Below are positions 1 to 64,000 of a DNA stretch of 64,000 nucleotides, one piece after another. The stretch covers positions 29,527 through 93,526 of the forward strand of contig JAFGDQ010000047.1 in the NCBI GenBank assembly GCA_016932015.1, in the 5' to 3' direction. A program made the position numbers and the translations under genes. The notes beneath the pieces were generated by a model. It ran no database searches. It was not told the DNA's origin and saw only the letters and a program-made list of their open reading frames with translations. Each line of letters begins with the position of its first letter. Within the stretch, counting starts at the first letter, position 1. This DNA comes from Spirochaetota bacterium. Lineage in GTDB: Bacteria > Spirochaetota > UBA4802 > JAFGDQ01.

Positions 1-60
1 TATTGTAAAATAATAAAATAATTTATCATTTCAAATAATAAATTTGGTTGTTTTTCTTGT

Positions 61-69
61 TGTTATAAT
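61..69 (+). promoter_or_regulatory. candidate extended -10 promoter element (TGTTATAAT)
   Basis: TGnTATAAT match at 61-69, about 120 nt upstream of the ATG at 188. No convincing -35. Confidence 0.3.
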
Positions 70-187
70 ATTTTTCTTATATATTTAAATGATTTTTTAT
101 TCTGTTTCGGCATAATTATAGCCCTGAAACTTCCTGCTGATAGTTCAGCCGGTTCATCAAATATTAAATATAAACAGGAGATGCTTT

Positions 188-1087
188 ATGGATAACAGGT
201 TTGATCAGTTGCCGGACTCAATTAAGGAACATTTAAAGGCAATAACAGAGTCATCAGGACTGCCTGATAATGAGGAGTCGCTTAAAATGATTTCCGACAA
301 CTGGTTTGAAAAAAAGGAGTTGTTTGAAGATCAGGTAAAAGCTCTTGATATGATTGAATTTGATTCATTTTCAAAGGATGAAAAAAAAGCGGCACTTATG
401 CTGACTTATTCCGGTTCATTGATCAGCCTCGGCAGCATAAAAAACGGATCAAGATGGGTGGAGTATTCAAGCATCAAGCTAAGAAACGATGTCCCGGATA
501 TTCTGATTGAGGAAAAAGCTTCTCTTTCAAAAGATACCGGAGTGGATCAGGCTCTGGAATTTGAAGAAGGTCCGATAAAGAATACTTCCGCTCTGCTGAA
601 AATTGTTGTATGCAGTGATGATGTGAGTCTTGATGAACAGGACAACAGAATCAGGGAAGCTACAATATTTTTAACAAACGGGTTTATAAAGATAAACAGA
701 ACTTTGTCCATTCACAGGGACAGTGATATGGGCTTTACAACAAAGGCAATTATCAATCATGTGGCTAAAAGAAATAATCTTACTTTAAATCAGGCAAAGA
801 GGATTATTGATGATTATACATGTATTCTTGAATCAGGTGTTCTTCTTGGAGAAAAGGTCCCTGTGGGAAGGCTTGGAAGAATGTATTTGAAGCTGAAGCC
901 TGCTCAAAAAGCAAGGGTCGGCAGGAATCCTGCTACAGGAGAGGAGATTACCATAAAAGCAAAACCGGAAATGCTTGTTCCCAAAATAAATTTCAGCAAG
1001 TATCTTAAGGAGAAAGCTTCAATAGCCAGAATTGATCCGGAAATGTCTGAAGATATTTCAGAGGAGGGAAGCGACTCTGATGAATAG
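188..1087 (+). CDS. HU/IHF-family DNA-binding domain protein with a ~180-aa N-terminal extension and acidic tail
   Basis: Residues ~181-275 (nt ~728-1012) read MGFTTKAIINHVAKRNNLTLNQAKRIIDDY...VPVGRLGRMYLKLKPAQKARVGRNPATGEEITIKAKP, the HU fold with the R-N-P-x-T-G arm. The N-terminal 180 aa are unrecognised. RBS AGGAG lies before 188. Confidence 0.6.
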   Translation: MDNRFDQLPDSIKEHLKAITESSGLPDNEESLKMISDNWFEKKELFEDQVKALDMIEFDSFSKDEKKAALMLTYSGSLISLGSIKNGSRWVEYSSIKLRNDVPDILIEEKASLSKDTGVDQALEFEEGPIKNTSALLKIVVCSDDVSLDEQDNRIREATIFLTNGFIKINRTLSIHRDSDMGFTTKAIINHVAKRNNLTLNQAKRIIDDYTCILESGVLLGEKVPVGRLGRMYLKLKPAQKARVGRNPATGEEITIKAKPEMLVPKINFSKYLKEKASIARIDPEMSEDISEEGSDSDE

Positions 1088-1136
1088 ACAGTAATTTTGC
1101 CGGCTGATTTACAGGAAAAAATTATTTATTTTTTAT

Positions 1137-1167
1137 AAGGCTGTCCGGAAAGGACAGCCTTATTTGT
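1137..1167 (+). terminator. rho-independent terminator after the HU-domain gene
   Basis: AAGGCTGTCC (1137-1146) pairs perfectly with GGACAGCCTT (1152-1161) around a GGAAA loop, followed by ATTTGTT. Confidence 0.6.
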
Positions 1168-1314
1168 TAATAATTGCCGGAACCGGCGAATATATGATTT
1201 TTCTAATTGTTTCAGTATGCTGCAATATTGCCGCTTCCGGGTAATAATTTGCTTGATTCATACACGCAAATTTCATATCTGCTTTAATATACTATTAAAC
1301 AGGAAAAAATTATT

Positions 1315-2976
1315 ATGTCAATTAAACTGATAATAATCGGAGGCGTAGCCGGCGGTGCTACTGCCGCAGCAAGGGCGCGGAGGCTTGATGAGAATGCTGA
1401 AATTATTCTCTTTGAAAGAGGGGAGTTCGTGTCTTTTGCCAATTGCGGTCTTCCGTATTATATCGGAAATATAATAAAGAACAGAGATGATCTGCTGGTT
1501 ACTACGGCACTGGATTTGAAAGACAGGTATAAAATTGATGTAAGGATATTCACTGAAGTAGTGTCAATTGACAGGGGAAAAAAGCAGGTCAGTGTAAAAG
1601 ATTTAAATTCAGGAAAAAGTTATACTGAGAATTATGATAAATTAATATTGTCTCCCGGAGCTGAGCCCGCAAAACCTAAAATCGACGGAATAGACAATGA
1701 GAACATATTCAGGCTAAGAGACATTCCTGATACCGACAGAATCAAAGCCCTGCTTGATGTTAAAAAGCCGGAATCCGCGGTTATTATAGGCGCGGGATTT
1801 ATAGGTCTTGAAATGGCGGAAAATCTTGTTGAGCGCGGAATAAAGACAACTGTAATTGAAATGCTTGATCAGTTTGTTCCTCAGGTTGATTATGAAATGG
1901 CTTCCATTGTGCAGATATTTCTTAAACAGAAGGGTGTTATATGCAAGGTTCAATGCCCGGCGAAATCCTTTGAAAAAAGAGGAGGCCGTACAGTTGTAGT
2001 CACAAGCACAGGAGAAGAGATTGAATGCGATATGGTTCTGATGTCTATCGGAGTAACGCCTGAAAATAAACTTGCGAAGGAATGCGGACTTGATACCGGC
2101 TCAAGAGGCGGCATAATTGTTGACGGATCAATGAAGACGTCGGATCCGGACATCTATGCTGTCGGAGACGCTGTTGAAGTTAAAAATTTTATCACTGGCA
2201 GGCCCGAAATGGTTCCTCTGGCAGGCCCTGCGAACAAGCAGGGACGCATTGCTGCTGACAATGCGCTGGGAAGAAGTTCTGTCTTTAAAGGAACACAGGG
2301 TACCGCAATACTAAAGGTATTTAAGCTTGTGGCCGCATCAACAGGGCTTAATGAAAAATCTCTTCAGAAGAACGATATTGCCTACCAGGCAAGCTATACG
2401 CATTCTCTGTCTCATGCTGGTTATTATCCTGATGCTGAACTGATGTCTGTTAAGATTCTTTTTAATCCGAATAACGGAAGGCTTCTGGGTGCGCAGATTG
2501 TAGGTTTTGACGGTGTTGACAAACGTATTGATGTGCTTGCAACAGCAGTAAGATCCGGCCTGTCTGTTTTTGACCTTGAAGAGTTGGAGCTCGCTTATAC
2601 GCCTCCGTTCTCGTCCGCGAAGGACCCTGTAAATGTTGCGGGATTTGTTGCTTCCAATATAATCAGGGCGGATGTTAAGTCCGTAACATGGAATGAGCTT
2701 AAAACGCTGAAAGGTAAAGTTTCATTTATTGACATGAGAGATGATATAGAACTGGAGATGAGCGGCACAATGAAAGGCGCGGTAAATATTCCGCTGAATG
2801 ACTTAAGAAGCAGTCTTGATGAGCTTGATAAAACGAAAACCTATGTTGCTTTCTGTGCCGCGGGATTAAGGTCATATATAGGCTGCAGAATCCTCATGCA
2901 GAAAGGGTTCAGGGTGCTTAATTTGAGCGGCGGATTTACAACCTATCAGTATGTAAAGCATATAGTTGAAAACTAA
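1315..2976 (+). CDS. CoA-disulfide reductase / NADH-dependent persulfide reductase-like flavoprotein with C-terminal rhodanese domain
   Basis: FAD GxGxxG (IIGGVAGGATAAARA), single redox Cys motif SFANCGLPYY, NAD fold VIIGAGFIGLEMAE. The C-terminal ~100 aa carry a rhodanese active-site loop FCAAGLRS. Confidence 0.8.
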   Translation: MSIKLIIIGGVAGGATAAARARRLDENAEIILFERGEFVSFANCGLPYYIGNIIKNRDDLLVTTALDLKDRYKIDVRIFTEVVSIDRGKKQVSVKDLNSGKSYTENYDKLILSPGAEPAKPKIDGIDNENIFRLRDIPDTDRIKALLDVKKPESAVIIGAGFIGLEMAENLVERGIKTTVIEMLDQFVPQVDYEMASIVQIFLKQKGVICKVQCPAKSFEKRGGRTVVVTSTGEEIECDMVLMSIGVTPENKLAKECGLDTGSRGGIIVDGSMKTSDPDIYAVGDAVEVKNFITGRPEMVPLAGPANKQGRIAADNALGRSSVFKGTQGTAILKVFKLVAASTGLNEKSLQKNDIAYQASYTHSLSHAGYYPDAELMSVKILFNPNNGRLLGAQIVGFDGVDKRIDVLATAVRSGLSVFDLEELELAYTPPFSSAKDPVNVAGFVASNIIRADVKSVTWNELKTLKGKVSFIDMRDDIELEMSGTMKGAVNIPLNDLRSSLDELDKTKTYVAFCAAGLRSYIGCRILMQKGFRVLNLSGGFTTYQYVKHIVEN

Positions 2977-3003
2977 TAAGAAAATTAAACGGGATTTTTA
3001 TTT

Positions 3004-4035
3004 ATGAAGCCGTTTGTTAAAAATCTTTCATTAGAGGAAGCGGAAATTCTATTCGAATCGATAGGGGAAAAACCATACAGGGCAAAGCAGCTTTTCAACT
3101 GGCTGTATGAAAAAAATGTTACCTCCTTTGATGAAATGACCAATTTTTCCAAAGAGCTGAGGCAGTATCTGAATGACACTTATCTGCTTTCAGCTCTTGA
3201 ACTTGAGAAGAGTCAGGTTTCCTCTGTTGACGGAACGCAAAAATATCTTTTTAAGACTGCGGACGGAAAATATATAGAGTCTGTGCTTATACGCAATGAT
3301 AATAATGAAAAGGAACGCCTGACAATATGTATCTCAAGCCAGATCGGATGCGCAATGGGATGCAGCTTCTGCCAGACAGCAAGGATGGGATTCAAACGCA
3401 ATCTTGAACCGGCTGAAATTATTGACCAGGTGAATCATATCAGAAGGATATCCGGACTGCTTAACAATAATATTGTTTTCATGGGCATGGGAGAACCTTT
3501 TATGAATTATGACAACGTTCTCAAGGCTGCGGATATATTAAATTATTCATTCGGCTTTCATATATCCGCAAGAAAGATAACAATCTCGACCTGCGGTATA
3601 GGTGATGCTATAGAAAGGTTTATTGACGAAGAAAGGCCGTATAATCTGGCCATATCACTGAATGACACTCTTTCTGAAAAAAGGCGTGTCAGTATGCCTG
3701 TGGAAAACGGGTTTCCAATAGCCGGTATTGCTGAAATGTTCAATAAAAAATTTCCCGTATCAAGAAACAGACTTACAATTGTCTATGTAATGAGAAAGGA
3801 CAATATAACATCCGAAGACGCAAAGAGATTAAAAAAGATGTTCAGATATTCAAGGATAAAGCTTAATCTGATAGAGCTTAATCCGGGTGATCACGGCCTT
3901 GACCATCCTTTGAAAGAACAGATTGAGGCATTTATCAAAGAGCTTGAAATAATGAATGTGCCTGTATCCGTGAGAAAAAGTTTTGGAACAGATATTGACG
4001 GCGCATGCGGCCAGCTTTCAGGAAAGTACGAATAG
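3004..4035 (+). CDS. rlmN: 23S rRNA/tRNA adenine-C2 methyltransferase, radical SAM
   Basis: CISSQIGCAMGCSFCQT radical-SAM cluster motif, FMGMGEP, C-terminal DIDGACGQL. Length 343 aa. Confidence 0.9.
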   Translation: MKPFVKNLSLEEAEILFESIGEKPYRAKQLFNWLYEKNVTSFDEMTNFSKELRQYLNDTYLLSALELEKSQVSSVDGTQKYLFKTADGKYIESVLIRNDNNEKERLTICISSQIGCAMGCSFCQTARMGFKRNLEPAEIIDQVNHIRRISGLLNNNIVFMGMGEPFMNYDNVLKAADILNYSFGFHISARKITISTCGIGDAIERFIDEERPYNLAISLNDTLSEKRRVSMPVENGFPIAGIAEMFNKKFPVSRNRLTIVYVMRKDNITSEDAKRLKKMFRYSRIKLNLIELNPGDHGLDHPLKEQIEAFIKELEIMNVPVSVRKSFGTDIDGACGQLSGKYE

Positions 4036-4188
4036 AAGTATTAAGCTGTATTTTCTTGCTGTAAAACCTCCGGTTTTTATTTCCTTTAAATATTATTTGA
4101 CATATAAAAAATAGAGATAATTTATTAAAAAGTAATCTGCTAATGTAATTAAACGGGTATAATAAAGAGATATTACGATGATATAAAG

Positions 4189-4273
4189 GATACTCCGGTT
4201 TGAGTATCATCTGCCTGCTTTTCAGAAAAGCATATATTTTATTCGCATAAAGATTCGGCATTCCGGCCGGAAT
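4189..4273. promoter_or_regulatory. three consecutive inverted repeats in the PBP1A leader
   Basis: GATACTC-CGGTTT-GAGTATC (4189-4208); perfect 17-bp palindrome TGCTTTTCAGAAAAGCA (4216-4232); perfect 14-bp palindrome ATTCCGGCCGGAAT (4260-4273). A perfect TATAAT sits at 4158-4163. Confidence 0.3.
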
Positions 4274-4306
4274 ATTATTTAAAAATACGGGCGATACCAT
4301 AAAATA

Positions 4307-6544
4307 ATGATTAGATGGATTTTTTCTCATAAACTGCTTGTTGTTTCCGTTCCTGTTATTGTCATGATCATTGCAGGGATCTTTGCAGGCATTATATATG
4401 TAAGCTGGCTAGATGACAGGGAAAAGGCTCTTGATACTCTTTCCAGGTATAAAAAGCTGATAGACCGCACTGAAGAATTAAAGGAAGGACAGGTATACAG
4501 CTACAGCCAGATAGATCTATCTGCAAAAGTGGTGGATATACCTACACGTATTTACGACAGAAACAATGAAATAATCGGTGAGTTCTTTGAGCAGAAGAGA
4601 GAAATCGTACCTTATAATAATATTCCTGAATGGCTAATCAAGGCTGTCGTTGCAAGCGAAGACAGGGACTTTTACAATCACAACGGCCTGAGCTTTAAAG
4701 GTATTTTCAGGGCAATGGTTGTGAATGCTGTGAACTTCAGGGTCGTTCAGGGAGGAAGCACTATAACTCAGCAGCTTGCAAAAGTACTGTTTACTGACAT
4801 GGAAAGGGAGTTTAAAAGAAAGATATATGAGGCTTTCTGCGCGGTTGAGATAGAGAAGAGATACGATAAGCAGGATATTTTATCGATGTACCTTAATCTT
4901 ATTTATTTTGGAAACGGCGCTTACGGAGTAGAGTCAACATCAAAAATGTTTTTCGGAAAATCCGTTAATGAGCTTGATGAGACTGAATGTGCTATGATAG
5001 TTGCCACAATCTGCAGCCCGAAATTATTTTCTCCGCTTGGCAATCTTGATAATTCTTTAACAAGAACAAAAACTATTATGAAATCCATGATTGACGCAGG
5101 TTTTATTGATGAAAAAAAGGCTTCATTCCAGTTCAGGAGTTTTCTGTCAAAATGGGATTTTTCATTTAATGAAAATAATGAGCCTGTATCATCTTCGATC
5201 GGCAGTTTTCTTTTCAGCAGCTACAGGATCAACAGGGCGCCGTTTTTTAATGAAGGCATCAGAAGAGTGCTTGTGGAGAAATTCGGCGAAGATGTAATGA
5301 AAAAAAGCGGACTCTCGGTATACACTACTATTGACGCAAAAAAGCAGGATGTTGCTTTAAACTGTCTAAGGGAAGGCATAGATAAGCAGAGAGAATATCA
5401 TCTTAAAATTGCTGATAGAAATGTAAACAGTCCGGAAGCAGCAATAGAAGAGGAAAAAGCGGAAAATATTGACGGAGCTATGATTGCAATTAATCCGGAA
5501 ACAGGAGAAATTATTTCCTATGTTGGAGGATACAGCTTCTCGTCAAAAAGCCAGCTTGATCACGTCACACAGATAGTAAGACAGCCCGGGTCTTCCATTA
5601 AGCCGGTAATTTACACTTCCGCCATTGAAGACAGGGTAATTACTCCGTCCAGCGTTTTTATTGATGAACCCGTGGAATTCGAGGGCGGTTATTCACCCGG
5701 CAATTACAGCGCTAATTACAGGGGAAAAACAATTGTACGTGAGGCCCTGAGGAAATCAATAAACGTGATAGCCGTCAAGGTGCTCGAGGAAACAGGATAT
5801 GAAACTCCTTTCAGGATAATAGGTGACAGTCTGAATCTTTCCGATAAAGTTATGAAACAGAGATTTGGAAAAACTCTGTCTTTTGCGCTTGGAACTTATG
5901 AAATTTCTCCAATGGAAAATTGTATTCTTCATTCAACAATCGTAAACGGAGGCAAATATATTAAGCCCTATGGAATTAAACATATAGCAGACTATAACGG
6001 AAATGTTGTCTGGAATAATGAGAAGGAAGTCTTTGATTTTGTAGAAGAGAAAAGAAAAGAAACAGGCAGCATTATTGATCCTGTTGCCTGTGCGGTTACC
6101 GTTTCAATATTAAAAGGGGTTTTTGAAGAGGGCGGAACAGGATATTATGCTGTACAGGGATATAATATTGATTTTCCTGCAGCTGGAAAGACTGGAACAA
6201 GTTCGGAATTTGTTGACGCGTGGTTTGTCGGCTATACTTCGGAACTTGTTACAGCCGTCTGGATAGGCAATAATGCGGGTGCGATTTCTCTCGGTAAAGG
6301 CCGGGCAGGAGGCGTTGTTTCTGCGCCTGTATGGGCGAAATTTATATCACAGATTTATAATGATGACAACAAGCCCGGAGATTTTCAGGTGCCGGAGCAT
6401 GGTGTTACGAGGCAGACAATATGCCTTGATTCAGGAATGGTTCCGCGAAAGGGGGATCTTTGTCCGCAAGTTGCAATTGACCAGCTTTATTTTGCAGGCA
6501 GCGAACCCGGAGAATACTGCAATATACATACAGGAAAAAATTAA
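4307..6544 (+). CDS. class A penicillin-binding protein (glycosyltransferase + transpeptidase), PBP1A-type
   Basis: N-terminal TM helix; GT51 motifs EDRDFYNHNG and GGSTITQQLAK; transpeptidase motifs SSIK (SxxK), SIN (SxN) and KTGT. Confidence 0.85.
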   Translation: MIRWIFSHKLLVVSVPVIVMIIAGIFAGIIYVSWLDDREKALDTLSRYKKLIDRTEELKEGQVYSYSQIDLSAKVVDIPTRIYDRNNEIIGEFFEQKREIVPYNNIPEWLIKAVVASEDRDFYNHNGLSFKGIFRAMVVNAVNFRVVQGGSTITQQLAKVLFTDMEREFKRKIYEAFCAVEIEKRYDKQDILSMYLNLIYFGNGAYGVESTSKMFFGKSVNELDETECAMIVATICSPKLFSPLGNLDNSLTRTKTIMKSMIDAGFIDEKKASFQFRSFLSKWDFSFNENNEPVSSSIGSFLFSSYRINRAPFFNEGIRRVLVEKFGEDVMKKSGLSVYTTIDAKKQDVALNCLREGIDKQREYHLKIADRNVNSPEAAIEEEKAENIDGAMIAINPETGEIISYVGGYSFSSKSQLDHVTQIVRQPGSSIKPVIYTSAIEDRVITPSSVFIDEPVEFEGGYSPGNYSANYRGKTIVREALRKSINVIAVKVLEETGYETPFRIIGDSLNLSDKVMKQRFGKTLSFALGTYEISPMENCILHSTIVNGGKYIKPYGIKHIADYNGNVVWNNEKEVFDFVEEKRKETGSIIDPVACAVTVSILKGVFEEGGTGYYAVQGYNIDFPAAGKTGTSSEFVDAWFVGYTSELVTAVWIGNNAGAISLGKGRAGGVVSAPVWAKFISQIYNDDNKPGDFQVPEHGVTRQTICLDSGMVPRKGDLCPQVAIDQLYFAGSEPGEYCNIHTGKN

Positions 6545-6674
6545 TGTTTACAATCCACGGAAACGATTATAAATAACAAAAAGCGGTTATCATAAGAATA
6601 ATAAATCGTCAGATACGGAACAACCTGGTTGCAATAGAACTGATTTTTATTATTTTAAAACGAAAAGAATTTTT

Positions 6675-7535
6675 ATGAATTTAAAAAAAATATATTATCT
6701 GTGTTTTTATTTAATTGCAGCACTGACCCTTTCTTTTACATGGCCTGTCACTGAAGGACGGGTTACTTCCACATTCGGGGAATCGAGAGGAGATCATTTT
6801 CATGACGGGATTGACCTGGTTTCAGCTAAAGATGCCGTGTATCCGGTAAGTGAAGGAAAGCTGGTTTATTTATGGGATAAATCTTTTTTTCCTGCGGAGA
6901 ATTATCCGGGAGGAGGAAACTACAGGATCTTACAGCATGACAAGGGGTTTTATTCCATATATATGCATTTGAAAGACAGCCCGGAATGGAAAAGCGTATA
7001 CAGTATAAATGATGCTGTAGGAGAAATCGGTAATACAGGGCATTCCTTCGGGGATCATCTGCATCTTTCCATGCTTCATGCTGATTCGAAAAAATCGGTA
7101 AATCCTTTTATTTTGTTTCCTGAAATTGCGGATACTAAAATACCTGATATCAGAAATATTTACATAAGAGTTGAGGATAAATATTTTACAATTAGAGATA
7201 AGGATAAAATCCGTCTCACACAGCATTATCCGCTGCTGGTTGATATTTCCGATTCAATAGCAAAAACAGAAAAGACAGGAATTTACAAACTGAATATTAT
7301 GCTGAACGGTAAAAATGTTTATAATTATGTTTTTTCTGAAATTGAACCGTCAAAAAATGGATTGACAATATCCGGGAAATTCTTTCAGGATTTATTTGAC
7401 GAAAAAGGATATTATAAAGCAATTGACGTGCAATATCTTGAAGGAATCAATAATTTGTCCATAACAGCAGTTGATTATTCCGGGAATACAGCTTCAAAGA
7501 AGCTTGCCTTTACAGTAAATCTGGATATGCAGTAA
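6675..7535 (+). CDS. M23 family metallopeptidase, exported
   Basis: Signal-like N-terminus; HxxxD (HFHDGIDL) and HxH (GDHLHLS) zinc motifs of LytM/M23. Confidence 0.8.
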   Translation: MNLKKIYYLCFYLIAALTLSFTWPVTEGRVTSTFGESRGDHFHDGIDLVSAKDAVYPVSEGKLVYLWDKSFFPAENYPGGGNYRILQHDKGFYSIYMHLKDSPEWKSVYSINDAVGEIGNTGHSFGDHLHLSMLHADSKKSVNPFILFPEIADTKIPDIRNIYIRVEDKYFTIRDKDKIRLTQHYPLLVDISDSIAKTEKTGIYKLNIMLNGKNVYNYVFSEIEPSKNGLTISGKFFQDLFDEKGYYKAIDVQYLEGINNLSITAVDYSGNTASKKLAFTVNLDMQ

Positions 7536-7678
7536 TTGCACTGATGGAATGTAATTTAGAAATGTCCAACCCTCCGTTGCCTAACCCCGAATTATTTACA
7601 TACAGACTGCGTTTATGTGTGAACATTTATTTATACTCAATAGTTAGATTATTCCTGGCGCGGAATTTTTTATAGGTT

Positions 7679-8977
7679 ATGATGGATAATTTTTATTATG
7701 ATTTAATAGTCCTTTTTTTTGCGATAATGCTTTCAGCTTTTTTTAATGGTGCAGAAACAGCTCTTTTTTCGCTTAAGAGGTCTGATCTTCACAGATATTC
7801 TTCTTCGGGCAATAAAAAAGAAAATCTCATCGCAAAACTGATGAGCAAACCTCAAAATATACTTATTACAATACTTGCCGGGAATCTTTTTGTTAATATA
7901 ATTATTTCGTCTCTGACTACAAGTTTTTTGCTTATAATCTGGGGAGAATATGGGCATATTATCGCAATTGGTATTGTTACTGTTTTTCTGATTGTATTTT
8001 GTGAAATATCTCCAAAGGTCATTGCGATAAACAGGTATGAAAATTTTTCAAGAAAAATCATTTCTTTGCTGAATATATTCCATGTCATTCTCATTCCGGT
8101 AAGAATATTGCTGCTTGGAATTACAAATATGATAATAAAAATATTATCATTAAAACTGGATCAGGGAAAGTCAATTACCGAAGAAGAGCTTGATATGGCT
8201 TTAAGACTAGGTCTCGCAGAAGGGGTAATCAATAAAAGTGAAGAGATTTTTTTGAAAAATGTACTGCGCTTTTCAAAGAAGGAGGCGCAGAATGTGATGA
8301 TTCCGCGCAATAAAGCTTTGTTCATACCTTATACGGCGACAGTACAGGAGGCTCTGGATATACTTCTGAATACCGAGACTGTAAGAGCTCCGGTTTACAA
8401 GGAAAATCCGGATAATGTTATCGGGATGCTGGATTCCAGAGAGCTTATTCCTTATGCCCTGGGATTTAAAAAAGCAAAAAAAATCACAAAATTTATTCAT
8501 AATATATATCATTATCCCGCCTCCAAAGAACTTGGCGAGCTTTTGAGTGATTTTCTTCATAATAAAATTCAAATCGCGATTGTTGTTGATGAATATGGAG
8601 GTACTGCTGGAGTTGTAACTTTATCGTCCATTTTGTCTGAACTTATGGGGAAAAATTTTGTTTTGTGGGAGGAAAAGCACAGGACTGAGAAGGACATTAA
8701 AATAATTGATAATGCAACTGTTATATCGGGAGATATGCAGATACATGATTTTAATTTCAATTTTAAAGAAAGTCTTGTAAGTGAAGATAATGAAACCGTT
8801 GGCGGATATATTATTGAAAGGCTTGGTTATTTTCCAAAGCGTTCCGAGGCGGTTGAAACTGATAATTATATTTTGAAAGTCAGGCACATAAAAAAGAATA
8901 AAATAGAATCCGTGGAATTGATAAATAAAACAGATAAACTGAACATAATTAACAATACAGGGGATGAATTGGTTTAG
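7679..8977 (+). CDS. CNNM/HlyC-CorC family transporter-like protein (DUF21 + CBS pair + CorC_HlyC)
   Basis: Four N-terminal TM helices, NGAETALFS motif, central CBS-like region, C-terminal TVGGYIIERLGYFPKRSE transporter-associated domain. Confidence 0.8.
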   Translation: MMDNFYYDLIVLFFAIMLSAFFNGAETALFSLKRSDLHRYSSSGNKKENLIAKLMSKPQNILITILAGNLFVNIIISSLTTSFLLIIWGEYGHIIAIGIVTVFLIVFCEISPKVIAINRYENFSRKIISLLNIFHVILIPVRILLLGITNMIIKILSLKLDQGKSITEEELDMALRLGLAEGVINKSEEIFLKNVLRFSKKEAQNVMIPRNKALFIPYTATVQEALDILLNTETVRAPVYKENPDNVIGMLDSRELIPYALGFKKAKKITKFIHNIYHYPASKELGELLSDFLHNKIQIAIVVDEYGGTAGVVTLSSILSELMGKNFVLWEEKHRTEKDIKIIDNATVISGDMQIHDFNFNFKESLVSEDNETVGGYIIERLGYFPKRSEAVETDNYILKVRHIKKNKIESVELINKTDKLNIINNTGDELV

Positions 8978-8988
8978 TAAGATTTATT

Positions 8989-10254
8989 ATGGAACTGGAA
9001 TATATTATATATCATATAATAGTGGCTTTTTTTATTTTATCATCTGCTATTTTTTCCGGATCGGAAACTTCGCTTACTTCAGCTAATTTTATAGCATTGA
9101 GGACTCTTTCTGAGAGCGGTATAAAGAGAGCAAAAAAATGCATGCTTCTGCTTGATAATATTGAAGAATCCCTCAGTATGATACTTATAGGTTACAATCT
9201 TGCTAATGTTGCAGCTACCTCGTTTATAGTCTTTCTGGCCACAAAAGCGTTCTTGCTGGATGACAACGGAGTTCTGATAGTTACCCTGGTTCAAATGTTT
9301 TTCTTTCTGGCTTTTTGCGAAATTTTTCCGAAAACGATAGCCAGGTCAAAGGCAGATTCGTTTCTTTTGTTTTTTGCCTATCCCTTGTCAGCTCTTTTAA
9401 TAATACTAAAACCTGCAGTTAAGCTGTCTCTGCTGTTTTCGAAAAAGCTAAAAAAGATCATGAATTATACGGACACGTCCGGTTTCCTGATAGGCTCAAG
9501 AGATGAAATCGGAACACTGTTTCAGCTGGGAGAAAAAGAGGGAATCATTGACGAAGACCACCAGGCTTTTGTGCTTGAAATTCTTTCTTTTAACGAAATA
9601 ACCGCAGAGGAAATTGCAACTCCGACAATTGATATGATTTCTGTGGAATTAAAGCAGAGTATCAGGAACCTTGTAAAAATAATAGAAAGCACCAGATTTT
9701 CCAGAATTCCGATACATGAGGAAAGAGTGGACAATATAGTAGGCTACATTCATTACAGGGACATTCTCAGGAATAGAAAAATAAAGAAAATTGAAGAGAT
9801 TATGAAGAAGCCTTTCTTCGTTCCTTCAACAAAGAGAATTTATGAGCTTTTCCTGGAAATGCAGGAAAACAATGAGCCTCTTGTTTTTGTTGTCAATGAA
9901 TTCGGCGCCGTAGAAGGCCTTATCTCGTATGAAGATATTATCGAAGAGATTGTCGGAGAAATACAGACACGCGATCATCCGGAGGAAATACTGATCAGGA
10001 AAGTCAACAGTACAAGATATATTCTTGATGGCGGACTTGATGTTGATTATTTCAACAGAAAGTTCGGGCTTTCAATTAATAAAAAAGGCTTTTCCACGAT
10101 TGCAGGCCTTGTTACCTATAAGCTGGCAAAAATACCCAAAAAAGGCGACAGCTTTACTCTGGATAATTATACTTTTACAGTAAATGAAGTCACTGACAGA
10201 TCGGTTGAGAAGGTAGCCGTGGAATTATCGGGAAAGGGGAAAAAGAAAAAATAA
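8989..10254 (+). CDS. second CNNM/HlyC-CorC family protein (tandem paralogue)
   Basis: Same architecture as the preceding gene (SGSETSLTS, CBS region, STIAGLVTYKLAKIPKKGD). Separated from it by 11 nt. Confidence 0.8.
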   Translation: MELEYIIYHIIVAFFILSSAIFSGSETSLTSANFIALRTLSESGIKRAKKCMLLLDNIEESLSMILIGYNLANVAATSFIVFLATKAFLLDDNGVLIVTLVQMFFFLAFCEIFPKTIARSKADSFLLFFAYPLSALLIILKPAVKLSLLFSKKLKKIMNYTDTSGFLIGSRDEIGTLFQLGEKEGIIDEDHQAFVLEILSFNEITAEEIATPTIDMISVELKQSIRNLVKIIESTRFSRIPIHEERVDNIVGYIHYRDILRNRKIKKIEEIMKKPFFVPSTKRIYELFLEMQENNEPLVFVVNEFGAVEGLISYEDIIEEIVGEIQTRDHPEEILIRKVNSTRYILDGGLDVDYFNRKFGLSINKKGFSTIAGLVTYKLAKIPKKGDSFTLDNYTFTVNEVTDRSVEKVAVELSGKGKKKK

Positions 10255-10427
10255 AAACTGCAGATGATATAAAAGTAATTCTATACGACATTAACGCGAA
10301 GGATTGTGATACAGCTTTCGGATTTTTAAAGCTGGAATGTCCCTCAAAAATTCCATTCGGGTCGGAAGAAGAATTTAAGAAGCATATTGAAAATTTAAAA
10401 GAGCAGGGCTTCAGGCATAAGGAAGTA

Positions 10428-11360
10428 ATGGTTCTGAAACCTTTTAAAGGACGCTTTTTTCAGATGTGTCCGGGCTCTCCCGGAGTGATCTGCTGCAATT
10501 ACAGGGTAATCAACACCTGTTTCGGATGCATTTATGACTGCGCGTACTGCTTTTTAAATTCATATCTTAATACATTCGGCATTACCCAGTTCACAAATAC
10601 ACAGGATCTTCTTGCAGAGATTGATAATTTTATAAGCACTTCTGACGGCCGGTTCCTTTACAGAATAGGTTCAGGTGAATTCACTGATTCAATGATGATT
10701 GATGAAGTTACAGGACTGGGGCGGCTTTTAATAGACAAGTTTAAGGATTGCGGTAACGCAATGCTTGAACTGAAGACAAAATCAGACAATGTTGATCATC
10801 TGCTGAACATTAAACACAAAGGGAATGCGGTTCTTGCATGGAGCCTTAACACAGAACGGAATATCGCGCTGTATGAAAAAGATACAGCACTGCTGGACGA
10901 AAGGCTGGAAGCAGCGGAAAAGGCTTGTAAAGCAGGCTATTTCCTGGCATTCCATTTTGATCCGATAATAGTATATCCTGAATGGGAAAAGGATTATAAA
11001 AGTGTTGTAAAAAAGCTTTTTTCAGTAATTAATCCTGAAAAGATTGTCTGGATATCAATGGGAGGGTTCAGATATACTCCCTCCTTTAAGGAAATATTAA
11101 GAGAATTGTTTCCGGCAGAAGAGCTTACGGTTCAGGAGATGTTCCCCGGAGTAGACGGCAAATACAGATACCTGAAAAAAAACAGGATTGATATTTACAG
11201 AAAAATGAAAAGTTTTATCAATGAATTCACGGATAAACCGTTTGTCTATTTATGTATGGAGACTAAGGATGTCTGGAGTTCCGTTTTTGGCAGATATTAT
11301 GACACGTCGGAGCTTTTTGAAAAGGATTTTGCCGAATATTTACAGAAGACATTTTTTTAG
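10428..11360 (+). CDS. spore-photoproduct-lyase-like radical SAM protein (SplB/COG1533-like); true start probably upstream
   Basis: CxxxCxxC motif CIYDCAYC, size and layout like SP-lyase family. The frame stays open and protein-like from 10209 to 10427 without ATG/GTG/TTG. Confidence 0.6.
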   Translation: MVLKPFKGRFFQMCPGSPGVICCNYRVINTCFGCIYDCAYCFLNSYLNTFGITQFTNTQDLLAEIDNFISTSDGRFLYRIGSGEFTDSMMIDEVTGLGRLLIDKFKDCGNAMLELKTKSDNVDHLLNIKHKGNAVLAWSLNTERNIALYEKDTALLDERLEAAEKACKAGYFLAFHFDPIIVYPEWEKDYKSVVKKLFSVINPEKIVWISMGGFRYTPSFKEILRELFPAEELTVQEMFPGVDGKYRYLKKNRIDIYRKMKSFINEFTDKPFVYLCMETKDVWSSVFGRYYDTSELFEKDFAEYLQKTFF

Positions 11361-11507
11361 TTGTATATTTTATGTGCGGTTTTAATTTGTCTTCTGTCAA
11401 TTGCTCCACAGGTTTGTTTCCTGTCGGAATTCAATCGGAATAATTATATATTTATAGTGTATGATCAGGGGTTTTCCGGCTTAATCAAGATATTGTGAGG
11501 AAGTTTT

Positions 11508-12626
11508 TTGGCAGATCAGGATTACAGGGAAGTTATAAAAGAACTTAATACGGTTTTTGTAAAGGCCGCTTCTCTTTATGACTCAATTAATATAGCAGGT
11601 TTAAAGGAAGAACTTAAAACGCTTGAGCAGGAAACATTTAAGGACGGTTTCTGGAAAGACCAGGAAAAAGTTACCGAAGTCAATCTTAAAATCAGCAGGC
11701 TGAAAAAACGTATTGATCCATGGGACAAGCTTGTAAATCAGATCAGGGATGAGAAGGAACTGGCCGAAATAGCATTATCTGAATCTGATGAATCGATTCT
11801 GAGGGAGATCGCTTTAAAAGTTGACGGGTTCAATGACAGGTTTGATGAGCTTGAAAATATTGAACTGTTTTCAGATGAGAACGATTTAAACAGCGCGTTT
11901 ATTGAAATTCACCCTGGAGCAGGCGGAACGGAATCCCAGGACTGGGCATTGATGCTTTTACGGATGTATATGCGCTGGGCAGAGGATAATGGTTTCGGGC
12001 TTGAACAGGTAGATTATACTCCCGGAGATGAAGCCGGAATAAAGAGCAGTACCATACTGGTAAGGGGCGATTACGCGTACGGGCTGCTGAAGTCCGAGCG
12101 CGGCATTCACAGGCTTGTGAGAATCTCTCCTTTTGACGCGAACAGCAGAAGGCATACCTCGTTTGCTTCCGTTGAAATACTTCCTGAGGTACCGGATAAT
12201 ATTGAAATTGATATTAACGAAAACGAGCTCCGCATTGACACATACCGTTCATCCGGTGCAGGCGGACAGCATGTAAATAAAACAGACTCCGCAGTAAGAA
12301 TCACTCATCTTCCCACAGGGATAGTTGTACAGTGCCAGAATGAAAGATCACAGCATAAGAATAAAGCTTTCGCAATGAAGGTGTTAAAATCAAAGCTGTA
12401 TGATTTAAAGAAGAAAGAACAGGCAGATGAAAAGCAGGAGAAGATGGGGCAGAAAAAGGACATTTCATGGGGGAATCAGATAAGGTCCTACGTTTTTCAT
12501 CCTTATACTCTTGTCAAGGACCACAGGACTGACGAGGAGACAGGAAACGCGGATGGTGTACTGGACGGAGACCTTAACAGGTTTATTTACGCTTTTCTTA
12601 AATTTATGCGTACCCGGAAATCCTGA
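11508..12626 (+). CDS. prfB: peptide chain release factor 2
   Basis: SPF tripeptide (RISPFD) and GGQ (SGAGGQHVNKTDSAVRITH). TTG start preceded by GAGGA. Single uninterrupted frame. Confidence 0.9.
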   Translation: MADQDYREVIKELNTVFVKAASLYDSINIAGLKEELKTLEQETFKDGFWKDQEKVTEVNLKISRLKKRIDPWDKLVNQIRDEKELAEIALSESDESILREIALKVDGFNDRFDELENIELFSDENDLNSAFIEIHPGAGGTESQDWALMLLRMYMRWAEDNGFGLEQVDYTPGDEAGIKSSTILVRGDYAYGLLKSERGIHRLVRISPFDANSRRHTSFASVEILPEVPDNIEIDINENELRIDTYRSSGAGGQHVNKTDSAVRITHLPTGIVVQCQNERSQHKNKAFAMKVLKSKLYDLKKKEQADEKQEKMGQKKDISWGNQIRSYVFHPYTLVKDHRTDEETGNADGVLDGDLNRFIYAFLKFMRTRKS

Positions 12627-12628
12627 GC

Positions 12629-13069
12629 TTAGTATTTTATTCTGCGGATGAATTTTAACGTGTTTATGTCATTATGAATTGAAGTCATTTTTTCTTCCAT
12701 TTCCTTAATTACTTTTTTCCTGTCCTTAAACAGATCATACATCTTCTTTTCCGAAGCTTCCATTGTAACAAAGACTTTTTTGATAATATCTTCATCCCTT
12801 TTGCTGAAAAAGCTGTTAAATCTGTTCTTTTCTATACCGGTTATTTTGCATATATTACTAATTAGAGTTTGTATGTCGAATTCTAGAGAGTCGAGTCTGA
12901 CAAATAAGTCGCTGTCAGACTGCAGAAGGCCGGTTATTTCTTCCTCGTTACCGGATTTTACCAGATAGCGCAGCTGAATTTCATTTCGGTTTATTTGTTC
13001 AAGCAGATTATTTTTGTCATTAAAGAATGAAACCAGTCTTTCAAACAGCGTGGAAAGGTCATCCCTCAA
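12629..13069 (-). CDS. helical hypothetical protein translationally coupled to fliS (possible flagellar chaperone-like)
   Basis: Its start overlaps the fliS stop by 11 nt. All-helical, charged 146-aa sequence. No recognisable motif. Confidence 0.4.
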   Translation of the reverse strand: MRDDLSTLFERLVSFFNDKNNLLEQINRNEIQLRYLVKSGNEEEITGLLQSDSDLFVRLDSLEFDIQTLISNICKITGIEKNRFNSFFSKRDEDIIKKVFVTMEASEKKMYDLFKDRKKVIKEMEEKMTSIHNDINTLKFIRRIKY

Positions 13070-13493
13070 TACTGAAGCTTCCCTTTTTATTTATATTCAT
13101 ACCGTCGGTTGGTGTTTCTTTTGCTGAAATTTTATCCCATGAATCGCGCATTACAGTGAGGTGATTCAGAACTTCCTGCACTATTTCAGGACTTTTTTGT
13201 ATGTTTGCTTCAAGAAGTCTTTTTTTAAAGTAGAGGTATAAATTGAACAGATTGGATGATATTTCTCCGCCTTCTTTCATGTTCAGGGAAAGAAGCAGTT
13301 CTGTTATAATGTCCTGAGCTTTGAGTATATTAGTGTTTACAACATCATAGGTTTTTATATCCATATTGTTAAGAGCAATATTAAGGAATTTAATAGCTCC
13401 GTCATAAAGCATTACAATAAGCTTTCCCTGGTTTGCGGTGTTAATTTCAGTTGATTTGTACTGATCGTACGGATTTTTTTGAGGCAAAGCCAT
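13059..13493 (-). CDS. fliS: flagellar export chaperone FliS
   Basis: NPYDQYKSTEINTANQGKLIVMLYDGAIKFL N-terminus and 144-aa length are typical of FliS. Confidence 0.85.
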   Translation of the reverse strand: MALPQKNPYDQYKSTEINTANQGKLIVMLYDGAIKFLNIALNNMDIKTYDVVNTNILKAQDIITELLLSLNMKEGGEISSNLFNLYLYFKKRLLEANIQKSPEIVQEVLNHLTVMRDSWDKISAKETPTDGMNINKKGSFSIEG

Positions 13494-13540
13494 TAACTCC
13501 TCCCGATTTCCTGTTGTTCTGCAAAATTTTAGTAATACTA

Positions 13541-13568
13541 ATATCGGCTGTATTTTTTAAAAACTTGA
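13541..13568 (-). promoter_or_regulatory. sigma-28 (FliA)-type promoter upstream of fliS
   Basis: The minus strand reads TCAAGTTT-N12-GCCGATAT, versus the remembered consensus TAAAGTTT-N11-GCCGATAA. It lies about 50 nt upstream of the fliS ATG. Confidence 0.55.
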
Positions 13569-13697
13569 TCAAATAACGCTTAGTATAAGCTGTACAGGTT
13601 ACGGTTTTATTATCGATGAAAACAGGAAGCCCGTTGATATTAAAACTCCTGTTAGAAAAATTTTATAGCAGTTCAGCAGCTATATAGCAATAAGATT

Positions 13698-14591
13698 TTA
13701 TAAAATATTTTGTATTTTCTCAAATATTTCTTTATACTTATCCAGTGTTTTCTGAATAATTTCATCCGGAAGCGGCGGCGGCGGTGAATTTTTATCCCAG
13801 TCTGTAGTGTCAAGATAATCCCTTATGAACTGTTTGTCATAACTTACCGGAGATGTTCCGATTTTGTATGTTGAGCTGTCCCAGAATCTGGAGCTGTCCG
13901 GCGTCAGAGCCTCGTCAATAAGGATAATCTCTCCGTTCAGAATACCGAATTCGAGTTTGGTGTCTGCGAGTAAAATACCGGCATTCTGCATTTTATTCTT
14001 GGCAAAATCATATATTTTAAGAGTCAGTTCTGCAAGCTGATCCGTTTTTTCTTTTCCAAGCTTTTCTCCCATTTCTGCAGCTGATATGTTCATGTCATGA
14101 CCGTCAGTAGCTTTTGTTGCAGGAGTAAAAACCGGTTCCGGAAGTTCCTGAGCCATCTGCAGTCCTTCAGGCAGCTTTATCCCGCAGACTTCGCCGGTCT
14201 GCTGATAATCCTTCCAGCCGCTTCCTATGATATATCCTCTTGCTACGCATTCAAAATCAATTCTTTCCGCTCTTCTTACAATTACCGATCTGTCCCTTAG
14301 CTGTTCAGGATGTTTGCGAAAAGGTTCCGGAAAATTCGAGACATCGGTTTCAACAATATGGTTTTTTATAAATGTAAGATTTGAAAACCATAAGTTGGAA
14401 ATCTGATTGAGTATAATGCCTTTGCCTTCAATTCCGTTCGGAAATACATGGTCAAAAGCTGAAATTCTGTCAGTGGAAACAATCAGGAAATGCTCTTTAT
14501 CAACTTCAAAAATATCTCTTACTTTACCGCTGAAAGCTTTTTTTGCCCCCGGTATATCTGTTGTCAAAATTGCGCTCATTTCATTCTCCAA
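13698..14591 (-). CDS. purC: phosphoribosylaminoimidazole-succinocarboxamide (SAICAR) synthase
   Basis: GKVRDIF...LIVSTDRISAFD and LADTKLEFG motifs. 297 aa, the long form. Confidence 0.9.
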   Translation of the reverse strand: MENEMSAILTTDIPGAKKAFSGKVRDIFEVDKEHFLIVSTDRISAFDHVFPNGIEGKGIILNQISNLWFSNLTFIKNHIVETDVSNFPEPFRKHPEQLRDRSVIVRRAERIDFECVARGYIIGSGWKDYQQTGEVCGIKLPEGLQMAQELPEPVFTPATKATDGHDMNISAAEMGEKLGKEKTDQLAELTLKIYDFAKNKMQNAGILLADTKLEFGILNGEIILIDEALTPDSSRFWDSSTYKIGTSPVSYDKQFIRDYLDTTDWDKNSPPPPLPDEIIQKTLDKYKEIFEKIQNIL

Positions 14592-14703
14592 AAATAAGAT
14601 ATTAATAATAAAACAGTTGAAATCCTGATATCGGGCATTCAGATTAATGCATATTACAAAACCCGGCTGAATCGGTTTATCTGCCGGTATTTATAATGAT
14701 AAA

Positions 14704-15228
14704 ATGATGTCAGGAAATATTATTAAACCTGTAAACGGTATAAGCAAGCATATTTCATTGCTGAAAATATTAAAACTGTTTTTTCTGTTTTCCGTAATTT
14801 TAATTGCAGGCTATTTTTCAGGCAGCTTAGCCGGCAGGTCAATTGTAAGCAGCATTATTACAGGCAAAAAATCCGTGTTTTTTCTTTATCGGATTCCTCT
14901 CGGCTATATAGTCTCAGCCGGCCTTCTTTCAAGCGAAGACGAACTTAAGCGCACCGAAGGCTATTATGCCTTGCTTGACAACAATATGATTGACCCGGAA
15001 TTTTTAATCGAAAGATATAAGAGAGAAACCGGCTATATTAAACCGCTTATAATCTGGCTGATCTCTTTTTCTAAGGATAAAGACCCGGTTCTTGAGTTTC
15101 TGTCGGAAGAATATCAGGGAGCTGATATGAGAATAAAAAACGGGATTCTTGATACCATGAAAAGAATGGATAAATCATTCTTTGATGATTTTGTAAAATT
15201 GCACGGGATTGATATTGATAATATGTAA
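14704..15228 (+). CDS. hypothetical membrane-anchored protein
   Basis: One N-terminal TM helix (LKLFFLFSVILIAGYFSG). No recognised domain. Confidence 0.4.
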   Translation: MMSGNIIKPVNGISKHISLLKILKLFFLFSVILIAGYFSGSLAGRSIVSSIITGKKSVFFLYRIPLGYIVSAGLLSSEDELKRTEGYYALLDNNMIDPEFLIERYKRETGYIKPLIIWLISFSKDKDPVLEFLSEEYQGADMRIKNGILDTMKRMDKSFFDDFVKLHGIDIDNM

Positions 15229-15281
15229 TTACCGAAAATAAAATAACTGCGGTTAAGCCTATATCCTTTATTTTAATCTTA

Positions 15282-16382
15282 TTAATTCACCTTACTGAAA
15301 TTTTTTAAATACTTCGCATTAAGAACCACCAGGATTATTGAAGCAATAAACAGTACTGTTGCAATAACGGGAATTATATAATGGGCTTTTCCCGTAAGAC
15401 AGATAATGAAGAATACTATGGAGAAAAATTCCTTCTTGGTAAAATATTTCAGTCTGTTGGCAATAATGACAAACGGGTCATTGGGCGGCAGATTTTGTAA
15501 AAATTCCCTGTCATAAGTTACTAGCGAACCGTTATCACTGTACTTTCTTAAATATCTGACCATTGAAAAAATCATGGTTATAAGTCCTGCGAAAGCGAGC
15601 GCAATAACAATAACAGGAATTATTCCGTTTGTATTTATATAGTACAGGTAGGAACATCCTGCAATAAAAACGAGCAGTGTTAAATTATCGCTTAATGTAT
15701 CCAGCCATGCGCCTAACTTTGAGAATTTGAAAGTGAATTTCGCGACTTCCCCGTCAACGCCGTCCATGATTGACGCGAGCTGAAAAAGCAGTCCTCCGAA
15801 AACAATGTGCCAATAGGTATTAAAGAGAAGCAGTATTCCGCTCATTAAACCAATGAGTATATTAACAAAAGTCAGATAATTCGGATGAATTCTTGTATTA
15901 GCGATACGCGAACTTACAGGCATGGAAAGCCTTTTATTAATTTTTTGCGCTATAAATCCGCCTGTATTTTTAATGATATATGATTTTACCAGTTTTACGG
16001 CGTTTTTAAAATCCGGTTCTGTTTCAAGTAAAAACTGTTTATCATTCAGAACAGGAATATAATTCTTTTTTTCTTTTTTAAAGAATTTATCAAAATCAGA
16101 GAAATGATGTACCTGCATGAAGATATTAGCTGGAATAGAAAGGTCTGTTGATCCGGATTTTTTCTTATCTGTAATTGAAATATTGCTGTTTAGCTTCTTC
16201 AGATGTTTATTTATTTTCTTTTCAAAAAAATTTTTCTCATCATCTGAAAGATCCAGATAAATTTTTTTGACACCTGCTTTAAACAGTAATACTATATTTC
16301 TTTCAAGCGGATAAAGTCCGCATAATTTTTTTTTAAAATTATATGTCTTTTCTGATTTTATTAAAACTGTTTCCGGAACCAT
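15282..16382 (-). CDS. CDP-alcohol phosphatidyltransferase family membrane protein with N-terminal soluble extension
   Basis: DGVDGEVAKFTFKFSKLGAWLDTLSDN fits D-G-x2-A-R/K-x8-G-x3-D-x3-D. Multiple TM helices. N-terminal ~150 aa resemble a nucleotidyltransferase fold (LERNIVLLFKAGVKKIYL) but lack a GxGxR loop. Confidence 0.7.
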   Translation of the reverse strand: MVPETVLIKSEKTYNFKKKLCGLYPLERNIVLLFKAGVKKIYLDLSDDEKNFFEKKINKHLKKLNSNISITDKKKSGSTDLSIPANIFMQVHHFSDFDKFFKKEKKNYIPVLNDKQFLLETEPDFKNAVKLVKSYIIKNTGGFIAQKINKRLSMPVSSRIANTRIHPNYLTFVNILIGLMSGILLLFNTYWHIVFGGLLFQLASIMDGVDGEVAKFTFKFSKLGAWLDTLSDNLTLLVFIAGCSYLYYINTNGIIPVIVIALAFAGLITMIFSMVRYLRKYSDNGSLVTYDREFLQNLPPNDPFVIIANRLKYFTKKEFFSIVFFIICLTGKAHYIIPVIATVLFIASIILVVLNAKYLKNFSKVN

Positions 16383-16606
16383 GTGTTATTCCCTGATGAT
16401 TTATCATTAAAATATTATTCCGCACTTATTCATATATACGTCAATATTGGTCAATAATTATTAGGATTTAAATTAAATTTATTTTTCAGGATAGATAGTA
16501 TGAATTTTTTTGATTTTTTGTGACTATTCAGCTGTAGTTTCTCAAGAAGGCTTAAATGGTTTTTAATTAAGTTATACAATTTTGATCAAAAGAATAACAT
16601 TTTTAC

Positions 16607-16634
16607 TTGACTTTGAAAAATTTTGCAACATAAT
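16607..16634 (+). promoter_or_regulatory. candidate sigma-70-type promoter
   Basis: TTGACT (16607-16612), 16-nt spacer, CATAAT (16629-16634). About 140 nt upstream of the ATG at 16775. Confidence 0.35.
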
Positions 16635-16774
16635 GTTACTGTTTTTTCCGATAAATATATAAGCTGTTAATATATATGAATAATTATTTATTTTCCATAT
16701 TATTAAGGAAACAGCGGTATTTTATTTCAATATTCATTCATACAGGTTATCCTAAAATTAAGAGGAGTTCGGCA

Positions 16775-17431
16775 ATGATAAAAGTAACTAGATATATTCT
16801 CGCATTTGTCATTACTCTGTTTTTCATTACATCATCTTATGCTCAATTCGATACTGTTAAAAAAGAATTTAATCCTCTATATAAGGCAATAGATGTAGTA
16901 AAAAGTTTAAGCTATGATAATTTCAAACGTATTAAATTACTGCATACCGCTATTATGAATTACGGCGGGGGCAAAGAAGAGTTCGACAGAATAGTTGACG
17001 TTTATGCCGAAGCAAGTGCTTTGTACTTTCAAAACAAAATTACCGAATCTGCGAATTTATTCACTAAAAACAAGAAGGACATTGATGAAGTAGCTATCAG
17101 AGTAGCGAATGTTTATAAAAAAGACGCTGATGAACTTCATACGAGCATTATAAAAATGCATGTTAAGTATAATGTTAAAATGTCGTTAAAGGGTGAAAAA
17201 GTCAATCCGCAGGCTGATGTTGCTATAAACGGCGCTTCATACGGAGTTCAGAAAGCCAATGACTATCTGATCAGATCTAGGCCTGTTCAGGCGATATATT
17301 ATTTCAGAAGAGCAAAAGACAGCTGCTTTCAGGTTTATAAAGTTCTTGAAGTTCCGCTGCCGGAAAAATTTAACAAGGATATAGTTGATAATAAGAATCA
17401 GGTTTATGTTTCAAAAGAGAAAAAGGTTTAA
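16775..17431 (+). CDS. exported hypothetical protein
   Basis: Start moved to the internal ATG at 16775, preceded by AGAGGAG. MIKVTRYILAFVITLFFITSSYAQ is a signal peptide. Confidence 0.5.
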   Translation: MIKVTRYILAFVITLFFITSSYAQFDTVKKEFNPLYKAIDVVKSLSYDNFKRIKLLHTAIMNYGGGKEEFDRIVDVYAEASALYFQNKITESANLFTKNKKDIDEVAIRVANVYKKDADELHTSIIKMHVKYNVKMSLKGEKVNPQADVAINGASYGVQKANDYLIRSRPVQAIYYFRRAKDSCFQVYKVLEVPLPEKFNKDIVDNKNQVYVSKEKKV

Positions 17432-17444
17432 TTATTATTTTTTT

Positions 17445-18227
17445 TCATTCATAAGCCTGCAGTTCGTTATCCTTCTTCAAAATAAACAGAGAGAGTATTC
17501 TTATTTCTTTATTGGGATGTGTAAGAAATTCGATTACTCTTTCGCGTGTTTTCTCATTCAGCAAATAACCGTTCAGAGCTTTTAGAGCTGCTTTCAGCAG
17601 ACTGATTTTATAGTAATTCTCTTTGCTGATAATTATTTCCAGTAATACATCAAACAGTTTTTTATTTTTTACTTTAAGATTTTCCAGAGCCGCAAGTCTG
17701 ACATTTACTTTTGGATCTTTTAATGCTTCAAGAATGTACGGAATTGAAACCTGCTGAATGAGAGTATCATTTATCATTAGAAGGCCCCTTATAGATTCCT
17801 CCCTGATAAACCAGTCGTTGCTTTCAAGTCCTTTGGCAAATAAAGGTGCAGCAGTAGGATCGCGGTAGTTCGCCAGAGCCTGAATTCCGGCAAGTTTTAC
17901 ACTTATATTATTTTCCGATTCAGCGATTGCTTTTATCTGTCTTTTCGCTTTCTTTTCTTTCCTGGAACCCAGGCATTTAAGGGCGTCTATACGTACAGCC
18001 GAATGAGAGTCATCAAGCGCTTTTATCAGCATATCTGTTGCTTCAGGATACTTGTATGCACATATTCTGTTTACTGCTTTTTCTCTCTCCTCCCAGCTGC
18101 TGCTTTCATAAAGAGCTAATAAATTTTTTACGTTTTTCTTTTCTTCTTCAAGAAGCAATTTTTGTGAGCATCCGTTAATTGCGGTTAAAATAAAGAAAAG
18201 AAACAGGATATGCTTTTTGCCTGTCAA
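17445..18227 (-). CDS. HEAT-repeat lipoprotein
   Basis: Lipobox LTAINGC. Repeated HEAT/PBS-lyase-like units (DDSHSAVRIDALKCLG, DPKVNVRLAALENL, HPNKEIRILSLFIL). Confidence 0.6.
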   Translation of the reverse strand: MTGKKHILFLFFILTAINGCSQKLLLEEEKKNVKNLLALYESSSWEEREKAVNRICAYKYPEATDMLIKALDDSHSAVRIDALKCLGSRKEKKAKRQIKAIAESENNISVKLAGIQALANYRDPTAAPLFAKGLESNDWFIREESIRGLLMINDTLIQQVSIPYILEALKDPKVNVRLAALENLKVKNKKLFDVLLEIIISKENYYKISLLKAALKALNGYLLNEKTRERVIEFLTHPNKEIRILSLFILKKDNELQAYE

Positions 18228-18928
18228 TACTGCCTCTTCCTGAGTATATAGTCAAGAATACTGGTTTCCTGTTTGTCTTTAACCAGTATTCTTCTTTTAT
18301 CTTTTACGTAATAATGATCAAGCCATGAGTCGAGTATGTCCTGAGGAAGCGCTACCGGCTCTGAAGGAGCGCTGTTCCGTACTATGCTCACTTCTTCATT
18401 TGTTTTAACAGTAAATGATTTTATAATGTTCCGGTTTGAATTCGCAATCTCCGCCCTTCCTTCAAATACGGCAAGTTTTGTCTGATACTCACTTGTTATT
18501 ACTGCAAAATCTGTTTGAACATCATTGACGCCGATTATTGCCGCGTTTGTTTTGAAAATAAGATTTCGTCCTTTAAAATTTTTATCAATATTTAATCTAA
18601 GTTTGCCAATATCAAATTTAATTTTAGTCGGAGAATCATCGCTCTGATTTTTTATGCCCGTTATTTGCAGAACGGATAATTCGCGAAGAAAAATCTTTGT
18701 ATTATCAAAAAGCAGAATTTCGGCGTATGACTTCATTCCGGTTCTGATTCTCTGTGTTGTTTTTAACCTGGTGCCTATGGCTGCGATTATGCGGCTCCCG
18801 GAGTCCTCATCTGTAAGGTCAACGTCTCCGGTTAATTGAATAATTCTTCCTACAGACTGAGCAGCATATGAGTTTGTTCCTGAATTGAACAGAAGAAGGA
18901 CGGATAGTAAAAATAGGATTTTTTTCAT
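18224..18928 (-). CDS. FecR-domain exported protein
   Basis: Signal peptide. GDVDL...IGTRLKTTQRIRTGMKSYAEILLFDNTKIFLRELSVLQI matches the FecR domain pattern. 4-nt overlap with the downstream HEAT gene. Confidence 0.55.
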   Translation of the reverse strand: MKKILFLLSVLLLFNSGTNSYAAQSVGRIIQLTGDVDLTDEDSGSRIIAAIGTRLKTTQRIRTGMKSYAEILLFDNTKIFLRELSVLQITGIKNQSDDSPTKIKFDIGKLRLNIDKNFKGRNLIFKTNAAIIGVNDVQTDFAVITSEYQTKLAVFEGRAEIANSNRNIIKSFTVKTNEEVSIVRNSAPSEPVALPQDILDSWLDHYYVKDKRRILVKDKQETSILDYILRKRQY

Positions 18929-18990
18929 ACCTGTATCTCCGTTATGAATTCATAATGATAATTAGCTTTGAAAATCTACCTTTAATTTTT

Positions 18991-21303
18991 TTAATTGTAA
19001 AGAAGATTATACATAAGAATAAATCTCTGAATACGGAGCACATAATGCCGTGTTTCCTGAAAAGGGATTAATTCAATAAAAAAATCCTCGTCATACAGAT
19101 TTTCCTTCTCCCATTTTTTTACATTTCCGGGACCGGCATTATATCCTGCTATTATATTTACCTGATTACTGTTCAGAAATTTATTAAGCCAGGAGAAATA
19201 TTTAATTCCGAATAAAACGGATATTTCCGGATTTTTAAGATAAGAAGTATTTTTTAAAGCAGCTTTGGTCAGATTAAATTTTCCAAGATCCACGCCTTTT
19301 GCAATATCAGCCGCTGTTGCCGGCATAAGCTGCATCAGGCCGGTCGCTCCCACTGGTGAAACTGCCGAAGGATTAAATGATGATTCCGCTTTAATTACAG
19401 AGTATATAACCTCTTTCTGGATTCCGTATTCAGTACAGTATTTTTCCACATATTCGCTGAACGCGAGAGGGTATAATTTTTTTATAACAGGAACAGGTAA
19501 AAATGCGATATTTTCTCTGATATTTTTTTTATTAAAAAGATTCAATAATGATACTGATGCATAGTAATAATTATTGTACTTTGCCCCGAAATGAGCAAGG
19601 GCTTTGTATTTATCAATCTGATATTTTTCGTTGTCCGGTATAAGAGCCAGTTCCCTGTTTACTCCGTCTGAATATCCGATCGCGAAATATTTTTCAATTC
19701 CTTTAAGCGTCTGCCCGAAGTCTCCGGAAAAATCAGGTTCATTAAGTACTGTGTCAATTTCCAGATATTCAGCAATATTTTTAACAAAGGTTAATGATTT
19801 TATTCTTTCGTTGCGCGTGTTAAAATTTTTCTCTTTTAACAGCAATAATGCATGACTGAAAATAGCGTCTTCCTGATTACGGGATTTTACAGCGGCATTA
19901 AAATTTGCCGACAAGTCGGTTAATTTGTATTTTTCATGTATTCCATGAAGGGCTTTCCAGGTATATGACGAGTCCGGATTTAACTGCGTCATTTGTTTTA
20001 GGATATCTTCAGCTTGATTATTTTTTTCCAGTTCAGAGTATAATCTGGCAAGCCAGTATCTTTTTTTAGCTGAATATATGCCGTCAGGAAAAATTTTTAG
20101 GGATTTTTCAAGAAAGTCAATTGCGGATCCATAATCTTTCTCTTTAAGGCTGTCTTTTGCCAGTGCCCACAGGAATAGATGGGAAGCGTAATCTTCAGGA
20201 TATTTATTTATATACTTGACAATGATATCTTTGTAGTTTTTTTCATTGCTCAGTAAATAAGATGCGATCCTTTGATGCGAGTTTTTCTGCAGTTCTCCGC
20301 CTGCCTGTGAATAGATTTTTTCATAAATTTTAAAAGCAGCACTCTTTCTGTTTATTGACAATAGAGTGTCTGCCTTAATCTTCAGCAAATTGAAATAGAT
20401 CGATTTATCATTTTTATATTGATATAAAATTCTGTCTGTGTTTCTGAGCTGCCCGGTGCTGATATATGCGTTAAGCAGGTAATACAGAACTTTTATTCTT
20501 GTTTCATCTGAACACGTGCTGTATAAATCTTCAAAAATATTCAGAGATTCTTTTTTTGAATTATGAAATAATGATACTGCAAGAATCAGTTTTTCATTGT
20601 CATTAAATTTTAAATCCAGGTTATTTGAAATATCCATAATACGCCTGCATGCTATTCCGGACTGCCAGCTTTGATTATCAATTTTAAGTATTTCAAAGTA
20701 CGCGTTTACCGCTTTTTCATTTAAGTTTAACTGCTCATATACTGAAGCAATTCTTATCAAAATTAGGGATTTTGAGTTAGGGTCATTGTATTTATTCAGG
20801 ATGTCATTCAGCAGCGATAATGCTGAATCATTCTTCCCGGTTTTCATTAAAGCGTTTGCTTTTAATATGATCGCGTCTCTATACAGGGCTGTTCCGGATT
20901 CGTCTATCAAATCGATAAATTTTAATACATATTCAAATTCCCTGTAATCGAAAAACAGCGAAGCAATTTCATACATGCAGTCATCATAGAGTTCTGATTT
21001 GATATGAAATCCGTTTACATATTTATAGACAGGCAAAGGGTATAATTTCAGACTGTTGTCTCCTGAATATTTAAAACAGCTGTTTGCAAAGTGGTGGATC
21101 GCGTTTTTTTTATTGCCTGTGTTTTTGTGTGATATTGCGAGCAGAAAATGTTCTTTGTAACCGGCTTTCTTACTGTTTATTTTTTTTATGATCGCATCGG
21201 GCTGTAAATAGAACCCTGTATTTGACAAATCACTGCTGTCCAGTGCAGAGGCATGGCAGGAAAGAAACAGGAATATAAAAGTTACTGAAAATAATTTATT
21301 CAT
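18991..21303 (-). CDS. soluble lytic murein transglycosylase (TPR-like superhelical N-domain + SLT/GH23 domain)
   Basis: C-terminal AESSFNPSAVSPVGATGLMQLMPATA GH23 motif. Start set at MNKLFSVTFIFLFLSCHASA (ATG 21303), because the longer ORF overlaps the upstream gene. Confidence 0.8.
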   Translation of the reverse strand: MNKLFSVTFIFLFLSCHASALDSSDLSNTGFYLQPDAIIKKINSKKAGYKEHFLLAISHKNTGNKKNAIHHFANSCFKYSGDNSLKLYPLPVYKYVNGFHIKSELYDDCMYEIASLFFDYREFEYVLKFIDLIDESGTALYRDAIILKANALMKTGKNDSALSLLNDILNKYNDPNSKSLILIRIASVYEQLNLNEKAVNAYFEILKIDNQSWQSGIACRRIMDISNNLDLKFNDNEKLILAVSLFHNSKKESLNIFEDLYSTCSDETRIKVLYYLLNAYISTGQLRNTDRILYQYKNDKSIYFNLLKIKADTLLSINRKSAAFKIYEKIYSQAGGELQKNSHQRIASYLLSNEKNYKDIIVKYINKYPEDYASHLFLWALAKDSLKEKDYGSAIDFLEKSLKIFPDGIYSAKKRYWLARLYSELEKNNQAEDILKQMTQLNPDSSYTWKALHGIHEKYKLTDLSANFNAAVKSRNQEDAIFSHALLLLKEKNFNTRNERIKSLTFVKNIAEYLEIDTVLNEPDFSGDFGQTLKGIEKYFAIGYSDGVNRELALIPDNEKYQIDKYKALAHFGAKYNNYYYASVSLLNLFNKKNIRENIAFLPVPVIKKLYPLAFSEYVEKYCTEYGIQKEVIYSVIKAESSFNPSAVSPVGATGLMQLMPATAADIAKGVDLGKFNLTKAALKNTSYLKNPEISVLFGIKYFSWLNKFLNSNQVNIIAGYNAGPGNVKKWEKENLYDEDFFIELIPFQETRHYVLRIQRFILMYNLLYN

Positions 21304-21310
21304 TTGTATT

Positions 21311-22120
21311 TTAATAGTCGGATTCTTCCAGGTAGCGTCTGTAATCTTCATGCTGTTGTATTTCAGGGTTGTCCCAGATCCTTTCATAAAGCGATTTGCT
21401 CTCCGGAGTAAGATAAAAGTTATCAAGATGGATTTGTGAATAATGGTCCTTTTTTTCAGCAGGTGAGAATTCTGTTATTTTATTTTTAATCCATACAAAA
21501 TCTGAATATTTTGCGTCCATTTTCTGTTCATGTGTAAGGTTCGATTCTATCATTGCCAGCAGCGCGTATCTTTTTCCGTGCTTCGCATTTTTGATTGCGT
21601 TTACGTATTCATACAGCCGCATTGAATAAAGTGTCTTTTTGTAATTATCTGCCATTTTCATTAATATTGCGGCAAGTCTCTGGTCTCTGTATCCCAGCCT
21701 TAAATATTCAACTGATTTCGGATTATTTTTAAGTATAACTCTCGGCGCTATTTCATTGAGAAGGGATTTTGTCATAGCAATGTCGCGGCTTAAGGCAATG
21801 CTGTAAAGATTTACAAGCTGTTCCTGTGTTTTTCTGACTTCTTTGTATGATTCCTTAAACATGAATCTTAAAAACAGAAGCTGGGAAAGAATATCCCGCT
21901 GAGATGCTTCTTTATAGAGTTTTTTTTCTTCAGGACTTCCGAAATTTGTTACTGAGGAATCAAGAAAATACAGAAAGTATTTATTGTCTTTCAATCCTTT
22001 CTCTGCTTTTCTCAGTTCCCCGCCTTTTGTGCTGGATTTCGTTCTCTGAGCCTGAACCATTTCAGGTGAAAAAAGAAACAGGATCAGGATAAGTGTAAAT
22101 ATTTTAATATTTTTTTTCAT
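21311..22120 (-). CDS. exported protein of unknown function, paralogue of 30092-31273
   Basis: Signal peptide MKKNIKIFTLILILFLFSPEMVQA. Shares ITNF, LGYR, KRYxxLAxxES and HLDN(F/Y) blocks in the same order with the 393-aa protein. Confidence 0.5.
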   Translation of the reverse strand: MKKNIKIFTLILILFLFSPEMVQAQRTKSSTKGGELRKAEKGLKDNKYFLYFLDSSVTNFGSPEEKKLYKEASQRDILSQLLFLRFMFKESYKEVRKTQEQLVNLYSIALSRDIAMTKSLLNEIAPRVILKNNPKSVEYLRLGYRDQRLAAILMKMADNYKKTLYSMRLYEYVNAIKNAKHGKRYALLAMIESNLTHEQKMDAKYSDFVWIKNKITEFSPAEKKDHYSQIHLDNFYLTPESKSLYERIWDNPEIQQHEDYRRYLEESDY

Positions 22121-22172
22121 TCTTTATTATTAATCAGCAATTCAGGAAGTTAAATATTAAGAGAAATACTCT

Positions 22173-24569
22173 TTAGAGAAAAACTCTGAAAACACGTGTA
22201 ACCTTATTCTGCAGCAGTTTTGTGTAAAACGGCAGTTTGGCTCCAAAACCTATTGTGATTATTGAAAACAGCATTGCGGCCAGAGATATTACAACAGCTG
22301 CGAAATTATCTGATAATCTTTCAAAAATATCTGTAAGAAAAACAATAACAGGTGATTCCTTGATCAGATTAATTGTAAAGCGTTTTGTAACAGTGTCTGT
22401 CCAGACCGGCTTTTTCCGTGTATCGGATTTCACAAGAGCTTTCACACTGAGAAAATATTCACCGTTTTCAAGATCTGAAAGATTTATGCCCGGCTCATTT
22501 ATATTAACAGTATTTGCCGGTTCTTTCTGCTTTTTTCCAATGTAATACGAATATCCCGCGATTTTTTTAGAATCAATCTTTCCGGTATTGATTTCCGCGG
22601 TAAAAGAATCCTTGTTAAAAGGCTTTGTTGTATCAAAGGGAATATCAAGTTCAATTGCGTATATTTCAGTTTCCGGCGTAATTGTTTGCTTTGGAGGTTT
22701 CTGTCTCTTTATTCCTTTCGCGATTCTGCTGTAGTATTCCGGGTCTAGCTTTTCTGCTTTTCCAACTATTAGCTGGTATGTCGCAACCTGGCTTGCTGTA
22801 TTGGTTTTGTCCAATGATACCAGAGTAAAGAAATACCTGCCCTCGTTCAGATTTTTAAATTCTATTCTCGAATTTTTTGTGAATTTTTCAGGATAAACGA
22901 CTTTGTCTTTTGACAGGCTGTACAGAAAGCCTTTTATTCTTGCACTTTCCTCTATTGACCAGTTCAGGTCGGCTGTAAGCATGTCTGACGGCTTACCGTC
23001 CGTATGTGTGCTTGAACTGATCACAGGCATTGAAGGCGGGTATTTGCTTACCTGCAATCTGTACTTAACTGTCCGGCTGTAATTGCCTGCACCGTCAATT
23101 GCTCTTATGTAGAAATATGATATTCCGTCTTCAAGCTCCGGTGTTATAAACTGCCTGATATTGCCTTCAATGTTCGGAACTGTAGGGTCAATGTCAATTT
23201 CCGAGTAATCATCGGGTTTTTTCAAAAAAGTCGCATACCCGGCAATACCGGATTCATCCTCAGGAGGGCTCCACCTGATTACAGCCCTTGATGATTTTAC
23301 CCACTTATCCTCAGGATGTGTGGAGGAGTAAATTATCGGCGGTTTGGCATAAACATCAGTTCCTTTTGCTACAATTCTGCCAGCCTCCTCCCAGATTACG
23401 ATCGCCTTCTTTCCCAGAGAAACAGCATAAGGAGTTCTGGCATCTTTCCTGATTCTCGAAAGCCTTGCTTCTCCTGAAAATTTATCAGACCCCGGTGCAA
23501 GTTTTCTTGAATAAATTCCGGGTATTGTCTGGCGCGAGTCGTACCAGATAACAAAGAGATTATTATCATTTGTCTTTACGGCAACCGGAGAGTAACAGTC
23601 TGCATTTGTTTCGGAAACAGTAACAGGATTATCCCATCTGTTCCCGTTGTCTGTTCCCCGCATAAGTTTTACAGTCCAGTTTTTTGTTTCATCATTCTGG
23701 TATACAAGATAAATCACGTCTTTATAAGAAGTAATAAAAGGAGAACTGTCCCTTGAAGTATTTCTGGTAAGAAGTGTTTTTGAAGTCCATGTTCTTCCAT
23801 AGTTTCCGGATTTTATAAAATACAAATCATCAGTCAGCGCCTCTTTGACTTTTTCCTTTCCCTGCCATACAAGATAAATATTTTCCCCTGACGCGTGCAG
23901 GGCCGGGAAAAAGGCGCCTCTCAGGCCTTCGGATATTGTTACCAGAGCTTTAGGCTCTCCAAAATTATTTTCCTCACTGGTAACCTGGAAAAGATTAAAG
24001 CTTCCTTCATTGTATGCGTTATAAAAAATGTGAAGTCTGTCTTTTCCGTCATATAATGCCCGGGGTATTAACTCCATTCCGGTAGGAGATTTCAGCTTTT
24101 CAGGTTTTGTCCACTCAGCTCCCATATTTGTTGATATTGAGAAATAAACATGGATGTTCGGATCTTCCTCTGTAATGACCTGCCATACCACAGCTATATG
24201 CCCCTTATTGGATATGCTTATATCTGGATTTTTGTCTGTTTTTGAAGGAATAGAAGCAATGGAAACAGGTTTCAGGAAAGTTTTGCCTTCATCAAAAGAA
24301 ATTGAAAGATAAATATTACCTGAATCAGCTTCGTATACAACCGCAATAATATTGCCTTTGTAATCTCCGCGGAAGTTTTTTATTTTGATACCAGGCGGTG
24401 TAACAATATAGCTTTTATCCCATCCTGCGGGAGCGCTTGATATCTTATCATTCCGGAATAATAAAACAAAAATAAGGGATATAAGAGATAATGTAAATAC
24501 AATACCCGCTAATTGTTTATAAAATGGTACTGATAGAATTTCTGACAATTTCATTTTATATTTGCTCAT
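22173..24569 (-). CDS. BNR/Asp-box beta-propeller protein with three beta-sandwich repeats and C-terminal TM anchor
   Basis: N-terminal TM/signal. Four Asp-box-like motifs (SFDEGKTF, STNMGAEW, SGNYGRTW, GTDNGNRW). Three ~95-aa repeats (SSTHPEDKW...SGIAGY...DGISYFYIRAIDGAGNYS). C-terminal TM helix. Start at ATG 24569 or 24554. Confidence 0.6.
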   Translation of the reverse strand: MSKYKMKLSEILSVPFYKQLAGIVFTLSLISLIFVLLFRNDKISSAPAGWDKSYIVTPPGIKIKNFRGDYKGNIIAVVYEADSGNIYLSISFDEGKTFLKPVSIASIPSKTDKNPDISISNKGHIAVVWQVITEEDPNIHVYFSISTNMGAEWTKPEKLKSPTGMELIPRALYDGKDRLHIFYNAYNEGSFNLFQVTSEENNFGEPKALVTISEGLRGAFFPALHASGENIYLVWQGKEKVKEALTDDLYFIKSGNYGRTWTSKTLLTRNTSRDSSPFITSYKDVIYLVYQNDETKNWTVKLMRGTDNGNRWDNPVTVSETNADCYSPVAVKTNDNNLFVIWYDSRQTIPGIYSRKLAPGSDKFSGEARLSRIRKDARTPYAVSLGKKAIVIWEEAGRIVAKGTDVYAKPPIIYSSTHPEDKWVKSSRAVIRWSPPEDESGIAGYATFLKKPDDYSEIDIDPTVPNIEGNIRQFITPELEDGISYFYIRAIDGAGNYSRTVKYRLQVSKYPPSMPVISSSTHTDGKPSDMLTADLNWSIEESARIKGFLYSLSKDKVVYPEKFTKNSRIEFKNLNEGRYFFTLVSLDKTNTASQVATYQLIVGKAEKLDPEYYSRIAKGIKRQKPPKQTITPETEIYAIELDIPFDTTKPFNKDSFTAEINTGKIDSKKIAGYSYYIGKKQKEPANTVNINEPGINLSDLENGEYFLSVKALVKSDTRKKPVWTDTVTKRFTINLIKESPVIVFLTDIFERLSDNFAAVVISLAAMLFSIITIGFGAKLPFYTKLLQNKVTRVFRVFL

Positions 24570-24904
24570 TCTATAATAATTTATATAATTACAGGGACTT
24601 ATCAAGAAAAAAATAAAAGAATCCGGCAAATCCGGAATTTATCCGCACTCATATTCAAATTCGGTTTTTTGAAGTTTAAAAATAATAAATCATAAAAATT
24701 TAATTGCTTTTTTTTCATTCCCTTTCATTATAAACGACCCGGTTATTTCCAGGTGAGTTCCCAAAACCTGAATAAGCCGTTTTGCCGGTTTCAGGAAGCT
24801 TGGATCAATTTTTCAGTATTTATTGAGATGTTAAATTACAGTTACTGTACGGGCTTAAACTTAATCTGATAAATAACGAATTCATGGGTCCGGGGAAATA
24901 ATTA

Positions 24905-27265
24905 ATGGAACTTAATGAAATAATTAAAACAGACAAAGACAGGCTCTTTGCCCTTGATAATGAGTGTTTCATTATCTTTACTGCGGATGATCTGACAGAT
25001 GAAAAACCGTTTATAAGAATAGGAAACTGGATAGACCTTCCACCTGAAAGCATTCCTCTTATTGAAAATATTATTGTTACTGATTCAATTACCGGTAATC
25101 CGTCCCATGAACAGTTCAATATTGATCCGAAATTTCTTTCCACGAACAGGTATATTGGAAGCAGGAAAACAGTTCAGAATTATCTTGATTTTCAGAAAAA
25201 TTTTGATCTTGATCTGAATAATGTATCAATAGTTGATGTGGAAAAAGACCTGCCTTCTTTTTCAAAGGAAAAATCAATTTCCAGTAAAGACGCGTTCCTG
25301 GGTGTTTTCTATTATAACGGTAATTTTAAAGTTGAGTTCAATGACAAGAAGCTTTTTGACCTTAAGGAATTTGAAGGTATTTCCGCGAGTGCGGTGAAAA
25401 TTCTTGAAAACGCATCCATAAAAAACAAGGAATCGGTTCAATATGCCGGTTCAGGGATTGCAATATTGAATAATTCGCCGATTTTCTACAAAAACCGTTT
25501 CTTTACGATGCATCAGTATCCGGCAGAACTTCCTGATTTTGATTCTCTTAATATAGATCCCGGCAAACTCAGAGAAATACTGGTACCTGAACTGTCGCTG
25601 GTGAATATTACTGATTTTTTTAAATGGAAGAATGGAAAAGGCGGACTGATTAAGCTTTACTCCGACTCAAAAGAAAAAGCCGATAGTCTTCAAAAGCTGT
25701 TCCCCAATCTTATAATTAAAACTGATATTTACAAAGAGTGCAGGCTTGACACAGGTGACGGGCTTACTGTTGAAAACTATAAAGACAGCACTAATATAAG
25801 AATTACATACAGAAATGTAAGCCCCTCCTCGCAAAGGCTTGCTCTGTCGTATCTTAACGAATATTCCGGACTTCAGCAGATCCTGAAAGAAAAACTGGAC
25901 TGTTTTATTGTCCCCTATACTATTTTTGAGAAAGCCAATCTGTTTTTTAAATCGACCACTGTTCCTGTTCTATGTATTGATGACGGGAATAAAAATATTT
26001 CCAGACTGAAGATACCTGATTCTGTAATTTTAAGACAGAATATACAGTATGAATTCAAAAAATCTGATGATCTTGAGAGTCTGCTGCGGGATTCCTATAA
26101 TTTTATATCTGATCTGCAGATTGTTGAATTCTTAAAGAATATTGACCTTGGCGGAATCAGGAATTTTTTAAATGAAGGTAAGTCGGGTACAGCTGAAGAT
26201 ACAGGGCTTAACAGGACTATTGATATTCTGAACACCTTTTCAATTCTGAAAATATACCTTAAAACAACAAGCGACAGAAAATTATCATCTGAAATCGGAA
26301 GGACTCTTCAAAAAAAGATAACATTAACTGATGAGATAGCACTTAAAAGGATGAAGAAAGGTGATTTTAAAATAACTTTATTCTTTTTTAACAAAATGGT
26401 TTTTGAATTCTTTGAACCTGCCAGGAAACCTGATTTAAATTTATCAGAAGCAGACAAGGAAAGCGAGTTTCAGCAGAGAATTGAAACAGACAGGGAAAGA
26501 TTCAGGAAATTGCTGTCCCTGTATAAGAATACCATCGCGAAATCAAAAAAGGAATTTACTCAGCTCAGCAATGAGATCAGTAAAAGAAAAGAAAATTTTA
26601 ATACTGATCTTCCTTCTGTTGATCATAAAAAGATTAAGCGTAATATCTTAAGCATTAAACTTAAGAAAATAAGAAAAGTATTATTCATCATTTTAATACT
26701 GGCAGTAATTGCCGCGCTTTCTTTTACAGGTTATAAAGCGGCATACAGATACTTTCAGGAATATACCGAAAGACAGAGAACAGAGAAGGAGCGTCTTGCA
26801 AGGATTGAAGAGGAACGAAGGCTTGCAGAAGAAGAGGAAAAGCGTCTTGAAGCAGAAAAGATTCGCGCAGAAAAACTGAAGAATGAGAAAAAAGAACTTA
26901 TAGCGAGATACAATATACATGTTTCCGACAGGGATATTTATGTTTACGCCAATAAAGTTGCCCTTAAAAACGGTTACAGGGAAATTACTTTTAAAGCTCT
27001 GAAAGAAAAAAACCCGAACTGGATTTTTCCGGAAAATGTATTTTACCTTATGGACGGCGAAAAGATTGTTGTCAAATGGGGAGATACGTTATGGGATATA
27101 TCACATAGAAAACTAATGGAAATAAATATTGAATTCTATAAATTAATAGATAAAATAAAAGCGGCGAATTCGGATAGTGAAAAAGCGGTGATGCTTGAAA
27201 AAGCAAAGGACATTGCTTTTTCAAGAAAGCATGTTGCGGTAATTAATTCATTCATAAAAAAATAA
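24905..27265 (+). CDS. large hypothetical protein: ~600-aa unknown domain, TM helix, charged coiled coil, C-terminal LysM-like motif
   Basis: TM VLFIILILAVIAALSFTGY; ERQRTEKERLARIEEERRLAEEEEKRLEAEKIRAEKLK; VVKWGDTLWDISHRKL resembles the LysM core. Confidence 0.5.
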   Translation: MELNEIIKTDKDRLFALDNECFIIFTADDLTDEKPFIRIGNWIDLPPESIPLIENIIVTDSITGNPSHEQFNIDPKFLSTNRYIGSRKTVQNYLDFQKNFDLDLNNVSIVDVEKDLPSFSKEKSISSKDAFLGVFYYNGNFKVEFNDKKLFDLKEFEGISASAVKILENASIKNKESVQYAGSGIAILNNSPIFYKNRFFTMHQYPAELPDFDSLNIDPGKLREILVPELSLVNITDFFKWKNGKGGLIKLYSDSKEKADSLQKLFPNLIIKTDIYKECRLDTGDGLTVENYKDSTNIRITYRNVSPSSQRLALSYLNEYSGLQQILKEKLDCFIVPYTIFEKANLFFKSTTVPVLCIDDGNKNISRLKIPDSVILRQNIQYEFKKSDDLESLLRDSYNFISDLQIVEFLKNIDLGGIRNFLNEGKSGTAEDTGLNRTIDILNTFSILKIYLKTTSDRKLSSEIGRTLQKKITLTDEIALKRMKKGDFKITLFFFNKMVFEFFEPARKPDLNLSEADKESEFQQRIETDRERFRKLLSLYKNTIAKSKKEFTQLSNEISKRKENFNTDLPSVDHKKIKRNILSIKLKKIRKVLFIILILAVIAALSFTGYKAAYRYFQEYTERQRTEKERLARIEEERRLAEEEEKRLEAEKIRAEKLKNEKKELIARYNIHVSDRDIYVYANKVALKNGYREITFKALKEKNPNWIFPENVFYLMDGEKIVVKWGDTLWDISHRKLMEINIEFYKLIDKIKAANSDSEKAVMLEKAKDIAFSRKHVAVINSFIKK

Positions 27266-27419
27266 GAAGATAATTTTTTAAAAATATTTGATCTGTTTTT
27301 GGATCCGGGTATTACTGAAGTTAATCCCGAATATTCCAAAAAAATCCGTTCTTCCGCGTACAGATAACGGGAAAAGGATTGAACAATAAAGACATTTTTA
27401 GCCGGATTAACGGATTGGG

Positions 27420-28019
27420 TTGCAGAATAAATTGGATCCTAAAGATAAAATCAATTATTACATTGAGCCTGTTGAGGTTGAGATATATCTGAAAAAAGCA
27501 GGTATTGTCCGGACAATTATAAAGGATATGTATGTTGACCTGATAGATGTTGAGCCGATCAATGAAGGAAGCAGGGAAATTTTTGATCATTTTAAAGAAA
27601 AAGATGAGCCTGTAGATCTTGTCGAAATAATGAATTTTTTTCCGCAGTACATGCCTGCTATTTTTGAGTCTTATTATCACAGAATGCAGCTTTATGAGAA
27701 ACTTAGCATGCATTTTAAGGAAATGCTTGCAGGAAGCGAGGACTCAATGAGGCTTGCCATTTATTTTACGGAACTTCTTCTCAAATACGAACCTACACTG
27801 GCGTCCGCCAATGTTCTCGGGGACTTTCAGACGCATAATATTAATTATCTGGTAAGAAAGTTAAATGAGGCGGGCCAGAAATTTTTGCTTGAAGACAAAA
27901 CTGTTGCTTACCTTATAAAGAGACGCAATCAGGCTTTTGAAGGCAGGCCCAGGGACAGGGAGTTTGACAAGCTTGTAGAGTTATGGGAATACAATGTCAA
28001 AAAGGGCAAGACAATTTAG
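27420..28019 (+). CDS. hypothetical protein
   Basis: 199-aa ORF with a TTG start as given in the track. No recognisable motif. Confidence 0.35.
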   Translation: MQNKLDPKDKINYYIEPVEVEIYLKKAGIVRTIIKDMYVDLIDVEPINEGSREIFDHFKEKDEPVDLVEIMNFFPQYMPAIFESYYHRMQLYEKLSMHFKEMLAGSEDSMRLAIYFTELLLKYEPTLASANVLGDFQTHNINYLVRKLNEAGQKFLLEDKTVAYLIKRRNQAFEGRPRDREFDKLVELWEYNVKKGKTI

Positions 28020-28894
28020 ACATCGTAAGTATGGCGTTCCATTGCGCCGAAAATTTCAAGATTGTAGCCTTTTTCCTTCATTCTTTTCCGGTAATGGTCC
28101 ACAATGAAATCCAGCTGTTTGTCTGTTCTCTGCGGGTCATGATGAAAGAAAAACAGCTTTTTTATGCCGGCATTGATTGCCAGGTTAACAGAGTCATGAG
28201 TAGTGCTGTGCCCCCATCCTTTATGACTTTCATATTCCGACGGAATGTACTGTGAGTCTGTTACCAGAGTGTCTGCCCCTTTTACGAAATTCAGCAGCCG
28301 GTTGTTCATATCATTCGCGATATTGTCAACTTCACTGTCATTGTCGTTATAAACATTATAAAACGGCTCATTGTCTCCAAGGTATATAAATACCGTATCT
28401 TTATAATAGATTTTATACCCGAGACATGTCACAGGATGGTTCAGCATAGTTGTTTCAATTTTAAAATTTCCTATTTCAAATGTTTCTTCCTTTAATTCGC
28501 GAAAGCTTATTTTTGCATTAAGCTCCTCAGTCCTTACCGGAAAATAGGAATAGGTCATCTGGCCGCGGATTATTTCCTCCAGTGTTTTCTCAAATGTTCC
28601 CGGACCGTATATTATGATATTATTACCAGGTATAAACACCGGTGTAAAAAAGGGAAAGCCGCTGATATGGTCCCAGTGAGGGTGGGAAATAAAAAGATGA
28701 ATGTCGTGGCCTTTTGAAAGATCCATTTCTTCGCTTAATGCTCTTATGCCTGTTCCGGCATCAAATACAATCCAGTCGCCATCATCGGATTTAATGTCAA
28801 GGCATGCGGTATTTCCGCCGTATTTCATTGTTGAGGGGCCCGGGACCGGAATTGATCCGCGCGTACCGTAAAATGTTAGTTTTAAACCTGCCAT
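28016..28894 (-). CDS. MBL-fold metallo-hydrolase
   Basis: HxHxDH motif (SHPHWDHISG) and later GWGHST. Confidence 0.75.
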   Translation of the reverse strand: MAGLKLTFYGTRGSIPVPGPSTMKYGGNTACLDIKSDDGDWIVFDAGTGIRALSEEMDLSKGHDIHLFISHPHWDHISGFPFFTPVFIPGNNIIIYGPGTFEKTLEEIIRGQMTYSYFPVRTEELNAKISFRELKEETFEIGNFKIETTMLNHPVTCLGYKIYYKDTVFIYLGDNEPFYNVYNDNDSEVDNIANDMNNRLLNFVKGADTLVTDSQYIPSEYESHKGWGHSTTHDSVNLAINAGIKKLFFFHHDPQRTDKQLDFIVDHYRKRMKEKGYNLEIFGAMERHTYDV

Positions 28895-29026
28895 AAATGA
28901 TATTTTTATTTATAGATTTTTTTAAGGTTTTCTGAGTTAAAAATATTAACCAAGTTGACTGAGTTTTTAATTAATTTTCAGATAACTTGTGTTTATTATA
29001 TATGTTTTCAGTTCAAAAGAAAAGAG

Positions 29027-29875
29027 TTATTTTAAAAATAGTTTAGCTTTATTTATTTCCTCGTTGATGGGGCTCAGCGCTGAAAAAACCCTTTCTTCAT
29101 CAAGCTGAAGAGTGTTCCAGACATCTTCCGATACCGGGTCTACTTTATAATTACCGCTGAATCCGACCTGCAGTATTTTAACAAAGGTGTCAGCTACAGA
29201 TACTATCATGGAAAAAATGGCAGAACTGCCGGTTAAAGCCGGATTGTGATGCTTCCCGACAGCAAACAGCAGAGGCGCTTCAAAATTCCATTTTTTGCCT
29301 ATGGCTATTCCAATTTCTTCATGTGTCAGCTTTAGAACATGTTTTTCAACGTCGGTTATTGAAGCCTTCTTCTGAGAAGACAGCTCAAGGATTTTGTTCA
29401 TTTCATCGCTGAAGAAGTTGTTTATAAGGACTTTCCCTATATCATGAATAAGGCCGGCTATGAAGTATTCCTCAAGATACTGTGAGTCTACGCCGAGTTC
29501 CTTCGCGAGCAGTTTTGACGCAACCGCTACTCCAAGGGAATGCTGCCAGAAATCTTCACTGCTTAAGTTTGTTTTTTCCTTGATTTTAACATTACCGGCA
29601 AAAGATGATGACAGAGCTACGTTTTTAACTGTATTCAGGCCCAGCATAACGATTGCCTGTTTAAGAGATTTGACTTTCTGAGGCAGGCCGAAATAGGCGG
29701 AATTGACCATCTTGATTACTTTTGCTGTTAATACAGGATCAAGCTGAATAACATCTGTCAGATCCTGCGCTGAAGATGTTTTGTCATTTGCGATTTGAAT
29801 AATTTTATGTGTTAAAGGTGAAAGAGTGGGCATCTTTTCTATTGATTCTTTTACCTTCTTTATGACCTGTTCCAT
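29027..29875 (-). CDS. HDOD domain signalling protein
   Basis: LPTLSPLTHKIIQIAND...DPVLTAKVIKMVNSAYFGLPQKVKSLKQAIVMLG, then GLIHDIGK, typical of HDOD. Confidence 0.75.
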   Translation of the reverse strand: MEQVIKKVKESIEKMPTLSPLTHKIIQIANDKTSSAQDLTDVIQLDPVLTAKVIKMVNSAYFGLPQKVKSLKQAIVMLGLNTVKNVALSSSFAGNVKIKEKTNLSSEDFWQHSLGVAVASKLLAKELGVDSQYLEEYFIAGLIHDIGKVLINNFFSDEMNKILELSSQKKASITDVEKHVLKLTHEEIGIAIGKKWNFEAPLLFAVGKHHNPALTGSSAIFSMIVSVADTFVKILQVGFSGNYKVDPVSEDVWNTLQLDEERVFSALSPINEEINKAKLFLK

Positions 29876-30091
29876 TTGATTTCTTTACAAAATTTCCTGA
29901 GTGTATTTGAATCTGTCTTAAAAATTACGATAATTTAATAAAAAATCCAGTACAGAATATCAAGAGAAATTAATATCCAGAAAAATATGCTGTAAAAAAC
30001 AACAAATATCCATAAGCATTGTTTTAAAATTTTCATGGCATAGTTATTCTTCTACTATAAAAATCAACTAAAATCGGGAAAATAACAGCTT

Positions 30092-31273
30092 TTATTTCTG
30101 AGAAGTATCTTCTTTCTCTGCATTGCCTGACCGGCCGGATTCTTCAGGGTTCTCTTTCTGTTCCGGATTTTCTGTTGTTTCCGTTTTTTCTTTATCTTCG
30201 TCAATTACATTTATTTTATCAATAAATGTTTCTAATGCGGAATCTTTTGAAAGCCTTGTATAATTGTCAAGGTGATGGACTTCCAGACTTCCTAAGCCGT
30301 CTGATTCTGCAGCTGAGGTGTCTTTGTTTTTATTTATAACCTGTATTGTAGAGAGAGTCAGTTTGTAGTTGAAGTCGTCTATATATTTTTCGATGATATC
30401 GTTCGCTTTTTCAAACCTGTAAAACAGCAGATCTTCAGCTGTCTTCTTCTCATATCTGAATCTTACTCTTTTTTCAACGCTTTTTTCAAACTTGTATTCT
30501 TCCGGTAGTCCGTAATTCTTCCTGTTTTCAGGCTGATTATCTTCATCTGTTTTATCTTCGGCTTTTTCCCCTTCTATGTTGGCGGCATATTCGGCATTTA
30601 TTTCAATAATGTACGCGTCTCCGGTTTTTCCGAGAAAGCGTACAAAGAACGGGTTTCCTGTTTTACTTTCAGAAGTAAAAAGGGTTTCATATATTTCTCT
30701 TTTCTTTGTATTGTTCCGGGATTCGAATAAGGCAAGAAATCCGTATCTTTTTGCGCGTCTTGCCCTTTTTACGGATTCAAGATACTTGAATATTCTGTAT
30801 GAGTGGAGTCTCGGATTTGAAGCGGAAGCGGAAACAAAATTGTTCCTGCTGATTGTCCGTTCCCTGTAGCCCAGTGTCAGGTACAGTCTGGCTTTTGCAT
30901 TCTTGGAACGGATTACCATTGGCGCGAGCTGATCAAGTATATCCCTGGAGTCCTCAAGGTAATAGTCATTTATCATAAATGAATAGAGGCGGTCCAGTTT
31001 TTCCTGGGAAGAATATATTTTTTTATATGCTTTCCTGAAATCAGCCTGAAGATAAGCTATGTAGGCATTGAAATGAAGTTCATAGGCTTCTTTTAATTCC
31101 GGAATTTTGCTGTCAGCGAAATTTGTTATACATACATTCAGAAAATCAATAAATGATTTGTTTTCTTCAAGCTTTCTTTCTGTTGTAGTCTGATCAGTAA
31201 ATGAATATGCCGGAGAAATAAAAAAAAGCGCTAAAAAGAATGTTCCAAGCGCTAATTTCACATTTGCCTCCAT
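30092..31273 (-). CDS. exported protein of unknown function, paralogue of 21311-22120, with acidic C-terminal tail
   Basis: Signal peptide. Collinear similarity blocks with the 269-aa protein. Last gene of a three-gene unit, with its start abutting the stop of the OmpA-like gene. Confidence 0.5.
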   Translation of the reverse strand: MEANVKLALGTFFLALFFISPAYSFTDQTTTERKLEENKSFIDFLNVCITNFADSKIPELKEAYELHFNAYIAYLQADFRKAYKKIYSSQEKLDRLYSFMINDYYLEDSRDILDQLAPMVIRSKNAKARLYLTLGYRERTISRNNFVSASASNPRLHSYRIFKYLESVKRARRAKRYGFLALFESRNNTKKREIYETLFTSESKTGNPFFVRFLGKTGDAYIIEINAEYAANIEGEKAEDKTDEDNQPENRKNYGLPEEYKFEKSVEKRVRFRYEKKTAEDLLFYRFEKANDIIEKYIDDFNYKLTLSTIQVINKNKDTSAAESDGLGSLEVHHLDNYTRLSKDSALETFIDKINVIDEDKEKTETTENPEQKENPEESGRSGNAEKEDTSQK

Positions 31274-32305
31274 TTATTTTCTGGATAATCTTGGTATAAC
31301 AACTATATCAACTCTCCGGTTAAGTGCTTTGTTTTCAGGAGTGTCATTGGAAACGATAGGCTGATATTCACCGAACCCTGCTGCTGAAAACCTGACCGGG
31401 TCAAGTTTTGTGTTTTTCAACAGAAAATTGAGAACGGCAAGAGCGCGCTCGGATGAAAGCTGCCAGTTGTCCCTGAATTTTTTTGTGCTTATGGGAACAT
31501 TATCCGTATGGCCTTCGATTACTATCCTGTTTTCAGGATAATTGGACAGAATATTTGCTACTTTTTCAAGAGCATTCATAACATCTTTTTTCAGGCTGGA
31601 ACTGCCCGAATCGAATGAAATACGGTCGTCTATATTTATTATAATTTTTTCATGCAGCCTTTTTAAGCGGATTTCACCTCTTTCAATTTCTTCAGACAGC
31701 TGCTGTTCAAGCTCGTTTGCCTGTGCGGACATACGGTCCAGCTCTTTCTGCTGTGACTCGCTTAATTTTTTTATTTCTGCGAGCTCACTGTTCAGGTTGG
31801 AGATAAGGGATTCCAGCTCTGAAATTTTACTGTCGTATTTTTTCTTAAGTTCGGCAATTTCCCTTATATAGGATTCTCTTTCATCCTGGAGCTCTTTTCG
31901 CAGCCTGTCGCTTTCCTCTTTGCACTTTTTTTGAAGGGCTTTATTCTCATCAATTAATTGTTTTTCTTTTTCGCTTCCGGTTCTCTTTAAAATGTCCCTT
32001 ACTTTTTCAAGTTCCGCAATACGTCTTTCATATGCTGATTTTTCACCTGCTCTGTTTTTCTTTTCAGCTTCCAGAGAATCTTCAAGATTTTCTATTTTGC
32101 TTTCCAGTTCCTTTCTGCGCGTTTCAAAAGCGGCTTTTTCATTTGAAAACTGTCTCTTAAGTGTTTTCAGCTCAAGCTCAAGAGCTACTTTTTCATTGTA
32201 TAATGCGTTATATTCGCTTGGAAAATATATTATGTCAGCTTTTAAAGGTATTACGTAAATGCAGAAAACAGTAAAAAATAATATAATTATTTTATTTGTT
32301 TTCAT
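31274..32305 (-). CDS. OmpA/MotB-family peptidoglycan-binding protein with long coiled coil
   Basis: Signal peptide; ~200-aa heptad-rich region; C-terminal GHTDNVPI...NWQLSSERALAVLNFL...NRRVDIVV OmpA_C motif. Confidence 0.75.
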   Translation of the reverse strand: MKTNKIIILFFTVFCIYVIPLKADIIYFPSEYNALYNEKVALELELKTLKRQFSNEKAAFETRRKELESKIENLEDSLEAEKKNRAGEKSAYERRIAELEKVRDILKRTGSEKEKQLIDENKALQKKCKEESDRLRKELQDERESYIREIAELKKKYDSKISELESLISNLNSELAEIKKLSESQQKELDRMSAQANELEQQLSEEIERGEIRLKRLHEKIIINIDDRISFDSGSSSLKKDVMNALEKVANILSNYPENRIVIEGHTDNVPISTKKFRDNWQLSSERALAVLNFLLKNTKLDPVRFSAAGFGEYQPIVSNDTPENKALNRRVDIVVIPRLSRK

Positions 32306-32967
32306 TTGGACTCCTTGTATCCTGTCTTTTCCATTTCTGCTTTCATTTTTTCGGTTTCTTTTACCGCCTTCTCATGTTTCTTTATGTTTTCGTCGAGTTT
32401 AACTTTCTGGTCTTCTAAAAATTTTTTATATTCGGCAACATCAATTCTGTCATCTTCTTCAAATTCTTCAGATCTTTTTTCCTGATATGCTCTCGCAATT
32501 AATGCCTTTTCATGATCAAGCTCAGCTACTTTTACGGCAAGTCTGTTTTTTTCAATATTGAAAAGTGCTGTCTTTTCATCATTTTTGGCATTAAGGTAAT
32601 TTAAATAAGCTTTAAGCTGTGTGAGTCCGGTCCTGTTTTCTTTCTTCTTTTTCTGAAGTTCCACTATCTTGTCATTATCGTCTGTCATTGAATAGAGTTT
32701 CTCTTTTTCAAGCAGGAGTTCTTTCGCTGCTTCAAGTTCCGAGATCTCTTTGGTTGTTACTTCGATTCTCTGTTTGAATATCTCAAGCTCTTTCTCTATT
32801 TTATCTTTATCCTTTTTCGTGCTGATTATTTCCTGCCCAATCTTTTCGAGTTTTGCGTTCTCCTGCTCTGTTTTTTCTGTTAAGTATACTTCGTCTACAG
32901 GTTTGGGAAGAGTAATACATCCTGATAAAAGTACAAGAGCGATTAAAAAAATAATGTGATGTTTCAT
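32302..32967 (-). CDS. coiled-coil lipoprotein
   Basis: Start reset to MKHHIIFLIALVLLSGC (lipobox, ATG at 32967). The rest is charged coiled coil. ATGA overlap with the next gene. Confidence 0.55.
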   Translation of the reverse strand: MKHHIIFLIALVLLSGCITLPKPVDEVYLTEKTEQENAKLEKIGQEIISTKKDKDKIEKELEIFKQRIEVTTKEISELEAAKELLLEKEKLYSMTDDNDKIVELQKKKKENRTGLTQLKAYLNYLNAKNDEKTALFNIEKNRLAVKVAELDHEKALIARAYQEKRSEEFEEDDRIDVAEYKKFLEDQKVKLDENIKKHEKAVKETEKMKAEMEKTGYKESK

Positions 32968-33157
32968 ATTAATATCCCTGTTGTGATATAATAAAAAGTT
33001 GCAGAGGATTATACAAATATTGTTATTATACTTTCCTGAGATTGTCCTCTGTAATTCATGTAAAATATTATCTGAAAAAAATAATGGTATAAAATATACT
33101 ATTATTAGTATACGCAGGTCAAGCAAAATCTTGGAATAAATAAGGCGGAGGAAAACA

Positions 33158-33193
33158 GGGCGGACAGTAACTATGCCGGGTTACTGCCCGCCC
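33158..33193 (-). terminator. rho-independent terminator after the carboxyltransferase gene
   Basis: 14-bp GC-rich stem, GGGCGGACAGTAAC / GTTACTGCCCGCCC, with one mismatch. U-runs on both sides (TGTTTT on minus, TTTTATGTTTT on plus). Confidence 0.55.
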
Positions 33194-33207
33194 TTTTATG
33201 TTTTCAT

Positions 33208-34761
33208 TTACAGGGGTATATTACCATGTTTTTTGTATGGATTACTGTCTGTTTTTGTTTTCAGCATTTCAAGCGATCTGATTATGTGAATTCTTGTCTT
33301 GCTCGGGTCCAGTACATCATCCACATATCCTCTGCTTGCCGCCATATATGGTGTAGCAAATTTATCTGTATATTCGTCTTCTTTCTCTTTTCGAATTCTG
33401 TCTTTGTCCTTTTCGGAAGCACCCTTAAGCTCATTTCCGAAAACAATATCAACTGCGCCGGCCGGCCCCATAACTGCTATTTCCGCTGAAGGCCAGGCGT
33501 AGTTGACGTCTCCTCTCAGATGCTTGGAACTCATGACTATGTAGGCTCCGCCGTAGGCTTTTCTCAAAATGATGTTTATTTTGGGAACGGTTGCTTCTGC
33601 ATAAGCATAAATCAGCTTTGCCCCGTGTTTGATGATTCCGCCGTATTCCTGTCTTGTGCCGGGCATGTAACCCGGTACGTCTGTCAATGTAACAAGAGGA
33701 ATATTGAAGCAGTCGCAGAAACGGACAAATCGTGCTGCTTTCATTGAAGCGTCATAGTCAAGTACTCCCGCAAGATGACTGGGCTGATTCGCGACAATTC
33801 CAACCGGTTGTCCGTTCATTCTTGCGAATCCGACTACAACGTTGGGAGCATAGCGTTTCTGTACTTCCATGAAATCCTTATTGTCCACTATGGAATTGAT
33901 AACACCTTTTACGTCATAAGGCTTTTTCGGATTATCCGGAATGATTGTATCAAGTTCCGGGCATAGCCTGTCTATCGGATCACTGCATTCTCTGACCGGG
34001 GGCTTTTCCCTGTTGTTTGACGGAAAGAATGATAAAAGGCGCCTGATTGTATCGAGAGCTTCTTTGTCCGAATCAGCTGCAAAGTGTGCTACGCCTGATT
34101 TTGTATTATGAACAGTTGATCCGCCCAGGTCCTCAGTGGAAACATCTTCACGTGTAACTGATTTTACTATCTTAGGCCCTGTGATGAACATATAACTGCT
34201 TTTTTTTACCATTATGTTGAAATCGGTTATTGCCGGAGAGTATACTGCGCCGCCTGCGCATGGCCCGAACATACCTGAAATCTGGGGGACCACCCCTGAA
34301 TACATGGTATTTCTTAAAAAGATATCTCCGTATCCGCAGAGAGAATCGATTCCCTCCTGAACTCTTGCACCCCCTGAATCGTTCAGGCCTATGACCGGGG
34401 ATCCTGTTTTTGCGGCCATATCCATTACTTTGCATATTTTCTGCGAAACGGAAAGAGACAATGATCCTCCGAGTATCGTGAAATCATAAGCGAAAACGAA
34501 AACTGTTCTGCCGCTGATTTTACCATGACCGACAACAACGCCGTCACCTAAAAAGTGTTTTTCCTGCATGTTGAAGTCTGTACAGCGGTGCTCTTTAAAC
34601 ATATCAAATTCTTCAAAGGTGTTTTCATCAAGAAGGTATAAAATACGTTCTCTTGCTGTCATCCGGCCGGCTTCGTGTATTTTGTCGATACGATCCTGTC
34701 CGCCGCCTGAAAAAGCTTCTTCTCTTCTGGAGGACAGTTGTTCAAGTTTGTCTTTGATCAT
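33208..34761 (-). CDS. acyl-CoA carboxyltransferase (methylmalonyl-CoA decarboxylase alpha / propionyl-CoA carboxylase beta family)
   Basis: 517 aa with two crotonase-like carboxyltransferase halves ([12 protein letters not shown]; [12 protein letters not shown]...[11 protein letters not shown]). Confidence 0.85.
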
Positions 34762-34798
34762 ATTTAATCTCCATAAAGTATATAATTAGCAGAAAATT

Positions 34799-34862
34799 CC
34801 GTTATGAACGGTTACCCGGAGCCGGGCGGGGCTGCCGGATAGTTTCGCCAGAAAGGGCGAAG
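34799..34862. other. cluster of three GC-rich hairpins in a divergent intergenic region
   Basis: CCGTT-ATG-AACGG (34799-34811); CCGGAGCC-GGGCGG-GGCT(G)CCGG (34816-34838); TTCGCC-AGAAAG-GGCGAA (34844-34861). Also ACTGAC-GA-GTCAGT at 34924-34937. Confidence 0.3.
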
Positions 34863-35132
34863 ATACAAAGATACATACTGAATATTGCTATTGTTCAAAA
34901 GTTTAAACAATAAACAATAATGAACTGACGAGTCAGTCATAATTTGCAATTGTCGGATTATGCATATTTTTTGTCAAGGCAAATAATCAGGTAAAGCGGA
35001 GTTTTTAGTTTGGTTAATTTTTAATTATATTAGTTTGTTCCTGCTGGATTCAAAAAAATACTTGTAAAATGGACTGGTAAAATATTTATGACTTATGAAT
35101 GGAAATTATAATTTTTAAGGAGGCTCCTAACT

Positions 35133-35762
35133 ATGCCGGATCCTGCAGTATTAAAAGCAAAAGTCGATGAATTAGGCGCAAGAAAATGGGATGACAAAGG
35201 CCTTGAAGAAAGAATGAGAAAGCTTATGAAGGATGACATCCCCAGAAAGACACTTGATCCTGCCTACATGAAAGCTCATAAAGCTGAAATTTTAGATCAT
35301 GTTGAATTATTAGCTGAGGAATATAACTACTATCTTAAAAATTGCGCGCAGGGAACTGCCCTGGCTCTATTTGAAGAGTTCGGAATAGGAAATATGCAGA
35401 CTATCAAAGCCTTAACTCCGTTTCCGGGTGTGGGGGGAACAGGGGATATGTGCGGAGGCATTACCGGCTCACTGATGGCTCTAGGACTTTTCTTCGGAAC
35501 TGACGACAGGACTAAACCGGAACTCACTGACCCGGTTATTAAATTATCACAGAAATTAATGGCTAAATTTGAAGGAAAACTCGGTTATATGTACTGTGCT
35601 GATATTATTGAGAATATTATTCTTGGATATGCAATCAATCCGGGTGAAAGTGATCAGGCAATGATACAGTTCGGTCATGACCAGGGTTTTGAGAAATGCG
35701 GTCTTCCTCCTGGAACAGGTGCAAGAATTGCTGCTGAATTTATTATAGACAGTATGGAATAA
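35133..35762 (+). CDS. C_GCAxxG_C_C family putative redox protein
   Basis: NCAQGTALAL (GCAxxG-like) followed by DMCGGITGSLMALG and later conserved Cys residues. RBS AAGGAGG. Confidence 0.6.
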   Translation: MPDPAVLKAKVDELGARKWDDKGLEERMRKLMKDDIPRKTLDPAYMKAHKAEILDHVELLAEEYNYYLKNCAQGTALALFEEFGIGNMQTIKALTPFPGVGGTGDMCGGITGSLMALGLFFGTDDRTKPELTDPVIKLSQKLMAKFEGKLGYMYCADIIENIILGYAINPGESDQAMIQFGHDQGFEKCGLPPGTGARIAAEFIIDSME

Positions 35763-35846
35763 CATTAAACAAATATCCTTCAATATTTCCTCCTTTGGAG
35801 TTAATCGTTTTTTCATATTTACTAAGCTAATTAAAAAAATATTTTT

Positions 35847-35890
35847 ATTGTGGATTTTCTGGTCAAAGAAGAAATCCACAATATTTTAAT
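35847..35890 (+). terminator. terminator-like hairpin between the C_GCAxxG gene and the CCG iron-sulfur gene
   Basis: ATTGTGGATTT (35847-35857) pairs with AAATCCACAAT (35872-35882), followed by ATTTTAAT. Confidence 0.45.
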
Positions 35891-36067
35891 ATATCATATG
35901 CCGTGGTAAAAAGTGATATTTTTAAACATGAAGATATTTTTTTCAATACCAGACAGGCCTCAATAAAAGATAATTGTTCTCAGGGATATGCTGCAATAAT
36001 ATTGTTATACTTGTCTCTGTGTTGCATTAATTTTAATTTATCAAGCTAATTATTAAAGGGAAAAAGC

Positions 36068-37435
36068 ATGGATAAGAAACGAAAATATCCATATTTCATA
36101 GAAAATCCGCTGGAGCATGACAGAGTCAGGCGCTTTCTTGATATTTTTTCAGCGATTCTTGAGACTTCCAATTACCGGTATATTCTGGATTTATATTCCA
36201 GGGTTACCATGAAATGTTCAAGATGCGCATCTGAATGCCAGATCTATCAGGCAACCAATGATCCAAAGGATATTCCATGTCACCGGACTAGCATACTTTT
36301 AAAAATTTATAAAAGGCATTTCACATTAGGAGGCTGGCTAAAGGCTAAATTTACAGGCGGAAGCGGGTTAACAGAAAAAGATATTGATGAAATGCTTGAG
36401 TCGTACTGGAACTGTACAGGATGCGGCCGCTGCGTATTATACTGTCCCCTGGGGATTGACCATAGAATAATCTTAAGGCTCGGCAGATATATACTGAGTG
36501 AAATGGGCATAGTCCCCAAAAATCTTCTTGTTTCGACCAGGGAACAGCTTCAGGGTGAGACTCATAACAGTTCTAAAGTTCCTCTGAAAGCGCTTCAGAA
36601 TACGGTTGAATTTCTTGAAGAGGAAATCGAGGAAATAAAAGGCGTAAAGGTCAAATACCCGATTGATGTATATGATGCTGAGTACATTTTTTTTACTCCG
36701 GTTAGCGACTACCTTGTTGAACCGGATACTCTTATGGGGATAGCCTGTGTACTGCATGAGGCGAACATAAGCTGGACTATCGGAGGAACGAACTGTGATG
36801 GCGTTAATTACGGCTTATTTTACAGTGACAGTATTCTCGGAGATGTAAACCGCAGCCTTATTAGTGAACTCAGGAGATTAAGGGCGAAAAAGATTCTTAT
36901 AGGTGAATGCGGCCATGCGTACAGGGCAATCAAGGATTTTCTGCCAACTTATAATGACGGAGAGAAAATAGAGGTTGTAAGCATAATGGAGCTTACACTG
37001 CAGCTTATTGAGGAAGGAAAGATTCAACTCGATAAAAATGTTATCAAGGAGAAGATTACATATCACGATCCGTGCAATATCGTCCGTCAAAACAGGGGAA
37101 TTGAGGAGCCGCGTAAAATAATCAGGAGCTTTATAAATGATTTTGTCGAGCTGAAATCTCACGGGCAGTACGGCCTGTGCTGCGGCGGAGGCGGTGGAAC
37201 TGTTGCGGTTGATGAGACAAATCCTTACAGAATGAATGTCGCCGGTAAAATGAAAGCTGAAGAGATAAAGGCTTCCGGAGCAGATATTATAATAACTCCG
37301 TGTGCAAACTGTAAAAAGCAGATTGGAGAATTGATACAGTTCAATAAACTTCCTATGAGGCATGCCGGCTTGCATGATCTTATTTTTGAAGCAATCATAA
37401 TGAAAGACGGAAAAAAACATGGCACAGATGATTGA
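36068..37435 (+). CDS. HdrD/DsrK/TmcB-family iron-sulfur oxidoreductase (2x[4Fe-4S] + two CCG domains)
   Basis: CSRCASEC and CTGCGRCVLYCP cluster motifs; CCG-type motifs ECGHAYR, YHDPCNIVR, GLCCGGGGG, TPCANCKKQ. Confidence 0.75.
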   Translation: MDKKRKYPYFIENPLEHDRVRRFLDIFSAILETSNYRYILDLYSRVTMKCSRCASECQIYQATNDPKDIPCHRTSILLKIYKRHFTLGGWLKAKFTGGSGLTEKDIDEMLESYWNCTGCGRCVLYCPLGIDHRIILRLGRYILSEMGIVPKNLLVSTREQLQGETHNSSKVPLKALQNTVEFLEEEIEEIKGVKVKYPIDVYDAEYIFFTPVSDYLVEPDTLMGIACVLHEANISWTIGGTNCDGVNYGLFYSDSILGDVNRSLISELRRLRAKKILIGECGHAYRAIKDFLPTYNDGEKIEVVSIMELTLQLIEEGKIQLDKNVIKEKITYHDPCNIVRQNRGIEEPRKIIRSFINDFVELKSHGQYGLCCGGGGGTVAVDETNPYRMNVAGKMKAEEIKASGADIIITPCANCKKQIGELIQFNKLPMRHAGLHDLIFEAIIMKDGKKHGTDD

Positions 37436-38123
37436 TTTCTTTATGAAACCATTTTTTATATTCTCGGTATCGGTAATGATACTGGGCTTATTGCGTTTGT
37501 TTATTAAGACAATTATAGAGATCAGACGCGTAATTAAAACTGCTGGAGATAAAGATTTTAAATATACCAAAATTTTTATGGCAACTTTAAGCTGGATCAT
37601 ACCCGGGAAGAACACTGTAAATACTGCTGTTGTCTACAGTATTGTTTCTTTTGTTTTCCATATAGGCCTTATTCTTGTTCCGGTTTTTTTAATGGAGCAT
37701 ATTATTATCTGGAAAGGGGCATTCGGATTCGGATGGCCTGCTTTAGGCAAACAGGCTGCGGATGTTTTAACTGTTATTACGATTCTTTCAGGGATAATAC
37801 TACTGGGATACAGACTCTTTTCAAAACAGAGAAGAAAATTAAGCTCAGTACATGATTATTTATTCTTGATACTTATTCTTGTAATTTTTATCAGCGGGTA
37901 TTTTTTACCGAAAACTTACAGTCCTTTTAATGTTCAGGTTAATATGCTGATACATATTGTCTGCGGGAATTTAATACTGATAATACTGCCGTTTACAAGA
38001 CTCGCTCATTGTATATTGTATCCGTTATTGAGGCTGGCTTCCGCGGTTGCCTGGCATTTTCCTCCAAATGCGGGTAAAGAGCTGAACAAGCTATTGTATG
38101 GTGAGGAGAATAAAAAAATATGA
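37419..38123 (+). CDS. NarI/DsrM-like integral membrane (putative di-haem b) subunit
   Basis: 5-6 TM helices with intramembrane His (FVFHIG, MEHIII, LIHIVCG, RLAHCI). Overlaps both neighbouring genes. Confidence 0.6.
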   Translation: MAQMIDFFMKPFFIFSVSVMILGLLRLFIKTIIEIRRVIKTAGDKDFKYTKIFMATLSWIIPGKNTVNTAVVYSIVSFVFHIGLILVPVFLMEHIIIWKGAFGFGWPALGKQAADVLTVITILSGIILLGYRLFSKQRRKLSSVHDYLFLILILVIFISGYFLPKTYSPFNVQVNMLIHIVCGNLILIILPFTRLAHCILYPLLRLASAVAWHFPPNAGKELNKLLYGEENKKI

Positions 38124-38761
38124 CAAATAACAATAATACTAATGAAAATTCAGTTGAACAGCATGAATATACTCCGTCTTTAAAGAATCAGCTTGGCGGA
38201 AAGAAATATCTTGTTATTGCAGTTATTTCTCTTATTGTAATTATTATAGTTTCTTTGATTTTTGCCGCTTTATCAGATTCCTTCAGAATAACGGCAGAAC
38301 CTGTTAAAGATGCCCTTGGCTGGGATGTGCTGAGAATTGACGGAAACAGGAACGGAAAGTATGTTGACTTTGATCATGAGGCTCATAAAAGCATTGCAGG
38401 TGAAGGCAGAGAAAGCTGTGCGGCCTGTCATCATTTAAGCAAACCGTATGACGGGCCTTCTTCATGTTATCAGTGCCATATGGATATGAATAAATCCGTA
38501 TCCATTTTTGATCATGATTATCATATCAGGCTGAACATAAAAAACGATTCATGCCGGGCATGTCATACAACAAATAAGGAGTCCGTGCAGGATGTTGTAT
38601 CCTGCAGCAGCTGTCATAAAGATTATGATAAAGATGTAAAGTATTATCTCAAAGTCCGGAGTTACAGGGAAGCTATGCATACACAATGCATAGGATGCCA
38701 CAAACAGGAGGACGAGTCTTTGGGAGAGTGTGCTGTATGTCACGGATCCGGAGAGAATTAA
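38120..38761 (+). CDS. membrane-anchored multihaem cytochrome c (six CxxCH), cytochrome c3-like
   Basis: N-terminal TM helix; CAACH, CYQCH, CRACH, CSSCH, CIGCH, CAVCH; FDHEAH and FDHDYH distal-His spacers. Confidence 0.85.
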   Translation: MTNNNNTNENSVEQHEYTPSLKNQLGGKKYLVIAVISLIVIIIVSLIFAALSDSFRITAEPVKDALGWDVLRIDGNRNGKYVDFDHEAHKSIAGEGRESCAACHHLSKPYDGPSSCYQCHMDMNKSVSIFDHDYHIRLNIKNDSCRACHTTNKESVQDVVSCSSCHKDYDKDVKYYLKVRSYREAMHTQCIGCHKQEDESLGECAVCHGSGEN

Positions 38762-38772
38762 ATCAATTATCC

Positions 38773-38801
38773 CGGATCGATTAATTCAGGATCCGTTTTT
38801 T
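38773..38801 (+). terminator. weak terminator/attenuator-like hairpin between the cytochrome and dsrC
   Basis: CGGATC (38773-38778) pairs with GATCCG (38890-38895 minus 100, i.e. 38790-38795), followed by TTTTTT at 38796-38801. Confidence 0.35.
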
Positions 38802-38891
38802 ATATATGTAATAATATTTAATATTATTTGTAAAATAATGCCGGAAAAAAGTATCGCATTATTAATAAATGAAAGTTTTAGGAGGATTATT

Positions 38892-39209
38892 ATGGCACAG
38901 ATAGAAATGGCAGGTGTAACTCTGGAAGTAGATGAAAACGGTTTTATGCAGGATACTGACAAATGGACAGAGGATATTGCAAAAGCATATGCCGAAAAAG
39001 AAGGCGTTACTGAACTGACAGAGGATCATATGAAAGGAATTCTTTATCTTAGAAATTACTATCTTGAATACGGTATCTGCCCTATGATCAGAAAGCTGAT
39101 CAAGGAAACAGGTTTTAATCTGAGCAGACTGTATGAGCTGTATCCTGACGGACCAGCTAACTCAGCCTGTAAATGGGCAGGAGTTCCGAAGCCTACAGGA
39201 TGTGTATAG
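38892..39209 (+). CDS. dsrC: DsrC-type sulfur relay protein (DsrC/TusE family, both C-terminal cysteines present)
   Basis: Start reset to the ATG at 38892, behind AGGAGGA. The C-terminus LYELYPDGPANSACKWAGVPKPTGCV carries the Cx10C arm. Confidence 0.85.
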   Translation: MAQIEMAGVTLEVDENGFMQDTDKWTEDIAKAYAEKEGVTELTEDHMKGILYLRNYYLEYGICPMIRKLIKETGFNLSRLYELYPDGPANSACKWAGVPKPTGCV

Positions 39210-39219
39210 ATACTGGTTT

Positions 39220-39500
39220 CATTTATACAGAATCATTTCAGAACAAGGGCTTTTATATCGCAACAGCCTTTGTTCTGAATATTCCTTCACTGTTTTCCCC
39301 TTAAAAAGCAGTTGTAACACCTTAATTACTGTTATAGATATTTATCCGTTTGTTTATATTCTTCATCAAATCAAAACCAATTAATATAAAATCATTTTTA
39401 GTTACATGTTCCCGCAAAGCAGAAATAAATGAATTGAAGTTTTCAGGATTCATCTTTGCGATACTGGAGGCTGGAAATTGCCGCGGGGTAAAGCGGTATC
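39220..39500 (-). pseudogene. decayed fragment of an EgtD-like (Methyltransf_33) SAM-dependent methyltransferase
   Basis: The minus strand reads FPASSIAKMNPENFNSFISALREHVTKNDFILIGFDLMKNINKRINIYNSN*GVTTAF*GENSEGIF. It is gap-free collinear with the remembered family pattern FLGSTIGN...LLLGxDLxK...AYxDxxGVTAxFNxN. In-frame stops at 39322-39324 and 39301-39303. Both gene ends are missing. Confidence 0.45.
39237..39279 (+). terminator. long hairpin downstream of dsrC (terminator candidate without a clean U-run)
   Basis: TTCAGAACAAGGGCT (39237-39251) pairs with AGCCTTTGTTCTGAA (39265-39279), 15 bp including one G-U. Confidence 0.4.
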
Positions 39501-39580
39501 AGAGACTGTTTTCGGGAGTTTTGTCAGTGAAGTAACCTGTTAAGCCCGAATATAAATTTTGAAAAAATATAGATTTTATT

Positions 39581-39982
39581 TTAATCGCAGAATGATTTTA
39601 GTGATTTTGTAACGTCCGGAAATTTTTTTAGCAGCTGTTTATCTGAAGTTATTAATGGAATTTGCAAACCTATTGCAGTTGAAACAAATTCACAGTCATA
39701 AGCTGAACAGTTGCTTTCATTAGCAAGTTTAAGTACAGCTGAAGAAGAAACTTTGTATTCTCTTTCTTTTAATAATTCAAGAGCATTATTCATAATTTGA
39801 TTTGCCTGACTTAATAGAAGGATCTTTTTCCGTAAATAAAGGCTCAAAACATTACGAAGTTCACTGCGCCAGAGTAAAGGAGCATACCATTCATTATCCT
39901 TTATAAATGCTTGTTCTGAAAGTTGTGATTGTTCACTGGACAGAAACAGGTAGCCAATTACATTTGTATCTACAACTATCAT
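39581..39982 (-). CDS. vapC: PIN-domain toxin VapC
   Basis: MIVVDTNVIGYLF N-terminus and the remaining PIN acidic positions. 133 aa. 4-nt overlap with the upstream antitoxin. Confidence 0.8.
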   Translation of the reverse strand: MIVVDTNVIGYLFLSSEQSQLSEQAFIKDNEWYAPLLWRSELRNVLSLYLRKKILLLSQANQIMNNALELLKEREYKVSSSAVLKLANESNCSAYDCEFVSTAIGLQIPLITSDKQLLKKFPDVTKSLKSFCD

Positions 39983-40221
39983 AAACGCCCTTCGGTTTTA
40001 GCATGATTAAAAGAATCATCATTGATTGGATGTTCTACTGTCAGTTTTCGAAGTTGACTGGCATTCTCAATCAGTTCATTAGAATTAAGACGGTGGCATG
40101 CTACGCTGTTTTCAATGCATTTAATAATTTCACTATTAATAGAACGCAGATTCATTTCTGCACTTTCTTTCAGGCGTTTATAAAGATTGTCCGGAATATT
40201 TTTAACTGTTATTGTTGCCAT
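39979..40221 (-). CDS. vapB: ribbon-helix-helix antitoxin (VapB/FitA-like)
   Basis: Start reset to the ATG at 40221. MATITVKNIPDNLYKRLKESAEMNLRSINSEIIKCIE is a typical RHH N-terminus. Confidence 0.6.
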   Translation of the reverse strand: MATITVKNIPDNLYKRLKESAEMNLRSINSEIIKCIENSVACHRLNSNELIENASQLRKLTVEHPINDDSFNHAKTEGRL

Positions 40222-40390
40222 GAGAATCATTCCTTTTGGTTTCATTCTGGTATAAAAATACAACCATTGAATAATAATCGTCAAGTTAAAATAAATGATT
40301 TTTAATATCTATCAGAAAAATACAAATTAATTCTGGATATAATATGTAATTTATCCATCCAAATAAAATTCTATTAATTCTAAATTATTG

Positions 40391-40398
40391 TCCGATAA
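40391..40398 (+). promoter_or_regulatory. sigma-28-like -10 element upstream of flgN-flgK-flgL
   Basis: TCCGATAA matches GCCGATAA at 7 of 8 positions, about 47 nt before the flgN ATG. The -35 half is poor. Confidence 0.3.
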
Positions 40399-40444
40399 AT
40401 AATAAATAGAAGTAGCAGGATTATGTCAATCCATGGAGGGATAA

Positions 40445-40933
40445 ATGTCTGAGAACCTGACTGAACTAACATATATAATCAGTGAAGAGCTTGGTCTTTT
40501 CAATCACATACTTAATCTTGAGCAGGAAAAGAGCGATGCCATAATTAATAAAAACGGCATGCTTCTGGAGAAGCTGAGCAGAGAGCAGGAAAAATACCTC
40601 GAAAAAATTGACCCCATTGAAACAGTAAGAAAACAAATTGCCGGCCATTATTCAGGCAGTTCCGATTACGATGCTACACTGAAGGATATTGCCATTCAGG
40701 AAGGGGAAGATGATTCTCTTCTGGTCAAGAAAGGCACTGAATTAAAAAGAACACTCGAAAAGATCAAATCCTGCCAGAGTACGAATCTAAGAATGATAAA
40801 TGACAATCTGGAGTTTTTCAGCCGCATGATGAATGAGCTGAAGGAACAGGCTATGCCTGAAACAGGATATGGCAGGGACGGTGCTGAAAAGGGAAACAAG
40901 GTAAATCCCCTGCTTCTGGATAAAAAGATTTAA
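40445..40933 (+). CDS. flgN: FlgN-like flagellar chaperone
   Basis: Helical 162-aa protein immediately upstream of flgK. LFNHILNLEQEKSDAIINKNGMLLEKLSREQE fits the FlgN pattern. Confidence 0.5.
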   Translation: MSENLTELTYIISEELGLFNHILNLEQEKSDAIINKNGMLLEKLSREQEKYLEKIDPIETVRKQIAGHYSGSSDYDATLKDIAIQEGEDDSLLVKKGTELKRTLEKIKSCQSTNLRMINDNLEFFSRMMNELKEQAMPETGYGRDGAEKGNKVNPLLLDKKI

Positions 40934-40945
40934 GGAGAGTCTCAA

Positions 40946-42850
40946 ATGAACTCAACATTTATGGGAATTGAGATAGGGAAAAAAGGACTGCTGTCGCATC
41001 AGCAGGCGCTTCATGTCACAGGCCATAATATATCAAATGCCGCGAACAGGGAATATTCAAGGCAGAGAGCGGTTATAACTGCAGCAGATCCTCTTTATGT
41101 GCCCGCGCTGAACAGATCCAATACTCCCGGCAATATAGGCCAGGGTTCGGTAATATCCATTGTTGAGAGAATAAGAGACTCTTTTATCGATGACCGCATT
41201 AATGTTGAAAAGGATGCTCTTGGATACTGGAAAACAAAGAGCGATTTTGTTTATCAGGCAGAGATTATTTATAACGAACCTTCGGATCAGTCGATCAGAA
41301 GTCGTCTGGACGAACTGTGGCAGGGCTGGGAGGAACTTTCAAAATACCCGGAAGAAAGGGCAACCCGTGAAGTAACCAAAGAGAAAGCGGTAAACCTGTC
41401 AAATGAAGTCAAACATGTATATAGTCAGCTGTATAATCTGCAGCAGGATGCTAACAGACAGGTATTCCATACTGTTGAGAAAATCAACGTATATGCAAGG
41501 GATATACGCGACCTTAATGAGAGAATTCTCAAAGCTGAAGCACTCGGAGACAATCCTAATGACCTTAAAGACAGACGTGATGCCCTGATTGAAAAGATGT
41601 CGGAGATTGTCAATATCTCAGTAGGAAGAAATGATAAGGACGAGCTTATAGTTTACATAGGCTCCGAGAACCTTGTGCAGGGGGAAGTCATAAGGCCGCT
41701 TGAAGCGGCAATTGATCCTGATAATAACGGTTATTATAAAGTTGTATGGGCAGGCACAGGCACTGATGTTAATGTTAAAGGCGGTTCGCTGCTGGGACTG
41801 ATAGAAGCAAGGGATATTCTGTTAAGGGATAATATAAACAGTATAAATGCTTTTGCCCTGAACCTTGTTGATCTTGTAAATGAAATACACAGGGACGGTT
41901 TCGGAAGGAACGGTGTTACTAATACCGACTTTTTCCGTTATATGACAGTTTCAGACAGCGTTGAAGGAAATCATGATATCAATAATGACGGTGTTGAGGA
42001 TGTTACTGCGATTTACAAAGTCGCGGGCAATAACAAACTCGATGCTTCTGCTGCTATAGGAATAAGAGGTAGTCTGATATTCTTGAGCAATGACGAATAT
42101 GAACTTGAGCAGCAGATTGACTATACGGAAAGCGACACTGTTAATACAGTGATGAAAAAAATAAATGACGCGCGTGTCGGAGTGGTCGCGTATCTTGATC
42201 ATAACGGGCATCTCGCTCTTAAAGGCACAATAGCAAAAGATGCTGATAAAAAGAATTTTATGATCAGGCATATGGAGGACTCAGGCCAGTTCCTTGTAGG
42301 CCTTTCCGGAATATTGAAAACAAGCGGGGCTCAGGGCGCTTTTGACTACAGGCGCATGAATGACATTATAAAATTTCTTCCGCAAAGGGAGCATATAACT
42401 ATAGCTCCGAAATATAATCCTGCGGCATATATGGCTGTATCTGATGATATTATGAGCAATACTGATCTCATTGCTGCTGCAAAAGGCAGGGATGTTGGCG
42501 GAACAGGCGACTTTAATACGGGCAACGGCATAGGTGACGGTTCAAACGCGCTCAGGATAGCTAATCTCCGTCATAAGAATGCGATGGTAGACAACAATAC
42601 GACATTTAATGATTTTTATACTTCACTGATTTCCAAAATCGGAGCACAGGGCGAAGAGGCAGGAGACAGGGTGACAAATCAGGAGACTTTGCTTAAAAAT
42701 CTAACAAATCTTCGTGAGTCAGTATCCGGAGTTAACCTTGATGAGGAAATGTCGAACATGGTAATATTCCAGCACGGATACAATGCGACTGCAAGGGTTA
42801 TATCAACCTTTGATAAAATGCTGGAAACAATTATTCGAATGGGGGCATAA
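40946..42850 (+). CDS. flgK: flagellar hook-associated protein 1
   Basis: N-terminal GLLSHQQALHVTGHNISNA...YSRQR and C-terminal VNLDEEMSNMVIFQHGYNATARV. Confidence 0.9.
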   Translation: MNSTFMGIEIGKKGLLSHQQALHVTGHNISNAANREYSRQRAVITAADPLYVPALNRSNTPGNIGQGSVISIVERIRDSFIDDRINVEKDALGYWKTKSDFVYQAEIIYNEPSDQSIRSRLDELWQGWEELSKYPEERATREVTKEKAVNLSNEVKHVYSQLYNLQQDANRQVFHTVEKINVYARDIRDLNERILKAEALGDNPNDLKDRRDALIEKMSEIVNISVGRNDKDELIVYIGSENLVQGEVIRPLEAAIDPDNNGYYKVVWAGTGTDVNVKGGSLLGLIEARDILLRDNINSINAFALNLVDLVNEIHRDGFGRNGVTNTDFFRYMTVSDSVEGNHDINNDGVEDVTAIYKVAGNNKLDASAAIGIRGSLIFLSNDEYELEQQIDYTESDTVNTVMKKINDARVGVVAYLDHNGHLALKGTIAKDADKKNFMIRHMEDSGQFLVGLSGILKTSGAQGAFDYRRMNDIIKFLPQREHITIAPKYNPAAYMAVSDDIMSNTDLIAAAKGRDVGGTGDFNTGNGIGDGSNALRIANLRHKNAMVDNNTTFNDFYTSLISKIGAQGEEAGDRVTNQETLLKNLTNLRESVSGVNLDEEMSNMVIFQHGYNATARVISTFDKMLETIIRMGA

Positions 42851-42853
42851 GCC

Positions 42854-44116
42854 ATGCAGAGAGTAACAAATCAAATGCTTAATAATACTCTTAATTACAA
42901 CCTGAACAAGCATCAGGTTGCTATGGATAAATCCCAGGACAGGCTGGGTACAGGAAAGAATGTCAGAGTGCCGAGGGACAATCCCATTTCAACAACAAAC
43001 CAGATGATATACAGGTCCAGGATAACTGAGATAGAGCAGTATTTGAGTAATATAGATGAAAGTAAATCAAGACTGTCCGAGGTTGATATAACTCTGCAGT
43101 CCGCGCTTCGAATTTTTCACAGAATAAGAGTGCTGGCTGTACAGGGTGCCCACGGAATTTATACTTCATTTGAAAGAAAAGAGGCAGTGGCGACAGAGAT
43201 AAATCAGATGCTTGAGGAAATGGTTTCCATTGCGAACACAAGAGGCGCGACAGGCAGATCAATTTTCGGAGGGCATCAGACAGGCAGTCAGGAGATTCCT
43301 GATCCTTTTGTTCCGATCTATCAGACTCTTACTGCAGGCAATCAGGGTGACGCAATGACCGGTGTTGAGTACAGAGGCAATGCCGGCAATATTATGAGGG
43401 AAGTAGCAAACGGTGAATTTATAGATGTGGGCATTCCCGGAAACCGGGTTTTCTGGGCCACAAATCAGATTCTGACTTCCAATCTGGATTCAGGACAGTA
43501 TGCGTCTGAAACAAATCAGGTTATAAGAATTGACGGAACAGAAATAAATATTTCCGCAGGGGACAATCTTGATATAATTATTGATAAAATAAATTACGCG
43601 GGGCTGAGCGTAAAAGCTTCAAAGGGAGGCAGGAATAATATGATCCTTGAGACAACCAGCCCTCATCAGATCTGGCTTGAAGATGCGGGCAGCGGAAGAG
43701 TGCTAAAGGATCTTGGTCTTGTTAATACCGACTTTCCGAATCCGCCCAATAATATTGCTCCTACTGTTATTGTGGGCGGAATGTCTGTTTTTGAAATGAT
43801 GATTCAGCTCCGGGATGACCTTGTGCGCGGTGATCAGGAGCTGATCGGAGGACGGGACCTCGGGCTGATTGATATGGGTCTTGAAAATATTCTTAAAAAC
43901 ATTGCCTCTATCGGAGCAAGACAGAACAGGGCTGAGGAACTGGCCAAGCGCACTGAATTCGCGAAAGGCAATGTGCTTGAGCTGCTTTCCAAAACCGAGG
44001 GAATTGATGTTGCTGAAGAGATGATGAACTTTAAATGGCTTGAAAGCGTTCATCAGTATGCTCTTGCAGTCGGTGCAAAAACAATAAAGCCTACATTGAT
44101 GGACTTTTTAAGATAA
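42854..44116 (+). CDS. flgL: flagellar hook-associated protein 3
   Basis: Flagellin-like N-terminus (MQRVTNQMLNNTLNYNLNKHQVAMDKSQDRLGTGKNV) and C-terminus (RQNRAEEL...EEMMNFKWLESVHQYAL). Confidence 0.85.
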   Translation: MQRVTNQMLNNTLNYNLNKHQVAMDKSQDRLGTGKNVRVPRDNPISTTNQMIYRSRITEIEQYLSNIDESKSRLSEVDITLQSALRIFHRIRVLAVQGAHGIYTSFERKEAVATEINQMLEEMVSIANTRGATGRSIFGGHQTGSQEIPDPFVPIYQTLTAGNQGDAMTGVEYRGNAGNIMREVANGEFIDVGIPGNRVFWATNQILTSNLDSGQYASETNQVIRIDGTEINISAGDNLDIIIDKINYAGLSVKASKGGRNNMILETTSPHQIWLEDAGSGRVLKDLGLVNTDFPNPPNNIAPTVIVGGMSVFEMMIQLRDDLVRGDQELIGGRDLGLIDMGLENILKNIASIGARQNRAEELAKRTEFAKGNVLELLSKTEGIDVAEEMMNFKWLESVHQYALAVGAKTIKPTLMDFLR

Positions 44117-44185
44117 ACCGAAAGAATAATTAGATTTTTTTAAATCATTGTCTATATAATAAAAAGAAATTTTTAGTATTAATTA

Positions 44186-44365
44186 CGCAGACCTCACCCC
44201 TCGCCAAACAGAGATTGGCGTGTCTCTTCTCCTGGAAGAAGAGGGGTAAAAAAAGACAGGATACTGGCACGGGACGGTTCCTCCTTCTCGCACGGGAAGT
44301 CCTTCCCGAAGGGAGGCAGGAGGTTGCGCCATGCAAGGCATGGCGAAGGATGATGTCACTGAGGC
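44186..44365 (+). ncRNA. candidate structured RNA / GC-rich hairpin-dense element of unknown family
   Basis: Visibly above 50 percent GC inside very AT-rich flanks. Hairpins: CGCCAA/TTGGCG (44203-44220), CTCTTC/GAAGAG with a GGA in the loop (44224-44243), CTTCCC/GGGAGG (44302-44316), CGCCATGC/GCATGGCG (44327-44345). The strand call rests on one G-U pair and is weak. Confidence 0.35.
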
Positions 44366-44615
44366 AGATATATATACTTGTTATCCATACTTTCCATGCC
44401 TGCAACATAAAATATGTTTGCGTTATCATTAAATATTTCTAAAATTAGCTTAAAATAGTTTTTATTAATCCTGACGTAATGTAAAAAAATAGAATTTACA
44501 TTCTTAAAGCAGAGGAAATCTGATTTTTCCGGTATACACCCACCTGCTTTATGAATAATTAAAATATTATGAAAATATCTTTTGCTGCATTAACATCCAA
44601 GTAAGGGGGAAAGAC

Positions 44616-45074
44616 TTGGGAATTCTTATTCAAACAAAACCCTATGGGGAAATTGAAGTAGATGAAAAACAGATAATCAGTTTTCCGGAGGGAATTCTCG
44701 GTTTCGATTTTATTAAAAAATTCATAATACTCGATGCTGACGAGAATACTCCCTTTAAATGGATGCAGGCATATTCGGAACCGGATCTGGCTTTTATTAT
44801 AATACAGCCCGTATATTTTGTGCCGGACTATGAACTGCTTGTTTCTCAGAGCGATCTTGAGGCAGTAGAGTCGGAGGATAAAGACAAGCTGCTTGTTTTT
44901 TCAATTGTTACGATTCCTGCTGATCCGGCTGAAATGACTGCAAATCTTCAGGGCCCTGTTATTATCAATCCGGGAAAAAAAATCGGGAGGCAGATCATCT
45001 CCTTAAGCGATAAATATAAAGTTAAACACAAAATACTTGATGAAATGAAGAAAATCGAGCAGAAAGAAGGATAG
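44616..45074 (+). CDS. fliW: flagellar assembly factor FliW
   Basis: [25 protein letters not shown]...FIIIQP motif set. TTG start behind AAGGGGGA. Confidence 0.9.
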
Positions 45075-45078
45075 AGAT

Positions 45079-45330
45079 ATGCTAGTATTAGCCAGGAAGC
45101 TTAATGAAAGCATTATGATCGGGGATGACATTGAAATAGTTGTAATAGATATGAAAGGCGATCAGGTTAAGCTTGGAATAAAAGCGCCTAAAAAAATTGC
45201 AGTGCATAGAAAAGAGGTATATGAGGAAATACAGCTTGAAAATATTGCGGCATCAAGTTCAAAATTCAAACCGGAGCAGTTGAAGGACTTTACAGACTTC
45301 ATAAAAAGAAACAGGAAATCAAAGAACTGA
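45079..45330 (+). CDS. csrA: carbon storage regulator CsrA (long, FliW-partner type)
   Basis: [51 protein letters not shown]. 83 aa with a C-terminal extension. Confidence 0.9.
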
Positions 45331-45561
45331 TAAAAATAAATATTTATTTTATAATAATTTTACACTTCCAGCATTAACATTCCCGCAGCAGTTTAACTAC
45401 AAAATCGGACATCAGATGGCTGTTATCAGCTACTGTCTTCAATTTTTCTTTACCGGAATATTAAGGAAAAATTCTTTACTAATTTTAATCACTTGAATTT
45501 ATTTATATTTTATGTTTTTTATACCGTGTTAAATTAATCTGAATCAGAAGGTCAAATACAG

Positions 45562-48500
45562 ATGCAAGTCGGAATAGATGCAGGAGCTAAATTTTTAAAA
45601 ATCGTTTACAGGGAAGGCAGCGGCAGTATAATCCCCTATGCCTATTGCCAGCATTTCGGGAATCCGGAAAAAGAATTTTTGCGTTTAATCAGTGAAATAA
45701 ATGACCGGAATATTGAAAGGACGGTTTTCACCGGACTTCATGCAGAGCACCTTGCCGGAGTCTGCAGAGATGCTGAAACTGTTGATGAGATTTCGGCAAT
45801 GATCGAGACTATAGGATATCTGAATATAGGCTGTAAATATATAATAAACGTAGGAGCCGGTTCAATAAAGCTGATTGAGCTTGATAACGGTCGTTTTGCC
45901 TCCTATTCTGAAAATACACTTTGTGCTGCGGGTACAGGTTCTTTCCTTGATGAGCAGATGAACAGAATGAGCTTCACATACCCGGAGCTTGCAGGCCTGC
46001 CCTTTATTGATAATCCTCCTGATATTGCGACCAGGTGTGCTGTTTTTGCCAAATCCGATCTGATTCACAGGCAGCAGGAAGGCTATAGCAGGGAGGAGAT
46101 GTGGGCCGGATTATGCAGAGGTGTTGTTGCAACCATGTTTCAGTCCGTATTCAAAGGAGATATCCCGCCAGACACTATAATGTTCAGCGGCGGTCTTTTC
46201 CTGAATCCAATTATCCGTAAATGGGTTGAAAAGATTACCGGGAATCCGGTTTTTAATGATAACGGGCATTTCTTTTCCGCAATCGGAACCCTTATTGCTG
46301 AAGGCAAAGAAAAGAAATATGTATTATCTGCAAATAATGATTCAGCTGACAGCAGGAAGAAATTACAAATACTTGATCCCCCGAGTACTTCACAGCCGGA
46401 ACTGAAATTAGTTAAAGAGTATTTATCTGATGGGAATGAAGTAAGAATTCATAAAGACATTAATGACAGCCTGCATGCTGCAATGGGTATTGATATAGGT
46501 TCAACAAGTACAAAACTTGTAATAATTGATACATCAACGAAAGATGTTGTTATAGATATTTACCGCAGGACAGAAGGAAATCCGGTTGAGGCTGTAAAGC
46601 TGCTCTTTACTGAATTGAGAGAAATAATTAAAGGCAGGGAAATGATTATTTCAGGTGCAGGAACAACCGGGTCAGGCAGGAAGCTTGTCGGAAAACTGAT
46701 AAACGCAGACGCCATTGTAAACGAGATTACAGCGCATTTTAAAGGGGCAACTTATTTTGACAGTTCAATAGAGACGATTTTTGAAATCGGAGGGCAGGAT
46801 TCAAAGTACATAAGAGGACAGAACGGTATTGTAGCTGACTGCAACATGAATTTTGTATGCGCGGCAGGAACCGGGTCTTTTATTGAAGAACAGGTTAACA
46901 GGCTCGGCTTTGACATAAAAGAGATCGGGGACATAGTGCTTGGATTAAGGACACCGCATACATCGGACAGATGTACTGTGTTCATGGAGCAGGATATTAA
47001 TAAATTACTGAGAGACGGCTTTTCCAGAGAGGAGGTGCTTGCAGGAGTCATCAGGTCAATTGCTAAAAATTATCTTAACCGCGTTGTTGGCACCAGGCCT
47101 GTTACCGGAGACAGAATATTTTTTCAGGGAGCAACAGCAAGAAACAAAGGCCTTGTTGCAGCATTTGAGGCCATTACAGGAAAGCAGATTATGATATCTC
47201 CTTATTGTCATGTTATGGGAGCTTTCGGTGCAGCTCTTATTTCAACAGGCAAAACGGAGAACAAAAAGTCGAAATTCAGAGGACTTAATGTTCTTGAACA
47301 GAGAATTGAACTTGAATACAGCAAATGCGACAAGTGCTCCAACATGTGCAGAATTACCACTGCAAGGCTTGCTGACGGAGTCAGTGAGTCGTGGGGATTC
47401 ATGTGCGGTAAGGAAACTATTGAAGAGAACAGATATAATAAATCTACGGATTATTTTGCCAGAATGTCAGGTTTACTGAAAAAGCATATGAAACACGCGG
47501 GCAGAACAGTTCTTGTCAGCAAAAAGAATAAAAAGCAAATACCCGGGAAAATCGGCATTCCGCTTGTTTTGTCCATGTATAATCATATTCCTCTGTGGAA
47601 GACTTTTCTTGAGAAGCTCGGCTTTGAAGTGATTCTTTCGAACAGGTCTGATTCACAACTAAAGAAAAAGGCAATCAGTGTATCAAAAGCTGAATTCTGT
47701 TTTCCAATGAAACTTAGTCTTGCTCATTACAGGGAAATAACTGAAAATTCTGATATTGATATGATATTTTTTCCTACAACGCTGAGCGAGGCCAAACAGA
47801 AAAATAATATGCCCCGAATGCTTTGTCCGTATGTTATTTCATATCCTTCAGTTGCTAAAGAGACTCTGGGCGTAGACTGCAGAATTATTTCTCCGAGTAT
47901 TGATTTCAGACAAAAAAGAGAAGTTATCATAAAAGAATTGCATGAAAGATTTTTCGAATTCGGTTTTACCGAATATCAGATTGCAAAAGCGTATAGCACA
48001 GGACTGAAACAGCAGAGTGATTTTTTGAAAAGCAGATACAGTTACGGGCAGAAGCTTCTTAAAGAGCTGAAGGAAAAGAATGAAAAGGCAGTAATCTGCC
48101 TTGGTAGGCCGTATAATCTTTATGACAAGATTCTTAACCTCGGGCTTACGGAAAGGCTGCGTATAAATGATATAACGGTCTTTCCTTATGAATATCTTAT
48201 TGATCCTGATGAAAATGACCCTGATATTCCTCATATGTACTGGAATTACGGTGAGAAAATCCTGTCAGTTGCCGGGAAGATAAAAAAGTATGAAAATATT
48301 TATCATGTATATTTTACGAACTTTTCCTGCGGGCCTGACTCATTCATTCTAAGCAGGTTTGAAGAAATAATGCGGGGCAGGCCGTATCTGATTATTGAAC
48401 TGGATGAACACGGATCAGAAACAGGATATTTAACACGAATTGAAGCTTTTATGGATGTAATCAATGAGGATAAAAAATCAACCAGGATAGAGAAATCAAA

Positions 48501-49710
48501 GGGAAAGATTTTTGAGAAAGCATGGAAGAAAAGTGAGCGGAAAATATGGATCCCGCCGATGTTTGAGATTGCACCCAGATTATTTGCTGCTGCTTTCCGG
48601 GGTTACGGAATTGATGCTGAAGCACTTGAGATTGAGGACAATGAAGCCTTTGAATACGGGAAACGGAATACAAGGGGAAGTGAATGCCTTCCGGCCTGCA
48701 CCACAATAGGCGGATTTCTCAGGAAGATGAAGGAGATTGACGCTGATCCGTCAAGACACGCATTGTTTATGCCGACAGCGGAGGGACCGTGCAGATTCGG
48801 ACAGTATTCCACTCTGCATAAAAGTATTCTTAACAAGAACGGAATGGGGGCTGCCGAGATTTTTTCCCCGACTTCAACGAATTCCTACATGGGTATGCCG
48901 GGAGCGCTGACCCGATATTTACTTGATGTGATAACGGCAAGCGATCTTCTTTCAAAGCGGGTGTACAGTACAAGGCCGTATGAAGTAAATAAAGGAGAGA
49001 CTGATACTGTCATAGAGGAATTGATTTCCGGTGCTGAGACTGAGATTGAAAACAGGAGCGATCTTGTTCCTGTTATTGAACGGGCGTTGAGAAGGCTGTC
49101 CGGAATACCGGTGCATAATGACAAGAAACCGCTGGTTGGAATTGTGGGGGAGATTTATGTAAGATCCAACCTGTTCTGCAATAACAATGTAGTACGCGCG
49201 ATTGAAAAGTGTGGAGGTGAAGCATGGCTTTCCCCTTTCTCTGAGTGGGTTGTTTATACAGCATGGATGGAAAGATATTTTAACAGAGTTAACAAACCGG
49301 GTCTGCTAAAAAGACTGGGTGTGAATATCAAGACAAGCTACATGATAAACAGGATGCATAATTTCGAACATTCATTAAAAGACTATCTGCCGGGCAGAAC
49401 AGAACCGCCTATTGAAAGGGTTCTTGAAGCAGGAAGCAGATATGTTCCTATTGAATTTGAAGGAGAAGTTATTCTGACTCTGGGAAGAACAATGGTTTTT
49501 CTCGAAGATGGAGCCAGCATGGTTGTGAACTGCGCGCCGTTCTGCTGTATGCCCGGGAATATTACAACCTCGATATTTCATAATCTTCAGAGAGAATACA
49601 ACAGGCCGATTATTAATTTATTCTATGACGGAGAAAGCGATGTTAATAGAATCATAGGTATCTATCTGAATAACATTGAAAAAGAAAAAATCGTTTATTC
49701 CGCTTTATAA
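45562..49710 (+). CDS. acyl-CoA dehydratase activase-related fusion protein (two BcrAD/BadFG ATPase domains + DUF2229/dehydratase-like region)
   Basis: Two actin-fold ATPase units (GIDAGAKFLKIV...CAAGTGSFL; GIDIGSTSTKLVII...CAAGTGSFI), a CDKCSNMC motif, then ~750 aa resembling 2-hydroxyacyl-CoA dehydratase-associated domains. Confidence 0.75.
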   Translation: MQVGIDAGAKFLKIVYREGSGSIIPYAYCQHFGNPEKEFLRLISEINDRNIERTVFTGLHAEHLAGVCRDAETVDEISAMIETIGYLNIGCKYIINVGAGSIKLIELDNGRFASYSENTLCAAGTGSFLDEQMNRMSFTYPELAGLPFIDNPPDIATRCAVFAKSDLIHRQQEGYSREEMWAGLCRGVVATMFQSVFKGDIPPDTIMFSGGLFLNPIIRKWVEKITGNPVFNDNGHFFSAIGTLIAEGKEKKYVLSANNDSADSRKKLQILDPPSTSQPELKLVKEYLSDGNEVRIHKDINDSLHAAMGIDIGSTSTKLVIIDTSTKDVVIDIYRRTEGNPVEAVKLLFTELREIIKGREMIISGAGTTGSGRKLVGKLINADAIVNEITAHFKGATYFDSSIETIFEIGGQDSKYIRGQNGIVADCNMNFVCAAGTGSFIEEQVNRLGFDIKEIGDIVLGLRTPHTSDRCTVFMEQDINKLLRDGFSREEVLAGVIRSIAKNYLNRVVGTRPVTGDRIFFQGATARNKGLVAAFEAITGKQIMISPYCHVMGAFGAALISTGKTENKKSKFRGLNVLEQRIELEYSKCDKCSNMCRITTARLADGVSESWGFMCGKETIEENRYNKSTDYFARMSGLLKKHMKHAGRTVLVSKKNKKQIPGKIGIPLVLSMYNHIPLWKTFLEKLGFEVILSNRSDSQLKKKAISVSKAEFCFPMKLSLAHYREITENSDIDMIFFPTTLSEAKQKNNMPRMLCPYVISYPSVAKETLGVDCRIISPSIDFRQKREVIIKELHERFFEFGFTEYQIAKAYSTGLKQQSDFLKSRYSYGQKLLKELKEKNEKAVICLGRPYNLYDKILNLGLTERLRINDITVFPYEYLIDPDENDPDIPHMYWNYGEKILSVAGKIKKYENIYHVYFTNFSCGPDSFILSRFEEIMRGRPYLIIELDEHGSETGYLTRIEAFMDVINEDKKSTRIEKSKGKIFEKAWKKSERKIWIPPMFEIAPRLFAAAFRGYGIDAEALEIEDNEAFEYGKRNTRGSECLPACTTIGGFLRKMKEIDADPSRHALFMPTAEGPCRFGQYSTLHKSILNKNGMGAAEIFSPTSTNSYMGMPGALTRYLLDVITASDLLSKRVYSTRPYEVNKGETDTVIEELISGAETEIENRSDLVPVIERALRRLSGIPVHNDKKPLVGIVGEIYVRSNLFCNNNVVRAIEKCGGEAWLSPFSEWVVYTAWMERYFNRVNKPGLLKRLGVNIKTSYMINRMHNFEHSLKDYLPGRTEPPIERVLEAGSRYVPIEFEGEVILTLGRTMVFLEDGASMVVNCAPFCCMPGNITTSIFHNLQREYNRPIINLFYDGESDVNRIIGIYLNNIEKEKIVYSAL

Positions 49711-49828
49711 TAATAGTTCTATCGCGAAAAAATTTAACCGGTTTTATAGTTGAATATTTCTTCTTGAGGAAATATAATTTTTTACCGAAAATTAGATATA
49801 CCAATATCTTTTAACCGGGAATACTGAT

Positions 49829-51019
49829 ATGACCTCATTCATTGAGTTAAAAAATTTTGAACGTAAATTCGAAGAAATTGATTCAGTTAAGAATATTATT
49901 CAAATACTTGATGATAATCTGAGCAGACTGACTCTTTATATAAAATTTGATATTGAAAGAAATATTGTTCAGATTAGCGAAATAACGGATGATAATGGCA
50001 TTGTTATTATCACTAATCCGGCCTACACGCCTGTTAATAATAAATTAACGATTTACAGCCTTCTTGACAAATATTTTGAAATTGATCTGCAGGTGGCGGA
50101 AGTAAGAGGACCGGGTTTTTTTAAATGTGATATAATAAAAGCAAAAAGAGCAATATCCGTAAGGAAAGAACTGAGACTGAAAGTAAAAGCTGAGCAGGTT
50201 ATTGCTTCAAATTTTATGGTTTCAAAGCACAGTATTGATGTTTCCAATTACAAGATTCCAACCAGCATCAAGGTTCTGCTAGATCAGTTTCATTCACAGA
50301 ATACAAATTTAAGCGACGTATTCAAGGTCGGTTTTTTTGAACAGAGCAGCGGCATGCTTGAGAGAATTAAAAAATCTGGTAAAATATTTTTCCTTCGGGA
50401 TTTGAGTAATCCGGAATCTTTTAATTACAGCGATGATGATATAATAGACGCCAATGAGATAATGGGCAAAAACATAAATGAATATATTAAAAAATATATC
50501 GAAAAAGGCTACAAATCTATTATTATTGCACCTATTAATTATGTTACTGATTCAGGAAATGTCTTTTCATTTGCATATGCGCAGATGATATCAAAGTCTG
50601 GATTGTTCACTTTTGATGATATCAGCAAATTAAAACAGACTCTCAACAGCCTTGTAACAAGAATAAAAGATTCCAATACAATTATCATCAACACGAATCA
50701 GCAGATTACCGATCTCAGCAAATCAGGCGCGAAACTTTATATTACTGATGAGAATTTGAAGAAATACCTGGTTAATACAAAGGGTTTTGTTTTTAATATT
50801 GTCTTTAAACTGCAGGCGCCTATTACCGTATATTCAGAGATAAAAAATATTTACCGTGACAGTGAAGATAATCTTTTTGTAGGTGTGATATTTGCCGGTC
50901 ATTCATCAAGGAAGGGGGAGATGAAAAGATATTATTCCTTTCTTGATCCCATGATCAAGTCTTATAAAGAAAAGCTTCTTGCTCAGCGAAAGAAAAGCGT
51001 AAAACCGGTTGAAAAGTAA
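49829..51019 (+). CDS. PilZ-like protein (atypical motifs)
   Basis: C-terminal beta-barrel-like region with DLSKSGAKL (DxSxxG). The first half has RKELR ... DVSNYK. No canonical RxxxR immediately before the DxSxxG. Confidence 0.4.
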   Translation: MTSFIELKNFERKFEEIDSVKNIIQILDDNLSRLTLYIKFDIERNIVQISEITDDNGIVIITNPAYTPVNNKLTIYSLLDKYFEIDLQVAEVRGPGFFKCDIIKAKRAISVRKELRLKVKAEQVIASNFMVSKHSIDVSNYKIPTSIKVLLDQFHSQNTNLSDVFKVGFFEQSSGMLERIKKSGKIFFLRDLSNPESFNYSDDDIIDANEIMGKNINEYIKKYIEKGYKSIIIAPINYVTDSGNVFSFAYAQMISKSGLFTFDDISKLKQTLNSLVTRIKDSNTIIINTNQQITDLSKSGAKLYITDENLKKYLVNTKGFVFNIVFKLQAPITVYSEIKNIYRDSEDNLFVGVIFAGHSSRKGEMKRYYSFLDPMIKSYKEKLLAQRKKSVKPVEK

Positions 51020-51812
51020 CAGGCTCGCATTGATCGCAGGTGACGGTTCCCTTCCCGTGCTGCTTGCGGAAAGATTAAACAGGCAAAATTTGCTTTCGGC
51101 TGTTATTGTGCTTCAAGGAAGCGCAGACAGGTTCTGCTTTGCAGGCGATACAGTATATGAAAGCCCTCCCGGAAAAGTAGGCTATATATTAAAACTTCTG
51201 AAAAATAATGAAATCAGCAAATTAGTAATGATCGGAAAGATAGATAAAAAAGCCTTTCTTGAAAGAAAGGGGTTTGATTTCAAGGCCTTACAGCTTTTAA
51301 AGAAAATAAAAGACGGCAATGATATGTCCATTTTTAAAATTATTCAGGATGAGATGAGCAAAATCGGAGTTGAAATACTTTCGCAGGATGAGTACCTTAA
51401 GGACATGATTGCTCATAAGGGGCTTTTGACCAAAAGGAAACCCACAAAATCGGAAATGGCTGATGCTGAATTCGGTATTAAATATGCGAAACAGATTGCA
51501 TCAATGGATATTGGACAGGCTGTAGTTGTAAAGGACAGAGTCGTTACTGCTGTTGAGGCTGTTGAAGGAACGAACAACACAATCAGACGCGGCGCCATGT
51601 CTGGAAAATCAGGTTTTGTCGTATGCAAGGCCGCGAGGTCAAATCAGGATCCGAGATTCGATATTCCTTCAGTAGGTCTGACTACACTTGAAGTAATGGC
51701 TGAAAACAACTGCACTTTGCTTGCTCTGGAAGCAGGAAAAATATTCATAATGAATCCTGAGGAAGTCACGGCATTCGCGGACTCTAAACGCATATCAATA
51801 ATCGGATTTTAG
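51009..51812 (+). CDS. lpxI: UDP-2,3-diacylglucosamine pyrophosphatase LpxI (DUF1009)
   Basis: LALIAGDGSLP N-terminus and DIGQAVVVKDRVVTAVEAVEGTNNTIRRG. TTG start overlaps the preceding gene. Confidence 0.7.
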   Translation: MKSNRLALIAGDGSLPVLLAERLNRQNLLSAVIVLQGSADRFCFAGDTVYESPPGKVGYILKLLKNNEISKLVMIGKIDKKAFLERKGFDFKALQLLKKIKDGNDMSIFKIIQDEMSKIGVEILSQDEYLKDMIAHKGLLTKRKPTKSEMADAEFGIKYAKQIASMDIGQAVVVKDRVVTAVEAVEGTNNTIRRGAMSGKSGFVVCKAARSNQDPRFDIPSVGLTTLEVMAENNCTLLALEAGKIFIMNPEEVTAFADSKRISIIGF

Positions 51813-51826
51813 CTCATTCTGCAGAA

Positions 51827-52504
51827 TCAGGGCAGGGACAAATGATAGTTGAAGATTATTGAGACTGTTTTTACAATGAAATAAAGAATTATTACAGTAA
51901 GCAGTATCATTAAAAAGATATTCATTTTGTGAATAAATCTGTCAGAAACAGACTTCTGCATTCTGTTAAGTATACTGGCTATAAAAATCAAATAACCTAC
52001 CAGGCCGCAGCATCCGGATAAAATAAAAATAAACTTAATTACCGGAGTTATTTCCGTAAAAATAGAGAAGTCGATAAAAATTTTAAATCCGACAATCCAC
52101 CAGATAATCATTCCCGGATTTGTAATTGCTATAGTAAATCCGGTTAAAAATGATAAACGTTTTTTATAAACCAGCGGACTGTCGTCCTGTCTTACTCCGT
52201 ATTTGTGTTCCCTGAACGATCTGTAAAACAGAAAGGACAATACAATAATACCCATTACATATGTAATGATTTTAACATCCCTGTTAAAAAGAAAGCCTCC
52301 AAGTCCGAACAGAGTAAGCACTCCGTAAATAAAATCGGAACTGGCAGAGCCTATTGCGACAGCAATTGCAGGCATCAGATGCCCGTTAATAGCCTTTTTC
52401 GCGACTTCAAGCTGAACCGCACCTACAGGCATTGAGGACAGAAATCCCATTATAAGGCCGAATAAGATAAGCAGTATGTATTTTAAAAAGATTGTGAATT
52501 CCAT
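51827..52504 (-). CDS. LysE/RhtB-type translocator family membrane protein
   Basis: Six hydrophobic helices, N-terminal GFLSSMPVGAVQL, length 225 aa. Confidence 0.5.
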   Translation of the reverse strand: MEFTIFLKYILLILFGLIMGFLSSMPVGAVQLEVAKKAINGHLMPAIAVAIGSASSDFIYGVLTLFGLGGFLFNRDVKIITYVMGIIVLSFLFYRSFREHKYGVRQDDSPLVYKKRLSFLTGFTIAITNPGMIIWWIVGFKIFIDFSIFTEITPVIKFIFILSGCCGLVGYLIFIASILNRMQKSVSDRFIHKMNIFLMILLTVIILYFIVKTVSIIFNYHLSLP

Positions 52505-52764
52505 GATTAGATTAAATTTATGATTTTTTTAATACCGGTAAATTTTTAGACTGGTTTTCTGCTCCTGGCTTTAATAATATACAGATAATGGCATGAAATA
52601 TCAATTTCAGATCAAATGTATTTCTGATGCAATGCATGATACCTCCACAGACCGTTAGGTTTATTAACGGGTCATTGGAAACAAAAAATTGATAGTTATT
52701 TTTTTAGTGTAAAAGTCCTCTAAAGAAAAACCTATATTATTTACAGAGACTTTATATAAAACAA

Positions 52765-54054
52765 TTAGTGTTTAAATGCTCTCTGTCCGGAGAATACCAT
52801 AGAAACCTTGGGACTGGCTTCATTACAGGCTTCGATTGATTCAAAATCCCTGTCTGAACCGCCCGGATGTACTATAGAGGAAACTCCCTGCCTGATACCT
52901 ACATCCACTCCGTCTCTGAAAGGAAAGAATGCGTCCGATACCATTGCCGAGTTTATAAGGCCGCCTTTTGCTTCTTTTGTTGCTTCATCAATGTCAATAA
53001 GCCCGGACTTGTCTCTTTCACCCTTTTCAACCGCAAGTTTAAGCGCATTATACGGCATTCCGAATTTATCGGAACATAAAAGATCAGCGTATTTTGTGTA
53101 TGCTTTGCTTACAGCGATATCGGCGACCCCTACCCTGTCCTGTTCTCCTGTTCCTATTCCTACAGTAACTCCGTCTTTAACATATATAACAGAATTTGAA
53201 GTTATTCCCTGTTCTACAAACCATCCGAACAGAAGGTCCTCATATTCTTTATCGGTTGGAAGCCTGTCAATCCTGTATATTTTTCCTTTATATTCAGCCT
53301 CTGCAGGTTTAAGGTCTTCTTTTGATTTTACAATATTAAGCGGAGACTGCTGTACAATAATTCCGCCGTCTATCAGGGATTTGAAATCTACAAAACGTGC
53401 GTCTCTGTATTTCCCGAGTTCATCTATTCTGTTTATCTGTACTATTCTGAGGTTTTTTCTTTTTTTAAGAATATCAAAGGCGCCGTCAATATAATCAGGT
53501 GCCGCCACGACCTCAAGATAAAGTTCCGACATCAGTTCTGCGGTTTCCCTGTCAACTGGCCGGTTAAGAGCTGCGCATCCTCCAAAAGCTGCCACCCTGT
53601 CCGCCCTGAAGGCTCTGTTATATGCATCTGCGATGCTTGTGCCGTACGCTACTCCGCAAGGATTATTGTGCTTAACAATAACTGCGGCAGGCCTGGACAT
53701 AAGGTATTTGAGTATATTCAGCGAGTTGTCAATATCCGTCAGGTTGATTTTTCCCGGATGCTTTCCTGACTGGAGCATCATTTCCTCATTTATGCTGCTA
53801 ACCAGGCCCCGGTTCGGGTCAATAAATTTACACTGGCCCAGAGTCAGGTTGCCGTCAACAAGCTCATACATTGCCGCTTCCTGTCCCGGGTTTTCGCCGT
53901 ATCTGAGGCCTTTTTCAATGTTTGTACCGTTTTCCTCAATAAGCCAGGTTCTTTTTTTGTAATTTAGTGTCTGATCTCCGAATGTTATGCTCATAGAATC
54001 CGGGAAATGATCATCCATAATTGTTTTATATGCTTTTTTATTGCTCACAGTCAT
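52765..54054 (-). CDS. purH: AICAR formyltransferase-domain protein (PurH C-terminal domain only)
   Basis: GENPGQ, VKHNNPCGVA, VSDAFFPFRDG, HPGGSDRD and C-terminal QRAFKH. At 429 aa it lacks the N-terminal MGS-like IMP cyclohydrolase domain. Confidence 0.8.
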   Translation of the reverse strand: MTVSNKKAYKTIMDDHFPDSMSITFGDQTLNYKKRTWLIEENGTNIEKGLRYGENPGQEAAMYELVDGNLTLGQCKFIDPNRGLVSSINEEMMLQSGKHPGKINLTDIDNSLNILKYLMSRPAAVIVKHNNPCGVAYGTSIADAYNRAFRADRVAAFGGCAALNRPVDRETAELMSELYLEVVAAPDYIDGAFDILKKRKNLRIVQINRIDELGKYRDARFVDFKSLIDGGIIVQQSPLNIVKSKEDLKPAEAEYKGKIYRIDRLPTDKEYEDLLFGWFVEQGITSNSVIYVKDGVTVGIGTGEQDRVGVADIAVSKAYTKYADLLCSDKFGMPYNALKLAVEKGERDKSGLIDIDEATKEAKGGLINSAMVSDAFFPFRDGVDVGIRQGVSSIVHPGGSDRDFESIEACNEASPKVSMVFSGQRAFKH

Positions 54055-54384
54055 GTTTTTATCTCCATTATTTTATATTGAGAAATCGGATCAGGTAAGA
54101 ACAAAATTGTTAAATCTTTTATGGTATTTTAGTCCTTCTATTTAATTAATATGTCAATTATTATTTAAACAGGGTAATAGAACTTTTGGACTGAGATTTT
54201 ATTTTTCCCGGGAAAAGAAAATCATAATTGATATAAAAAACAGCAGGGATAAAATATCGTAATAAATACGATATTATTAATTCTTGTAGTAAAAATATTA
54301 ATAACTAATATTAATATTTTTTTGATTATTCTCCAAAATGTTATAAGCAGATTTTTTGCGGTATTAAATTATCTGAGTGAAATT

Positions 54385-55602
54385 ATGAAAAAAATTGCGA
54401 TAATCGGCTGCGGTGCATCAGGAATGATTGCCGCTTTATCCGCTGTAAAAGACGGCAATGAAATAACAGTATTTGAAAAACAAAGCAGGCCGGGCAGGAA
54501 ACTTCTGAGTACAGGCAACGGAAGATGCAATATCTCCAACAGGAATATGGAATTTCCGCATTATCACGGGAACAATCCGAAATTTGTTTTAAACGTTTTT
54601 TCAGGATTCGGTTTAGATGAAACTTTGAGCTTTTTTGAGTCAATAGGGCTGCCTCTGATTGAAGAGGATGAAGGCAGGCTTTTCCCGGAATCGGGCCAGG
54701 CATCAAGCGTTGTTGATATACTGAATTATGAACTGAAATTCAGGGGTATAAAGCTCAGGCATAACCGTATGATAGAGAAAGTTGTCAAATCCGGCAGTAA
54801 ATTTAAATTAATAAGCAGCGGAAAAGAGGAATTTTATTCTGATTCTCTCATACTGGCTGCAGGCAGCTGTGCTTATCCGCAGCTTGGCGCAGTGAATACA
54901 GGGTATGATATTGCCGCTTCATTCGGTCATAATATTTATGAGCCGTTTCCTGCGATAGTGCCTTTGAGCATTCCCCTGAAAGCGGTTCATGCACTTCAGG
55001 GAATAAAATGGGACTGCCGCGTGACTGCAGCAGTAAACGGAAAGCAGATATCGGAATCCACAGGCGAACTGCTTTTTACAAAATACGGAATGTCCGGCCC
55101 GGCAGCATTAAATATATCCAGAGATGTAAATGAAAATATATTGAATGGAAAAGATCCTGTAATTAGTATTGATTTTTTTCCATTTATAAATGAAAAATCA
55201 TTGAGTGAAAAATTTAACAATCTTTGGATACGGAAAGATAAGTCACTGTCTTTCAGCCTGGCAGGCATTTTAAAAAAACGTATTCCTGAATTAATATTGA
55301 AGATATCAGGAATTGATCCTGAAATTTCTGTTAAAAATCTGAATGATCCTCTCAGGTCGAAAATAGTAAAAGCGTTTAAAGAGTTTAGTCTAATGCCTGG
55401 AAAACCGAGAACATTTAAAGAATCTGTTGTGGCAGCAGGAGGGGTAAATGTGGACGAAATTAACCCCGGGACTATGGAATCAAAGCTTGTAAAAAACCTG
55501 TTTATAACAGGAGAACTTCTTGACATTGACGGTGATAGTGGTGGATATAATTTACAGTTTGCCTGGAGTACGGGCGCTATAGCAGGAAAAGCGCAATTAT
55601 AA
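54385..55602 (+). CDS. HI0933/YhiN-like NAD(P)/FAD-dependent oxidoreductase
   Basis: Start reset to MKKIAIIGCGASGMIAA (ATG 54385). C-terminal ITGELLDIDGDSGGYNLQFAWSTG signature. Confidence 0.75.
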   Translation: MKKIAIIGCGASGMIAALSAVKDGNEITVFEKQSRPGRKLLSTGNGRCNISNRNMEFPHYHGNNPKFVLNVFSGFGLDETLSFFESIGLPLIEEDEGRLFPESGQASSVVDILNYELKFRGIKLRHNRMIEKVVKSGSKFKLISSGKEEFYSDSLILAAGSCAYPQLGAVNTGYDIAASFGHNIYEPFPAIVPLSIPLKAVHALQGIKWDCRVTAAVNGKQISESTGELLFTKYGMSGPAALNISRDVNENILNGKDPVISIDFFPFINEKSLSEKFNNLWIRKDKSLSFSLAGILKKRIPELILKISGIDPEISVKNLNDPLRSKIVKAFKEFSLMPGKPRTFKESVVAAGGVNVDEINPGTMESKLVKNLFITGELLDIDGDSGGYNLQFAWSTGAIAGKAQL

Positions 55603-55707
55603 TTTGCAAATCATCATCCTTTTTACAGGCAGTGTAAATCCTGAAGAAATTGCTTAAAGCTTAAAAAAATTCAGTGGAATTTGATTTTTCAGAAGGTTTG
55701 AATTAAG

Positions 55708-56553
55708 ATGAGTCAGAAAATTTTCAGAAATATATTCAGATTAAAACAGATAATACTCTGTCTTTCTCTGGCATATACCGGGCTGTTGTTTTCAGGAGGG
55801 TCAGAGCTTTTAATATGGCTGCTGGTAACTGCTGGCGTTATATTTGCAAAAGCGGCTCATTTATGTTTTTACAAAATTATGGATATCAGGGGTATATATA
55901 AAAGCCCGAGATACAGGGAAAGGCTTATTGCTAAAGGACAGATGAAAAACGTCTCTTTGTGGTTATGCGCAATATTCGCTTCCGCGGTGTTTATTACCTC
56001 CTGTTTTTTTATCAGTCAGCTCTGCTATTATATTGCTATAGGTGCTGTTGCTGTAATGCTGTTTTTTCCATTGTTAAAAAGATACAGCAGCCTTCCCTAT
56101 TATTATATGGGAGTTTTTGAATCAGCATGTCCTGTTGCCGGATTTATAGCCGGTGAGAACAGATATGAACATATTGCACTTGTACTGGCTCTGTCTGTAT
56201 TCTTCTGGGTTATAGGACAGGAGATTTGCAGGGCGGGTTTTGAAATTGCGGAAGATACAGAGCAGAAATCTTTTTCAATACCGGCTCGTTTCGGGATAGA
56301 CAAAGCCAGGGTTTTTTCCATTTTTTTTTACCTGATTTCAATTGCGGGGTTTACCGCGGCCGGAATTATGAATAAACGCGGTTTAACGTACTGGATTTCG
56401 ATAATCTGTTTTCTGATAATCTTCATAAGGCAGGAAACCTTGTTAAAAGCCAAAGACCCTGAAACGGCGAAAATAGAATTCATTCAGATCAATAATTTTA
56501 TAGCACCGGTTATTTTTATAGGTACAATAATTGATGTCTTTTACGGAGTATAG
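55708..56553 (+). CDS. UbiA-like polytopic membrane protein (divergent motifs)
   Basis: 8-9 TM helices. AEDTEQKSFSIPARFG resembles the second Asp-rich UbiA motif. The first motif is degenerate. Confidence 0.35.
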   Translation: MSQKIFRNIFRLKQIILCLSLAYTGLLFSGGSELLIWLLVTAGVIFAKAAHLCFYKIMDIRGIYKSPRYRERLIAKGQMKNVSLWLCAIFASAVFITSCFFISQLCYYIAIGAVAVMLFFPLLKRYSSLPYYYMGVFESACPVAGFIAGENRYEHIALVLALSVFFWVIGQEICRAGFEIAEDTEQKSFSIPARFGIDKARVFSIFFYLISIAGFTAAGIMNKRGLTYWISIICFLIIFIRQETLLKAKDPETAKIEFIQINNFIAPVIFIGTIIDVFYGV

Positions 56554-59500
56554 TTAAGATTCATCCCTGACCGGCTTTACTTTTTTTATCTCATAACTGT
56601 TTCCTATAAGTATAAGCGCGTCTTTTCCTGATACGTCATTTCCGGGAGCTCCGGATTTGTTTTTTTCATTCGAGAAATCCAGCCATAATCCTTTTTTCAT
56701 ATTCAGGGGAGCATAAAGCAGAATCCTGTTAAACATTTCCGGGAAGATACAGTCAGTGTAAAGTCCCGGATTTTTCCCCGTAAAGGCTAAATATGCTTTT
56801 ATTCCGAGCTGCTTAAGAATTATTGATGCAAGTACTGCCTTATCTTCAGCACTGCCTTTTTTCTCTTTAATTATGTCAGCCGGATTTTCGGGAGAAAATA
56901 AATCATTACCTGTAAGAACAATCTTTTCGGAAACAAATTCAAAAACGGATTTAACAGTGTCTGCGCTATTTGACTTTTTGAATTCCGATAAAAAGGATTT
57001 GTTCAGCAGAGAATACTTCGTTTGAATAAGACCCGAATACCACATAACAAAATCTGCAGGATCTTTCATATTTGAAAATGAGAGGCAGGTATTTTCCTTT
57101 TCTTTGCCGGGGAGGTCTTTAAGTTCAATGGAATATATGTTTTTATTTTCCGATAACTCAGACTGGATCTTAAAATCACGGTTTATATTAAATTCAAATT
57201 TTATATCTTCAGGAGCGATTGCTTTTAAAAAGAAATAAGATAATGCTTCCTCTTTCCTTTTTATCATAATGTCTGAAGCAGAGAAAAAATTCAGGCCTTT
57301 CGGGCTGACAGGATTATCAATATAATAGCTGATATTTACAGCTGATCCATCAGTAACAGTTTCCAGGTTGATATAGCGACCGTTATTATTATTTATTATA
57401 TCATGATAGTCTGTGACGGCTCCGTCTTTATAGATTAAAATTTTAACAGGATGAATTTTCCCGTTAAAAGGAACCCTGTATTTTTTGTATTTGTCTGCCG
57501 GGTCAGTTTCATTGAATTGTATGAAGTCTTCACAGAATAATCTGCTGCCCCCGTCATTAAAAAATTTGAATATCATTTTTCTGGAAATAATATGTACAGG
57601 ATTCTGCTGATTGTCATTTATATCAACGGAATTGAAATCTGATTCATATTTTTTAAAAGGATTGTCGATTGCTCCGGTTCCCTGATAATTCTTAAAATCA
57701 CGGAGTTCAAAATTTGAAGGCTGAATTGAAAGAGCTTTGTCCCAGTACATTGAAGGGTCATTGCCTTTGTTATAGGAAATCTCGCCGAGTTTAATATTGT
57801 ATAAAGGATCATTTTTATTAAGTAGCCCCCGGAATATGTTTTTTTTTGCTTCTGAAAGGTTCCCGGTCAGTATGAGTGAATTGATAAACTCTTTTCCGAA
57901 AAAATCCGGGTCAGCTGATTTTCCAAGCTTAATAATTTCATTGTACATTCCAGCTTTGTAATAAACGGATGCCAGCTGTTTATATGAATTGGCTGACTGG
58001 CTGTGCGGAAGAACGGTTTTTAAAATTTCAATAGCTTTATGTAGATTTTTTTCTTTGTAATATTTTACTGCCAGTTTGGAAACTTTATCTGATTCAGGAT
58101 GTTCATTAAGAAGAAGGTTAATAATTTTTTCGAATTCAGCTTCATAACCGCTATCAAGAAACAATTCGGCCTTTTCAAGGGTTTGCAAAAAATTTCCGGA
58201 TTCGTTATTTTGATACAGATTATCAGATAAATGATTTTGGGAATTCAGCTCTTCGCTCAATAAAGCTTTATCAGGCTTATTGCTGAATGCAATATAATCA
58301 GGAAGGATTATTTTATCATTCTCATCAGTAATTACTGCTTTTAAACCGGCATCAGCTTCCTTCTCCATATAAAGCTTGATCATCATGGAAATTTTATCAG
58401 TGCTATTTATTTTTATAATATGCGGTGTATTGAAAAAACCGGTGACTGGTTTTTTGGATACTGTGTTTCCATTGATAAATATTTTGTATGCAGATTCTGA
58501 ATAAATTTTAATTAAAACAGTATCTTTGCATTTAAACGCGGTTGCTGCATAGGCAATGCCATTTTCAGGAAAATTATATTTTTTAAGATTAAGTGCTGTT
58601 TCTGAATCTTTAAGTGTAACTTTTTTGAGACCCGGGATTTCTTTAAGATCAATAATTTCCGGCAGAAAGGAGTAATCCAGATCTGCAGGCCCGTATTTTG
58701 AGTACGGGCCTGAAACGAGCCATTGTTTGATTGAATTTTTGTTGTCGGAAGCTTTTTCTATAACCGGAAGAGTAACTGGTTTAATTTCAAAATCGTTTTT
58801 ACCGGCAGAGAATGGCGGGTTGGAATTTTTTTCACTCGCTTTTTCTTTGTTAATGAAAGTAATATATTCCCGTATCCATTGATTATCTGTGTCTATATGC
58901 AATGCTTTGCGCATGTATTGAAATGCTGTCTCATTACTGTTCAGTTTGTGATAAATCAATCCTGTCTTAAGGAGCACATCACTGTTAAAAGGCGACAGCC
59001 TTTTAGCGTGAAGGATATATGGCAGTGCTTTTGCCGGACCTTGTGTATGCTCTGTAAGTTCCGCGTGTTTTAATCTGAGTCTCACATTGTTCGGGAACAG
59101 CTTTGCACTCTGATTAAGAATACTGTCAGCTTTATCATACATGCCTGCTTTAATTAAATTATCTGTCAGATTCCTGAAGTTTACAGAATCGGTTTTATCG
59201 AGTTTAAACAGATTATAACAGGCGAGCGCTGCATCCCTGTAACGGTTTTCTCCGGTGTAAATAATATTCTCAATTTCATAAGTATATGATTTGAATCCTG
59301 ACTGATTCAGCTTTTCGCATTCTTTCAATGCGGCAGGGTTCCAGCCTGATTTGGTAAAAATCAGAGCCCTGTATTTACGGATTTCCGCGGAAAAAGGGTC
59401 AGCTGTTTTAATGAGTTCAGTAATTTTGCAGGCGTCATATATATAATCATTGTTCAGTTTCAGCTTTACTGTTTCCAGCATGGATTCAATATTTCCGTTA

Positions 59501-60615
59501 AACGCATTTAAGGATTTTTTAAACAGAGAATTTCTCAAGCTGCTGTCGTTTTCAAGCATTCCGAAATAGTATAGCGAGACGGATTTGAGTAATTCATCAT
59601 CAGCTGCAGCAGAGAAATATTTCTTAAAATTTCCGGACTCTTCATCTATCAAATTTGCTGCATAAAAAAGATATCCGGTATTAAAGGCATCATAATAGTT
59701 CTCCTTCTGGCTCAGGCAGCTTTTTAAAGAATGAAAATATCTACTCGATATTAAAGAGCATGTTCCATTTACATTGCCTGCATAATTTTTTGCAATGCTG
59801 TCTGAATTACCTTCCGGATTTATGGGGATTCCATTCCTGTCTGTAAGTCTGAGCGAAATTATGCTGCCGTCTTTAGAACTGCCTGCTTTCATCCATAAAT
59901 TGTGTGTACCTTCTGTCAGGAATACTTTAACAAAATACTGATCATGACAGAAAGCGTGCCTTGAGTAGCTGGAGAATATTTTGTTTCCGTCTATATAGAC
60001 AGACGTGTGCCCGGTTTTTCCAATGGCAAGGCAATATTCCGAGTCTTCAGGAACAGAGAAGCCGGAAACCATATATACTGTCCTGTGAAAAGAACTTCCA
60101 AGAAGTTCCTGAATGTTTATTCTCCCTTCATTATCTATTGAAGCAGTAAAGGATTTAATATTTCCTGCCTGTTCATTAATATCAGATCTGTAAGTAAAAA
60201 TATCAGAAAAATTATCAGGAAGCAGAATTGTATATTTATTGAAAAAGCCTGAATTGTCTCTTTTCTTCAGGGCGTTGCCAATATTCCCTCTTTTTAGGTA
60301 AAGACGGTTTAAAAACAAATCAAGCCGTGATTTCAAAAAGGGATTTTCAGTTACTGCAATATTTCCGGAAATACTGTGATATGCTGATACTGCCCTGTCT
60401 GTTAGTTCGGGATATTTTACAAGTTCAAATAGCCTGAACAGATTTAGTTCGATTTCAGCAGGGTCATCAAGACTGATCGTCCAGTTTTCGAGAATATCAA
60501 TAGCTTCAGCATAATTGCATTGAACTTTCTGCTCAAGGTAATTTCTGAACTGGTTTTCAACCGCGAATGATTTTAAAGAAAAGAAAAAAATCGCGATAAG
60601 CATGAATTTTTTCAT
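56554..60615 (-). CDS. 1353-aa exported TPR-rich protein with C-terminal transglutaminase-like fold lacking the catalytic Cys/His
   Basis: Signal peptide; several TPR-like stretches. C-terminal KKGSAEDKAVLASIILKQLGIKAYLAF...FNRILLYAP...WLDFS aligns with GDC...FNH...D of transglutaminase cores, with C->A and H->R. Confidence 0.45.
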   Translation of the reverse strand: MKKFMLIAIFFFSLKSFAVENQFRNYLEQKVQCNYAEAIDILENWTISLDDPAEIELNLFRLFELVKYPELTDRAVSAYHSISGNIAVTENPFLKSRLDLFLNRLYLKRGNIGNALKKRDNSGFFNKYTILLPDNFSDIFTYRSDINEQAGNIKSFTASIDNEGRINIQELLGSSFHRTVYMVSGFSVPEDSEYCLAIGKTGHTSVYIDGNKIFSSYSRHAFCHDQYFVKVFLTEGTHNLWMKAGSSKDGSIISLRLTDRNGIPINPEGNSDSIAKNYAGNVNGTCSLISSRYFHSLKSCLSQKENYYDAFNTGYLFYAANLIDEESGNFKKYFSAAADDELLKSVSLYYFGMLENDSSLRNSLFKKSLNAFNGNIESMLETVKLKLNNDYIYDACKITELIKTADPFSAEIRKYRALIFTKSGWNPAALKECEKLNQSGFKSYTYEIENIIYTGENRYRDAALACYNLFKLDKTDSVNFRNLTDNLIKAGMYDKADSILNQSAKLFPNNVRLRLKHAELTEHTQGPAKALPYILHAKRLSPFNSDVLLKTGLIYHKLNSNETAFQYMRKALHIDTDNQWIREYITFINKEKASEKNSNPPFSAGKNDFEIKPVTLPVIEKASDNKNSIKQWLVSGPYSKYGPADLDYSFLPEIIDLKEIPGLKKVTLKDSETALNLKKYNFPENGIAYAATAFKCKDTVLIKIYSESAYKIFINGNTVSKKPVTGFFNTPHIIKINSTDKISMMIKLYMEKEADAGLKAVITDENDKIILPDYIAFSNKPDKALLSEELNSQNHLSDNLYQNNESGNFLQTLEKAELFLDSGYEAEFEKIINLLLNEHPESDKVSKLAVKYYKEKNLHKAIEILKTVLPHSQSANSYKQLASVYYKAGMYNEIIKLGKSADPDFFGKEFINSLILTGNLSEAKKNIFRGLLNKNDPLYNIKLGEISYNKGNDPSMYWDKALSIQPSNFELRDFKNYQGTGAIDNPFKKYESDFNSVDINDNQQNPVHIISRKMIFKFFNDGGSRLFCEDFIQFNETDPADKYKKYRVPFNGKIHPVKILIYKDGAVTDYHDIINNNNGRYINLETVTDGSAVNISYYIDNPVSPKGLNFFSASDIMIKRKEEALSYFFLKAIAPEDIKFEFNINRDFKIQSELSENKNIYSIELKDLPGKEKENTCLSFSNMKDPADFVMWYSGLIQTKYSLLNKSFLSEFKKSNSADTVKSVFEFVSEKIVLTGNDLFSPENPADIIKEKKGSAEDKAVLASIILKQLGIKAYLAFTGKNPGLYTDCIFPEMFNRILLYAPLNMKKGLWLDFSNEKNKSGAPGNDVSGKDALILIGNSYEIKKVKPVRDES

Positions 60616-60760
60616 TTGACTCTTGGTATATTAATTGTTAATTAAAATTTAGTATCTTTGTTTATGCCGTTCGGGGCAGGTTAAAATTTTATTTCTATTC
60701 CACCTTATCATACGGGCCTGATCATAATGATTAAGCGTAACTTATGAGATTTTAATAATA

Positions 60761-61753
60761 ATGAGAAAGAAAAAGGCAAATACAAAATTTTTTTATATAA
60801 AACCAGTTATTTCTATTCCGATGTTTTTTCTTTTATTTAATTTTTACGGGCACACGGCAGGAAGTAATTATTTTCCGGATATTTCAAACCCGTTTCATGA
60901 TGTTTTTTATTCGTACAATAATTACAATAAAAGTGAAGCAAAGAAATTACTGAATAGGCAGTATGATAAATTTTTTCAGAATCAGATATATATAAATTAC
61001 GGGCTCATACTTGAATATGAGGAAAATTTTTCAGAAGCAGAGAATTATTACAGGAAAGCTCTCAGGAACGATAAAAATTTATCGATAACATATCTACATA
61101 ATCTTTACAAAAAGCATAACAGGGAAAAGACATTACCGCTTCTTTTTGCGCTGAAAAAAAATATTAACAGCTGCTGGATAGATTATGAAATTGCCGTACA
61201 TTATGCCGAGAGTAATGATGAGGATAAGGCAATTGAATATTTATCATATGCAATAGACCGTGGCTTTTCATCAGCTGATCTGCTGCAGAAGGATAATGTT
61301 TTTGATTCGATCAGAAACAGGTCCGGCTTTAAAAGTCTTGTAAGAAAAGCAGAAAAAAATTACAGAAAACCGGATTCGATTGCAGAACAGATGAAAGCTG
61401 CCGAATATGAATATGAAGAAGACAAGCCCTATGGCATGATAAATGAACTCAGGATTGCAGCTTACTATGAAAACAGCGGCAGGGATGATAAAGCGCTGAA
61501 TATTCTGTCTTCTCTTGTCAGGTCAAAACCGGCTTTCAGAGATAAAAGCATAGCTCTTTTCCGGCTTGCGAGAATTAATGCCGGAAAAGGCAGCAGGAAT
61601 GATGCCAGACTGTATTTGAAAAGCTTTGTTGATCATATTTCCGGAGAAGAAGCGGATGACACCGGGTATAAGAGGCTGGTTAAGCTGATTTATAAGGATC
61701 TTATTTTAAATGACCGTTATTTAAGCAATATAGGACTGGATATGATTAATTAA
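60761..61753 (+). CDS. TPR-repeat protein, N-terminal membrane/signal segment
   Basis: ISIPMFFLLFNFYG hydrophobic segment. TPR-like units (AENYYRKALRND, AIEYLSYAIDRGF). Confidence 0.5.
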   Translation: MRKKKANTKFFYIKPVISIPMFFLLFNFYGHTAGSNYFPDISNPFHDVFYSYNNYNKSEAKKLLNRQYDKFFQNQIYINYGLILEYEENFSEAENYYRKALRNDKNLSITYLHNLYKKHNREKTLPLLFALKKNINSCWIDYEIAVHYAESNDEDKAIEYLSYAIDRGFSSADLLQKDNVFDSIRNRSGFKSLVRKAEKNYRKPDSIAEQMKAAEYEYEEDKPYGMINELRIAAYYENSGRDDKALNILSSLVRSKPAFRDKSIALFRLARINAGKGSRNDARLYLKSFVDHISGEEADDTGYKRLVKLIYKDLILNDRYLSNIGLDMIN

Positions 61754-61882
61754 ATTTACAATTTTTTATGGAATAATCTGCAAACCTCAGAGTAACATAT
61801 TAAGCAAACATTTCATGTTCTATTTTTTTGTAAAATGCTGCAGAATAGAGAATAATTTATTCTTTATCAGGGGGTATCCTGA

Positions 61883-62434
61883 ATGGACAGGAAAGAACTT
61901 TTAAAGCATGTTCATATTAAGCAGGGAGATATAACAAGAGAAAAGACGGACGCAATAGTGAACGCAGCGAATCCCACTCTTCTCGGAGGAGGCGGAGTGG
62001 ATGGTGCAATTCACAGAACTGCGGGCCCCGGACTGCTTGAAGAATGCAGGACTCTCGGTGGAGCTGATCACGGAGAGGCAAAGGTTACCAGGGGGTATAA
62101 TCTTCCAGCAAAGCATGTAATACATACTCCTGGCCCGATTTATAAAAACGGCTATAGCGGAGAAAAGGAAGTTCTTACTAAATCGTATTATAATTCCATG
62201 CTGCTTTGTAAAGAGAACAATCTGAAATCCGTTTCTTTTCCCGCAATATCAGCCGGCGTTTACGGGTACCCTAAAGATGAAGCATGCAGTGTAGCTGTTG
62301 ATACGGTGCTTAACTTTATGGAACAGGAAAATTATATAATTGATGTTTATTTTGTACTGTTCGACAGGGATAATTATGAGAGATATGAGAAGTATATTGC
62401 GAGTCTGCAGATAGGAAATAAGAATTCGATCTAA
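61883..62434 (+). CDS. macro domain protein (O-acetyl-ADP-ribose deacetylase, YmdB-like)
   Basis: DAIVNAANPTLLGGGGVDGAIHRTAGP and SVSFPAISAGVYGYP. Confidence 0.85.
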   Translation: MDRKELLKHVHIKQGDITREKTDAIVNAANPTLLGGGGVDGAIHRTAGPGLLEECRTLGGADHGEAKVTRGYNLPAKHVIHTPGPIYKNGYSGEKEVLTKSYYNSMLLCKENNLKSVSFPAISAGVYGYPKDEACSVAVDTVLNFMEQENYIIDVYFVLFDRDNYERYEKYIASLQIGNKNSI

Positions 62435-62528
62435 ATATTGACTGTTTCAATTTTTTTCACAGCGGACAATTTTTTATCAGCTGTAATCAATTTAGCTTTA
62501 TCTGTTGCAGTAAAAATAGTAATTGTAC

Positions 62529-62930
62529 TTATCCAAAGTTAATAATAATCTTTTCAGCCATGAGATAAATTGATTTGGTATATTCATAAAATTTATCGAT
62601 CATTTCCAAAGAAGGTTTCCCTCCGGGCAATAATCCATAATCAGCAGGATATCTGGTATCTATATAGACCTGATTTATTCTGTCTAATATATCATTATCA
62701 ATCTCAGGAATAATTTTTTGTTTTTCAATTTTCGCGAAGATCATTCTTAAATCATGAGTTTTTGGAACAGAATAATAATAAAGTTCTAATATTGACTTAA
62801 GTGACTTTTCAACTTATTGTTGGGAATGGAAAGCAGCGCTTTGTGTGAGGAATTCGTCATTTTTAATTTTTTCAACAGTAGCCAAATCAATTTTTGAAAA
62901 TTCGAGCCACTGTTTAGCTTGCTTTTTCAT
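62529..62930 (-). pseudogene. HEPN-domain toxin gene interrupted by one in-frame TAA
   Basis: The minus strand reads MKKQAKQWLEFSKIDLATVEKIKNDEFLTQSAAFHSQQ*VEKSLKSILELYYYSVPKTHDLRMIFAKI... in one 402-nt frame. The stop lies at 62814-62816. The ATG overlaps the end of the MNT gene. Confidence 0.7.
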
Positions 62931-63264
62931 ACAAGACTTTTCCGTGTGCGTGTATTTCTTTAAAAAATGAATTCATGTTCTTTTTAATAATATCATATTG
63001 AGGCAAGGTATATACAAGTAAATCTATTGGAGCTTCTTTATTGATTTCACGTAACTTTTTTCGTGCATCAAGTTTTATATTCATTCTTTCTTCATAGGTA
63101 TCCGGAAGATTGGTATCATTGAGTACAATTAATAAATCAATATCTCTATCTTCTTTAACAGTATTTATAGCAAGGGAACCAAATAGAATTATCTTGAAAA
63201 CATCTAATTCTTTCAATTTATCCAGTATTTCATTCAGATATAAATTGTATTCTTTTTTTTCCAT
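62914..63264 (-). CDS. minimal nucleotidyltransferase (MNT) antitoxin
   Basis: ILFGSLAINTVKEDRDIDLLIV (GS...DxD) nucleotidyltransferase motif. 116 aa. Confidence 0.8.
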   Translation of the reverse strand: MEKKEYNLYLNEILDKLKELDVFKIILFGSLAINTVKEDRDIDLLIVLNDTNLPDTYEERMNIKLDARKKLREINKEAPIDLLVYTLPQYDIIKKNMNSFFKEIHAHGKVLYEKAS

Positions 63265-63649
63265 AGCTTAAGCTGTATCTCTTTTAATATTTTTGTCGAG
63301 TATATTTTAATGTTTTAAATATATTTACTTTACAATTATTGCTTAATCCCTGGGACTTTTTTACTCGCAAAAATTTTTCTGAAAAAATATTCAATAATAT
63401 TATTTTCAATAAAATATAAAATCAATAAAAATAATGAGCTTGCTAAAAAATAAACCTATTGGATTTTTGAATAAAATATTATAAAAATAATTGAACATCA
63501 ATGTTATGATACATGTAATAATAAGATTAGGTATTTTTTTTAATGAAATGATCTTTACAAAGATTTTACATTAAATGATATGATAATTGTTAAGGAAATA
63601 AAATTTATTTAAAATAGCTATTACTTTTGCAAGGATAAAAATATAAAAT

Positions 63650-64000
63650 TATGAACTACATTGAACAATTGAAAACAGCATCGAAAAAATATAAAAGCAT
63701 AGTATGCATGGGACTTGATCCTTTAATTGACAGAATTCCTGTTGAAAAGGGATCAATTAAAGAAAAGATTGTATTTTTTTATGAGGAAATACTTAACAGA
63801 GTAATTCAGAAAGGCGATTATCCGGGAGCTGTGAAGCCGAACTATGCATATTATGCCCAATACGGTTTTGAAGGACTGGAAGCACTGTTTAAAATTATTG
63901 AGCTTTATAAATCTCAGGATATTCCAGTAATTCTTGATGCAAAAAGAGGGGATATTTCAACTACTGCAGCAGCATATGCCAGAGAATGCTTTGATTTCTT
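63650..64000 (+). CDS. pyrF: orotidine 5'-phosphate decarboxylase, type 2 (5' part; runs off the window)
   Basis: Not in the ORF track because there is no stop. My own translation from ATG 63650 gives MNYIEQLKTASKKYKSIVCMGLDP...AVKPNYAYYAQYG...ILDAKRGDISTTAAAYA. Confidence 0.8.

Follow-up and report, generated by a model that had tools for sequence, protein, structure and literature searches.

The five-gene locus

Five intact open reading frames, all on the plus strand, lie together in the window (the whole 64-kb stretch of DNA that was analyzed) at the positions where the original prediction had placed them. They form a conserved cassette, and its two widest gaps each contain a stem.

35133–35762, plus strand: C_GCAxxG_C_C family protein, 209 aa, four cysteines; first gene of the cassette
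35846–35883, plus strand: stem-loop with an AU-rich tail, in the gap between the C_GCAxxG and K genes
36068–37435, plus strand: DsrK-family CCG iron-sulfur protein (K), 455 aa, cytoplasmic, predicted catalytic subunit
37419–38123, plus strand: TmcC/HmcE-type NarI-family membrane cytochrome b, 234 aa, about five transmembrane helices
38120–38761, plus strand: membrane-anchored, predicted periplasmic hexahaem cytochrome c of the c3 class, 213 aa
38773–38795, plus strand: short GGAUCC stem with a U6 run behind it, in the gap that separates dsrC from the cytochrome c gene
38892–39209, plus strand: DsrC, 105 aa, both arm cysteines present, predicted substrate of the complex

The genes for K, the cytochrome b and the cytochrome c (the trio) overlap one another as had been described, by 17 nt (K/b) and 4 nt (b/c), and these stop/start codon overlaps suggest that the three are co-translated. 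The outer genes stand apart: 305 nt lie between the C_GCAxxG and K genes, and 130 nt between the cytochrome c gene and dsrC. An AGGAGG ribosome-binding site precedes the dsrC ATG at 38892. Both gaps hold the hairpins once suggested to split the cluster into separate transcripts; the first of them is strong. The stem-loop at 35846–35883 (−15.4 kcal/mol, z −3.2; equaled by 1 of 200 shuffles) is probably a terminator or attenuator, judged from its fold; a consensus terminator scan made no call there. The stem at 38773–38795 (−8.4 kcal/mol, z −0.6) folds no better than shuffled sequence, 52 of 200 shuffles being equally good, and is at most a weak terminator.

The protein encoded ahead of the trio was correctly recognized as a C_GCAxxG_C_C protein (Pfam PF09719, 66 bits; TIGR01909, 55.5 bits); we found no reported function for it in the literature. 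Analysis of the whole 64-kb window detected no dsrAB, dsrMKJOP, apr or sat, in agreement with the earlier reading. A CoADR-rhodanese gene is present at 1315–2976, 32 kb from the cassette, and the other genes are housekeeping and flagellar. The host is a Leptospira-like spirochaete.

Subunits of the complex and DsrC

The K subunit matches the Pfam CCG (49.6 bits) and Fer4_8 (37 bits) models. Among NCBIfam models it scores highest with DsrK (293.7 bits), ahead of TmcB (198.5), HmcF (188.3) and GlpC (37), and it stays under every equivalog cut-off (400 for DsrK, 735 for TmcB, 750 for HmcF; a true DsrK scores 698). Its motifs comprise two [4Fe-4S] cysteine motifs, a single Cys281 within GECGH and one five-cysteine CCG motif (C336, C371, C372, C412 and C415), and all 13 motif cysteines are invariant among 123 family members. 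The original prediction of an HdrD/DsrK/TmcB architecture with two CCG motifs is thus right on the two ferredoxin-type motifs and wrong on the CCG count, as one complete motif and the GECGH cysteine are found. A GECGH cysteine with a single CCG motif is the signature of DsrK, TmcB and HmcF (PMC10861901), the family to which K belongs by its sequence. [quoted passage not shown] The last CCG position is Cys rather than Asp, as in TmcB, HmcF and the MK-type DsrK. Hydropathy gives no hydrophobic helix. In a neighbor-joining tree, K and its relatives form a clade of their own (bootstrap 100/100) that adjoins the DsrK of DsrMKJOP (96/100) and lies outside the HmcF+TmcB clade; placement within the TmcB clade received 0/100. 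A GlpC or LutA identity, named beforehand as the outcome that would speak against the proposal, was checked and is rejected on the NCBIfam E-values (2e-87 for DsrK versus 2e-9 for GlpC).

The membrane subunit had been called NarI/DsrM-like, and only the first half of that description holds. It matches Pfam Nitrate_red_gam (24.9 bits, cut-off 22.9) and the NCBIfam TmcC (119.4 bits) and HmcE (105.9 bits) models, and gives no match to the NCBIfam DsrM model. BLASTP with verified TmcC/HmcE gives E-values of 1e-22 to 1e-28, and with DsrM 0.005–4; a DsrM-like identity is not supported on these two grounds. All 20 sequences compared, TmcC/HmcE references included, have His81, His94, His179 and His197, which would bind two haems b. 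"Hybrid", the word used in the original prediction, is a fair one for a complex with a catalytic subunit that groups with DsrK and a membrane subunit of the TmcC/HmcE type.

The cytochrome c (Pfam Cytochrom_CIII, 55 bits) carries, as had been read, one N-terminal hydrophobic helix (residues 31–49) and exactly six CxxCH motifs (C100, C116, C145, C162, C190 and C204), with six more histidines available as distal ligands. The six motifs are retained in 15 of 16 homologues, and the anchor is conserved as well; in the PDB, the cytochrome is matched best by HmcA domains. Fusions of the cytochrome domain of the cassette protein to an NrfD-like membrane protein occur in other phyla and are consistent with a periplasmic domain tethered to the membrane.

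The sulfur carrier DsrC (Pfam DsrC, 113.5 bits; TIGR03342, 108.7 bits) ends in SACKWAGVPKPTGCV, with Cys93 and Cys104 in the Cx10C spacing that had been noted. Its arm, ...PANSACKWAGVPKPTGCV, and that of the DsrC whose gene neighbors dsrAB in spirochaete loci are one residue apart. K is 70% and DsrC only 63% identical between the window and L092, while among dsr-linked loci the values are 67% for K and 75% for DsrC. This divergence of the host-clade DsrC exceeds expectation and is consistent with a paralogue or with a change of partner. Within the host clade DsrC has a dN/dS of about 0.03, and the cassette genes with computable dS give values of at most 0.14 (dS is saturated); the cassette is under purifying selection there.

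The trio in related spirochaetes

A survey of gene order reveals a conserved three-gene core. At least seven separate loci in Spirochaetota have the trio directly behind dsrMKJOP, beside dsrAB, dsrC and dsrN; it is immediately 3' of dsrP in L004/L287, L006/L278, L009/L012, L014, L018, L290 and L092. In L094 and L331, 3.5 kb separate it from dsrMK and dsrJOP genes. More than 10 loci of distinct lineages show such proximity to dsr genes. This embedding bears out, more strongly than the window alone could, the proposal of a transmembrane complex of DsrK-family, NarI-family and multihaem c subunits tied to DsrC, and it speaks for an undescribed accessory of a known pathway, not a stand-alone oddity. 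Outside the host clade, every readable neighborhood has a complete dsrMKJOP either right before the trio or within a few kb of it. In these relatives the trio is thus an addition to DsrMKJOP, and the idea that its cytochrome replaces DsrJOP is not supported.

The closest relatives (75–84% identity) carry the detached cassette with different flanks. The five genes stay together as a unit in the window, L001, L005 and L167; the C_GCAxxG_C_C gene, directly 5' of the trio in L001 (87% identity), L005 (73%) and L167, is joined to the trio in the host clade only, and dsrC is directly 3' of the trio in the window, L001 and L005. The trio is also detached in the metagenome-assembled genomes (MAGs) of L002 and L007, where dsrAB is on other contigs (L050 and L031). 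Among the best 80 matches listed, neither of two DsrA scans turned up dsrAB in the two closest genomes (CAVZMS01 and CAZVYR01), a negative that is not proof of absence in incomplete MAGs with short contigs; the same scans recovered dsrA in every one of the other five Spirochaetota MAGs that carry the trio. The more distant relatives have a canonical dsrABMKJOP locus, the finding that was said to reduce the cassette to a routine paralogue; for the two closest MAGs the scans gave no sign of one.

Predicted function and rival explanations

Tmc is proposed to pass periplasmic electrons to DsrC. Like the cassette, TmcABCD of Desulfovibrio and other Desulfobacterota combines a periplasmic c3-type cytochrome, a NarI-family dihaem cytochrome b (TmcC, with the four haem-b histidines conserved) and a cytoplasmic protein with one CCG motif and GECGH (TmcB). 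The catalytic cysteine is common to Tmc and DsrK (PMC10861901), and the cassette has the B-C-A gene order of Desulfobacterium autotrophicum (PMC2702500). Unlike Tmc, the cassette has no TmcD, its K subunit falls outside the TmcB clade and far under the TmcB cut-off, its cytochrome has six haems and its own anchor, in contrast to the soluble, tetrahaem TmcA, and the complex is found outside Desulfobacterota, in Spirochaetota and further phyla, with physical linkage to dsr genes. HmcABCDEF offers an HmcE/HmcF-like membrane and cytoplasmic pair and the HmcA domains matched by the cytochrome; in other phyla the K and b core is paired with a Fer4_11 iron-sulfur protein and an NrfD-hexahaem fusion, an arrangement that mirrors HmcB/HmcC/HmcA. 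However, the window lacks HmcB, C and D, the cytochrome has six haems rather than sixteen, and K lies outside the HmcF+TmcB clade with 188 bits against a cut-off of 750.

DsrMK(JOP), the menaquinol:DsrC-trisulfide oxidoreductase (PMC10861901), has the subunit nearest to K by HMM score and tree, with the same FeS, GECGH and CCG motifs, and DsrC is encoded next to the trio, which in relatives shares its gene clusters with dsrMKJOP. The differences are a K that falls short of the JOP-type DsrK by about 80 residues and scores under the DsrK cut-off, Cys instead of Asp at the last CCG position, a membrane partner other than DsrM, a hexahaem cytochrome c in the absence of DsrJ, O or P, and co-occurrence with DsrMKJOP in relatives. 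HdrED of methanogens shares the ancestral two-subunit plan of NarI-type cytochrome b and CCG iron-sulfur subunit, but HdrD has two complete CCG motifs (PMC10861901), and HdrED has no cytochrome c and acts on CoM-S-S-CoB.

The complex is very probably, from its motifs and gene neighbors, a DsrC-trisulfide reductase. We give roughly even weight to the reading in which the trio specifies a Tmc/Hmc/DsrMK-type transmembrane redox complex of three subunits, the substrate protein is encoded in the same cassette, and the complex serves as an accessory second route to DsrC alongside DsrMKJOP in a spirochaete that reduces sulfite by DsrAB. Electrons would enter on the periplasmic side through the tethered hexahaem cytochrome c, or alternatively be supplied by menaquinol at the b subunit, cross the membrane via the two haems b and be relayed by the two [4Fe-4S] clusters of K to its non-cubane CCG cluster and Cys281, where the DsrC trisulfide (Cys93-S-Cys104) would be converted to free DsrC and sulfide. 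In the host lineage the genes would have left the dsr cluster, accompanied by a dsrC copy and a C_GCAxxG_C_C gene, and dsrAB and dsrMKJOP would lie elsewhere in the genome.

Possible, with distinctly less weight, is the same complex and chemistry, with reduction of sulfur held between the two DsrC cysteines, in a lineage without DsrAB. This would be a self-contained sulfur-reducing module in which DsrC receives sulfane sulfur in some other way, such as from a persulfide carrier or rhodanese, from the neighboring C_GCAxxG_C_C protein, or by thiosulfate or polysulfide chemistry. Assemblies that have DsrMK but in which no DsrAB was identified are noted in PMC10504309. The movement of the five genes as a unit between varying flanks, the C_GCAxxG_C_C addition peculiar to the host clade, the two closest MAGs without a recovered dsrA, and a DsrC that diverged faster than K yet is under strong purifying selection all fit such a module. 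So do CoADR-rhodanese genes in the window and directly after the trio in L092, but the window copy lies 32 kb from the cassette and shares only 37% identity with the L092 one. Every other checkable trio carrier has dsrAB, and the two negatives come from fragmentary genomes and the best 80 matches. A source of DsrC trisulfide that does not depend on DsrAB is not known.

Outward flow, from reduced DsrC or cytoplasmic thiols through the hexahaem cytochrome to periplasmic or extracellular acceptors in sulfur oxidation or disproportionation, is unlikely. A multihaem chain is reversible in principle, Spirochaetota MAGs are reported to hold gene sets that point to either reductive or oxidative Dsr metabolism (Diao et al., PMC10591310), and no Pfam DsrD match was recorded in the dsr loci inspected. 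Against this, spirochaete DsrA is 65–73% identical to that of reductive-type lineages (Syntrophorhabdus, Dehalococcoidia and Desulfobacterota MAGs), neither dsrEFH nor dsrL was seen in the inspected loci, and K has the Cys at its last CCG position, which is not decisive on direction. Action of K on some other disulfide or substrate by GlpC-, LutA- or HdrD-like chemistry, with dsrC adjacent by coincidence, is highly improbable: the CCG domain family is functionally broad and K has weak NCBIfam matches to TfrB, LdhH and GlpC, but the E-values separate it from GlpC, its GECGH and single-CCG signature is common specifically to DsrK, TmcB and HmcF, and its genes recur beside dsr genes across lineages.

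The five-gene cassette

All five open reading frames of the original prediction are present, and all lie on the + strand. In what follows K, b and c denote the three middle genes and their products, and together they form the trio.

35133-35762, +, C_GCAxxG_C_C protein (Pfam, 66 bits)
36068-37435, +, K, a DsrK-family CCG protein of 455 aa with a dicluster ferredoxin domain and a CCG domain (family search; hydropathy)
37419-38123, +, b, a TmcC/HmcE-type cytochrome b of 234 aa with about five hydrophobic helices (Nitrate_red_gam, just over the Pfam cut-off)
38120-38761, +, c, a class III cytochrome c with one N-terminal hydrophobic helix at residues 31-49 (family match, motif count)
38892-39209, +, DsrC of 105 aa (113.5 bits)

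The trio genes overlap, K with b by 17 nt and b with c by 4 nt, and an AGGAGG site stands ahead of dsrC. Two hairpins had been proposed to split the cluster into separate transcripts. Folding backs the one after the C_GCAxxG gene (-15.4 kcal/mol, z -3.2) and not the one before dsrC (z -0.6); a consensus terminator scan calls neither of them. For the C_GCAxxG_C_C protein, no function is described in the literature searched. Directly 3' of dsrC, a VapC-like PIN-domain toxin gene (39581-40284, - strand) overlaps a small upstream ORF, and this VapBC-type toxin-antitoxin pair stands between the cassette and the flgN-flgK-flgL flagellar genes.

K presents the motif set that defines DsrK: two [4Fe-4S] sets (C50/53/57 and C116/119/122/126), the cysteine of GECGH (C281) and one five-Cys CCG motif (C336/371/372/412/415). 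All these cysteines are invariant within the K clade, the DsrK-family clade that contains the window protein. The pattern matches the description of DsrK, TmcB and HmcF as proteins with one CCG motif and a conserved, probably catalytic, cysteine in T/GECGH (PMC10861901); the "two CCG motifs" first read in K are therefore imprecise. K has no hydrophobic helix and is thus predicted to be cytoplasmic. A sequence search of the PDB found no solved DsrK, TmcB or HmcF, and the best match of K is 9ojn_A, an "iron-sulfur-binding reductase" (E 2.5e-18).

By family, topology and predicted haem-ligand histidines, b is a NarI-family dihaem cytochrome b. It scores 24.9 bits against Pfam PF02665 (cut-off 22.9), 119.4 against the NCBIfam model for TmcC (cut-off 240) and 106 against that for HmcE (cut-off 275). 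The label "DsrM-like" does not hold for this subunit: it matches no DsrM model, and BLASTP gives E values of 0.005-4 versus 1e-22 to 1e-28 for TmcC/HmcE. His81, His94, His179 and His197 are invariant in 20 of 20 sequences (16 clade members and four TmcC/HmcE references). In the PDB, NarI is the sole match (E 0.007).

The c subunit scores 55.1 bits against Pfam PF02085 (cut-off 22.9), and 35 and 41 against the NCBIfam models for TmcA (cut-off 114) and HmcA (cut-off 400). Its haem domain contains six CxxCH motifs, retained in 15 of 16 homologues, and six further histidines that are spare for predicted bis-His ligation. Its closest resemblance in the PDB is to HmcA domains. DsrC scores 113.5 bits against PF04358 (cut-off 24.9), 108.7 against TIGR03342 (cut-off 53.5) and 72.6 against the TusE equivalog, under the cut-off of 191. 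The arm of the protein, ...SACKWAGVPKPTGCV, carries Cys93 and Cys104 (of 105 residues), and it is that of the dsrAB-linked spirochaete DsrC save for V/L at one position.

Family placement of K and comparison with known complexes

K falls below every NCBIfam equivalog cut-off of its family: DsrK 293.7 bits (cut-off 400), TmcB 198.5 (cut-off 735) and HmcF 188 (cut-off 750). The GlpC, GlcF and LutA-type models give just 23-37 bits (GlpC 36.9 and 31.3, GlcF 23.5), against a GlpC/LutA-type placement of the CCG protein, which would have contradicted the original prediction. Genomes were scanned with HmcA fragments from PDB alignments, and reference HmcF and TmcB proteins were taken from among the neighbours of the matches and verified with NCBIfam.

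Reference proteins and their NCBIfam scores
HmcF, 944 bits
TmcB, 848-874 bits
TmcC, 335 bits
DsrK (from locus L009 of a relative), 697.9 bits
DsrM, 382 bits

The alignment of the K family comprises 123 members, and its distance-based, unrooted neighbor-joining (NJ) tree resolves five groups: HmcF (58), MK-type DsrK, which is encoded after dsrC (31), JOP-type DsrK (14), the K clade (13) and TmcB (7). Bootstrap is 100/100 for each of the five groups and also for HmcF plus TmcB. The K clade lies outside the DsrK of DsrMKJOP as a separate group, a probable sister of this JOP-type DsrK at 96/100 in the unrooted NJ tree, and it never joins TmcB (0/100) or HmcF. Common to all five groups are the two FeS motifs, the (G/T)ECGH cysteine and the five CCG positions; the final CCG position is Cys in the K clade and Asp in JOP-type DsrK, and Cys71 is specific to the K clade. 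The MK-type DsrK belongs to loci of the order dsrA-dsrB-dsrN-dsrC-dsrM-dsrK (L021, L033 at 10483-13125, and about 30 like them, in Syntrophorhabdus, Dehalococcoidia and "delta proteobacterium" MAGs). It is a clade of its own, with 341 bits, also under the DsrK cut-off of 400.

The K subunit sides with DsrK, the b subunit with Tmc/Hmc, and the c subunit is of the c3 type with an anchor of its own; the complex is therefore a mosaic. It would act like Tmc, Hmc and DsrMK yet lies outside each of them, because the equivalog scores are too low and K forms a separate clade. The membrane partner of DsrMK, DsrM, is not matched by b. While TmcA of Tmc is a soluble acidic tetrahaem cytochrome, c has six CxxCH motifs and an N-terminal TM helix; moreover, the Trp-rich TmcD is without a counterpart, and the extra gene of the module encodes the C_GCAxxG_C_C protein instead. 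Hmc contains the 16-haem HmcA together with HmcB, C and D, whereas the window cassette lacks HmcB-, C- and D-like genes. Our literature searches found no description of the module. A large dsr survey left Tmc/Hmc untreated (PMC10591310), and in another these complexes were used just as decoys for exclusion (PMC10504309). Current equivalog models give members of the K clade no name beyond the generic "(Fe-S)-binding protein", sulfur-metabolism surveys omit the clade, and it is so far unnamed; its closest 120 relatives represent many phyla in which dsr genes have been discovered recently.

Gene neighbourhoods of relatives

Homologues of K number in the thousands, and the closest 120 are at least 53% identical. 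The MAG labels of these 120 are Spirochaetota, Planctomycetota, Fibrobacteria, Chitinispirillia, Omnitrophica, Armatimonadetes, Anaerolineales/Chloroflexi, Zixibacteria and Deltaproteobacteria, and nearly all of the proteins bear "(Fe-S)-binding protein" as their sole annotation. Two architectures are seen. The first, K, b and the anchored hexahaem c, is found mainly in Spirochaetota, with L003 from a Planctomycetota-labelled MAG. At L009/L010/L012, L014, L018, L290, L004/L287, L006/L278 and L092 a complete (dsrT)-dsrMKJOP precedes the trio, which begins at or just past the dsrP stop codon, and dsrAB, dsrC and dsrN adjoin; at L006 and L287 the trio lies between dsrP and dsrA. In L094 and L331/L332 it is about 3.5 kb from dsrMK and dsrJOP genes of divergent orientation. 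The trios of L002 and L007 are detached, with dsrAB-dsrC-dsrN on other contigs of the respective MAGs (L050 and L031). These arrangements speak against the proposal that the cytochrome replaces DsrJOP. As both DsrMKJOP and the trio are encoded within a single cluster in relatives, the best reading of the trio is an additional route by which electrons reach DsrC.

The second architecture comprises K, b, a Fer4_11 protein and an NrfD protein fused to the same hexahaem domain, and its predicted composition looks like a condensed Hmc. It is seen in one MAG each of Fibrobacteria, Armatimonadetes, Anaerolineales and Omnitrophica and on a 1.6 Mb contig. The two forms of the K clade module provide testable material on the electron route to DsrC in non-classical sulfite reducers. 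In the Anaerolineales MAG (L249, 1094-9965) the genes ahead of the second architecture encode a Psr/Phs-like molybdopterin oxidoreductase and its Fer4_11 and NrfD subunits, a DsrE-like protein, a small ferredoxin and a DsrN-like CbiA amidase. The setting is related to sulfur, with dsrAB not seen within the 21 kb read.

The nearest relatives of the window are L001 (84%), L005 (82%) and L167 (79%), and with the window they make up the host clade. All four share the arrangement C_GCAxxG-K-b-c; in L001 and L005 the gene after the trio is dsrC, and the L167 contig stops inside the cytochrome gene. Tetranucleotide usage confirms how near L005 stands to the window (r 0.94). The flanking genes differ among the host-clade loci, which argues that the cassette travels as one block of five genes. 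Within the clade dS is saturated, and dN/dS comes to 0.03 in dsrC and to 0.08-0.14 in the b and c genes; these low values argue that the cassette is maintained by selection. At 9098-9100 of L001 the K-like gene is broken into two frames (residues 1-366 and 367-455), which reflects either an indel of the long-read assembly or a pseudogene; the remaining four cassette genes are intact. Just upstream of the C_GCAxxG gene, a 253-aa ORF is found in L005 (5450-6211) and L167 (1083-1844), on opposite strands relative to the cassette, and there is none at that place in the window or L001. The product in L005 belongs to DUF169; for that in L167 no Pfam family is recorded.

DsrC reduction and the presence of dsrAB in the host

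Tmc and Hmc have long been proposed, in the Desulfovibrio literature, to pass periplasmic electrons to DsrC; to our knowledge this delivery has never been shown directly. A complex of Tmc/Hmc architecture that adjoins dsrC, and that in relatives stands between dsrMKJOP and dsrAB, is among the clearest genomic links of this class of complex to the DsrC cycle. DsrC reduction is the most likely function of the complex; its motifs, predicted topology and synteny are established here, and its cofactor occupancy, donor, direction of flow and substrate are inferred. Oxidised DsrC, with the Cys93-S-Cys104 trisulfide from DsrAB, would be reduced in K, at the site of the CCG cluster and Cys281. The two haems b of the b subunit would carry the electrons across the membrane, with either the periplasm, via the tethered hexahaem cytochrome, or menaquinol at the b subunit as their source. 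Reduction of the DsrC trisulfide has been demonstrated for DsrMKJOP with menadiol (PMC10861901).

The novelty of the cassette hinges on whether the host has dsrAB. The 64-kb window is devoid of dsrAB, dsrMKJOP, apr and sat; its remainder is housekeeping and flagellar genes (methylmalonyl-CoA carboxyltransferase, FlgN/K/L, FliS/W, PBP, release factor and purine genes), with a DUF1577 protein of a Leptospira paralogous family. Two scans of GTDB species genomes with spirochaete DsrA queries found dsrA in all five of the other trio-bearing Spirochaetota MAGs, and a complete dsr cluster with the trio is present in L092, the nearest lineage beyond the host clade (K 70% identical). Among the best 80 of 317-470 matches, the same scans gave nothing from the bins CAVZMS01 (L001) or CAZVYR01 (L005), but both consist of short contigs, and a gene's absence from a MAG carries little weight. 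We consider the chances that dsrAB lies elsewhere in the host genome to be about even, or slightly better. It is possible, though doubtful, that the host lineage (window, L001, L005 and L167) lacks DsrAB and that the portable cassette is a self-sufficient respiratory module reducing DsrC-bound sulfur loaded by other means. If so, the cassette would be a sign that two-cysteine DsrC has a role apart from DsrAB, and a DsrAB-independent trisulfide/persulfide cycle would operate in a Leptospira-like spirochaete. DsrC of the host clade diverges more than expected from its K partner, a pattern that would be compatible with either an additional dsrC copy of specialised role or a switch of partner.

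L253 (AT-rich, 34% GC) was considered as a possible dsr locus of the host clade and rejected, with a tetranucleotide r of 0.48 versus 0.94 for L005. This JGI contig (Ga0209475_10000014, 812 kb) has a spirochaete-type dsrAB pair at 7998-10247; its flanking genes are those of a TRAP transporter and of acyl-CoA synthetase, and dsrC, dsrN and dsrMKJOP are all missing within 8 kb of it.

Three further genes of the window touch on sulfur, anaerobic life or quinones. A CoA-disulfide-reductase-like flavoprotein with a C-terminal rhodanese domain (1315-2976) scores 495 bits against TIGR03385 (cut-off 579). Genes of the same architecture stand immediately behind the L092 trio (12092-13786) and within the dsr cluster of Ca. 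Formimonas warabiya (L074, 9042-10787). The window protein was rejected as an orthologue of the L092 copy and as part of the system; at 37% identity it gives no more than a hint of a functional link. The gene at 45562-49710 encodes a 1382-aa fusion of two BcrAD/BadFG-type ATPase (acyl-CoA dehydratase activase) domains with DUF2229. Such fusions are typical of strict anaerobes, and this one is consistent with an anaerobic life of the Leptospira-like host. Finally, 55708-56553 encodes a UbiA-family prenyltransferase whose best specific matches, about 110 bits and far under the cut-offs, are to MqnP, the menaquinone (futalosine-route) prenyltransferase; this gene would bear on whether a quinone pool is available to the b subunit in the host.
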